A stretch of DNA of 63,532 nt, counting the filler, from Conidiobolus incongruus B7586 (lineage: Eukaryota): assembly GCA_000697335.1 (NCBI GenBank). It is 9 parts of 9 records of this genome, joined end to end, with 100 filler letters (N's around TTAATTAATTAA, not from the genome) between each part and the next. Parts side by side here need not be neighbours in the genome. Positions count along the whole stretch, not along the records: positions 11,461 to 18,190 come from JNEM01006493.1; 8 more parts are not named here. One strand, written 5' to 3'. Positions 1 to 63,532 of the stretch are shown here, piece by piece; the first letter of the stretch is position 1; every line of letters begins with the position of its first letter. Under the pieces are notes generated by a model that made no database searches, was not told the origin of the DNA, and worked only from the letters and a program-made list of their open reading frames with translations. A program made the position numbers and the translations under genes.

Positions 1-32
1 TTTTATTCAATTTTTACAAAAATAATATATTA

Positions 33-1328
33 TTACTTTGTATTTTCAATAATGGTAATTTTTTGTGATTAAAAATAAACAAATATTTTAAATATAATAT
101 ATAATAATAAATATTTAGTATAAATTCAATAGTTTTTTTTATTATTGATAATTTTTTGCTATATTTTTAGTAAACTTTTAATATCTAAATAATACTTTTT
201 TTTATTCAATATTAAAATCTAATATTTTTTAAATTAATCCAATTTTTTTGCAAAAATTTTTTTTCTTATAAGTTGGTTTTTTAATTGCTTAAAACAATTA
301 TAATTATATAGGTTATAATTTAAAGAATATATTAGATATGGTAGTTTTTTTATTTATTTTTAATTAGAAAGTTTTTTATAGCTTAAATTTATATTTTTTA
401 TTATTATTATGTAAAATCATAAGTTTTTTGAAATTATATTAAAAATACTAATTAAAATACTTTTATTAAAAAAATATAAAATTTAATATTAATTAATTTT
501 TCTTCAAGTATTTAATAAAAATAGTATATACTATTATAATCTATTATAATAATTTATATTCACTTATTAACAGAATGCTTATTTAAAAAAATTTGTAAAG
601 ATGGTTAATTTAGCTTAATCTCACATTTTGATTTGTATTTTAGTAAAAAATTACATATAAAAATCTAAGATTCATTAATTATAATTATATATTATAAAAG
701 TTTAAACTTCTAATACTATATTAATAAGTATTATTTAATAATAAATAAATTTAAATTTTTTTAAGTTAAATTATAAAATACCTATTTTATATTTTTATTT
801 ATTAATTTAAATTTAAATTTTAATATATATATAATACTTATAAGACTAATATTAAAATGCTTAGATAATTCTTTAGCTAAAATAAAAAGATGTTTTTCAA
901 TATATTTTTTCACTTTATTAATAATTAAAAAAGTGATAGTTAAAGTTGGATTTTTAAATTTTAACAGGTTTTAGATAATTTCTCTCTTAACCTTAAAATA
1001 ATTTGCCTAGTAATAAATTGTTAACTTAAATAATACTTTATTAATAAAAACTACTTAAAAATTTAAAATAATTTTAAAAAGCTTATGATTAAGTTTTATT
1101 ATTACTAAAATAATAGACTTTTGATAATTATTATTTAGTTTAAAAATGATTAAATTAAATAACTAATTTCAAAAAATTAATTTTTTAATCAAAAAAATTA
1201 TTATATAAATATATATTAAAAATATATAATTTCCTATTACCTTTGAATATATTTATTCATTTCAAACTAATAATAAATTTGAAAAATCAGAAATTTTTTA
1301 ATTTATGATTATTTCAAATTTAAGGAAA
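33..1328 (-). mobile_element. Full-length hypermutated mariner (DD34D) DNA transposon, copy 1
   Basis: Reverse complement aligns along its length with 16592..17949; imperfect TIR (TTACTTTGTA..TAATGG) at 33 and its counterpart at ~1300-1328; TA flanks; differences between copies are almost all transitions. Confidence 0.88.
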
Positions 1329-2426
1329 TAATATATAATAGTTCAAAATCTTTTCAATATTATATGAAAAATTTAATTTGCATTTATTAATATTTGGTGT
1401 TTTTATTATATTAATGATTTCAAGCTATAACGTAATAATATATTAATGAATATAACAAACCTATAATTAAAACTGAATTTTTAATATAATGAAATTATCA
1501 ACTAATATATAATTTTAAAATAAGAGTTTTTTATGATTTTAATGATAATTATTTATATATCTTTAAAATAATAATTTAATGTCATTATAAAAAACATATG
1601 AATTTATAATTTTCATCTTTATGACTTGATTAGATAATATAACTTATCATTTATAAAAGACTTCTTTTTATAAATTAACAGTCTTTTTTGTCAAAATTTA
1701 TTCTAATTCTTTTAAATATTGATGGAAAACAAAATATATCTTCAATATTTATTTAAAATTATTAAATTTATTAATTTTGATTGATATTTCAGAAACCATA
1801 GTAATTTATATATATATAGAAGTAAATGATAGTAAAAATCAAATATGTAGTAATTTCATGTTATTTATTATATAATAGCTTATTAATTAGTTTATGACCA
1901 ATTATATCAGTAATTATAATTTATAATCAATTTCAACTTAATTTGATTCCAAATTATTTTTATAATATATATATTTATTAATATGGCAATGAAAATAATC
2001 TATCTAACTTAAAATGCTACTGCTATTGTACTAGTTATAACTCTATCAAATATCATATATTTATTGCCAATCATAGATTTTGATAAGAAATTTTAAAAAT
2101 AAAAACAATTAGTCATTAAATCATCCCATTTTGCGTTTTATTGATATTAAGTAATTACTTTCATTTTTTTAATTTGTTTGGTTTGATAAAAGTTCAAGAT
2201 ATGTTAATTAAGGTTGTAAATATATATTTTTTAAGAAAGTTTGAAAATCAATTTATTCTTGTGAAAGTATTATTGAGTTTAAAAATTTTTAAATTTCTTC
2301 GGTATTTTTACTGTTTTCATTGGACTTGCGATTATGCCAATGTTTTTTAGTGATTAAGCTCAAAGGTGTCTTTTAGATATGAATATAGCAACCTTTCTCA
2401 CAGAAGCAGTTACCTCTTCTATTAAC

Positions 2427-2723
2427 CTATTTGAAATATGGCTTGCATTGCTCATATGTACAGAACTCGCTCTGTTTATCACCCCAGTGGAGATGAGTTT
2501 GTAATTTCCAGCACGCTGCGAAGATAACCGAATTGTCATGTTCTCCACGGTAATAATTGCCCTTATATTCGATACAAAATTTCTGGCTCCAAGCATCTTC
2601 CTTCTCTGTAGCTTTTCGTACAACACCCGGATTTCTGTGGAACCCTTTCTTGTCACAAGTCACGTAAAGTCTATGAGCTCCAATTACAAATAATGCAAAG
2701 ATACTCAGCGTGTTAATACCTAT
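2427..2723 (-). pseudogene. Small secreted Cys-containing protein (98 codons), apparent start codon ATG>ATA
   Basis: Frame stays open upstream of the GTG at 2663 to AAA-ATA-GGT at 2723, reading (I)GINTLSIFALFVIGAHRLYVTCD.., a signal-peptide-like hydrophobic N-terminus; 5 Cys; GC-richer island within AT-rich DNA. Confidence 0.45.
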
Positions 2724-3176
2724 TTTATGATAAAATTATTAAATTTATTATGCATTGATTTTGTGTAATTTTTTTGAATTTATAATACCAGATATTTTGA
2801 ACTAAAAAATATGAATTGAAGAATATTTGTAGTGTAAGTATATTGCAGTGGATTTTACAATCCAATTATTTCCATATTCTTATAAACACATTATATTATG
2901 CAGTTATATTTATTGGAAGATATTAAGGCATTTATTATTTTGGATTTAATAGAATATAAATAAAAATAATATATATATTTAATAATGGTAAAAATTTAAT
3001 ATTTAAATAAAATATAACTTATAATATATAATATAACATAATATAATATAATATAAATATTATTTGATTATTAATAGCTTTTTATAATATTTGTTGAAAA
3101 TTAACTAATGAGAAAATCAATATAATATAAAGGAAGGCTTAATTTAATATTTATATAATTAGTTAATATATTAGTA

Positions 3177-3276
3177 NNNNNNNNNNNNNNNNNNNNNNNN
3201 NNNNNNNNNNNNNNNNNNNNTTAATTAATTAANNNNNNNNNNNNNNNNNNNNNNNNNNNNNNNNNNNNNNNNNNNN
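3177..3276. other. Artificial contig spacer (N44-TTAATTAATTAA-N44); identical spacers at 11361-11460, 18191-18290, 35324-35423, 44240-44339, 52630-52729, 59811-59910 and 61320-61419
   Basis: Exactly 100 nt each, with a central 12-mer that puts stop codons in all six frames. Confidence 0.99.
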
Positions 3277-4641
3277 ATTTTATAAACTTATCAATCTTTA
3301 AAAAAACTATTATAATTATATATTTTAATATTTTAAAACAAGATATTAAAGAAAGGAAATGATATTTGGCTTAAACTAAATTAATAAATTATAATATATA
3401 TTATATATTTTCATCAATATAAATAATTTTATTTAATATATTACTTAATTTTGAAATTTTTCAAATTTAATATTATTAAATAGATTTAATATAGTTACAG
3501 TTGTTAATATAGATATTGAATATAAACTTAACCAAAGTAAGGCATTCAATTATTTCAGGAGATTAAATTTCATGAGCTATTTATTAGTATAAGAGAGTAT
3601 TAATCTCGAACGAATATATAAATTGTGATTAAGTTGAAAAGTTTTATTTCTATGAGAATGAATGGATATTTACTAACATTATAACCAACGATAGAGCATT
3701 GTGTTATTATTTAGAGAGGCATATATATTTGAGGTATTCAATATTTGTTTAAATGGTAAATCTGAACCTTAATTACCATCTTCAAAAGAAATATGCTTTA
3801 TACAAGAAGCATAAAACAATAATATTTTTTCGATTATTTGGAAAATTATATATTAATATTTCAAATTATCTTTTAATACTGATAAAAGTATTTAATTCAA
3901 AAAATTCTGTTTGAATATTATGTTAAAAGATAATTTAAAACAATCAAAATCTTATAAATAACATAAAAACTATATAAATCTTGATATAATTTTTGTGAAT
4001 CAAGTCTCAAATTATAAAATTTCTTAACCCTCTCATTACAAGATTTGATATTAAATTGGCATAAATTAATAAAAAGAGTGAAGGATAGTTTTGAACTTGA
4101 ATACAATATAAATAAAGTAAACTTACTTTGATAACTTTAAAATGATAAAAATGCTCTATATTCTTTGTGAACTGGTAATATTATTCAAACAATCAACTAT
4201 ACTCTAAATGAAAAAATTAAATAAATCAATGTAACAAAATTAGTTTGATTAAATGTTCAAGGTTAAATTATTACAAGTTCCGTAATAAAATGACTTCAAT
4301 TAATTGAATATTTGATGTAACTTGAAAAACAAATTTAAAAATTTTGCATGGTAAAAATATTGGAATAATAAGTGTGAAAGAATAAAATGATACTCTGTTA
4401 TTTAATGGTGAAAGATAGTGAAGGATCAAATAACTAGTAGACTATTTTGTATAAAAATTTTGATGAGAAAAAAATTCAGATTGATAAGATTAATCACTAT
4501 ATTTATTATGATGAAAGATAAAATTAATTTTTAAATTTATATTTATTTGTATTAATAAAATTGATATATCATTATACAGTTGTGTTTTTAACTATTATTA
4601 AATTCAATTTAAAATCAATTTGTCAAATATGATTTTAAAAT

Positions 4642-6308
4642 TTAAAGTTTAGGAGCAGCAGCCAAAATTTCAGGAGTAGCATGGCTTTCGTATTCCTTAA
4701 AGTTTTCTAAGAAGAGGTTACCTAACTTGCGTAAGGTAGTGTTGTAAGCTTCACTGGTACCTAACCAAGCCTTAGCAGGGTTAAGTACTTCATCAGGAAC
4801 TCCAGAAACCTTGGTAGGGATTTGAAGATCGAAAACGGGATAGCTGACATATTCAGCATTTTCAAGTTCACCACTGTGGATAGCATCGATAATAGCACGA
4901 GAGTGCTTAAGAGCAATACGCTTACCAACACCATAAGCACCACCGTTCCAACCAGTATTAATTAACCAGACATTAACCTTGTGCTTCTGCATCTTTTCAG
5001 CAAGCATTTGAGCATATTTGACAGGGTGCCAGACCAAGAAGGGTTCACCGAAGCAGGCAGAGAAGGTAGCTTGAGGTTCAGTGATACCATCTTCGGTACC
5101 AGCAATCTTAGCAGTGTAACCAGAAATAAAGTGATACATAGCTTGAGCGGGAGTAAGCTTAGAAATAGGAGGAAGGACACCGAAAGCATCACAGGTAAGG
5201 AAGATAATGTTCTTGGGATGACCACCAACACACTTAGATTTGGCATTGGGGATGTATTCGATGGGATAAGCGCAACGAGTGTTCTCAGTGATAGAAACAT
5301 CATCATAGTCGACAACACGAGTTTCTTCGTCATAGACAACATTTTCTAAGACAGAGCCGAAACGAATAGCGTTGTAAATTTCAGGTTCTTTTTCGGCAGA
5401 GAGGCCAATACACTTAGCGTAACAACCACCTTCAATATTGAAAATACCATCATCTGACCAGCAGTGTTCATCATCACCAATCAAAAGACGACGAGGATCG
5501 GCGGATAAAGTAGTCTTACCAGTACCAGATAAACCAAAGAATAAGGAAACATCACCATCAGGACCTTCGTTAGCTGAACTGTGGAGAGAAAGGACACCAG
5601 CCTTAGGCATTAAGTAGTGCATAACAGTGAAGATACCCTTCTTCATTTCACCAGCATATTGAGTACCTAAGATGACCATTTCCTTACGAGCAAAATCAAT
5701 AGCTACACTGGTGGTAGAGGTCATACCAGAGGTGTAACGATTGGCAGGGAATTGACCAGCATTGAGGATAGTAAAGTCAGGAGTACCATAGTTTTGGAGT
5801 TCTTCATCAGTAGGACGAATCAACATGTTTCTCATGAAGAGAGCGTGGTAGGCACGAGCACAGACGACACGAACCTTAATACGATACTTGGGATCCCATC
5901 CAGCAAAACCATCAAAGACATAGAGCTTGGGACGAGTATTAAGGTAATCGACAGCTCTCTCGTGGTTGATGCGGAAGACATCGGAGGACATGGAGACGTT
6001 TACAGGACCCCACTATTTCAACTATTAATAAATGAAAAAAAAATATTCAATTAAATATATATACTTACCCAAATATCTTTAGAGGAATTGGGTTCGTCAA
6101 CAATACGCTTGTCTTTGGGGGAACGACCCTTCTTTTGACCAGAAGATGTAATTAAGGCACCAGTAGAGGAGAGAACGGTACCAGGTTCGTTCTGGAGGGC
6201 ATGTTCATATAACTGGGCAACAGACAAGTTGCGGAAAATGGCGGCATGAGTGTAATCGATACCAGCTTCAGTATGGAGTTGTTCTGAAATTTCGGGACCA
6301 AAAGGCAT
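4642..6308 (-). CDS. PCK1: Phosphoenolpyruvate carboxykinase (ATP); 2 exons, intron 6013..6068
   Basis: Start [10 protein letters not shown] at 6308; splicing GTAAGT..ATAG restores DIWWGPVN; motifs [24 protein letters not shown] (P-loop), [16 protein letters not shown]. Confidence 0.98.
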
Positions 6309-9300
6309 TTTGAATTTTTTACTCTGTAAGATTAGATTATTAAAATCGGAGAAGATAAAGAGTTTTGGTTTAAACGTCACAAGTCGACGAAAGAGCATTG
6401 CTTATATATGGAAAAAATTTATTCATTTATTTTCTCAGTATATTCATCAAAAGGCTCTGAACCACTTAGCACCAGTTCCGAAAACTGCCGGTCTCACTTC
6501 TTCAAATTTATTATGTTATTGGATCAATATGCTCAATTTTTAATAATTTACTCTATTTAATTTCAAATTATGGAAATTTTCTAAACTTACATTATAATTG
6601 TCCATTTTTACTGGATATAATAACATCTATATTCAATTTATACACAGTTCATACATTTTAACCAGTTAGACATCCGACTTGTACTATATTAATAAAACTT
6701 CAAATTGTTCAATTCTATAATATAGAGTATTCAAACAAGTCGAATTTTGCCTTTTTTATACATATTATATTGTATGTGAAAAACTGATTAAAAATAGAAT
6801 GGATCTTTTTACACCTTTCAAAAGAAAACAATTTCACATGAAACACAAACTATGATTGAACTAATCCTTCATTCTATCCAATCATATTGAACAATGAGTT
6901 TATTCATTCATAAAATGATTTACAAATAATGTGGTAAATTTGCTAATCCTTCGCTAATAATACAATGTTCTTTTAGCAGCAGAGGGTTTGTGATGAAACT
7001 TCATTAAACTTATGAGCTCAACCAATTGTAATTAATTTGTTCTTATTCAATCTATTTAAAAATTCTCAAAGTATCATATTTCTGCTACTTTTCCCCAACT
7101 CTTGTTACTTTCTTAAAGATGAATTTAGCCTTTTACATCCAAACTGTGTCTTAACTCATCTAGCACTCTAAAATGACACCATTGAGAAAGCTTTGGCAAA
7201 ATTCTTAAAATATTGCTCCAAAATTACATCACCTGCTATGAATTGGAAGTCATACCTCTACGGAATAGTTCGGAAGATTTGGTTTACATTCAATCGAATT
7301 GCAGTTTTATTTAACTCACAACAGAGCATTTATTTTTATTTATTGAGTTATTTAGCAAAAGATCATCAAATGTTTGATAAAACAATTTTTGAATTAAATA
7401 GAGTTATAGAGAAATAAAAATTCATCAGTTTTAAATAATAAAAACTACACGACTCATACTTCATTTCTTATTTATTGTAATATATACAATACTAATATAA
7501 ACAAACAGCTTATCCCATATAATATTGATCAAAATACACCTTGTGATTTGAAATAACAAATATGTCTGAAATTATACAGCTTTCGATTTATTACGAGCGT
7601 CTTAATAGTGATTAAAATTTAAAAGCTATTGATAGATGAAATGCACCAAATATCCCATATGACATATCATAACTTTTGTAAGGAATCCATCTTCAATTAA
7701 AAGTCATTCTTCAAATCCATAGGAATGACCCTTGAATAATTGCGATTACCGTTTTTTTCCTTTAAAGTATACAATATATCTATTAGAGTGTTGATATATT
7801 ATCCGCCCCTTTCATGTCTATTTTCGATAATAAAATATTTTACTATATACAATATAATACTAATATTATTGAATCAGATGCTATTCTTAATTATTATTAA
7901 TTGATTTGCATTCCATTAAAGTTAACATTATATTACAAATCAACCAATATAGTGAGCATTAAGAGTAAATATAACATAAATTTTATAATGAAACTATTAT
8001 CAAGATAATCACTAATATTTTTATCAAGTTTCAATATTCAATTAACTTCAACTGATTAATTTAAAAAATTTTTCATTGAGTTATTCGTATATAATTTAAC
8101 TATAACAGATTAAATCTAATTTAAATTATTTAATCTCAATTATTTTAAAATATCAAAATTTAACAAATTAATATTTTATTTAAAGACATGATTTTTAAAT
8201 GAATTATTTATAATGAAAATAGTTACATAATATCAATACAATTATAAATTGAAATTGATAAATATTAGCGATATTAACTAAACTCTAAATTTTTTTTAAT
8301 TTTACAAACTATATATTTTAAATTTATTTTATATAATTTATATTAACCATTAATTTTAAATTAATTTTTTATTATTGAGATAAATGTATAGTTGAATATA
8401 TTTCCTATTATTTCAAACTTATTGGATTATATAAAATAACCAATTATGATAAATGACAGCATTTATATTTCATAAATTTAGAAAATACTGAATGCTTAAA
8501 TAGTTTTAATAAAGGGTCTCAGTATTAACTTAAATTTATCAGATCCAAATATAGTATACACAATAATTATTTTAATTGAAATATTTAGTATAAACTATAA
8601 TTTGTGAGATAATATTATAATAAGATTAATTAAACAATATACTTTGTTTAACATAATACCAAATATATCAAAGTTGATTATTTATAATATTTAAATTAAC
8701 TAATCGTTTATTAATAATTAAATAATATTTAATATATTGATTTTATATTAAAATATTTTATTATATATTTGGACTAACTACAAATATAAAGTAAAAAATA
8801 AATTATCGTATAAAAGTTAATGTATTTTATTATTTTTCAAATACACTATACTTAAAATTATTAACTAAACAAATAGCAGATCCATTATTAATATAAAGTT
8901 ATTATATAAAATTTAGTAAAAATTATTTCATTCGTCTTCAAGTTGTTCCACATTATTATTTATTCCTCTCATTGATCATTCATTAATTAATTTCAGCTAA
9001 AATCATTTAATATCATATTAGTAGTTTATTTTCATTTTGTAATCTAAATATTAAAATATACATTATTTAATACAATTATAGTATTAAATATAGTATAATA
9101 TGCCTAAAGAGTTAAAAGCATTTATTTTTGTTTTTAATATTTGTTAGAATTTTATAAAATTGTACATAAAATAAAAACAGTGTATAACTAATGGATTATA
9201 TTGTAATTAATATTTTAAAGTGAATCATAAATCCAATGTTATTAAGCAAATTGGATAAAATGTAAATATTTTATATTGATATTGATTAACAAATAATAAT

Positions 9301-9446
9301 TGAAACTGTTATTAAAATTTTACTCTGTTCAATAAATTAAATGGAAATAATATTATTAAATAAGATGTTGCTTATTAATTTAAGTTGGATGAAAAATATC
9401 AAATCGATATATTTACTTCAATTACGTCAAACTTCTTTAATCCTTC

Positions 9447-10322
9447 TTAATTTCTATAATATTTATACATATTAGTACTAATGTAATCATAGAAAAATTT
9501 TTTTAATATTAAATTACCTTGATCTTTCAATTGTATCAAAGTATAATTAGGATCTGTATTAGGCAACACTGTATATTTGGGCTTAAAATCCACTTTAAAT
9601 AGTGATACAATCAAGTATATAAACCCGAATATAACTATAAGCCACGTGCAAAAGGGAATAAATGTATCGAGTTGAGGATTTGCAGAAGGTATTATGATAG
9701 GCGATTTGAATGTATCTTGAATGGTATACTTCAATACATGGAGTGACTCAAAGTTACCAGTTTGGGACGTTGATTTGGTGTAACAGCCTAAGGTGATAGA
9801 GGTTTTTGGAAGAGTTATTTCATTATATACTGTAGTTTTGGGAGGCTGATATCTTCCAAAGAGAGGTATCTCAAGTTCAGATTCTAGGGTAGTATATTCA
9901 GTATTGTCAGAATTGGAAACTTGAATAGAGTTTAAATCCCAATAGACATCAAATTTATTTGCGTATGTATCATCTATACGATCAACAGGCAATTCTAATT
10001 CTATGGGCGTATCGTGTAAATAAAAGGTTAATCCCTGTGCTTTCATCTGTCTCTCTCTAAATTTCATCAGGTTTGAAATTTGATAGGGATCAATAAATAC
10101 ATCTTTAACTAATTTCTGATGTATATGTATTGTTAAATTGCTTTGATTATACTGTGGATTGCATAATTTCATTAAGCTATTAGGGATATTGGCTTTCAAT
10201 TGATACTTGAGATTAGGATGAAAGGAACGCAAGGGATCTATTAAAGAATACAAACTAAAAGTAAACTCTTTATCAATATGATTGTATTTTAACTTTGTTA
10301 TTATCCATTTACTACTTTCCAT
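9447..10322 (-). CDS. PIG-X/PBN1-like subunit of GPI mannosyltransferase I
   Basis: DVFIDPYQ, LELPV and IPLFGRYQPP resemble PIG-X conserved blocks; single TM helix near the C-terminus (FCTWLIVIFGFIYLIVSLF). Confidence 0.7.
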   Translation of the reverse strand: MESSKWIITKLKYNHIDKEFTFSLYSLIDPLRSFHPNLKYQLKANIPNSLMKLCNPQYNQSNLTIHIHQKLVKDVFIDPYQISNLMKFRERQMKAQGLTFYLHDTPIELELPVDRIDDTYANKFDVYWDLNSIQVSNSDNTEYTTLESELEIPLFGRYQPPKTTVYNEITLPKTSITLGCYTKSTSQTGNFESLHVLKYTIQDTFKSPIIIPSANPQLDTFIPFCTWLIVIFGFIYLIVSLFKVDFKPKYTVLPNTDPNYTLIQLKDQGNLILKKFFYDYISTNMYKYYRN

Positions 10323-11221
10323 TTATGAATACACTCTTAAATATTAATAATATCACTTCTATTCATTATTTTATTTATTACTGAAATTTAATCATAAAAA
10401 CTATTTTGGGATTTAAGATTAACGTCATACTGTTTACTTGATTGTATTTTCTTACCTAAACGAATATATAAATTTAAAGATATATTTAAAGCGTAATTTT
10501 ACTAATATTTTTTATTAGTTTATCTGTATGATTAGTTCGAAACCTTGTAATTATACTGATTCTAAAGAAATAACATCATAAAATTATTCCTTAAGTTTAT
10601 TAAAAATTCATTACGTTAGAAAAATATAGTTTTGAAGTAAATTTGAAACAAAATTTTAATTTTAAAATATAATTATTTTTACAATATGTCGTTACCAAGG
10701 TACCCTAATGCTTTTAATGAATAGATTAATGGTGTTTTGATTCTTTTATACATTTATAAATACAGTATTCTAAATAGTATTTTTTATAGAGTGAAATTTC
10801 ACTATCCAATTTTAAAGGAATATTGTTAAAATTGAGAAGTGTATAAGTTTTGGAAATATAACCAACTTTTGATATGAAACATATCAAAATTTTACCAACT
10901 ATTTGAATACAGTATTTCACCAAAATTTTGCAGTTTAAATATTTTTCTGAACTATATAACTCAATATAAATTTAATAATTACATCTATTGAAAAAATACA
11001 GTATTAAAATTTAACAATTTAACAATTGAATATATTTCTTAAAGGGTGAATATTATAATATATAATTATTTTAAATATAGAATTAATTACTTTAAAATTG
11101 ATGTTATATAACTTTTAATTTGAACTTTTTATTTTAATGGGTTAGAATTGATAATTTCAAATTATTCAGTTTCTAAATAATATTGGAAACATTAACTGAT
11201 ATTAATACAAAAATTGACATT

Positions 11222-11360
11222 ATTATCATTAAATTAAAAAAATGGAAAATTTTTAACTTCTGATTTTTAAAATATATTATTAATTTCAAATAGAGAAATA
11301 TATACAAAATAAATTAAAAAATAAATAGTTTTGAATTAAATATATATATATATAATAGAT
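11222..11360 (+). mobile_element. Mariner 5' end fragment running into a gap
   Basis: Matches the element's left end (AATGGAAAATTTTTAACTTCTGATTTTT..TATATACAAAATAAA). Confidence 0.7.
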
Positions 11361-13404
11361 NNNNNNNNNNNNNNNNNNNNNNNNNNNNNNNNNNNNNNNN
11401 NNNNTTAATTAATTAANNNNNNNNNNNNNNNNNNNNNNNNNNNNNNNNNNNNNNNNNNNNTAAAATTATATAAAAATCTATATATTAAAATTTTAAAAGG
11501 AGTTACTTATCTAATATACACTAGATTATAATTTATGTATTATCATTATTTATACAATTATATATTATAATAATAAAAAATAATCCATAGAATAAAACAA
11601 AATAATTTATTAAACATTAAGTTTTAGTTTGTAATAAAAAAGCTATAATTTAATAATTAGAAGATTAATAAAAAAAGGAAAAGAATTATTAATAATAAAA
11701 AGGGGTATTAACTTTATATTTTATATCAATCATTATAAATTATTTTTTGATAATTATATTTTATTTTAAAATTTTACCAATATTTAATAGGTTTAGAAAT
11801 ATTCAAAACCATTTTGAGTATTTTGGAGAAGAAATTTGAATATAAAGTTTCGATTTAATGAGTTAGGTATTTGCCTCTTTTTAAAATATTATTTTTATAT
11901 AAAATATAAATAAAATTTTAATTCACTTAGAGTGTATATAATATTGATTTTTTAGCTTTATGCCAAAATTATTGTTATTTGGTGGTATTTCAGTTTTTTC
12001 TTTTAATTCAAGGCAATGGCATAGTCATGATCATTCATTGCTGATTAATGATAATAATAGCTTTTTACTTAATGCTGTATTATATAAAATTAATTAATAT
12101 TATAAACAATTAATACTCAAGTATTTACACTAAATTTAATAGTTAATTTTGGCCTAAATCTAATTTTGATAAATTAGGTTAAACCTGATAAATATTTTAG
12201 GAATAGAAATTATTTATTTTAAAGCTATATTGAATTTGATTTAAATTAAAGTGAAATATAACAGATTAATTATTAATAGAATTCAAGTATTTTAATTAAA
12301 ATTCTTTTATCAACATTATTTAATATATTGGCAAAATTTTTATTCAATATTAATTGAACTTCAAACTTTATATTTGTATTCTGTAAAGCAATACCAAATT
12401 GTAGCTTAGATTGACAATAATATTAAATAATAGATTTTTCGAAATGGATTATTAATATTGATTGAATGATAAATTTCAAATAGTTAGTTATTTTATGTCC
12501 ACGATTAATTTTTTCAGAAAATATGATATAAGAATGATTTAATTTCCTGATTTTAATATGAATAATATTCAATTTATCAAATTTACAATACAAATTAAAT
12601 TTATATTATAACAGTTTTATTATGTAAATTTATCATAAAATTCTTTTTTTTCAAAATTACAGATTATTATAAAATTTAAAAAAATGATCAAATTATTACA
12701 TCATATAAAGTACTGTAAACATATTTGATTTATAAAAATTTTAAAATTTTTCAAAAATCAAACAAATATAGTCAACCGATTATGACATAATTATGATGCT
12801 ATCAATAATCTAGAACCAGTTCTCCAACCTTCAAAAGTTACCAAAACCCTAAAATTATCTCGATAACTCTGAAATTATGGATTTAATTTGCATAAGGGGT
12901 AGATAGGAGATAGTAAATTTTCAAGTTGTGACATATGATAGATTTAAAATTTTGTTAGATATACTTGAAGAAGAGTTGGAGCTTGTGACCAATTTTTTAG
13001 GGAGATAGACAAATTTAATTAATATAATTTTATAGAGATATAAAGTCGTATCAAGAATGAATTAATATTAAAAAAAGTTTTAGTAATAAATAGAAATTAA
13101 ACAATCAAAACAATTTAGCAATAATACATTCAATTTAAACATCATTAAAATATAATGTTTATTGAATACAAGCTCAGAATTTCAAAAATTAATGCCTAAA
13201 TATCTATTTGATTTCTCGTTAAATTTTACATTATACACTTGATCATTAAATACTGAATATAAACAATATTTGTTTATATATGAATTTTAATATAAAATGT
13301 CTGAAAAAGAGGTTGTATGACTCATCTTAGTTTGAAAAATGATTAGATGAGATGGTTTATATGCATGGATTCACGCTTTCAGCATTAAATCTCCCGCCTT
13401 GATC

Positions 13405-14776
13405 TTATTGATTAGTTGAGTTATTATTATTATTATTACTACTCGAACTATTTTCCACATTATTGTTATTATTATTTAATTTTTTCATTAATTTGGAATA
13501 TCTGAGACCGCAAGCATTGCACAATCTAAATAGTATAGGTTAATAATAGCGAAAAGTATGGATAGATATGGGAGGTTACGTTTTGGGACCTTGTGGTCCT
13601 TTTCGCCATTCGGGACTGTCCGATGTACCACAATCTCGACAAATGTGCTCAATATTTTGGGATCTTTTAGCCTAAAAATCTCAGTTGAAATGTGATAAAA
13701 ATTATATTAAAATAAAAAATTACCCGCTTTTTAGGTATTTGAGCCGAAGGAGTAGATTCTCCCACGAGCGCTTTTAATTGAGGATTTGGTTCGAAATTCT
13801 CTTGATTGGATTTACTCAAAGTACTAACCGTTTTATCCCCAGAGTCGTTATCATTCCCTTCATAAAATCGTTTATATCTCTCCAATTTTTTAGTTAAAAG
13901 TTCATTTTCAAGTTTCAATTCCAGAAAAGAATCTAATAGACTGATAGCTTTGCTTGGATAAGGTCTAGCCATCATAAAGAAACATTTTGGAGTATTAGTT
14001 TGATCGGCAAAATAAGGGTGACCGTTCACTTCAAATACTGCAAATTTATCGTCCTTCTTACGAAATCTATAAAATAAATTTAAGGATTTAGAATGGACAC
14101 TGAGGTTGAAATCGCGAATGAAGGAGTCGACGTCATCCACATGTATAAAATTGGTAATATTTTTACCCACTAGTTCATTGGTAGCGTACCCAGTTATCTC
14201 TAAACAAGAGGGTGAGCAAAATAGAAAACGACCACTGGGAGATAAAACATGTAAAAAATCGCGTAATTCACCCAAAATTTTATAGGGCCAATTCTTATTA
14301 GGACTACTTATAGAACCAATTAAACCAGTAAGCTGTTGAGGGATAGGCATCGAAGAATTATTGTCCTTATTGTTCATAGTGGTACCAGCGTTGGGGTCGA
14401 TCTGAATAGAGTTGTGTCGCGAAGCAGAAGGAGTGGAATTAGCAGAAGACATGGGGGGTACCATTTGTGCCAATTGGTTGTTCATAGTATTTTGACTAGT
14501 AGCCATCATAATAGAATCATTCATAAGTAAAGTATTTTGATTTGCAGTTAAATCGCCAGTTTCATTTGATAACATTCTGTTGGTGTATGTTAATGAAATG
14601 AAATTGGGATCGGGTTGCGAATGGGGGAGATGCTGTGGGAATTGACTCATATCGGGCTGAACAAGTGGTATTGAGCGACTGGGGTCAAAGATAGTAGTAT
14701 ACTGAGAGGGAATATTTGAATTTGCATTCGACAATGGAACATTTGTATTACGATTATTGATATTGGTATTATCCAT
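13405..14776 (-). CDS. wc-2: White collar-2-like PAS + GATA zinc-finger transcription factor; introns 13672..13723 and 13526..13579
   Basis: PAS domain ([25 protein letters not shown]), coiled coil [14 protein letters not shown], spliced GATA finger [30 protein letters not shown]; stop TAA at 13405-13407. Confidence 0.9.
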
Positions 14777-16591
14777 TTGATGCTAAATTTAGAGTAAAAC
14801 TAATAATGAAAGAATGAAAAGAATATAATAAAATATAAAGGTTAATATTTGATAGTCTATATCAAAGATTAAATTTAGTTAAAAGCATGACATCTACCTA
14901 CTTTTAAATCGAATTCTCATTTATTTTGACATTGGGTTACTATATCGGGTTGAGAATGAAATGGGAGAATGATTTTAGGTGATTCATCCAAGTTAAACCA
15001 ATTTAGAATAAGATCATCTCAAATCATATTATGTAAATCGATCCATACCATAATTTCATATGAGTAATACCTTCCATTTATGGACAGAATAAAATAATTG
15101 TAGATCGATCCAAAATGATCAATTATGGGATCTGAAGATCCCTTCAGTATATATTATGACTAATTCTCAACCAACTTAATATTTTCTGAGTGTTATTTAA
15201 TCTAATTGTTTAACTAAATATTTGATTATTTTTTCGATCAGAAATCAAAATAAACCAATATATATAACTAAAGATTAATACTACATAGAGTTAATGCATA
15301 TCAATTTATCTCGATCATGTAATTTAATACCTAAATTCATAAATACAATTTTATTCTTGTATTTTAATTGGTATTATCATTCCCACTTTTATTTAGATTA
15401 CCTTTCACATAATTCAAAGTAAATAATGCAGTTACTTAGCATCAATATTGATTACCACCAACAATCATCAGATTAGTTAACCGATTAAATTCAATTCCGA
15501 CAAAATATTTACAATCATTTCTAATTGAACTGTCAATAGGATTATTTTAACGCCTCCTATAACACATACTTCTCAATTCTCCTGAGAGGAGCATACCTGA
15601 AATTTATATTGGAGTTAAAGAGAAAATTTAAAGATTATTTGAGGATGATATAATTTATGTAATTTAAAGCTAGACTATATTTTACTACTCAAGTTTCAAT
15701 CGAAGGAAGATATAGAGCTATATGATCCATAACATGATTTTAAAATCTTTTTTTTAAATAATTTTTCGATTGATTATTTATCAATTATTAATTTTTAATT
15801 GTATTTGGAATATATTTAATTTGGTAGCTTGGCACTACCATAAGGATTCATATTTATATAACTTGTAAATAAAACAATAATTCAAAAATTTTATCATATC
15901 TGATTCTAAACAATTCATTCAGAAAATTATAACTAACAATCTATCTTTAGTCACGTTAATTGCGTATTAGAGTTAACCAAAACTAATAATATCCTACACC
16001 AATGTAGGGGCAACAAATATGACTGAATTTGAAATATCTTCATAGCCATACATGAATAATAAATTTACACACAGCAAATTAATTAATATCTTGATTCCAA
16101 GTGCAATATTTGGAAATTTCAATTTAAAATGTAAGGGATATTCATTAATCTACAAATTTCTATATATTATATTTATCAAAAAGTCGGGGTTTGAGTTTTC
16201 CACCATCCTTGTTGTAACAATGAATTACATAGTAAATATCCTTCAATCGATTAATATAAGCTTAATTATATATTTTATTACCATTAATGAGTGTTATTTA
16301 GCCAAGATTTTGGAATTATTTTATTTCACTTTAATATTTTTTATGATTATAATTTTAATCAAATTATAAACTCTAATTCATTTTGTTAAATACCTCAGTT
16401 TGGTAAATAATTAATTTGAATGTCTAAATTTATTGATTTCACCCCTATATTCTTTAACAGTTCATATGTATACTCATATTTTAATTAAATAATAACATTG
16501 ACCTTGATACAATTATCACACAATTATCATTTCTTGATAATTATATTAAAAACTATACAAATCAATTTTTTACATATATTTAAATATATTA

Positions 16592-17949
16592 TTACCTTGA
16601 ATTTAAAATAATGGGAAATTTTTTAGTTTGTAATTTTTTAAAATATAACTATAGAATTGAAGAAATGGGAAATTTTTTAATTTCCAATTTTTCAAACATA
16701 TTATTAGTTTCAATTAAAAAATATATACAAAACAAATAAGAAAATAAATAGTTTTAAATTATATATATATATAATAACTTTTTTTAATTAAAAAATAATT
16801 TTTTAAAATTAATTGTTTAATTTAATTATGCTTAAACTAAATAGTAAACATCAAAAGTTTTTTATTTTAGTATCAATAAAACTTAACCATAAACCCTTTA
16901 AAATCATTTAAAGTTTACAAGTAGCTTTTGGTAATGAAGTATTATCTAAATCAACAATTTATTGCTAGGTAAATTACTTTAAGATTAAGAGAGAAACTAC
17001 CTAAAACCTGTTAAAATCTAAAAAACTAATTTCAACTGTTACTTTTTTAATTATTAATAAAGTAAAAAAATATATTGAAAAACACCTTTTTATTTTAACT
17101 AAAGAATTATTAAAACACTTTAATATTAGTTACATAAGTATTTTATATATGTTAAAGTTTAAATTAATATTAATTAATAAAAATATAAAATAGGTACCTT
17201 ATAATTTAACTAAAGCTTAAAAAAATTAGAGTAGCTATTGTTAAACAAAACTTACTAAAGTATAACTAGAAATTAAAGTTTTTATAGCAAATTATTATAA
17301 TTGATGAATCTTAGATCTTTTTGTATAATCCTTTACTAAAACATAAATCAAAGTGTTAGATTAAGTTAAATTAACCTTTTCTACAAATTCCTTTAAATAA
17401 ATACTTTATTAGCAAGTGAATGTTAATTATTATAATAGATTATAATAATATATACTATTCTTATTTAGTTTTTAAAGGAAAATTAACTAATAATAAACTT
17501 TATATTTTTTTTAAATAAAACTATTTCTAATTGGTATTTTTAATATAATTTGAAAAAACTTATTATTTTACATAATAATTATAAAATATATAAATTTAAA
17601 GTTATAAAAAACTTTTTGATTAAAAATAACTAGAAAAAACTACCATATCTAATATATTCTTTAGATTATAACCTATATAATTATAATTGTTTTAGGTAAT
17701 TAAAAAACCAGCTTATAGGAAAAAAAATTTTTGCAAGAAAATTTAATTGGTTTGTAAAATATCAAATTTTAGTTATTAATAAAAAGAATTATTTTTTAGG
17801 TGTTATATCTTTGTTAAAAGTATAGCAAAAAGTAATTAGAAATAAAAAAAATTCTTAATTTTATATTATATATTTATTTTTACTTTTTATATATTAAAAT
17901 ATTTTTTTTTCAATTATAAAAAATTCCCATTATTTAAATTACAAAGTAA
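16592..17949 (+). mobile_element. Full-length hypermutated mariner (DD34D), copy 2; relic transposase ~16828..17860
   Basis: TA-flanked imperfect TIRs; from ATG 16828 reads LQVAFGNEVLSKSTIYC*VNYFK (mariner HTH), K*VPYNLT (WVPHEL motif, 17191), IIIIDES* (D1, 17303), LHNN (HDN, D2 codon 17574), LPYLIYSLDYNLYNY (YSPD..D3, codon 17679); D2-D3 distance 105 nt = DD34D. Confidence 0.93.
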
Positions 17950-17959
17950 TATTATTAAT

Positions 17960-18190
17960 TTTAAATAAATAATTATATACAAAATAAATAAGATAATATA
18001 TTGTTTTAAATTAAATATATATATATATATATTTAAAATAATTCTTTTGATTAAAAATTTAATTGTTTAAAATTGTTTGTTTAATTTAATTATAATTAAA
18101 CTTAATAATTATTATTTAAAGTCTTTTATTTTTAATATTATTTTAACATAAATATAAACGATCTAAAATTATTTCAAATTTACAAATAAC
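17960..18190 (+). mobile_element. Additional degenerate mariner 5' fragment, truncated by gap
   Basis: Repeats the left sub-terminal region and transposase 5' end of copy 2. Confidence 0.7.
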
Positions 18191-18290
18191 NNNNNNNNNN
18201 NNNNNNNNNNNNNNNNNNNNNNNNNNNNNNNNNNTTAATTAATTAANNNNNNNNNNNNNNNNNNNNNNNNNNNNNNNNNNNNNNNNNNNN

Positions 18291-21200
18291 CTTGGTATTG
18301 ACTCCCTCTCCTCAATTCAATTGTCCAACAAGTTGAAGGATCTCGGAAAACAGATTTCCGTTTTCAATTTGATGAAATTGTCTACTATTCAAGCTATTGC
18401 TGAAGAATTGGATAATTTAAGCACAAATCCCAATCAAGTCGATCAAAAGCTTACTGAAATGGTTGATCGTATTAAGAAATTTGAACAAGATATCAAACCC
18501 AAATTAGCTTCTCAATTAGGATTCAAGAATGTCGACAATATCGAAGAAGCTTACCCCTGTACGCCTTTGCAAGAAGGTATGCTTGCTATGTCTTTATCAT
18601 CTCCCCTCTTCGTAAATGTCAACAGTTTAACTTATAAAATTTCCAAAAGCGTCGATTTGGAACAATTGAGAGTTGCTTTGCAGAAAGTTGTTGACAATAA
18701 TCCCATTTTGAGGACTGGATTCTTCAGCTTATCAGACCACAATTACCAAATGACCCAAGCTGTCATATCATCAGATGCTCACGAACTCCAATTTGATATT
18801 CAAAAAATTAATAACAGTGAGGAATTGAATCAAGTGATTAAGACTTTCGTATTTCAATTGTCTCCACTCTCCTCACTGCCAGCCTCTTTACCGCATTTCT
18901 TTGGTTTCTCTTAATGAGTCTGATTACTTCGTTTTCACCATTCACCACTCACTGCTCGATGGTTGGAGTTTGTCATTGATGCTCGAAGATCTGGTCAAAA
19001 CCTATCTTGGCCAAGAACTCATCCAACCTCCCGAATTCAGAACTGTATCCGAGCATGTTCACGCTCAAGAATTGGACAAATCTTTGGAATATTTCAAACA
19101 ACAATTCGAAAATCATATTCCATCCATTTTCCCTAGCTTGTTGCCTGACGACGAATTTGAAGTGGAAATGACTGGTAATTCTATTTACCAAAAATCAGGT
19201 TTGAAGATGTTTCAAATTCAACAAATTGGTAAGAAGGTTGGCGTCGCTCCCCAAACTTTGTTGCAGTCCGCTTGGGCTAGATTACTATCTGCTTACAGTA
19301 ACGAAAAATGTCATCTTCAGTAATGTCGTTGTGGGTCATAGTATTTCAGTTGAGGGAGTCGAAAATATTCGAGGCCCCTGTTTGAATACTATGCCTTTTA
19401 GTGCAAATCTCAACAATGCCACTACCAACTTTGATTTATTGCAATTGGTAAAAACTTCTAACAATGAGCAATTTCCTCGCCCACATACTCCTCTCCGGAA
19501 GATTTTCAAGACTATCGGCCACAATGGACCCACCCCTCTATTTGATTCCTTATTCGTTTTCCAAAACATTGACGAATCTCAGCCCTTGAATGAAGGTCTT
19601 TGGGACTTGTACCACTACAAAAGTTTTATTTCTCACTCTATTGTAATGGAAATTGAAACTGATAAGTCCGACAATTTTCAAGCTCATTTACAAGTCGTCG
19701 CCCAACAATTAGATTTGACATTGGGTAACATTCTTGTCAATTTATTCGCCACTATCGACAACACTTCCAAGGTTGGTCAATCTATCAGCGACCAGTACTA
19801 CAATTTATCCTCATCTATTGACGGTGAAAAGAGCTTTGAAAATGATGAAGTTTACTTTTCAACACCAGTTTAGAAAAATTCGCCAATAGTATCCCGAAAT
19901 ACCTGCTATAAAATTTGTCGAAAACCTTGAGGATAGTAAAATTCCCAAATTTAAAGAACGGACTTACAAGCAATTCAATGCTAGAGCTAACCAAATCGCG
20001 AACTACTCGATTCAGCGCGGCGTCCAAATTGAAAAATGCAATATCGCTTGTATCCCTAGATCCCCCATTTTCTACGCTCCTACTTTGAGTATTTCCAAGG
20101 CTGGAGGTTGCTACTTCGGATTGGGTCCCGTATTCCTCAAAAATCGTAAGGTAATGTTAATTCACGAATCTGAAGCTGAATTTGTGTTGACTTTGGAAGC
20201 TATCGCCAAGGAACTTCCAGCTATAGATGGTGTAGAATACATCACCTTAGATATCAATTGCTATAGCGATAAGCTTAATGGTCAATCAGAAGCAAATGCC
20301 AAGATTAAAGAATTGACTATGAAACACTTGGGCTATACTATCTTTACTTTCGCCACCACTAGAACTCCCAAGGATGTATTGTTACAACATTCCAACTTCA
20401 AGTTCTTCATGCAGAACTTCAAAAAGTATATGTTCAAGCCCGTGGGCCACAAACAATTGTGCTTTTACAATTGTACTTTCGATACTCATGTTCTCGACTT
20501 GATTACCACCACCCATCTCGGAGATGCTATCTGCACTACCGAGCACTCCACTCTCTATACCAACCTAGAAAAGATTGCCAAATTTTTCAATGTGGATTAC
20601 CTCAACCTGCCCCCCGCCATATCTTTCGTAAATGTGGACAATTTACCCAACGTAGAAAATTTGTTCGTAACTGGTAAACAATGTAATAAGAGTTTGACAA
20701 AGGGATGGGGCAAACACAGAAGATTGATCAATAGTCACGAACTCTCAGAATGTACTTCGTTGAGTGTGACTCACAACGATTTGTGACCACTTTGTAAGCC
20801 TAATAACATCGGCCAGACTTCTCTCGATTGTACCGTGTATATAATTGACGCCAAATCCAAGGATTCGAAATTGTTGCCTCGCGACTGTGTTGGTGAAATT
20901 GCTATTGCCGGTCCCTAGGTCAGTCACGGTTACTTGATTAAGCCCGAACTCACCGCTGAAAAACTCGTCGAATGCATTGATTTTAAGAGTGCTAAACAAA
21001 GGTTGTACCGTAGTGGCGATTTCGGACGTATTTTAGTAGATGGTAGTATCGAAAGTTTGGGACGCTGCGATGACCAAGCCAAGGTGAATGGTATACGTAT
21101 CGAATTAAAGGGGATTAACGAAGCTTTGTCTAGAGCTTTTGGTACCATTTTTGTGCATACTTTGTTACTCAGCCACAGGAAATCTCCCAAGAAGCAATTG

Positions 21201-23173
21201 GTCATTTACCTCTTCCCAAGGCAACCTTCGGAAGAATGGATCAAAATTGGTCGTAAGCTGATCCAACCCAAAGGTGAATTTAGAGAATTACTTGCACATA
21301 TGCTCGCTAAAAGCCATAAGGATTTACCCGTCTATATAATTCTCCACTTGATATTGTTGATGACTAGCACTCCTTCCACTTCCAACTACAAAGTTGATTC
21401 CCGATTTTTAGCCAAGTTGTACCAAGATACTCCTTATGAAGGATTGGTCAAATTATCCAGTTTCCAACCCCAAGATGACAGTGAAGTTGTCTGGACCAAC
21501 TTACAATTAATTATTCACGACATTATCGCTCAATTCACTAAGACCACTCCTGACATCATTCGTCCAAACTCTTCCCTCTTTAGCTTGGGTGTCGACTCTA
21601 TCAGCTCAGCCGCTTGGGATACCCCATCACAGTTGGAGAAATCTTGCAGAAAGGAACCATCCAAAAGATCTCAGTACTATTCGTTGATAGAGAAGCCAAT
21701 GAAGAATCAGAATTAGTTGATATTAAAAAATTAGTGATTAAAACGGTTGAAGAGGATTTCGTACTCGTTAAAATCTCCGAAATGTTAGGACAAAATCCCG
21801 AAAATACCAAAAAAGTCGTGCCACCATCCATCTCGCAGATTTCTATGATTCAGAACAGTATCAACTTTGGCAAGGCCGAGTATAGTTTCGTATTCGGATT
21901 CTCTGCAGACAAGTTGTTGGATACCGACAGACTGGAGAGAGCTTAGTTCAGACTTCGGCAGTGTAATAGTATTTTGAAAACTGTTTTGTCCCTGTAGAGA
22001 ATGAGGAATTGCTTTTCTTGACTGAGATATTCAAGAAACCGGAAATGAATTTCACTTTGGAACGTATCCAAAAGAATGCTAGTCCCTAAGGCGGTGTTGA
22101 CTATATGAATCGTATCGATCGCCGTATGCTCAACCACAGGATCCCACCTTTGAACATGCACGTCCAGAACTTTAACGATCGCACCCTCTTTTTCATCTGC
22201 ATTCATCATAGGTTATACGATGCAGTCAGTATCGACGTGGTGGTAAATGAATTGGAGCAATTATACTTAGCCGATAGTGATGACGTTCCCAAAACAGCTC
22301 CATTCAAAAACTTGATTCAAAACGAAAAGAGTATCGATCAAAGCAAAATTTTCGACTACTGAAAACGACTTTCAAGGATGCGGAAGTGGTTGAATTTACG
22401 CAGAACCTATGAAGCACGGAAAAATCCCCAACTTTGGCAGTTATCGTGCAGCCATTCCTCTTCCCAATTTGGGTTGATTTGCAACTGTTAGTGCCTCGCC
22501 CCACTCCATCCTGTTAGCTTCATTGCATAAAGTTCAGGCTAATGACATTGGCAAAGGTAACGGTTTAGTCAGTTTAGTCCGTATGGGCCGTAGCGCTCCC
22601 GTCGAAGGTGTGGATAAGACGATCAATGCCTATTTTAACGTCCTTCCCATCTTCTTACCCAACATTAGCGACAAGTCCCTATTTGAAGTGGCTCAACTGT
22701 ACCAAAATCTCCAATACGAACAGATCAAGTATGGGAACACTTCGTTGGACCAAATTCACGAATGGATCGGCTTGCCATACAAACAAATAACCGATTTCAT
22801 CGTGAATTTGGCACGTCACCCCAAGGACTCCGTCCACTCGAGAGCTTCCGAACTCGAAGGCATGGACACTGTGGATCTCTTCGAACCCTTCGTTGAGGGC
22901 TATGCATGCTCCAAGTTCCGCTTCCATGAGACCAACTCGATGGACTTTATTTTGGAGCAGTGTTTCATATTCCAGCAGGTCGAAAATCACTTGGACGGCC
23001 TACAATGCATCTTCTCTCAGATGATAAATTTCTACTTCGACATTGCAGTCCATCCCGACGACGTGTTTTTTAACTTCAAGTACAATATGGGCTTACTTCC
23101 AGAGGACCGTTTCAAGAAGTTAATTGACCTCTGGGTGGATGACATTTTGGAATTGTCCAAGCAACAGATTTAA
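18291..23173 (+). pseudogene. Non-ribosomal peptide synthetase pseudogene (T-C-A-T-C), siderophore/ferrichrome synthetase-like; 5' end lost at gap
   Basis: PCP motifs LGIDSL (18291) and LGVDSI (~21585); C domains YPCTPLQEGM..HHSLLDGWS and HHRLYDAVS; A-domain cores YTIFTFATTRTPKDV, GEIAIAGP*VSHGYL, LYRSGD, GRCDDQAKVNGIRIEL; several frameshifts and in-frame stops (19871, 20784, 20916, 21944, 22360). Confidence 0.9.
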
Positions 23174-23902
23174 CTTCTCTGTCTATATTTTCTCATTATT
23201 GACTAATTTTCTTTAATATTTCACTACTCTTTTCATTGTTGGTTTAAAATTAATTCTCAAAGTGATAATTTCAAATAATTCTTAACCAAAATAAAAATTT
23301 TATATTTGGTTTGATTTAACAAGGATTCAATATATCTAAAAATGACAAGCTTTAACAATCCATTGAAATAATCCAATGAATCAATTTGTTTGATATTATA
23401 TATTTTTACTGTCTCATTTTTTAGATTCTATTTATTATTATTTTGTTATAATTAATATAGAAATATGTTTAATTTTGTAATATTGAAAATAAATTGATAT
23501 TTAAAATATTTCATGATTTAATACAATATTATTTCACAAAATTATTGAATATACAAAATTAATGAAATAATAATAATTTAATTACATCATTTCTTTTCAA
23601 TAATAAATTTATTAAAAGTTATGAAACGACTAATATTTATTTCATGTAATGAATATTTGGACAGGTTATGTCATAAAATCGATCATAACCTGAAAGACAA
23701 TATACTTCAATTCAATTTTAATTTACATGGTAAATTTTTATTGAAAATGCCATAAATATATTTTTAATCAATTATATTTTGTGAAACTAGAATATTTTGA
23801 ATAAACTATGATGAATGTTGTACTTTTTTAATTTTATTATCTAATTATTTAATAGCTATATATCTCCTGGTCAGAGGTGTGTAGAAATCAATATTATCAA
23901 TA

Positions 23903-24309
23903 TGTTAAGGTATTCAAACATTTATGCTTGGTATCAACTTTTCAGGTTCTTTCGTTTCTTTAAATAAAGTGTGGTCACTTAATTAGAAACCCGCCTGAAC
24001 AACTTCATCTCGCAATCAATTACCTTATCAAGATATAACTCCGGGATATCCATCATACCACTTCAAGGTTTCATTTTTCTGAAGGCCTAATACACTTCTT
24101 TACACTACCTATGGTCGACTAATGATCTATAAAAGCATCATTTTCGGGATACATTTTCATCATCTCCGGTCTTCTGTAAGATCCATTAAACTAATAAAAC
24201 ACCTTGACACAAACTACCAAACAACCTATAAAGAGGCCGTTCCCTTTCCTATTATCAACGTTCTATTAGCAATCGGTAGAACCACAGAAGAATGAATCGA
24301 GTTGTGATA
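23903..24309 (+). mobile_element. Possible degenerate solo LTR
   Basis: Non-coding island of raised GC starting TGTTAAGG, with CTATAAAAG and AATAAAAC signals; no clean CA end or TSD. Confidence 0.3.
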
Positions 24310-25465
24310 GATTAAAAATAATTTGTTTCTAACCTCTTTTTAGCAATAAATTTTTGCATAAATTGTAACTGATTAAATGTTAAATAATACAACATAAAAT
24401 TTATATTCAAATTATGGTAAAAATTAGTATATATTTAATAACCCTATAATTATCATTCCCTACACATTTTAGAATACATATTGGAATATTTTATATTTTA
24501 ACCTTACTTAATAAAATAAAATTTTTATTTTCTATGATATAAATCAATTTAAAAATAAACATAATAATCAGATAAATGGAAATTGTTAAAATTTATTTTA
24601 ATCTTTGCAAAAATTAATATAATAACTTTGTCTCATGCTGGGCAATGATGTGGAGGGTCGAAATGTTTAGTTCACTGATTCTGAAAACGGAAAGCACGCC
24701 AAAGACAAGCCGGACGAGCTGAGACTTATACAAGGTTAGCTGGGTAGAGAGCATAGTGCATAAGTTTGAGGAGTACGTCACCGTACGGGAGGTCAACGGT
24801 GATGATTTAGTCTGAATTCATTTCGAGCAAGTTCGGTATATAAAATTGATAAATTAACTCGAAATTCATTTTTGAAAATGATTTTATTAAAATTTTAGGG
24901 TTGAACCGCAGCTGAGGAATCGAGCCTTTGTCAGGCATTCAACTAACTTTTTCTAGCGCTGTTGGTAGTATGTTATCTTTTAATTACGTCTATGGACCCG
25001 CAGGCACTACAAAATCATGGGACTCATAATGTGAGTTCATTGGAGGGCATGGTTCCCAATCAATCTTGTCAGCAGGTTTGTGCGAGTAGTTTTTGACAAT
25101 TTGGAATGGTCTGATGGGTTGCCAAGTCGGCGACTTTGATGAACTAGTTTGTCTCATTATAAGAAAAGGAGCTATTCCACTTTCAAATGTCTGACCACAA
25201 AACATATTTTAATTTCAACTTTGAAAATTATTCCACCACTAATTTATTAAATTGATTATTCAATCAATTAATCAATCTATCAATTAATCAATCCAATTCA
25301 AAATCTCAAACTAACCAATTAAAACCCTTCCCCCAAACCAATCTCCTGATCATCTAAATATTATCCCATATAATTTTAATTAATTGCAAAAAAATATAAA
25401 TAAAATCTAATATTCCAGTCCCTGCCAAACTCAAAATATTATATTGATTATAATAATAACCTAAA

Positions 25466-27170
25466 ATGAGTACAGCAGATGACGCTATTTTAGATCAAAT
25501 TCATTTTAGTTATGAATATGATCAATTTATTAAAATTCTAAAGAGTTTTCATTTGAAAAAATTGTAATTTATCTTTAGTTATAAAAGTAAAATAGTAGTG
25601 TACTAATGAATGTTTAGTAATAGGGAAGTTAACTTAACACCACAGTTGTCGGGTAATAAGTTAGACTTGTTAAAGTTTTATAAAAGGGTTATAGCTATGG
25701 GAGGCTTCGATTATGTATTCCTATTATTAATATCATTTTATATATTGAACTAACATTTTAAATTAGATAAATGACCAAAAGCTATGGGCTCAATTAGCAG
25801 AACCTTTGAATTTACCCAAGACATGTACATCGAGGAGTTATATGTTAAAGCAGGCGTATATTAAGACGTTGAGGGATTTCGAAATGGAATTCAAGGGAGC
25901 GATTCCAGATATAAAGGCTATAGATAATATTCAATCCGAAGTGAAATTTGGTGTACCTTTAACCAGTGCCAAATCCGCAGGGGGAGGCACAACAATTCCA
26001 GATATTTCAGCTTCGAGAAATATTCAACCACATTCTATGACTGCTTCAAATGGTTTAAATGTCAAACAGTTTCACAATATTGCTGTAGGTGGGGGTGGTC
26101 AAACTCGTAATTTGGCTCCGATACCTCCTGGAGCGCACCCTGTCCAGCATAGTTCACTATTGATTAGAATTTACTACAGTTTGAAGAGCGAATTAAAGAA
26201 TGAAATTGAATGGGGTTTAATTCAACTCCTCAAATTCAGTTTTTTCAGTCAGGTCAATATGTTGAATTTGGGTAATAATATCATTCATTTGATATTAGAC
26301 CAACTCTTGAATTCTTTAGCTAAACTGTATTCTAAATCTATGAGTTCGTCAATGTCGTCCAATTCTAGTGATATGATGGACACTGACAACCAATTTGAAC
26401 TGAATTGGAGAAAGTTGACATCCGAGGAGGAAAGTGAACTGTTAATTATTTGGTTAATTTTGCGTAATCTAATTGAAAATGACAACGTTTTGGAGTATTT
26501 GAATTCTCAGCTCATTTTTAAAGACTGTTTATATTGTACACTTTATTACTGTTTTAATGCCAATTCTAACGATTCCAACCACATTCAAGAACTCAAACTC
26601 AATTGCTTCGACTGTCTGTCGGAAGTATCATCTCTCTTGGAATTAGAAGATCCTTCCATAGTTCATTTACTCAACGATATCCTAACTACTAGTTCAGATC
26701 GCTACCAAGTGTTAAAGAGCCTTCAAACCCTGAACAATCTGTTCAAATCTGACAACAATCTCACATTCCTAGAGCAAATCAACATTCAAACCGTCTTCCA
26801 ATTTTGTTGGCTTTTTGAATCCGACAAAATGTTGGGATTAGCAGCTGTGGACCTTATTATGAATTACTTCAAATTCAATATTCAGCTTCTAGAGGATTCA
26901 CAGCAGCCTTACTCCCTCCAAATGATTCAATTGGGGTATCGTCTCATGGATACTCACTTGATGATCTCTGTGGAGCAGGACAAATATCAAATCGATACTG
27001 AACCTATCCTCGCAGGTTGGGACATTATTGAATTCTTTATGGATCAAAATCTCTTAACACCTTTGGCCACTTTCAAATCGCGACTCTTAGTAAAGAGTCT
27101 CATTCAATTGAGTATTATTCCTCAAGTAATCCAATCCAAATTTTTTAAATATGTTAATGATATTCAATAA
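25466..27170 (+). CDS. RSC9: ARID-domain chromatin remodelling subunit, RSC9/ARID2-like; two short 5' introns
   Basis: Spliced N-terminus MSTADDAILDQ..LDLLKFYKRVIAMGGFDY/INDQKLWAQLAEPLNLP..LKQAY is an ARID domain; RIYYSLKSELKNEIEWGL and a helical-repeat-like C-terminus as in Rsc9. Confidence 0.75.
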
Positions 27171-27215
27171 ATTGACTAATCAATATCCCATAAAATATAT
27201 TAATAAATTCTAATT

Positions 27216-28583
27216 TTATTTAATTAATTTAACCAATTTACCATCTATAAAAGTTGGTAAAAATTTATAATACTTTAAAAATTTACTCGCGAGTAGAATA
27301 TGACTTCCAAAGAACCAAATACTGGCGAACCAGATGGGAACGAAGGTATTTTGTGATTGAAATTCTAGCAAGTATGCGAATAGAAGCCAGCACGCTTGGC
27401 TCAAAGTCCAGCTAATCGCTCCAAATACTAGGGGTTTGGTCCCGGTCTTGTCAATTTGAATGAGGATTAGAGGCAGTAGGGCTAGGTACCAGATGAAATA
27501 CTGACTTGTGGACACTTTGTTAAATGCTACGAATAAGAATGTTTGCAGGAACCAATTCAATTGAATATCGCGTTTTAGGCCAATTCCCCAAATTAAAACT
27601 ATCAACAATTGAGGGGCAAAACTCATAAGACCTGTAAACCCACTGGACGATTGGTTATTATAAGTTAAATACAGAGGTAAAAACCAAACAGAAAAATTAT
27701 GACGATGATCCTTCCTGATGAAGTGGTACCAGTAGGTGTGGTGGAGGAATTCGTTCCCAAACTGCAGATAGAATATAAGGTTAAGGGTTAGAAAAGTAGC
27801 TGCGGAATATACGAACAACTCAACGCGGGTAGTATTAATCACGTCGTGGAATTTTTTGGGAACGATACGTCTCAACAATTTACTGGTAAAATTAACAGGA
27901 TTCAACATTTTCAAAGTGAATTTGCGTTTGGAATGTCTTCCCCCACTCGCCTGACTTACAGCTCTTTTCCCTAATCGTTTCAATCTTAAAAACTCTCTGG
28001 GATAATTCTTGTCCAAGACACCCAAAATAGAAATTGCATAAATGATAGGATACAGTTTGAATTGAACGCTAAGTCCGAATAAAATACATCCCAAAATGAA
28101 TCGATTCTTTAAAAAACTGTATAAACTACCCAATATCATTAAAATGAGAACGGATTCACAATTCCCTCTGGTGGAAATCGTAGCGACGAAGGGATTTAAC
28201 AACCAGGTATATCCGATCATTCTGTTAACTTTCTGCTCTGACTGTTCTCTTATCAATCCCAACTGAATCAAAATATGACCACATATCAAATCACATATAC
28301 TAAATATCCATTTGCCAAAGCTTTGGTGTAACAAATGATTGGGAGCTACCATATACGCCAACAGCGGAGTGTATCTATAAGTTGACCTATCGTAAGGACT
28401 CCCGCCATCCAAGAGGAATTTCGCAGCGTCAGTCACCACTTTGTAATCCACATCAGTATACGGTACTTCACTGTAAAGATCTTGATATTCGCTCCAAAAT
28501 AGTAAAATTAGACGTAATAGGAAGGAGAATGTGAATAATTTGAATTTAGAACCAAATATTAATGAATTGATTTGATTTATCAT
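27216..28583 (-). CDS. GPI14: GPI mannosyltransferase I catalytic subunit (PIG-M)
   Basis: YTDVDY (DXD), SPYDRSTYRYTPLLA, ISTRGN, FKLYPIIY, RKDHRHNFS, FNKVSTSQYF; multi-pass TM; C-terminal dilysine-like ER signal. Confidence 0.96.
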   Translation of the reverse strand: MINQINSLIFGSKFKLFTFSFLLRLILLFWSEYQDLYSEVPYTDVDYKVVTDAAKFLLDGGSPYDRSTYRYTPLLAYMVAPNHLLHQSFGKWIFSICDLICGHILIQLGLIREQSEQKVNRMIGYTWLLNPFVATISTRGNCESVLILMILGSLYSFLKNRFILGCILFGLSVQFKLYPIIYAISILGVLDKNYPREFLRLKRLGKRAVSQASGGRHSKRKFTLKMLNPVNFTSKLLRRIVPKKFHDVINTTRVELFVYSAATFLTLNLIFYLQFGNEFLHHTYWYHFIRKDHRHNFSVWFLPLYLTYNNQSSSGFTGLMSFAPQLLIVLIWGIGLKRDIQLNWFLQTFLFVAFNKVSTSQYFIWYLALLPLILIQIDKTGTKPLVFGAISWTLSQACWLLFAYLLEFQSQNTFVPIWFASIWFFGSHILLASKFLKYYKFLPTFIDGKLVKLIK

Positions 28584-28736
28584 AATTTAAATTGGATAAA
28601 AGGGGTGATGTGACATAATTTGATTAATTTAATTTTATTGATAATAGTTTAGAATTTATGGGTTGAAAAAAAATTTTTATAAAAAAATTAGAAATTTTAG
28701 TAAAAATTTTTAATAGAATAATTAATTAATTAAATA

Positions 28737-29054
28737 TTACTAAAGAATTAAAGAAATGGGAAATTTTTTAATTTCTAATTTTTCAAACATATTACTAGTT
28801 TCAAATAAAAAAATATATATAAAACAAATAAGAAAATATATATATTTAAAATAATTTTTTTTGATTAAAAAAATAATTTTTTAAAATTAGTTATTTAATT
28901 TGATTATGTTTAAACTAAATAGTAACTATCACAAGTTTTTTATTTTAGTATTAGTAAAATTTAATCATAAATCCTCTAAAATCATAAAAAATTCATAAGC
29001 AACTTTTAATAATAAAACATTATTTAAATTAACAATTTATTACTAAGTAAATTA
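28737..29054 (+). mobile_element. Mariner 5' portion, interrupted at a TA by copy 3
   Basis: Left end plus transposase N-terminus up to ..ACTAAGTAAATTA, followed immediately by a new TIR TTACCTTAAATTT. Confidence 0.8.
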
Positions 29055-30346
29055 TTACCTTAAATTTAAAGTAATAAGAAATTTTTTAATTTTTGATTTT
29101 TCAAACATATTATTAATTTGAAATAAATAAATATATATAAAGTTAATAGGAAATTATATATTTATATATAATAATTTTTTTAATTAAAAAATTAACTTTT
29201 TAAAATTAATTGTTTAATTTATTATATTTAAACTAAATAATAATTATCAAAAGTTTTTTATTTTAATATTAGTAAAACTTAACTATAAACCCTTTAAAAT
29301 TATTTAAAATCTATAAATAACTTTTAATAATAAAATATTATCTAAATTAACAATTTATTACTAAGTAAATTACTTTAAAGTTAAGAGAGAAACTATTTAA
29401 AACTTCTTAAAATTAAAAAACTAACTTTAATTATTATACTTTTAATTGTTAATAAAGTGAAAAAATATATTAAAAAGTACTTTTTTATTTCAGTTAAAAA
29501 ATTATCTAAATACTTTAATATTAGTTTTACAAGTATTTTATATATATTAAAGTTTAAACTCAAATTAATAAATAAAAATATAAAATAAATACTTTATAAT
29601 TTAACTAAAGCTTAAAAAAAAGTTAGAGTAGTTATTGTTAAATAAAACTTACTAAAATATTACTAGATGTTTAAACTTTTACAGTGAATAATTATAATTG
29701 ATGAATTTTAAATCTTTATATATAATCTTTTATTAAAACACAAATCAAGATGTTAAATTAAGTTAAATCAACCCCTTTTATAAATCCTTTTAAATAAACA
29801 TTTTATTAATAAGCAAATGTTAATTATTATAATAGATTATAATAGTATATGCTATTCTTATTTAATTTTTGAAGGAAAATTAATTAATAATAAATTTTAT
29901 ATTGTTTTTTTAAATAAAAGTATTTTTAATTAGTATTCTCAATATAATTTGAAAAAACTTATTATTTTACATGTTAATTATAAAATATATAAATTTAAAA
30001 TTATAAAAAACTTTCTAATTAAAAATAACTAGAAAAAATTACCATATCTAGTATATTCTTTAGATTATAACCTATGTAATTATAATTATTTTAAGCAATT
30101 AAAAAACTAGCTTACAAAAAAATCTTTATAAGAAAATTTAATTGGTTTATAAAATATTAAATTTCAATCTTTAATAAAAAAAACTATTTTTCAAATGTTA
30201 GATCTTTGTTAAAAGTATAGCAAAAAGTTATTAGGAATAAAAAAATTATTAATTTTATATTATATATTTATTTATATTTTTTATATATTAAAATATATAT
30301 TTTTTTTCAATCACAAAAAATTCCTATTATTTAAACTACAAAGTAA
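29055..30346 (+). mobile_element. Full-length hypermutated mariner, copy 3
   Basis: Colinear with copy 2 including the DE (~29700) and YSLD (~30054) relic motifs; right TIR ..TTCCTATTATTTAAACTACAAAGTAA|TA. Confidence 0.9.
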
Positions 30347-30744
30347 TATATATTAGAATTAATTAAGTAATTATATAAATATTAACAGAATATATTTGAT
30401 TTAATTTAAATCTCTTATTATTAAATTTATTAGATTATGGAAAATAATGTTGAATTCTAATATAGAAAATAAACAATAGTTTGTCTAAAATAACATAACT
30501 TTTTAGACTTATTTTCAACTGAGTTAATATATATATATATATTGATTTAGAAAAATGATAGAATTAGTTATAAAGATTTTTTTATATTGATATTCTTATA
30601 ATAGATTAATTGTTTCAACATCATGAATTCAGGACTTAATTCAAATACTTTATTTAAATTCTTTATCTCATTCCTTGGCATCAATACTTGAATTAAGTAT
30701 TAAAATTATTAATAAAATTGAAATTGGATTACAATAGTTTATTA

Positions 30745-31614
30745 TCAGTCACAATAAGAATTATATTGATGATTCCAAAAATTTTTGTGATAAGTATGAA
30801 ATTTATCTTGAAAGTGTATAACACATTCAATAGGGTCGAGAAATCGATCGGTACCACAATTTGTTCCATTGGAAGGAGGTGCAGCTAATATTGGGTACTC
30901 GTAATGCTGATATCCAGGTTCCACGGGCAAATTTGGTATGACATCTTGGGGATTGAATACTCGAGAGCTAACAAGGCCACAGCTATTGAGATAATTCGTA
31001 AATGCAGAATCGCCAACTCTAGGAGCCGAATAAGTGATCAATTTAGTATTATTCCAATCGATGAGTTTGTCAGCTCTCGCCATTAATAGCGCAATAACGG
31101 CCAATGCACCCCCTAAACTGTGACCAGTGAACAGCAAGTCATAGTTGGGACGTTCGTTTTTAGCCCACTTCAAAGCATCCCTTACCAGAGGGTACACACT
31201 CATCACATCGATCCAAAACCCCTTGTGCACCAGCATTGGTGTATTATCCACAACCATCGGCATTGGTAACAAATCCAAATTCAGGATCCAATTTTTTAGA
31301 TCTTTTGAACCTCTGAAAGCCATCACAATCAGTTTTTCATTATCGTCAATTGCTGTATACCCTGTGACGTTGAGGAATTCGTTGTAGATATATTTCGTTT
31401 GGATTTGGCTACTATTGCCTTTGCAGTAAGGTTTGCACGTCCATGAAAGAATGTCCTCCTCTTTGCAATAGGTTGTGAATGGGTAATGGATGTAGTTTTG
31501 AGCGTCTATCTCTGTCCCAGATTGGATTTTCATTAAAGATTTGGTTATTGGTAGAAGGGGTTCAAGCTGAGAATGTATTGTTAATAAACAATTTGCTAAA
31601 ATTAATAGCTTCAT
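30745..31614 (-). CDS. Secreted class 3 lipase (alpha/beta hydrolase), paralogue A
   Basis: Signal peptide; IVMAFRGS, VHKGF, TGHSLGG nucleophile elbow, TYSAPRVGD, DVIPNLP. Confidence 0.93.
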   Translation of the reverse strand: MKLLILANCLLTIHSQLEPLLPITKSLMKIQSGTEIDAQNYIHYPFTTYCKEEDILSWTCKPYCKGNSSQIQTKYIYNEFLNVTGYTAIDDNEKLIVMAFRGSKDLKNWILNLDLLPMPMVVDNTPMLVHKGFWIDVMSVYPLVRDALKWAKNERPNYDLLFTGHSLGGALAVIALLMARADKLIDWNNTKLITYSAPRVGDSAFTNYLNSCGLVSSRVFNPQDVIPNLPVEPGYQHYEYPILAAPPSNGTNCGTDRFLDPIECVIHFQDKFHTYHKNFWNHQYNSYCD

Positions 31615-32821
31615 TTCTATCCAATATTAAAAGAAATTAATTAATCAAAAGTTACAAAAGCACTATATCCTGTAGACTTATATATCAAATTCAAATTATG
31701 CTAATTACTCAATATCTACATAGATATAACTACACCTTTCGAAATTAACATGTTTAAAACCACTAAAATTACCGAATTTAATGAAAATCATTAATGATAG
31801 CATTAAAACGATTATTTTTTAACATAAACATTCTTTTTTATTATTATTATTAATTTTGATTAATATAATTAATATCAATTTTTAAAGATTATTTTAAAAT
31901 AATTTATTCAAATTATGAAATATAAAAGAAATTAGAGATAATTAGTAATCATTCCAAAAAAATGTATTTGATTTAATTTCTTAAATAGTTATTAACTATA
32001 ATGGCATATTTAAAATTTAATTCTATTATAAAAATTACATTTGATATTATTTATCACTTTTTTTCCAAAATATGAAAATTATAATTAATTTTTAAGTATA
32101 AATAAAATATATTGAATATTGAAATATTTTACTTGATGTCAATAATATTTATATTATTATAGGAATTTATTATGACTTAGTGATTTGATTATTATAATTT
32201 GATCAAAACAAGGGTATTTTTAATTATAGTATATTAGAATAATTGAAATAGATTGAAGTTTATTGTTGAATATCACTCATTATGGTTAATAGCCACATAA
32301 TTGGATGATCAATCTCAATAACGTTATAAAATATAACCAAAAAGCTATTTCATACATCTTTATATCTAACATAATTGTTAATATTAAAAATAATATTTAA
32401 TCAATATTCAATATAACAATTTTTGAATTATTTGTCTTATTTTGAATTTATATTATATTAAATTTTCAATTATTTCTTTAATATTAAAATATCTATATAT
32501 CATCAATATAATAATTTCATTAATATAATAAATTTTTATTATTTATTTTAAATTAATTATTAAAATTGAGAAAAATGAATTAAAATATTATTAATTAATT
32601 AATTATTAATACTTTAAATATTATTATAGAATTTTTGGTTAATTTAAAATTTTTTTAAAAATAATATAACTCTAAATTAATAGAATGTTAATTAATTTTA
32701 TTAGTAATATAATATATATTAATTAATTTAAATTAAATAATTTTTATTTATTTAAAGTTTAATTAATAATTTAAGAATAATAACTCTACTATTCTGTAAT
32801 TATGTAATATTCCTTTAAAAT

Positions 32822-33688
32822 TCAGCATGATTTACCATAATCCTCACCCCAAAATCTAAAATGATAGTAAGCAAACTTGTCGAAATGATTAAAAATACAT
32901 TCGAAAGGATCTATATAAGTATCCATACCGCAATTCGTACCATTGGATGGTGGTGCCGCTAGGAGAGGGAATTCAATATGTCGATATATTGGATCGGGAG
33001 GTAAATTGGGAACAATGTCCTGAGGATGAAAAACCCTTAGGCTTGGGAAATCTTTTCCATTTATAAAATTCATTAGAGATGCATCACCGACTCGGGGTGA
33101 CGAATAAGTGATCAGTTTGGCATCTTCCCAGTCAATGATATTGTCTTGATAAAGTTTTAGTAGTGACAATGTTGCCAAGGCTCCACCCAAGCTGTGGCCT
33201 GTGAATAATACTGGATAGTTAGGTCTTTTCAATCTAGCCCACCTTAGTGCATTCCGAATCTTGGAATACATACTAAACATATCGAACCAGAATCCTTTAT
33301 GCACTCCCATAAGTTTCCCTTTAACAACAATGGACCAAATGGAAAAATCAAAATTTGCTAACCAATTTTGAAAATTCCTGGTACCTCGAAAAGATATAAC
33401 TATATGCTGTTCATTATCGTTGATTGCTGTAAACCCACTCACATTGTAAAATTGATTGTGTATGTATTGAACTAGGATTTTTGTAGGGTCGCCCCTGCAA
33501 TATTCTGAGCATCTCCATTCTCGAACATCTTGGGGTTTGCAGTATGCTGCCATTGGGTAGAATATGTATTGACGTGCTTCTTGTTCCGATCCATATTTGA
33601 TTCGTGGTTCTGGTGCGATAGCTTGAAAAGGTGATTGAATCTGAGATTCAATTGCTATTAGATAATTCATTATGAAAATTAGCTTCAT
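32822..33688 (-). CDS. Secreted class 3 lipase, paralogue B
   Basis: Signal-peptide-like N-terminus; VISFRGT, VHKGF, TGHSLGG, PRVGD, DIVPNLP; colinear with 30745..31614. Confidence 0.93.
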   Translation of the reverse strand: MKLIFIMNYLIAIESQIQSPFQAIAPEPRIKYGSEQEARQYIFYPMAAYCKPQDVREWRCSEYCRGDPTKILVQYIHNQFYNVSGFTAINDNEQHIVISFRGTRNFQNWLANFDFSIWSIVVKGKLMGVHKGFWFDMFSMYSKIRNALRWARLKRPNYPVLFTGHSLGGALATLSLLKLYQDNIIDWEDAKLITYSSPRVGDASLMNFINGKDFPSLRVFHPQDIVPNLPPDPIYRHIEFPLLAAPPSNGTNCGMDTYIDPFECIFNHFDKFAYYHFRFWGEDYGKSC

Positions 33689-34439
33689 TATTTATATTGT
33701 TATTTTATTATTTTATAGATAAAATATAATTTGATTACATATATATATATATATTAACTTTAATAAATTTAAACCATTTTTAAAATTGTTTAATTTGTCA
33801 TTGATCATCTTAAGAAAATTTAACAGTCTAATATTTAATTAATCCTTAAATATAAATTGCATCTGAAATATTTCACATTCGTTGATTTAATAATATTTAT
33901 ATGTAATATTATACTGATCAATTCAATCATTTGCAATAAATTAAATAATATTTTGTTAATTGTTAAAGATTTGGGTTAATTGCGAATAAAAATGAAATAG
34001 ATCTCTATTATTATTTTTAAATCATAATAATAAACTATTAATTGTACTATTGATTTAATGCTCATTTAAGTACAATTCTAAAAATATCTAAATGATTATT
34101 GAAATTATAAATTTAAGTGGGTTTGGAGTCTAAATTTAACAATCTTTTCATTATTTTCAATTGAATATTATTGAACAATTCTTATGATTTGATATAAATT
34201 TTGCGGAAAGTGATCATCATTTAAGTCACTAAATTTGAGATAAACTAATAAATTTTATTCAATTGAATTCAAGTTATGACTTTGCATAAAATTTTTAAAA
34301 ACTTTATTGAGGTTCTGATAATAATTTATATTTTAAAAAATAAGTTGGAATGTTTTAAAGCTTTGATAGTGTGCAAAGGTAATATTTCATATAAAATAAA
34401 AGGTGACAATTGTCATATGTATATCTATATATAATTTAA

Positions 34440-34548
34440 GACTATAAAACTTCCTATTTATTTTGTATATATTTATTTATTTAAAACTACTAATTTGTTT
34501 GAAAAATCAGAAATTAAAAAATTTCTTATTATTGCAAATTCAAGGTAA
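34440..34548 (-). mobile_element. Isolated mariner left-end fragment
   Basis: GAAAAATCAGAAATTAAAAAATTTCTTATTATTGCAAATTCAAGGTAA|TA is the reverse complement of the left TIR. Confidence 0.75.
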
Positions 34549-34829
34549 TATCTAAACAAAGTAATAAAATGGATAATTTAAAATTACTTATAATTATAAT
34601 GATATTTAATTACTTATAATTGATTTTATTTTAAACTATTTTATATTAAAACATTATTGAATATAATTGATGAACCTATAATATATATTTAATATATAAT
34701 TTAGTTTAAATTTAAAATTAACAAATTAGTTACTTTTATTAAATTCTAAATTTATAACAAAATTTTAATAATTTTAACTAAATAATTATAATTTTTTGAA
34801 TCAAAAATCAAATAAAAAATAATTAATAT

Positions 34830-35323
34830 TAAAAATAGAATTAATAAAGTGGGAAATTTTTTAATTTCTGATTTTTCAAACTTTTTATTATTTTCAAATA
34901 AAAAAAATAATTTTTTAAAATTAGTTTTTTTTAATTATACTTAAATTAAACAGTAATCATTAAAAGTTTTTTATTTTAATATTAGTAATATTAAACCATA
35001 AACCTTTTAAAATTATTTAAAATTTATAAGCAGCTATTAATAATGAAGTATTATTTAAATTAATAATTTATTTCAAAATATATTACTTTAAAGTTAAAAA
35101 AAACTATTTAAAACTTGTTAAAATTTAAAAGATTAATTTTAACTATTATTTTTTCAATTATTAATAAAGTAAAAAAATATATTAATAAGTATTTTTTAAT
35201 TTTAATTAAAAAATTATTAAAATATTTTAATATTAGTTATATAAGTATTATATATATATATTAAAGTATAAATTAAAATTAATTAATAAAAATATAAAAT
35301 AAGTATTTTACAATTTAACTAAA
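34830..35323 (+). mobile_element. Mariner 5' part truncated by gap
   Basis: Aligns to ~16660..17213 of copy 2. Confidence 0.85.
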
Positions 35324-36494
35324 NNNNNNNNNNNNNNNNNNNNNNNNNNNNNNNNNNNNNNNNNNNNTTAATTAATTAANNNNNNNNNNNNNNNNNNNNN
35401 NNNNNNNNNNNNNNNNNNNNNNNTTATATTTAGATTATTAATTTAATAATTAAATTTTAATTTCAAAACTATGCCATTATTTAATTTCTATATTAATAAT
35501 ATATATTTATAATGATAAAATATATAATTTTTATTGATTTATATTAGAATCTTTACAAAATATAAGAAAAATTATAAATATATTTATTAGATTCATATAT
35601 AAGTAATTTTTAAATAACTTGGAAGTTTATTATATTTAAGTAAAAATAAAGCTATATTAAATCTATATATTGATATAACTAAATAATATTAAAATTTAAA
35701 CAAATTCATAATTAAAGTCTAATAGTATTACTATAGAAAAATTAAAATTGAGTGTATATTGTAACAAAGTAAGTTGGTTAATGTCAAGACCATATAATCA
35801 ACTTTACTGAGTTTATACCATAAGGGAAATATATTTAAAGTATTTGATTTTAGTATATTTTGAAAATATTTGATGAAAAATATTCCAATATTACAAAAAC
35901 ATCATTTACAATTTAAAGTTTCAAAATAAATTAAACAATAATAAGATTAATGATATAATAAATGAAAAAATAAAAGTATTGAATAATATATATCAGTTTT
36001 AAGAAAAACTATACAATGATTATTATTCAATTTTTTTGAAAAAAAAATCCAATTCATTTATTAAAAGGAGTCTAAAAAATAGATGCCGATGGTATAAACT
36101 AAAATAGAGTTTATTATTTTATTACTGGTACAAACTGATCAATAATTTTTTAAAAATTGTATTTTATTAAATACAATAATCTTCGGATGAAATATTTCAA
36201 CTAAATTATAAGATTGATCTCAAATATTGAATTCAATATATTTCAGATTAAATAATCTATATTAAAATAATTAAAATTATATTAATAAATTATGAATGAT
36301 ATAATTGTATAAAATAACATCAAGGAATTGATATGAAAACTAAAAATGATCAAATATTATATATATATATATATATATAATTAATAATTGAAAATTTGGT
36401 ACTCAAGGTATAAAATTAATTATTTATCATTTAAAAATTGTGCATTGTACAAATTTATTTACTGATAAATAAATATAGGAAATATTGGGACGAA

Positions 36495-39153
36495 TTACTC
36501 GGAAATTTCGCCCTCTTCCACTTCTGAATCCTGATTTTGACTGGGCTTTGGCCGCTTGTCGCTGTCGTGAGATGAAGATACTGTAGATTTGTACTTGGAC
36601 TCGGATTGCCTAGGACCTGAGCTCTTCTGTGGATAGAAGCCTCCAAACATATTTAATGCTTCCCGAGGACGAGGGGGTGGCATGTGGGAAGGAGGTTGTG
36701 GGTGTGAAGGATATCCAGGATGGCCATACCAATAGTTATGAGAATTGACAGGTCGCATTCCATAATGCATTTGGTGATGTGGTGGAGGATGAGACATTAC
36801 ATGCTGCAAATTGGAATGTGACATTGTTCTTGATGCAAGATGATGATGATGGGGTGGGTAATAGTTTTTGGATTGGGTAGAAGGTGGTGATAATTCATCG
36901 TTTGAGTGAAGTTCACCTTCTTCATCACTTTCATCAGGTTTTTGACTTGGTGCACTGTCTTTTACTTTTGGAGAAGAACTGGGAGATGATTTAAGTTGAG
37001 CTGATTGACTCACCGGTTGCTTTGATTTCGGCGGAGTATGCTTGAGAGGGGAGGATTTAAGTGATGAGGATGGCTTGAAACGTTCGGGGGTTCTTTGTTT
37101 AAGAGCAGTATTTGAAACCAATGGCGATCTGTTTTTAAAGGGTGTTTTTGGGGTCGTACTTTTCGGAATCTTTGGAGATGAGTCGATAGGCAATGATTTT
37201 TGCTTTTGAACAGGAGTTCTAGGTGCCTCATTGACGGTAGATTGTGTGGATGAAGATAATCGGTTTTGGACCGGTGATTCTGCGGTAGGAGAATGTTTTT
37301 GCTTGTGAATTTCATTTGACGATTGCGTTGAAGGTTGAGAGACCTCTTGTTTGATTAGGGGAGAGGATGACTTCTGCGATATTTCTTCAATAGATCGTTT
37401 TTTAGAATTACTCTGCTCATTCAATGGTTGATCCTTAGATAAAGTATCAATCTGTTGAGGAGATTGCACCTGAGGTATCGGTGAGGGTTTAGATGTAGGG
37501 GATGCTACTGACTTGATTTCTTCTTGGGATGATATAATAGATTCTTTGCGCTTTTTTGGACCACCACTTGGTTTCAGGGGCTGAGGGAAATTTAGATCGG
37601 ATTCAATTTGAACATCAAGTAACACTTCTTCAACATCTGGACCGTTTGCATTGTATAATAAATGATTTACAGATTCGATATCTATAATTTCATCTTCACC
37701 GTCCACGTTTTTAGAATTAGCTGAGCCTTTCTGATTTTCATTGGATAGAATAATATCAAATTCATCTTCCTTTTCAACATATTCTACATTCTCTTCTAAT
37801 TCAACGAATTTAGGTGCAAAAGCTGACCAAAGTTGAGGATATGTGGGTTCCCAAAAATAGGTATTACCAAGAGCTGTTGTAGAGATTACATGAGGTAAGG
37901 TAGGATGCCAAGAAAAATGACGTAGTCCTTCTTTAGGACCTTCTAAGAATTTTTCTAGAATTCCTGATGACTTCAACCACACGTGCAAGATATGCTCTGC
38001 TAAAGACGATATTCCTCCTACAACATAATCTCCAGTATGATCAAATCCGCATTGTGACCATGAAAGTTTATCAATTTGATCAGTAAATCTATTTAATTCC
38101 TTTATCGCAAGAGGCGAGGACTGGAAATTAAACAAATGTATTGATATTCTACAATTCAGTAAAAATTCTCTAAAATTATTATATATTAAAAAATGAATTA
38201 TAAAATTTGAGAATAATTTGAAAAAAAATATTACCTTGAATTAGGATGAAATACAATTTGTATAATTGGTGATGAAGCAACTTTTTTAGTTAAAGCTACC
38301 TAAAATTTTATGAGTACATGTAAGAGCAATGAAAAATATTAAAAATACCTGAGGAGATGAAATTTGATACATAAATAGTGTTCCTTTTAATGTTCCACAT
38401 AGGACATAAGAACTGGTGGGATCAATTGCAATCGATGTATAAGACCCTGCACTAAAAATATATTATTAAATAAAGGCTATATATATGGAAAATAAATAGT
38501 TACTTTTTTAGCAATGATTTAGATTTTGGATCACGATCAGCAATTAATATTGGTGTAATAGTCGGAGGATGATCAAACCCTTTTTCGAAATGAATGAAAA
38601 TAGGCGATTCTTTAGAGAATGCTACAGCGTATTGTTTACTATTAAAAATTATTAGTTTAGCTGAAAAACCCATTAATATAAAAATACCTACCCATTTAAT
38701 AAATTAGCACAGACTGAAGTAACCGAAGATGTACATTCATAACTGAAAAGCTCTTTTAACTCCAAAACATCCCATATTTTAATAGAGTTGCTATCGGACC
38801 CAGTAATGACGTAGCGATTATCTTTAGTCATGCTAATATTGAATATTAATATAGAATTCAAAATAAGAATTCAATATAATATTTACCTCATACAAGTCAC
38901 AGTTCCAGGGTGATCTAGGACTCTTACAATACCGTAAGTGATAGTATCTAAGATATAGCCATATCCATCATTCCCACCGCATAAGATGTAATGACCACTC
39001 GGACTAAATTGTGAAAATAAATAATGTCCTTCTCCTAATTTCTGAGTAACCACTTCAGGAAACTTATGATTAAATGGATCTAAATAAATATTTGTTTAGA
39101 ATATTTATATTCAAATATAGTTGATAAGTGTTACCTAACAACGATAAATTCAT
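36495..39153 (-). CDS. SWD1: COMPASS/Set1C WD40 subunit SWD1 (RBBP5) with long disordered C-terminal extension; about six short introns
   Basis: Start MNLSLL/DPF at 39153; WD40 repeats; LEGPKEGL..WHP; WSAFAPKFVELEENVEYVEKEDEFD signature; ~400-aa S/P/Q/K-rich tail. Confidence 0.93.
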
Positions 39154-39947
39154 CGCTATAAATTTATGTATTTAAATGAATAACAATAATATTAAAAAAT
39201 TGACGTTTATATATTTCTAATATATTTACTATAAAATTATTAATTATAAAGATACTAAAATATTGTTATTATTTATATTTTATTGAAATTTAAATAGTTG
39301 GATTATTATCATTCGTAAATTTAATTAATTTGAAATTGATGATTTTTATTTTGTACTTGGTTAAATTAATTCAAATATGTTATTGGAGCCTTAATTATTA
39401 TGGGATTTTTCAAGTTGGATGATTTCATTGTTTTTATTTTTGAAATATCTTAAAAAATTAATATTACTCTATTTCACAATAATTATAATATTTTATTTTA
39501 TGTCTATTTACTTTTATTAAATGCACAAAACAATAACAAACTTTTTATATATCAAGAAAACTTTAAGTTGCTATTAATTTCTCATTTTTGTAATTACTAG
39601 CTATTTTACATTTAATATTAGCGTGTTTCTTACTAAAATACAGCTTTATATTATCAATATAATACACATTTAAGAGTTACTATTTCAGCAAAAATAATAT
39701 TCAACAATATTGAAATATAAATTATACTATTTTTAATATCCAAAAAAAGTATTTTGAGGTGCTTTTAAAGTAACTCAACTCATGTGACCTTCAGGTAAAT
39801 ATCAATAAATATTCAATTTTTTCCCATAAATCTAACTTTTATCAATAACCCACTGAGCTTATAAAATGAACTAATGATGAAAATGATTCGTATTCACTTC
39901 TTATTAAATATTAATCATTAACAATTTATTAATCAATATTGATAAAT

Positions 39948-40870
39948 ATGAAAAAACAAGCTACTTCCCTTTTATCTAATCCTTGGGTTCAAGGAGTAAG
40001 TAAAATCAATCTTGAATATTTATCATATTAATCTTCTGATTCTAGATTTTATCTTTTGGTTTTGTTTTATTATTAGGTCAATTGGTAAATATTAATTAAT
40101 ATAAAAAAAAATTTAACAATAAATATAACAATTTGTTACTTTAGGTTAAATTATTAAATCATGAAGATCCTAAAGTTATTTGGTAATTTTAGTTATAAAT
40201 GATTATTATAATACGATTTAACATTTTTCTAATAGGAGTTTTAGAGTGATGTATTTGACTTCAAATCTTATTTATTATGGTATTTTATACTCTGTTTATC
40301 AAAAGATTCAAGCCAAAAATGGTATTCAAGTTTACTTAATTTATTCGATTTAATACTAATTTAATTTGAAAGATGAAACTGAGTTAACTTACGTTGAAAA
40401 CCCTCCTATGTTCTCCGAAAGGTAAGTCATATACCCAATAATTTAACTAGCTAAAAAATTAAAAATAATACTTTAGTTCCCCTGTCACCATCATCTCCAC
40501 CTACACTGAATACGATACAAACGAATTGTACAAATTTGTCAAAACTAGTTTGATGTCCTTAGCTATGGTCACCTTTTTGCACTTAAGAATGGGATACATT
40601 CAACCTTTATTCATTCAATCCATCATGCCTTTCAAATCCCTCTACTCTCATCCTCTAATTCAAATTTATATTAGAAAAGTTCCTGATAACTTGGATTTAC
40701 GTAGACCTTTCAAAACTGCTACTCCTTTCAGGTAATTGTTATTATTAATTATTATATAATGATCTGGTATTAATTTCAATTTAAAACTTAGTGGTAACCA
40801 AGTAGTTGAAAAGAAGAATAAGAAGAATGTCAAATCTAAGACTGCTTCCAATACTAAAAAATTAATTTAA
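39948..40870 (+). CDS. PHO88: PHO88/SND3 ER membrane protein; about six short introns
   Basis: TEYD..AMVTFLHLRMGYIQPLFIQSIMPFKSLYSHPLIQIY..DLRRPFK match the Pho88 family; ATG 39948, TAA 40868-40870. Confidence 0.85.
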
Positions 40871-40962
40871 ATATTAAAATGTATGCTAAACCAATACATA
40901 TATAGTTAATTTGTTTAATTACTTTATACAGTACTTATACTAATTATATGAACATTTTGTAT

Positions 40963-41574
40963 TTAAGGATTTAATTGATTTTTAACTTTGATTATTTTTA
41001 ATTGTATATTATTAACTAAATAAATTAATAAATAGTGAGGAATTAATAAGAAAGGAAAGTGAAATCCAAATAAAATCGCATTTGATTGAAAATCAATATT
41101 TGATGACGCGAATATTAAAGTATTTAAAACTGCTAAAATAGTATTGATGAGGTGAAAACTTTAAATAATTCCGATAATGCTAAAATTATTGAGAAATTCG
41201 TCTATATTTAACATGATATAATTAACATTGATTTAATAATATTATGTATAAAAAATATATTATCTTGACCTTTAAAATGATGTAAATACCATAAATGAAT
41301 ACCGTCACTTGGAAGAATACTTTACCCCATAAGGAAGTAAGAAACAAAGCCAAGTGATAATAGTCGGTGTGACCAGGAGTATGTAGAGCAAAAAGCATAA
41401 TGAGATCCCCATAATTTTGAATATAGAATTCGTTTAATTGTTTCAAGAGAGGGATTGGAATATAATTATACATCACTTGTGGGCAATCCGTTATTACAGT
41501 GGTAAAAATATATATAATAAAATTATTAAATAAAAACGTTCAAGGAGACGCTCACTTATTGGCTTAGAACTCAT
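40963..41574 (-). pseudogene. EXPERA/EBP-family (TMEM97/EMA19-like) membrane protein pseudogene
   Basis: MSSKPISERLLERFYL.. then a frameshift in a TA run to TTVITDCPQ..FYIQNYGDLIM..WGKVFFQV; intron; GII*SFH (in-frame stop) ..HFPFLLIP; four TM-like segments. Confidence 0.6.
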
Positions 41575-42069
41575 TTTGATTATTATAAATCATTATCTAA
41601 TCATATATTATAATCACTTCATTTACAGTCACATCCTTATATTGATTTGGATTTTTTATAAATTGTGGTATTTATTAATTATTTTATTAATTAATTTACA
41701 AATAGCCATCAAAAATGCTCCTACAAACTTGTGTAATTTAATTGAAATGATGAATTGCTAATTGATACATTAATGTTGATTCAAAATATTATTTTCAAAT
41801 TAATTTTTATTAAAATACAATTGTCTTTATTCTCAGCTGTAATTGAAAAAATAACTAAACCGAATAATTTAAATTTATATATTTAATTTTTCAAGAATAG
41901 TTGAAAATATGATAAATTTTGTTGATTATTGTATTGAATAAAACAATAATTTTTAGAATATGATAATGGGATATATATATATATATATTTAAAAACATTA
42001 TTATTTATTTTTAGGTTTATGAGTTTTATTTCAAATTTAGTTTCACATATCATTTCAAGTGTTTCATAA

Positions 42070-42403
42070 TGTCGCGGATCGGGAGGTCCGCTCGCCTTTC
42101 AATTTTAACCGTCCGTCAAGATTCCAGATGTAATCCACTCACAAATATCAGGAACAACCCTTGCACAATGGAAAATTCCAGACTATAGCAGAAGCTGGAG
42201 CCTCAACACATTGGCCAAGGATCAACCACACTATAAAATAGTCACTGGACAGATATTTGCTGAGGGATCACTTCGATCAGGGCCAAGCCCTAGATCTTGC
42301 TATTTTAATAAAACTCCTCTAAAGTATCTAGTTAGCCATCTTTGGCCCGTTTCATCGAGCTCACGTGATCTTTATCGCAAGACTACTTTCCAGAAGCCTT
42401 GCA
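42070..42403 (+). mobile_element. Solo-LTR-like element
   Basis: TGTCGCGG..CCTTGCA flanked by ATAA on both sides; internal CTATAAAATA and AATAAAAC; shares CCGTCAA(A)GATTC with the element at 51039..51423 (minus strand). Confidence 0.55.
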
Positions 42404-44339
42404 ATAATGATAAAATTTTGGTAAAAAAATCTTATATAAAAGATTAGATCAATCAGAAAATGATGTAAACGTTATAATTGGATGGAAAATAACCTCCATA
42501 TTTGTGATCTTGAATCTCGACTTTAAAAAATAATTTTATACACAATACTTGGAGCAGTGTCTTTATCAATGATTAAATAAAGAATAGATTGTATAATGAC
42601 TTAAGATTAGTCAAAACATTTTAATAGCTATTTGTAATGCTATTGACAATTGTAAAAATATTTAATCGACTTTTAAAATAGCATAAATCAGAGTATGATA
42701 TTTAAATTGATTAAGCAATTTAGTTCAATCAATATTGTTATTATTCAAAATCTCAAACAATATATTTATACATTATATTCACACGATATTTTATTAATTA
42801 TAATTGTTTTATCACTATTTTAGTGAAATATTCAATTATCATAAATCATTTAATAATTCTTCATATTTAACATATTCAATCAAGAAATATTACAAATACC
42901 ATCCAAATTCCTTAGTAAATAAACTAAGGAAATTTTTATAAATATTATTTTGGTATAAACTTATTGAAACTAATATAAAATTAGATAAAAATTATTAGTT
43001 TGAGAAAGAATATAATCAATATGAGTTAATATTATTTTGATGCTTATCTTATTTTACTTTAAGAATTTTAACAATTAATTAATCATACATCTTAATTTAT
43101 AATATATTATATTAAATAAAAGTAGTGTTTTGGTTGAAAAATTAAAATCGTTATTATAAATACAAAATTAAATATTAATTCGTGCAAACAAATGTTAATA
43201 TCAGGTTCAAAGACTACTATTAGAATAGATTATCTATTATTATCAGAAAAAGAAATTAATAATAAAATAAATATAATTTCTAATATAAAAGGATAATGCT
43301 ATTAATTAAAGTAAACAAAATCAATTAAGACTTTATATATATTAATAACTATATACATATTGATAAAACCAATAAAACCCTCTTTACTGAAAAAAATTTT
43401 TTATCATCCTATCCTTTATATTCATTTGTTTAATCCTTATAATTATGGTTATTTTGTAAACTAATAAATTTCATTTAGGGAAAGAGGTTTATTATAACTG
43501 TTACTTTATAATTTAAATAGAAAGGTGTAATTTTTCAAATATAGAAAACCTTATAAAATAGATAAGCAATTACAAATGATATAGAATTATGCTATTAAAG
43601 AAAAAAAATTATTATTCATCAATTGGTAATATATTTCCTTTAGCTTTTTATTTACTGTTAAAATAGAATTCATAATATATATATATTAAATTTTTAAAGA
43701 ATATAGGATTAATAGCTGGTATTAATGAATTTGATTAAATGAATTGGAATTATTTTAGGTTTATTACTTTTGAAAATTATAAAAAAAGATATGAATTAAT
43801 TCTATCTAAAATTAAATCAAAGAATTACCTATTAATAATAACTTAATTTTAATATTTTTATAGTATTAATATCAGTTATTGGTTTTTAATCAAGGTATTA
43901 TTTGAAAGTTATTATTAACAAAAAACTGAGTATTTTTTTTAAAATATATCTTTGGTAATTATATATTTTATATTCAATAATCTTTTTGAATCATAAGCTA
44001 AAAATTGATTTTTCACTGATATTCAATATTAACATGCTATTTTTATAATATATAAAATTGAAAAAATATAATAACTTAAAATACTCAACTTTTGAATAGA
44101 TTAATAACCTATTTTATATTTATACCCAGTATTTTACTGATTATAACTACCTAAAATAACTATCTATTCTTATAAATATATATTTTTTAATACCTGGCTA
44201 ATAAACACTTAAGTATCTTTTATTCAAAAAATGAATATTNNNNNNNNNNNNNNNNNNNNNNNNNNNNNNNNNNNNNNNNNNNNTTAATTAATTAANNNNN
44301 NNNNNNNNNNNNNNNNNNNNNNNNNNNNNNNNNNNNNNN

Positions 44340-44505
44340 AATTAAATTATAATTATATTAAAAATAATTTGCAAAATTTTTTAATAAAAAAAATCATTAT
44401 ATATTCTCCTAATTATTTTGTATATATTTTTTTCTGAAATTAGTAATATATTTGAAAAATCAAAAATTAAAAAATTTTTCATTTTTAATTCTAAGATGAT
44501 ATTAT
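44340..44505 (-). mobile_element. Mariner left-end fragment beside a gap
   Basis: Reverse complement of the left sub-terminal sequence (TTTGAAAAATCAAAAATTAAAAAATTTTTCATT). Confidence 0.65.
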
Positions 44506-45321
44506 TAAAAATTAACAATTTTGTCATTATATAATTATTTATTTTAAAAACATAAATTACTTTTTGAAGTAAATTTTACTTATATGTTGAATGATAATTA
44601 GTAAAAAAATTTTAGAATTCTAGATAAAATTATACATTTTTAATTAATAATTAAACCATAAATAGATTGTAAAATTATTTAAACAAAACATTTTTAGCAA
44701 TATTTTCTATAAAATATTTTAACAACTTTGAATATTAATCTAATTTCAAATACCACAACATTATCATAATCTGACTTTATTGTGACTTTTCAAATTCAAA
44801 TTCAAATTGAATAGATATCCATTTTATTTATTGTTTGGCAAAAGTAATGTGAAATTTAACTATATCAAGTCATTTATTTACAATTAAATGTATAAGATTA
44901 TAAGGGGTATTATTTGGAATCTTAATTTGTTATGGTCTTTGATTTGAAAGTAATTATTACTATTTAAAAATGAAATAGCATAATACTTGATAATTATAAC
45001 ATATAGTGAACATCATTATATAGTATCTATATCTAGTAATACAATGATCATAATCCACTACTAAACCAAAGTATGTTCATAAAAATGTCTAACTTTTGAT
45101 GTATGCTTAACAAAAAATTCACATAGCCTATCACATTAAGCAAATCGAATCAAAATCATCATATTTAGATTTAATCGTATCGAGATGACTGGAGTTAAAT
45201 TACATTTAATAAAACTTTCAGAGGTATAAATACCACAGAAGTCAGTTGAAAATCTAAATTTTAAAAAGGTTAATAATAAAATTGTTATTAGTTATAATTA
45301 ATCTATAAAATAAATTTTGCT

Positions 45322-46218
45322 ATGTTATTGGTTGGGGATATATTTTATAAGATTTTGATTTATTCAAGTATTCATTTTATGACGGATTACTTGTTAACTT
45401 ATACCTTCAATCCTAAAGTTATTCAGCAGTTGTCAAAGAGTGATAGAGTTGATTTGGGTGAAAAGTAAGTATTATTTTATGATTTTCATATAATTAACTG
45501 ATATAAAATTGCTATTAGAATGGCTTCAACAGTCAACGGAATGATAACGGGAGGTTTGGCTTTATATATCATATTTTATCAAAATTCTTTCGTTGGTGAT
45601 GTTTACTATCCATACAACGAGACTATGGACACCTTCTTCAACAATCTAATAGCATATTCCATTTACGACTGTATTGTTATGTACATGAAATCCAGCGAAG
45701 AACTCACCTTTTGGATTCACCATATTTGTAGCTTAATTGGATGTTATTTAACTCCTGTAAGTAAAAAATTTTAAAACATTTATCCAATTAATCTGATTTA
45801 ATTTTAGATTTATAAAATTGGTGCCTTCTTCCCAATTGTATTCGGTATTACAGAAATAACAGTTGTTACTAATAACTTTGTATGGTATTTGCAGAGATTA
45901 CAATTTAAAGATACTGAACTTTATGATAAAGCATTATTTATGAGAGCTTTAGTATTTACCTCAATGAGACCATTATGTGGAGTTTTTGCTTTGTACTATG
46001 CTATTCAGAACCCTGGTCCCGTTCCTAATAATTTATTATATAAAAGTTTGAATTTTGTTGAAAAGGCCACAGTAAGCTGGAATAACTTTACAAGTATGCC
46101 TTTTGTAGCTAGTGTCCTTATAGGTACTTTTGCTCTAATGCTAACTTTTTTGAATATTGTTTGGTCCTATGTGATATTGGTCAATTACTTGAAGAAAAAG
46201 AAAACTAGAATTGATTGA
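45322..46218 (+). CDS. TLC (TRAM/LAG1/CLN8) domain membrane protein; two introns (~45464..45518, ~45757..45808)
   Basis: Spliced MLLVGDIF..DLGEK/MASTVNG..YSIYD..FWIHHIC..TEIT..WYL..R; multiple TM helices; basic C-terminus. Confidence 0.75.
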
Positions 46219-46345
46219 TACATAAATAAAATATTATAGTTTGAGATTAAATATATTTATTATTGTGATTCTTATACTTTATAAATAATTTATATGATAA
46301 CTATTGCTGATAAATACTTAAATATACATGTATAGAGAAAACTGA

Positions 46346-47020
46346 TTATTCCTGCTTAAAAAATTTGCGTGATTTAGGAATTACACGAGTTCTACCATTT
46401 GGCCCAACTTCCAAAATCGGACGATTTTCAAACCACTCCCAACCATCGTTCGATCCAGGTTCCGTAAATTCGTCAATTAGAGGATAACCTGGGATATTGG
46501 CAACCAATAGCTTGGGTCCAGTCAATCTTCCATTGTTATTTCCCTGAATTTGAATATCTGCACAATTCATATAATACTCACGGTTTCCCGTTTTGTTAAT
46601 CCATCCCCATGCAAATATCACATGATCTGAAGAAGGTGCATTGTGAGGAATTGTGACATCAAACTCAGTACCCGATTCAGCCAGACATGTGCCTCTCACA
46701 TCTTGAATCACTACAAAGTTTTCTCCATTATCATAGCTCAATGCAAATTGGCAATGGCCTCCATTGTGCGGTGCCTCTCCATAGATCGAGACATGAATAG
46801 GTGATCCTGCTGTATAAGCGCCGGCCGAAGGACCTTGAGGATACCCCCTGCAAGGATATGCAAATCCATTGTTTAGAGGCGAATTCATTGCATAGTCTAC
46901 ATTTTTTTCATTGAGATAAGATGAATGAAACTGTGATTTTCTTGGAGCGGGCTCTTTCATTTCCATATGACATCGAATTAAGACTAAATAACTTAGAAAT
47001 AAAATTCTAAAAATTATCAT
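46346..47020 (-). CDS. Secreted lytic polysaccharide monooxygenase, AA11-like (chitin-active)
   Basis: Signal peptide followed by N-terminal His (HMEMKEPAPR); YPCRG, HNGGHCQFALSYD, WINKTGNREYYMNCADI, LVANIPG. Confidence 0.88.
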   Translation of the reverse strand: MIIFRILFLSYLVLIRCHMEMKEPAPRKSQFHSSYLNEKNVDYAMNSPLNNGFAYPCRGYPQGPSAGAYTAGSPIHVSIYGEAPHNGGHCQFALSYDNGENFVVIQDVRGTCLAESGTEFDVTIPHNAPSSDHVIFAWGWINKTGNREYYMNCADIQIQGNNNGRLTGPKLLVANIPGYPLIDEFTEPGSNDGWEWFENRPILEVGPNGRTRVIPKSRKFFKQE

Positions 47021-47571
47021 TATTGTATTTGATTAAAAATTTTTGTTGATTTTTTAGTTTTGATAATGCGTATTTATATATCATAATAATATCCAGAATC
47101 AATAATTGATCAAGGCTCATTGTTAATATCACATTTAATTTTTATTTTTTCGGAAATTTAAAGTACTATTAGAACCTAAATTAATCATAAATTATAATAA
47201 AATAAAAACTCCGTTATTAAATTTCTAATTTAATATTAATCAAACAATAAACAATGTAAACATTATGAAATCTTGTGATTTTTGATTGGTTATTATGTAT
47301 TTTAAATTCAATTAGTTGATAGATGATTTTTTATTTTGTAAAAATGATAATATTAAAATGCAATCTAATTGATTTGTTCTTTAACTTAAATAGGTTGAAC
47401 TATTAGTTTAATTAATATTATCATATAGGAAATTATTTTTATGATATATAAAGATTTGCTGATTATTATTATAAATTGGTATCTAAAATGGTTTTAGAAA
47501 TAAAATATAAGCGAAATAATTTTAATTTCAATTAGTAATTCAAGTTTATTGGATCATCTCAAGAGTATAAA

Positions 47572-49123
47572 TTAATCAGTTAACATAGATGTGAGGTGGG
47601 CTAAGCCTTCAAGATCATTTTCCAAAAAAGATACACGAATATACTTGGCAGAGACAGCTACTGAGGATTTTTGGAGCATCTTGTTTAATTCGAGGGTAGA
47701 TTCGATATCTTTGACTAATTCATCGAAACGCTCTCTGGAATTAACTGGTAATTGATTGGAATAGAGCTCAATTAATCCATTATCGTCTTCTAAATTGGCA
47801 TGAAAACTAATTTTGGCATTGAAATCACCACTTTGAATGAGATCAACAAGCATTTCTTCGATTTGGTTAGTGGATTTTAGGCCAATGATTTCGCTGAGCT
47901 GAGTGAAAGAAATCAGTTTGAATTCTTGCAAGCTGAGGATTTTGCGAGGGTAGTAAGATTTAGATAATTGCTGAATGAGTCCCCAGTTATTATCTGCTAT
48001 AAATTTTTCTCGGTTCTTAGAAATATGATTGTTCCATTGGTCAATGTTTTGGCTTGATCTAATCAATAAGTAAATTGGATTGTAAGACTGAATTTCAATG
48101 CTGGCTTTGCTAGATAATTTTTTAATTTGGCTATCTCTCTCTTTAAAATTCAATAGTTCAATTAAGATTCCCTTTTTAATAGATTCTATTTGAATTTGTG
48201 ATAAGTTATTACCAGGAGTAATCAATACCAATTTCAAATGTTGTATAGCTTTAGAATATTCTTTATAACCACAGTAAATCAATGCTGCATAATAATGAAA
48301 AGTTAAATAATCTTCAATTTTGATTAAAGATAACTTAGTATCAATGTCGAAATAAGTGTGCTCTTGGATAACTCTCAATCCAATATGGTATGTTTTTGTA
48401 ATTAAACAAAGCTATAAAAGCAGATTAGAAATATAAGCGATAAAACCATATCGTATATTACCTTCAAAATAATGGAATGAATTGGATTTAATAAGTTAGA
48501 ATTATATAATTTTGATTTTAAATTCAAAAGTAGTTTTAATGCAGCCAATTTCTGAATAATATGAAAGAATTATTCTAAAGGCTATATTAAATAAAATCAA
48601 AATATGATATTACTTGGTTGGCTAATTCTTCAACAACAATTCTTTGATCGTCTGCTAATTGATTCAATTCCGTAGCCAAATCACCAACTAATTACAAATA
48701 ATAATAACCAATATTCAAGTGACAATGATAAAAGTTACCTAATTCAGGAATTAAAGATATTTGATAAGCATCGAACTTAGGAATTGATAATTTTAACAGC
48801 CATAAGGAAGAATAAATTGCATGAGAATTAGTGTGAATTAATTGACGAAAATGAGCAGTACTAAAAAAATACTGTAAGCATTAATTTGAAAATTGCATTG
48901 TAGGTAAATTATCTTACAATAGAGACAGCCAAGTTAAACTATGAGCACCAGGGTCAAGCTGATCAAGATAAGATCTTCCTTCGATATCGACAATTGAAGA
49001 TAGACGTGATGGTAATCCTTTCAGTTGATTTAAAAGTTCATCAGGATAAGTGGTGCATTCAGAATTAATAACTGGAGGTATAGCACTTAATGTAAAATTA
49101 ATAATACTTTGTAATTGACTCAT
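47572..49123 (-). CDS. CSN3: COP9 signalosome subunit 3; about four introns
   Basis: LDQLDPGAHSLTWL, FDAYQISLIPE, LTFHYYAALIYCGYKEY, SQIQIESIKK, NNWGLIQQ and a C-terminal PCI winged helix. Confidence 0.82.
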
Positions 49124-49538
49124 TTATATTTTATTTTAGTTTATTTTAAATAGCTTGTATAATGCTATATGCTAATATTGATTAATTTAGATGATTTCTA
49201 ATTATGAGACTTGTACATATTGAAATTAAAATAGCTTAAAAAATATTAAATTATTATGGGATAATATTGATATTAGTGTCAATATACCAAAATGAGTTAT
49301 ATTCAAAGTTGTAATTACTAAAAAAGGAGTAAAAATAAAACAATTTATTTAAAAAATGTAAATCTAATAGGTAATTTAAGAAAGAGACAGACAAAAATAG
49401 AACATGTAATAAATAATAAATGAAAAAAATATTCTATATTTATTATTCTAAATAAGATTCTAGTATATAATTAAATGAGCAATAGGATGATGATAAATTG
49501 ATACAGATAAATACACTACCAAGATTTTAAAGATAGAA

Positions 49539-50296
49539 TTATTCATCTTGATTGGAGGTAGATGCTTTTTGGATTTTTTCTTCTTGAAGTTTGATAAATG
49601 CTTCACACTTTCTTTTAATTTGGCCAACACTCTCTTGCCAAGTATTTAATTTCATATCTCTGAACATGGCCTAAAAATTGGCAGCATTAGTAAGTATTAT
49701 TAACCTTGCTGATGAATAGATTTACTTCGTAATCTTTGCCATGTTTTGAAATTAGTTTTTCGGCATGTTTCATTTGAGTATCTGAATAATGTTTGTGAGT
49801 TTCGTATTGTTTGTTAGCAATTTTTTCCAACTCTAAAATTTTCAAATAAAAATACTATCAAATAATTTAATGAGAATATGAAATTACCTCTGACAACATC
49901 AGTTTTGGCAGGTGCGGGGGGTAAAGGGGTATCTAGAAAGTCTTCAGGTTCGGCAATAGTAACTTTAGTGATGTTGCCCTCCTCGTCTCTTTCAACAACA
50001 CCAAAACCAGGACCCATGATACGGCTAATGGTTTTAGGGTCCATATTCTCCATCTGCTCATCAGTTAATTCAGGACGAGCCAAACTGTTATCAAAATTAG
50101 CTCCTTTTCCATCTGTCATACCGTTTAGTCTAGATTGAAGACCTAATTTTTCATAATTTTGCTGTAATGTTAATTTGGGATCCCAATTATCCTTAATAAC
50201 TTTAATATTGGGTGTAGGCAGTTTTTTATTTTGCTTCATTCTCTTAACCTTCATACCAGGATTTTTCAATTTTTTGCGTTGCCTTGGATTAGCCAT
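49539..50296 (-). CDS. NOP16: Nucleolar protein 16 (60S biogenesis); two introns
   Basis: MANPRQRKK, NWDPKLTLQQNYEKLGL, VERDEEGNI, spliced LISKHGKDYE/AMFRDMKLNTWQES. Confidence 0.9.
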
Positions 50297-51038
50297 TGTG
50301 ATATTGTTTTGTTATATAATATATATTGATTAGTATAATATTAAAATTTGATAAATAAATATAAATAAAAAATTCCAAAAATATATACAAATAATTGGTA
50401 TAGTTAAAATTATGGGATCTTAATTTTTTTCTCATCTTTAATAATAAATCTGAATCAAATTTAACCTTTGATCAAAAGATATATTCTTGCAAATATAAAT
50501 TTACAACCATATATTCTCTTTGAAGGGAAGAAAAGTCACAAGAGGATTGATACTGATCTAATGTAGATGTGCAGTTGACCAATCAATGACAATTAGAAGC
50601 AACAAAACCATTTTAGGATCCGAGTATTACCCCCAAGCATTGCCTGTGACTAAGTGTGGACAGTTACACTAACCAACCTTAATTATCTTTAAATTTCAGT
50701 GTAATATAAACCAAATGTAAATTTGGTTTGAACTGATAATTTTGATTGTTTTGATTCAGAATTTAAATATAATTTGTGTAAATCTAATCCGATATATTGA
50801 TTTTTTTAATAGTTTAATTTTGGTTGGACCCTATCAATATCGCTTATTAGGTCAACAGATAATTTTTTATATCACAATTCATACAAAACTTAAATTCTTT
50901 AATTGTTTTTATAATCGAATTATTGATTTATATAACAATTAAAATATAGCATATCTAATATAGTTTATCTGTATTTTTCAGTTTTTCTACTAGTTTAATT
51001 GTTTATTTTCAAAATATACAATACAAAAAAACCCAGAA

Positions 51039-51423
51039 TGTTAGGGAAACATATGTGATCAACTTTTATTTCAGGTAATTATGTATGATATTCACACTGG
51101 CTGGGAAGTCAGGTGTCTATATAACTTTTAAGTAAATAGTCGTCTTCTGGTACGATGCCTGTTAGGTGATATAAAAGTGATAATTTATTGTATAACCTGG
51201 ATTGTTGGGAGTGCCCTGGGAAGAGGACCAACGTGGCAACTTGGTTTTAGTTTGCATATTTATAGTTGTTTGGCGTATCTTCCAAGAGTACGAGGGGAAC
51301 ATCGGGTGGGACGATTGAACCGCAGTTCGGGTGTATTTATTGGTCATCTTCTAGGTGAATCTTTGACGGGGTTCTCGAATGATCTGAATTGTTAAGGTTG
51401 AACGGGTCTTCCGGCCCGTGACA
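51039..51423 (-). mobile_element. Solo-LTR-like element (385 bp)
   Basis: On the minus strand TGTCACGG..CCCTAACA termini, internal CTATAAATA and AATAAA; no perfect TSD. Confidence 0.6.
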
Positions 51424-52729
51424 ATAAATTGAATGGACAAATTTAAATTCTCTTGAAATACTATATATTATAAATTTAAAATCTCTATTAATCTATAATG
51501 AATTGGGATTTATATTAATAATAATAAATTACAGATGTTGATGTTTAGGATATAATTTTATTTTTTTGATCAATTATAAATATAAAATTATTAAAGATTA
51601 TAATATTTATAATGTTCAATTTATAGAAATAAAAAATTATATTGTTTTAATAATTATAATTACTGAAATAATGAATAATCAACTAAAAACATCTTTTTAA
51701 ATATATTACAAATATGGCTGTTATATATATAGATATTTTTTGATATTTTGGTGATCTACTTAACCAACTTCATCTTATAATCCATTACCTAAAAAAGATT
51801 CTATTTAAAATATCCATCACATTATTGCAAGATCTTATATTTCTTAAGAAAAATAAATTCTTTTATACTATGTCATATTTTTATTTAGAAACTCTAGATA
51901 CCTTTACCTTTTCTTTAATCTTTCCCATAATTTATTCTTTATTCTATTTTATTTATATTACCTAAAATCATACCTTAATAAATAACTTTGATAACCTGAA
52001 ATAAGCAAATATCCTAGTTTCCAGCATTAGGATAATATATACTACCAATAATCAACAAATGGTTTATAAAAGAACCATTGTCAGAATATCTTTATAACAT
52101 CACTTCTAGCTCGATTTAAATCCTATTAAGCCTTTAACAAACCCTAAAAAGCAAATTAACCCAAGATACTAAATAAATAATAAACAAATATCCTATATAT
52201 TTCTTTATAAATGGTCTACTAGTAATTGATACAACCATACTAATATAAATATAGAATATAAAAGAAAAATTAGAAATTATAATAGGTTTGCAATAGTAAT
52301 TATTAATATAAAAACTATTCAATGATATAATTTTAAAATTAAATTTTGATAGAATTATAAATATTTAATTTATAAAAATTAATAATAATATATAATTGAT
52401 ATTTTTATTATTAATAGACTTTTTCATACTTTTGATAATTTTTTATATATTATATTATAGTTTCACTTATTTGATAATTATATATTATTATAAAATTATT
52501 TAAAGATCTTTATTATAATTAAAAACTCTCTCCTAACAAGAAAATTTATATTAATATTAACTTATATATTATATAGTTAATTTTTTATAATTTAATATAA
52601 ATATCCGATTTATTTAAAAATAATAATTTNNNNNNNNNNNNNNNNNNNNNNNNNNNNNNNNNNNNNNNNNNNNTTAATTAATTAANNNNNNNNNNNNNNN
52701 NNNNNNNNNNNNNNNNNNNNNNNNNNNNN

Positions 52730-52935
52730 AAAAAATTTTACAAATAAATTAATTTATCAAATATTAAATTTCAGTTATTAATAAAAAGGACTATTTTTTA
52801 AATATTACATGCTTATTAAAAATATGGTAAAAGGTTATTAATAATAAAGGAAACTATTAGTTTTAATAAATTATATATAGATATTTTTTTAATTTAAATT
52901 TTGAAATTATATTTTCATTTAATTTCTATACTAAT
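52730..52935 (+). mobile_element. Mariner 3' end fragment
   Basis: Translates LLKIW*KVINNKGNY*, the typical mariner C-terminus (LPERWQKVIDNxGxY). Confidence 0.8.
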
Positions 52936-55900
52936 ATAATTAAATATATTATTTTATAGGTTTAAATTAAAATAAAAATCTTTTTAATAATTGCATATTA
53001 TTGACCTATATATAAAATTATATAACATTTATTATAATATTAACCAAATAAATAAATTGTAATATAACTCAAAAATTTAATTAATAAAATAAAAAAAATA
53101 TTTGTTTTCAAATATTACTTATTTTTAAAAATATGATAAAATTTAAAATTCTTAATCAATTAAAAAATAATCCCTACTTTTTGAAATCATTGCATATTAA
53201 ATATTTTAAACTTTTGATTAAACTATTTTTTAATTCTATTAAAACAAATATTATATACATGTTTATACTCGTAGATTTTGATTGGATATGGTAATGATTA
53301 TTAATATAAATATTTGATTAGTTGTTAATTAGTTATAGTTAAATAGGTTATATTAATAGTTTGATTTATTATTAATTGATTACTATATATTTCATTAGCA
53401 ATAATATTTAATTTTGAAATTTATGAATAAAAAAATTTAATAGCTATGTTTTTTAAGCCATTAATTTAAATTTTCTTGATAATTTTAAAGATTAATTAAA
53501 TAATAAAAAATGAATAAATTGTTTGGTGTAATGTATTAAATATGATATAACAGATATCAATGAATTGATTTTTATCATTACTAAATTATAAAATTTTTGA
53601 TTGCACATTTGCCTAATTTGATTGATAGATAAATAAATATTCAAATAAATTAAGGGATAATCGGAGTTTCAAAATTGCGTTAAGTTTTATATTGATATTT
53701 TAATCATACAAATAATAGGAATCTGTTGAAGATTTTCATAGAAATTGAAAAATAATTTCAGGTAATTATAGGTTATTGATCTTAATGATCAATTTGATTG
53801 AATACAACTATAGACATTTTATTAGGATTTTATATAAGTTTGTATAATAATTTGATATAATAATTTTCAAAAAAGTTAATCTAATTAAAAATATAAAAAC
53901 ACAGTACTTCACATGAAGTCACATAAGAAAAAGCAACTAAAATCCCAGTAGTATCATCAAAATTTGAAATGGGCTAATCATTATGAAGCTAATTCCTAGC
54001 CAACTGAAAAATTTTCCACTAGCTAAATTTGCAGTGAGCAGTAATATCCTGTTAAATTAAAATATTTACATGCTATTTCACAGATGTTGAAAATTAAGTT
54101 TAAGATTAAGGTTTTGCTTCGAAGTCAATATGATATGATAGTAAGCCAGATTTGAAAGTTTATTTAAATAAGGTTTTTTGTTATATAAATATTGACACCT
54201 GATAAAATAATAATTGATTAATAATTAAAAACTAATATTGAAAGAGAGGTATTCGGTTAAAACATTATATTAATATTTCTCTTAATGATTCATAATATTA
54301 GTTAAATAATATGATAAATCTTAACAATAATCAACCCAAGATTTTCGAATTTTATTAAATTATAAAGGGCATAACTTTCATCATCACAACTATCAAATTA
54401 ATTTAACAACATTTATCGAAAAAATATGATATCGTAGTTTACTAAGAATAGTTAGTTATAAAATTAAATGTTTCATGAATATTTCCAAAAATATATTAAA
54501 TCTATTTGATATTTTATATTTATGATCAAAAATTATACTAAATATTTAAATTTTTCTTCTTTTAAAATTGGATAAGGTTGTATATAGTTAATTATAAATT
54601 TAAGCATTTAATAAATAATTGGGATTATGCTATAGTTATTATTTCAGAGTTGTTAAAAATTTGTAATTCATAGCTATTTCTAATAGTTACACTTGAGATT
54701 ATTATTTAATTGTCAATATTTAAGAATCTTTTAATTTATCAATAATTCAATGATTTAATTATAAAAAATAAAATTCACAATGAAATATTCAAAAAAACAT
54801 TTTAAAATTTAATTCCACATTGATAACTTCCCAATCAAGAAAAACCTTGAAATTACTTATAAAAACCAGTTAGGTTAAAATTGTATGAGTAAAAAGTTTT
54901 TCAACCTAAGTATCGTAGCTTTTTTCGAAGATTGATTAGTCGGCACTTGATACAAGACTACTGATTTAGTACACAGTATTTGATCCGAGCTAGACTTGAT
55001 TGATGATATTTACGTAATTTAAATCAATTCATCACCTTTTAAAATTAGGATATTTTTATATAGAGCTTCTTCCGATGCCATGATCCAATGAAATGTACTC
55101 ATTATTCATTCATTTCAGGTCGTAAGATTTAATTTAAATTTCTTTGTGAAATTAAGATTTCATATTAATTTTAATGCGAATAAAGTGATTAGTATTATTT
55201 AACAGAATTTCACTTATTTTGGATTGATCAATATATGTAAATATTACTAATTTAATAATGAGAGTGATAATAGAGCGAAATCGATATGACATGTAATAGT
55301 GTATTGAAAACTTACTATATATGCAATATATTTTGATAATTCAATCAAGAAGACCTCCTTCTCCCTCCTGATTTAATACTCCACTTTCAATTCTCCCTCC
55401 TTCTTTCCCCTCAAATTTCCTTATCAATTTAAAATGTTACAAATTATTACTAAAATATAATTGTCAAATTTTATAATGTTCATTTATTTTTATAAAATTT
55501 TAATATATATATTTATTAATTTTCAAATCTTAATCAAATATAATTTATTAGTTGTAAGAATAGCTTGGTATTGTTTGGGATTTACAATGATATAAATTTA
55601 ACGTCTATTAATATTAAAGTTAACTTAAACAATACATCATAGTGAATATGAATCAAATTAATCAACTAAGATGACTTGAAAAAAGTCGAATCTTTCCAAA
55701 ATTAACTAATTTAATCACTTTTATTACCCAAATTAACCAATTCCCATTAACTACTTTACCTAAATCCTATTGAACCCTTATTTACCCCAATTCACTTCAA
55801 TATAAAATCAAATAGTCTTAAGATGATAATTGTTGATAGGAAATTTTTTTTATATTGAAATTAGTATAAATAGCTGTGATTATCCCATTCAATTCACTTT

Positions 55901-56124
55901 TTATCCTTTGATAAAATTCTCAGTTTGATTCATTTTAATCATCTGTATTTGTGACGTTGTACCACATTATTCAAAATTCCACGTTTATCTATACCAAGTT
56001 TCACCTTTAATTTATCTAGAATTTAAGGTTACAGTTTATTAACGCCTTTAATCATTATTCAAATCCTATATATAAACTACATTAATTATAATTTACCTGT
56101 AATTTGTTTTTTGCTGGTCATAAA

Positions 56125-57465
56125 ATGGATACCACTCAAACCTATCAGCTACGGAAATCAATTTATCAAAACAGTCCAGTCTCACCAACATTAACACCTT
56201 ATCACTCGCCTATTCAGTCCCCACACTCCCCCTACTTTAAGGAATCAGGGATTCCTTTAGATATTCAAGTGCCCTCCAGATTCTGTCTGAGTCCTCCACC
56301 CGATTTACTTCCAGAGCTCGATCCAGAATTGAGCTCTAAATCTTCCAAATGGAAAAAGAGATTGAGTATGCCCTTTCAGCTGAATCAAAAACCACCAGCA
56401 AAGCCCGAGTCGGGCAAAATGCCGACGTTTGCATTTTTAAAAACTATGATCACCACCAAACTGTCTCAAAACTACACTTTGACCGAAACTGAGTTGGGAA
56501 GAGGTGTCAGTGGCACTGTATTCCTTATCAAGCGCAACAGGGATGATCAGTTGCTAGCTGCAAAGGTAACGACGAGATCACATGCAAATGGGAAAAAGTA
56601 TTCAATTCAAAAGCAGTTGAACAAGATGGCGAATGAGATATTATTATTATCTAGACTTCATCATGAGAATATTATTAAAACTACAGACTTGGTCACACAT
56701 CAGGGTAGCTTGGCAATTATTATGGAATATTGCCCAACTAACTTATTTACACTTGTCAAGCACCAGACCTTGACTCCAGCAGTACTTCACAATTACTTTT
56801 GCCAAATTGCAGCGGGCGTAGCCTATTTGCACAATGAGGTAGGAATTGCTCATCGCGATCTCAAATTGGAGAATATTTGTGTTGGTATGGACGGGCTTAT
56901 TAAAATCGTAGATTTTGGTTCAGCTGTCCATTTCGCGACCACATTCCCAAGCGGTGGGTGGAAAGATCGTCTGAGACCAATGACGATGACAACAAACCCC
57001 AGATACTCTACATCATCGAGATCTTCCAATTTTGTTAGAAATAGCTCATCCTCCACTACTACTTCTATGTCTAGTCAAGAATCTGGCAGCAGTGCCAGCA
57101 ATTACTCAAACACCAAGTTCCATTTGGGCAAATTAAGTATTCACGGATTATGTGGAAGTGATCCCTATATTGCGCCTGAAATTTGGACTAGCTTATCTCC
57201 ACACTCTAATCGCGTCGGTTACGACCCACGACAAGCAGATCTATGGAGTATGGGGGTGATCCTCACAGCGATGCACTCTGGAAGATTCCCATGGGCGTGT
57301 GCTAAGTCGAATGATCCCGATTTTTCCAAGTATCGCACCAATCCCACACGCTACCTTCAGCAGTTCGGTATCCCTCATCATCACTTCATTCTTGCAGTTC
57401 AAATGCTCACCCTGAACGAGGATTTAAGACCTACCATCGACGATATTATGTCCTTCCTCTCCTAG
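56125..57465 (+). CDS. Ser/Thr protein kinase, HAL/NPR1 (HRK1/PTK2-like) family
   Basis: LGRGVSG, AAK, HRDLKLEN, DFG, CGSDPYIAPE, ADLWSMGV, GRFPWxxAK; first ATG at 56125; intronless. Confidence 0.88.
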   Translation: MDTTQTYQLRKSIYQNSPVSPTLTPYHSPIQSPHSPYFKESGIPLDIQVPSRFCLSPPPDLLPELDPELSSKSSKWKKRLSMPFQLNQKPPAKPESGKMPTFAFLKTMITTKLSQNYTLTETELGRGVSGTVFLIKRNRDDQLLAAKVTTRSHANGKKYSIQKQLNKMANEILLLSRLHHENIIKTTDLVTHQGSLAIIMEYCPTNLFTLVKHQTLTPAVLHNYFCQIAAGVAYLHNEVGIAHRDLKLENICVGMDGLIKIVDFGSAVHFATTFPSGGWKDRLRPMTMTTNPRYSTSSRSSNFVRNSSSSTTTSMSSQESGSSASNYSNTKFHLGKLSIHGLCGSDPYIAPEIWTSLSPHSNRVGYDPRQADLWSMGVILTAMHSGRFPWACAKSNDPDFSKYRTNPTRYLQQFGIPHHHFILAVQMLTLNEDLRPTIDDIMSFLS

Positions 57466-57816
57466 ATTTTTAATTAATTCCATCCTAGATATTGTAAATT
57501 TTGTATAGATCACATTTTACTATTAATGTTTCAGCAGTTCTCCTTCCTTTATACCTTAATTTCAGACCTTTTGGAACTTTTAACAAAATATTTTTTTTGT
57601 TATTCATATAACTTCTCACTCAAATTTGACAAATTGTCAATATCACCTTCCCTGCCTTCCTTACTCCCAAAAAAGCTTCAATAATTAATATTTTATTATT
57701 TTAAAATTGTAAAATTTGTCAATGAGTTTAGAGAATTTCATCATTATATATTTTTCTATTAATTATAATCATTTCATAACTTACCATCCCCCTCACATTG
57801 TAAATATTGAAATAAA

Positions 57817-57817
<1 letters not shown>

Positions 57818-57855
<38 letters not shown>
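57818..57855. repeat. (TTA)n microsatellite
   Basis: About 12 tandem TTA units. Confidence 0.9.
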
Positions 57856-59026
57856 GATTTCCATCAAAAAAAGTACTAAATAAATTATTTGATGATTATA
57901 AATTAATTTAATAATATAAGTTTATTATATTCATCAGAGTATTAAATTATTTTTTGATTTTTTTTTTCATAATAAAAAAATATTTTAGTATTAAAGATAA
58001 AAGTTAATAAATCTTAATAAATTTATTAGTTATCATTAGTTAAACATACTTTATTACAAGGGGTTCAATGTGGGGTAGATTGCTTCAAAACATTGAAATT
58101 TGGTATAGTCTATAATTAGGAGGTAATGTTATTTCATATATGACTTTCTCTCTCTATTTATATATATATATATATATATAAAATATACTTTGATTTCGGA
58201 CTTTGTAATTTCATTATTATAATAATTTAATTTTAAGGAGGTTTTTTATGATTTTTTTAAAAGTTAATCTTTTAAAAAAAGGAAATTTTCAAAGTTAATT
58301 TTTTTATACGCTTAATTACAAAAATATAATTATATTTGAATTTTAATCAAATTTAATATTCTAATTAATTATCTTTGTTAAAAAGTTTTAAGATAAAATT
58401 AATTAATTGAACAAGTATATATTTTTTATACTGTTTTGGTATTAATAATATAGAAGTTAATTATTAATAATATTCAATCATCTGTTTTCTTTCAATTTCG
58501 ATGAATATAAAAACTTTTATAATATATTGTTCATTATTAATAATTTGCCAACTTATATTAGTTTGCCTCAGTCATTAAACTTATCGTCTTAGAAAAGTTG
58601 CCACATATTAACAGTCAATATATTAAGTATAAATATAAAATATAACTATTAAGATTATAATACTTCATTATATGAATTTTCTTATCAATTTACTAATAAT
58701 ATTATCTTTAGTGGATATTAAAATATATAAAGTAAGGAAAATAAATTTTTACTAAGATAGAATTTATAAGAATTGATTAAGATAACATTTATTATTATTA
58801 TCAAATTAATCAATTTTTTATAATTTTTTAAAGATTTTGATATTAAAAAAGTGATTAAAATTTTCAATATAAGTATAAAATAACATATTGAATATAATAA
58901 TAATAAAAATAATATTTATAATTAAAATTATATATTTAAGATAAATTGATATTAAAAAAGATAATTATAAGTAATAATATCTAAATAAATTTTAAAACTA
59001 CTTTAAATTAATATTATAATTTAATA

Positions 59027-59287
59027 TTACTCTGTATTTTTCATAATAGGAATCTTTGATAATTAAAAATAAATAATATAAATTTAATAGTTTCTTTTAT
59101 TATTAATAACTTTTTACTATATTTTTAGCAAACTTCTAATATTTAAAAAACAGTTTTTTTATTAAAGATTAAAATTTGATGTTTTATAAATTAATTAAAT
59201 TTTTTTATAGAAATTTTCTTTCTTATAAGCTAGTTTTTTAATTACTTAAAACAATTATAATTATATAAGCTATAATCTAAGGAATAT
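59027..59287 (-). mobile_element. Mariner 3' end, interrupted by LTR retrotransposon insertion
   Basis: Right TIR at 59027; colinear with other copies until the YSPD relic (..CTAAGGAATAT), where TGTAAG begins. Confidence 0.85.
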
Positions 59288-59810
59288 TGTAAGTGTTGTG
59301 GTAGTTAAACTAATATAGTGCAGAGGAAGACTTAATATAAAAGTAGTGTGGTGCAGAATGTGGTAATATAATGTGGCTGTAGTGTGCAAGTGTAAACAAA
59401 GTTTAATTAAGCTTCAAACTAGGATGAGTCACCAATATATTAAGATTTATATTAGGTAGTGCCAATATCCTACAATATTGACAGAATATAGTCTCAATCT
59501 TAGAAATAGTGTGAAAGTAAAAAATAGTAAGAATTGAGAGGAAAAAGAAGAACCTAGTTTATTAGATAATTTAATACTATTTATACAATTAATTTAACTA
59601 TATAAGTATAAATTAATCATATAATTTATAGTTAATTGGATTATATGAAAGTGTATATAAGAATTTAGAGAACTAGTCTCTTAACACTCCCCTAGTGGGT
59701 TTCTTAGAGGAGACACACTCCCTAATTTTTTGCAAATAGGTATAATAGGCTGAGGTATTCTTAATATTTTCTAGAGGTTCCTATGTAGCTTCTTCAATAG
59801 GATAACCCCT
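59288..59810 (-). mobile_element. LTR retrotransposon 3' LTR (59288..59686) with polypurine tract and internal stub
   Basis: TG..CA termini (TGTTAAGAG..CTTACA on minus), preceded by purine tract AGGGGAG; begins exactly where mariner homology stops. Confidence 0.75.
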
Positions 59811-60047
59811 NNNNNNNNNNNNNNNNNNNNNNNNNNNNNNNNNNNNNNNNNNNNTTAATTAATTAANNNNNNNNNNNNNNNNNNNNNNNNNNNNNNNNNN
59901 NNNNNNNNNNAAGTAAGTTATAAAATCAAAAACACTTATATTTTTACTAATAACTTGATTAATATTTAATAAAATAAATCTAAATTAAATAATTAAAATC
60001 TATTATATTTATTAATTATATATATTATTAAATGATGATATTTAGTT

Positions 60048-61317
60048 ATTAATTAACTAAAATATAAACCTTTAAATTTTACCTAGGGTGAGTTATAAAT
60101 TTGTGGGTTTTTGATGATAAAAAAAATTAAAACCTAATATATCTACCTTTAGCTTTTCTAATTTCTTTAAGTTTGTAGGGTATAGAATCAACTAACTTCT
60201 TACACTAAAAAGGGTTAATTTTGTTCTATACTTCTTAAATATATTTTTAAAGTTGATTTAAATCTTTAACTAAGGGGAAAACTTTAATAGCTTTTTTTAA
60301 TTAATCCCAAAAATATTTAATTAGATTAAAATTAAAAGATTAAAGAAACTACTTTATAACTGTTAACTTGTTATTTTTAAGCTATTTGGTAATAGAAGCT
60401 ATAATATAGCAAGAGGTATTATCTTGCTAGAAAATAATATCAGATTTATTTAACCTATATTATTCAATGGTTTTTTTTAATTTATTGTTTAGAATATTTT
60501 AATACATCTCAACATTAATTCCCCTATTAACTTTACAAAGATACCTTATACCTAAAGACAATATATATCCCCAAACAATAATTAACTTATTATTGTACTT
60601 TTGGGTAAAATTAACATAATAGTTATAAAGTAGTTCTATATTTTTTTTTGAAGCATTTAGCTTTTTTATCAAATTTACTAAGGTATATTTTTGTTTCATC
60701 AAACTAAATAACCTTACTCTATTTAGTTTTAATTCAACATTAGTGGTGACATTTAAACTTTTACCTAGCTTTACAATAAGATTTCTTTAGTTGGGGGTGT
60801 TTTTTCTTAAAGTGTAAGTGGTATCTATGCTAATGTAAAGTATATATAATAGTATTAGTGCTAACTAATATTCTTATATAGTCTTATAGTTCCTGCTATA
60901 TTTCTACAATAGTATTATACTTGCCTATATTAATTAACCTATAGATATACTTCTCATCATATTTATTTATAATCCTAGCATACTTAAATTTAAGTTTAAA
61001 TATTTTTTTATTGTTATTCTTAACAGTTTTAACTATAATAAACTAGTTAACATTAGTAATTCTAACAATATCATAAGTTAATTTACCTTTTTTATAAAGT
61101 TAATTAATATACAAGTAAATTTTTTTAGAGAGGGATTTAAGTATAATAATACTTATAAAAAAATTTAATATATCTGTAAAATATAATATAAAATAATAGC
61201 AAAGAGAGAAAAAGGATATAGTTATATATTGTTAAATATATCCCTTTATTTCAAAAACCCACAAATTTATAACTTATCTTAGTTAAATATTAAAGGTTAA
61301 TATTTTTGCTAATAGTT
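60048..61317 (-). mobile_element. Full-length hypermutated Tc1-like (DD34E) DNA transposon
   Basis: ~60-bp inverted repeats (..AGTTATAAATTTGTGGGTTTTTGA at ~60091-60113 and its reverse complement at ~61250-61275); relic frame KVI*FDETK, IIVWGYI, IF*QDNTSCY (D at 60421-60423), *FL*SFNFNLIKYFW (E>K at 60316-60318, 34 residues after D), LVDSIPYKLKEIRKAKGRYIRF*. Confidence 0.92.
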
Positions 61318-62341
61318 TANNNNNNNNNNNNNNNNNNNNNNNNNNNNNNNNNNNNNNNNNNNNTTAATTAATTAANNNNNNNNNNNNNNNNNNNNNNNNN
61401 NNNNNNNNNNNNNNNNNNNTATCTTTTTATTATTTAAAAATATAATGATAAGTTAATTATAATTTAAAGATATATATTATCTTTTAATATAAAATATTTT
61501 TTTAAAATTAATAAAGGAATTAATATTAAGATATATTAAAATATTTTAAATAAAGAATTAAAATAATTATTGAATAATATAATTTAAATAAATTAGATAT
61601 GATTTTTTAATAAGAAAATAATCTTTGTTATATTATTATTTTTAATACTATATAGTTTAAAAATTATAAACATTAGTTATAAAATAATTCCTTTAATTTT
61701 TTAACTTTAATTTAATTAAATTAATTTAAGATTAATTAAAAAAATTAGTTAAAACTTTCCTATCAGAATAAATTTAAATAAGCTTTAAAAATATATTTAA
61801 GTAACTTAAAACAAAATTAATTTTGCTTAATATATAAAGTTAATTGACATTATACCTTATAAACTTAAAAAAATTAAAAAAAACAAAAAATAAATATATT
61901 AAGTTTTAATTTTTTTTTATAACTAAAATATAAAAATTTATAACTTATTTTAATTAAATTTGAATTTTTATTTATTAACTAAAAGTTAATATAAATTAAT
62001 CAAATATATATAATTATAAATAGATATTATAAGTTTATTGTATATTATAGTTTAAATTGATTTAATTAAGAATTAATAGAAATATTAGTAAAAAAATATA
62101 TATATTCATAATTTTATGACTTATTTTTATAGGTTAATATATATTAATATTAAAATCTAAATTAATTAATAATATTATTATTTAAATAGCTTATAATACA
62201 ATAAAAGCTAATAAAAACTAAAATAGCTATAATTGAATAAATTTTAATAAAATATAATTAAAATAAAAGATTTTCAAATATTCTATAATAATTAATCAAT
62301 TATATATTTTAAAAAAGAAATAATAATTGAAAAATAAAATA

Positions 62342-63532
62342 TTACTTTGTAATTTAAATAATGGGAATTTTTTGTGATTGAAAAAAAAACATTTGAATAT
62401 ATAAAAAGTAAAAATAAATATATATTATAAAATTAATAGTTTCTTCTATTTTTAATAACTTCTTGCTATATTTTTAGCAAAAATCTAACACTTGAAAAAT
62501 AGTTTTTTTTATTAAAGATTGAAATTTAATATTTTACAAACTAATTAAATTTTCTTGCAAAAATTTTTTTCTTATAAGTTAGTTTTTTAATTGCTTAAAA
62601 TAATTATAATTACATAGATTATAATGTAAAGAATATATTAGATATGGTAGTTTTTTCCAGTTATTTTTAATTAAAAAGTTTTTTATAACTTTAAATTTAT
62701 AAATTTTATAATTATAATATAAAATAATAGGTTTTTTAAATTATATTGAGAATACTAACTAAAAATAGTTTTATTTAAAAAAGAAATATAAAGTTTACTA
62801 TTAATTAATTTTTTTTTAAAAACTAAATATGAATAGCATATGCTATTATAATTTATTATAATAATTAACATTTATTTATCAACAAAGTATTTATTTAAAA
62901 GAATTTATAAAGGGGGTTGATTTAACTTAATCTAATACTTTAATTTATGTTTTAGTAAAGGATTATACAAAAGAATTTAAGATTCATTAATTGTAATAAT
63001 TTATTATAAAAATTTTAGTTTCTAGTTATACCTTAGTAAGTTTTATTTAACAATAGCTATTTTAGTTTTTTTTAAGCTTTAGTTAAATTATAAGATATTT
63101 ATTTTATATCTTTATTAATTAATTTTAATTTAAATTTTAATATATACAAAATATTTATGTAACTAATATTAAAGTATCTTGATAATTCTTTAACTAAAAT
63201 AAATAGGTACTTTTCATATTATTTTTTTACTTTATTAATAATTAAAAGAGTAATAGTTGAAATTAATTTTTTAGAATTTAGTAGGTTTTGGGTAGTTTTT
63301 CTCTTAATCTTAAAATAATTTACCTAGTAATAAATTGTTAATTTAAATAATACTTCATTATTGAAAGTTGCTTATAAATTTTAAATGATTTTAAAAGATT
63401 TATGGTTAGGTTTTACTAATACTAAAATAAAAAACTTTTGATGTTTATTATTTAGTTTAAGCATAATTAGATTAAAAAATTAATTTTAAAAAATTATTTT
63501 TTTAATTAAAAAAGTTATTATATATATATATA
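62342..63532 (-). mobile_element. Near full-length hypermutated mariner, running off the window end
   Basis: Right TIR at 62342 (TTACTTTGTAATTTAAATAATGGGAATTTTT); colinear with 33..1200. Confidence 0.9.

Follow-up and report, generated by a model that had tools for sequence, protein, structure and literature searches.

Transposon relics at the locus and their host

The window, by which we mean the whole 63,532-nt stretch of Conidiobolus incongruus B7586 DNA analysed here, contains a full-length AT-rich element (copy A), and a BLAST search of the window with 16592-17949 recovered three further long copies (matched at 29048-30346, 33-1295 and 62342-63532) together with several fragments.

16592..17949, + strand: mariner (DD34D) copy A, full length; 14.9% GC, CpG 0
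16828..17860, + strand: transposase relic of copy A; frameshifts at about 17218-17225 and at 17504-17506, many stops
17303 GAT, 17574 AAT, 17679 AAT: catalytic codons of copy A
17949..18190, + strand: mariner 5′ fragment of the same family as copy A, ending at an assembly gap
29055..30346, + strand: mariner copy B; 85% identity to A, 11.9% GC, CpG 0
33..1330, − strand: mariner copy C; 83% identity to A, richer in transversions
62342..63532, − strand: mariner copy D; 88% identity to A, cut at the window end
34820..35323, + strand: mariner 5′ fragment, ending at an assembly gap
28720..29056, + strand: mariner 5′ fragment, immediately upstream of copy B
59067..59306, − strand: mariner 3′ fragment

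A preliminary description of this DNA took the repeat for a mariner whose transposase motifs stay in register, and this is borne out by several features. When a 229-residue frame of copy B was read with its stops as X and compared with 177,635 PDB sequences at E ≤ 10, the only matches were to Mos1 transposase (best E 9e-6), and the second and third catalytic codons of copy A, both AAT, lie 105 nt apart, which is the DD34D spacing. The ends of copy A form imperfect inverted repeats of about 30 bp (27/33 ungapped matches) with a TA on either side (16590-16591 and 17950-17951), so that transposase similarity, DD34D spacing, terminal inverted repeats and TA target duplication, the features of mariner membership, are all present. 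The C-terminal piece of copy A has SETMAR as its best PDB match, a weak one (E 0.04), and three eroded pieces of copy A returned 0 Pfam families. Motif order, D34D spacing, TA-flanked inverted ends and a length of about 1.3 kb are shared with the Mos1/SETMAR mariner and Tc1 transposons; unlike those, every copy in the window is dead. No intact close relative was found among 7,992 candidates at E ≤ 0.01, and a plasmid search was likewise without a match. The family is very abundant, with 22,930, 18,450 and 17,886 assembly contigs matching 16800-17860 at ≥80% identity, counts that come from three runs of one sample, possibly the window's own source, and are not independent.

Copy A also carries an extra subterminal unit of about 50 bp (16592-16690) that repeats part of the inverted end. 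It is common to copy A and the fragments at 28720 and 34820 and is absent from copies B and C, a distribution that suggests two mariner subfamilies. The eight gaps of the window (e.g. 18191-18290) each consist of 44 N, a 12-base AT linker and 44 N, an assembly joiner, and most are located at transposon fragments.

A taxonomic marker elsewhere in the window indicates the host.

4642..6401, − strand: PCK1; 97% identity to Conidiobolus coronatus

Its product shares 441 of 455 residues with C. coronatus KXN69354.1, and in a tree of 29 rows, none of them from Dikarya, it groups with C. coronatus at a support of 100/100, and both fall within a clade, supported at 98/96, that also contains Neoconidiobolus, Entomophthora and Massospora; no Dikarya are named among the best 120 matches. 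Because of the 97% identity, PCK1 places the host in the Conidiobolus group (Entomophthorales, Zoopagomycota) and outside Dikarya, as had been supposed, and speaks against an ascomycete host.

Directional change in the mariner copies

The copies had been described as free of CpG, and they are: the count is 0 in each of copies A, B, C and D, where 7.5, 4.6, 4.2 and 5.0 would be expected. They had also been said to differ almost only by transitions, which stands for A, B and D (transition/transversion ratios of 6.4 for A-B, 8.1 for A-D and 5.2 for B-D, over 939 ORF columns away from gaps) and does not stand for the three pairs involving copy C, where the ratio is only 2.2–2.8. Indels amount to 4–10 events per copy pair over 1.19 kb, and two of them are the frameshifts of copy A. 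Private transversions were counted at 4/682 A/T columns in A, 3/670 in B, 25/696 in C and 6/678 in D, that is, about 0.5–1% of A/T sites per copy and 3.6% in copy C, which is probably older or belongs to another subfamily. Against this background, 73, 109, 114 and 97 of 222 inferred C/G sites are now T/A in copies A, B, C and D (33–51%), each figure a lower bound as sites lost in all four copies are invisible, and in copies A, B and D the change per non-CpG cytosine is 50–100 times the transversion rate.

The frequency with which copies have a mutated state in common is about that expected under independence; the copies mutated independently. No same-strand runs or patches were found in any of the four mariner copies (runs equal or exceed the null), a weak test because many rounds would erase the signal. 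The earlier statement that conserved motif residues had changed by transitions holds in part, since at several motif positions the four copies agree with one another and would require an ancestral residue different from that of Mos1.

Genome-wide contigs extend the comparison. Relative to copy A, the 22,930 contigs of run X1 show C>T at 84 of 86 C and G>A at 78 of 83 G, and any transversion at only 69 places. At 742 of the 892 A/T positions of copy A no G or C reaches 1%, and at the other 150 a G or C is present, often as the majority; we read these as ancestral bases lost in copy A. The mariner ancestor would accordingly have had at least 30% GC, where the copies now have 12–15%. A maximum-GC estimate from the four copies alone gives 22.5%, which understates the ancestor because sites lost in all copies go unseen.

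Independent polarisation by a Tc1-family transposon

60130..61138, − strand: Tc1-family transposase relic T1; gapless against an intact 338-aa homologue, bar one frameshift
61436..62126, + strand: second, more eroded Tc1 copy T2; 8.6% GC, 74% identity to T1

The element region around T1 (59911-61319) has 19% GC and 0 CpG against 13.3 expected. Among the 88 T1 residues that are conserved in ≥60% of 21 homologues, 43 have changed, 36 of them by C>T/G>A alone and 0 by the reverse alone, and any single transversion class explains at most 3 of the 43. When residues common to the two closest homologues are used instead, 78 of 107 changed residues require only C>T/G>A and 3 the reverse, as compared with a mean of 19/107 and a maximum of 32 in a shuffled null. 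At codon positions fixed as G/C we counted 72 transitions and 6 transversions out of 137; at those fixed as A/T the changes numbered 18/186, a maximum because differences between lineages are counted in. T2, like mariner copy C, carries many A/T transversions.

Sequence context of the changes

In both families the order of contexts is CpG ≥ CpA > CpT > CpC. Likelihood estimates from the four mariner copies give 0.90 for CpG (6 sites), 0.56 for CpA (72), 0.45 for CpT (112) and 0.29 for CpC (32), so that 216 of the 222 scored sites lie in an inferred non-CpG context, and codons of the Tc1 relic have lost 15/16 CpG, 20/28 CpA, 10/15 CpT and 12/32 CpC, the CpT figure being inflated by Arg/Lys exchange. 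The 3′ base of the cytosine affects the rate (p 2e-7) and the 5′ base barely does (p 0.08), with a slight preference for 5′ T (0.53 vs 0.41 after A). Codons for Trp, His, Gln and Pro are all affected. Eight Trp sites across the four mariner copies read TAG 19 times, TAA 7, TGG 4, TGA 0 and GAG 1, with 1 gapped; three of these sites were assigned by Mos1/SETMAR alignment, two by an intact TGG, and three by what we take to be the usual mariner motifs. These counts place CpA well above CpC and CpT, at a rate (26/30) that exceeds the 0.56 of the four-copy estimate. The preliminary description had proposed a context wider than CpA, and non-CpG sites at large are indeed affected, only not evenly. 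An apparent CHG preference (0.66 vs 0.44 for CHH) was dropped, as GWC is as depleted as CWG.

Genes, spacers and a broken NRPS in the window

Taken together, the repeats of the window (10.5 kb) have 12.8% GC and 1 CpG where 43 are expected, as compared with 37.7% GC and 0.69 of expected CpG in genes and 21.3% GC and 0.66 in other non-coding DNA. A broken gene provides a further control.

18291..23173, + strand: broken NRPS (condensation, adenylation and carrier domains; frameshifts, stops)

This multi-module NRPS, which adjoins an assembly gap and a mariner fragment, has 40.6% GC, 173 CpG against 200 expected (0.87) and a mixed substitution spectrum: its changed conserved residues are explained by C>T/G>A alone in 16 of 59 cases, by the reverse in 7 and by single transversion classes in 24, a spectrum that differs from that of Tc1 (Fisher p 1e-8). 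Because no fungal NRPS homologue was present among 903 candidates of 523-2000 aa, it was polarised on seven bacterial modules, which share only 26% identity with it, and the gene itself could be of any age and copy number.

With published RIP index cut-offs (product ≥1.1, substrate ≤0.75; PMC6714961), mariner copies A, B and D and Tc1 T1 pass, copy C falls short (product 1.09, substrate 0.84), and 0 of 5 spacers pass, nor do the NRPS and PCK1, in all of which the composite index is negative. Single-copy DNA is thus largely spared, with spacers, genes and the broken NRPS keeping their CpG and CpA, and the mutation pattern of the repeats is absent from spacers and the NRPS as far as these allow a test. 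Up to 500 bp from repeats CpG is reduced (12 vs 50 expected) and CpA is normal, and farther out CpG returns to about 0.7; unannotated old repeats may contribute to this loss, for example 59307-59810.

That 504-bp segment has 29% GC, 0 CpG against 10 expected and raised TpA/ApT, and is probably a further, less eroded repeat, its family unassigned. Four other stretches (43181-45146, 49005-49728, 51417-52112 and 57441-58197) contain no CpG where 6-13 would be expected, and hardly any or none of their sequence is recognised as repeat; they may be old repeats represented only once in the window. Beside mariner copies, 30745-31626 and 32822-33691 encode tandem intact single-ORF class 3 lipase paralogues with 49% amino acid and 60% nucleotide identity; as a control the pair was rejected for being too diverged (10 transitions and 18 transversions at 4-fold sites). 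A PCK1 metagenome scan for an orthologous control locus gave none that was useful among the 80 loci returned, all at ≤80% identity. Among the genes, 13670-14782 (− strand) is an exon of a PAS-domain protein that we take to be WC-2-like, and 46346-47032 encodes a small, apparently secreted protein whose matches to lytic polysaccharide monooxygenase are weak and lie below the Pfam cut-offs.

Discussion

In two unrelated transposon families of the window, C>T/G>A change runs in one direction and is restricted to the repeats; it has removed almost all of their CpG and no less than a third to a half of the remaining cytosines. The repeat-directed hypermutation proposed for a non-Dikarya fungus is real, confined to repeats and directional, as the contigs, the Tc1 relic, the NRPS and the CpG counts agree in showing. 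It works in a RIP-like way, though it may not be RIP proper, and the different machinery suggested for it in the preliminary description is a conjecture.

Each of the known systems resembles it in part. RIP in Neurospora crassa and other Pezizomycotina, which involves RID and DIM-2 pathways, shares the dense C:G>T:A change in repeats, the index values and the stop-killed transposases, and in part the favoured CpA (PMC12543289, available text). The Conidiobolus pattern differs from Neurospora RIP in its Zoopagomycota host, in the complete loss of CpG (a context above CpA here, CpA being the top among the non-CpG contexts), in the substantial change at CpT and CpC, and in the absence of the same-strand mutation runs that each round of Neurospora-type RIP leaves. 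The Dim2 mutator of Zymoseptoria tritici likewise produces repeat-restricted C>T with CpA as the main non-CpG target, and by analogy its mitotic mode would fit a gradual accumulation on both strands, but more than 98% of its C>T changes are reported at CA with CG spared, whereas here CG is the most lost and CT and CC are substantial (PMC8016269). Basidiomycete hypermutation, attributed to Masc2/DNMT1-type enzymes, shares the total CpG loss in repeats and is confined to CpG/TpCpG, unlike the mostly non-CpG sites here; the same source, in its available part, links CpG signatures to Masc2-type enzymes and CpA/CpT signatures to RID (PMC4352252).

The closest precedent lies in the same order. Entomophthorales are reported to show RIP-like composition, with a composite RIP index signal covering 24.2% of Zoophthora radicans, values being low in three relatives, and to encode two-domain methylases that the accessible text does not claim as RID homologues; its authors suggest that RIP may act outside Dikarya (PMC11105155). 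That precedent, as far as the text available goes, consists of a composite dinucleotide index in large-genome Entomophthoraceae, and what is new here is alignment-polarised, context-resolved evidence with controls, from the Conidiobolus branch. Searches of the literature turned up no study documenting by alignment that Conidiobolus repeats are hypermutated at non-CpG sites, and subscription papers or supplements could hold one. For the sister species C. coronatus, the accessible portion of a kingdom-wide screen lists 6.4% repeats with no AT-rich k-mer enrichment in them, and 0 1-kb repeats at 95-100% identity against 555 at 80-95% (PMC12543289).

The explanation that we favour, at a probability a little under one half, is repeat-targeted cytosine methylation, in which CpG methylation is combined with a putative mutagenic DIM-2-like methyltransferase acting on non-CpG sites. 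The scatter over two strands, the total CpG loss and the CpG-only halo in the flanks point to methylated heterochromatin, and a non-CpG rate far above that of transversions with its peak at CpA points to more than passive decay; jointly they argue for this pairing of activities. Each inserted copy would be marked as heterochromatin and then methylated, and methylated or enzyme-bound cytosines would deaminate without repair. Mutations would accrue in many small doses on both strands, which would account for the absence of strand runs, although that absence would also be expected after many rounds of true RIP. CpG methylation would spread a few hundred bases into the flanks while the non-CpG activity stayed on the repeat, target cytosines would become thymines far faster than background, taking GC from about 30% to 9–19%, and with stops at nearly all Trp/Gln codons and the catalytic aspartates lost the transposases would be dead for good. 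Precedents reported in part are the mitotic C>T mutation at CA that depends on Dim2 in Zymoseptoria (PMC8016269) and, in early-diverging fungi, DIM-2/DNMT1 enzymes and repeat-focused 5mC (PMC11258239, PMC7862722). Since Zymoseptoria Dim2 spares CG, the context most lost here, a second process must be added. Also counting against the favoured explanation, early-diverging fungi have been described, in the available text, as near devoid of 5mC (PMC13297926), and C. coronatus is scored no_rip in the accessible part of the screen (PMC12543289); in the literature, we found no list of DNMTs for Conidiobolus.

True RIP, that is, homology recognition before meiosis (at the zygospore stage) with bulk CpA mutation by a RID-like or unrelated enzyme and CpG lost through ordinary methylation, is possible, and we rather doubt it. 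CpA is clearly the strongest non-CpG context, RIP indices separate copies A, B and D and T1 from the spacers, the NRPS and PCK1, the copies are now 83–89% identical, near the RIP identity limit of roughly 80%, and the lipase paralogues, which share 60% of their nucleotides, have stayed intact. The RIP indices and two-domain methylases of Zoophthora and Entomophthora also speak for it (PMC11105155), but same-strand runs are absent in four copies, CpT and CpC are heavily affected with CpG gone, RID is reported only from Pezizomycotina and a few other Dikarya (PMC5751038), and in the screen, as available, strong signatures are restricted to four classes of ascomycetes (PMC12543289). Passive decay, by which dense methylation in all contexts and slow spontaneous deamination of 5mC would act without a mutagenic enzyme, is unlikely. 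It agrees with the involvement of both strands, the lack of runs, the primacy of CpG and the CpG-only flank halo, and CpG-linked transposon hypermutation is known in basidiomycetes (PMC4352252). What counts against it is the rate in copies A, B and D, which exceeds the roughly 10–30-fold of passive CpG decay in mammals and does so at non-CpG sites. The title of Clutterbuck 2017, which may cover Conidiobolus, reportedly names CG deficiency in 'some lower fungi'.

In simulations with assumed, illustrative spectra, only an 80-fold C>T setting gave about 14% GC with few transversion columns, a further point against passive decay, although it overshot the transition columns (210 vs 164 seen); mild and strong AT-biased spectra yielded far more transversions than observed. 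The latter result also weighs on neutral genome-wide AT drift, the least probable of the explanations and already largely refuted: non-coding DNA at only 21% GC and the A/T transversions of copy C and T2 are in its favour, but the repeats lie below unique spacers (20–27% GC) despite starting near 30%, gene GC3 is 0.27–0.43, and the broken NRPS retains 41% GC, its CpG and its mixed spectrum. A cytidine deaminase guided to repeats or repeat transcripts independently of methylation would suit the broad context and the slight 5′ T preference, and is nonetheless very improbable, as the 3′ base sets the rate, strand bias is absent and the total CpG loss points to methylation.

A bolder possibility, somewhat less likely than not, is that Conidiobolus, an early-diverging lineage of Zoopagomycota from which RID is not reported, has a genuine RIP-like defence that actively mutates CpA and other non-CpG cytosines of repeats with its own methyltransferase; repeat-directed mutagenesis would then be older than Dikarya or of independent origin, and would possibly work without meiosis. 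In published surveys, RIP-like mutagenesis centred on CpA is limited to a few classes of ascomycetes, and k-mer screens can probably miss such mutation in AT-rich genomes. Polarised evidence from two transposon families in a culturable genus of zygomycete grade would push repeat-directed mutation to the base of the terrestrial fungi, and would open two questions to experiment: is RID required for RIP-like mutation, and is meiosis?
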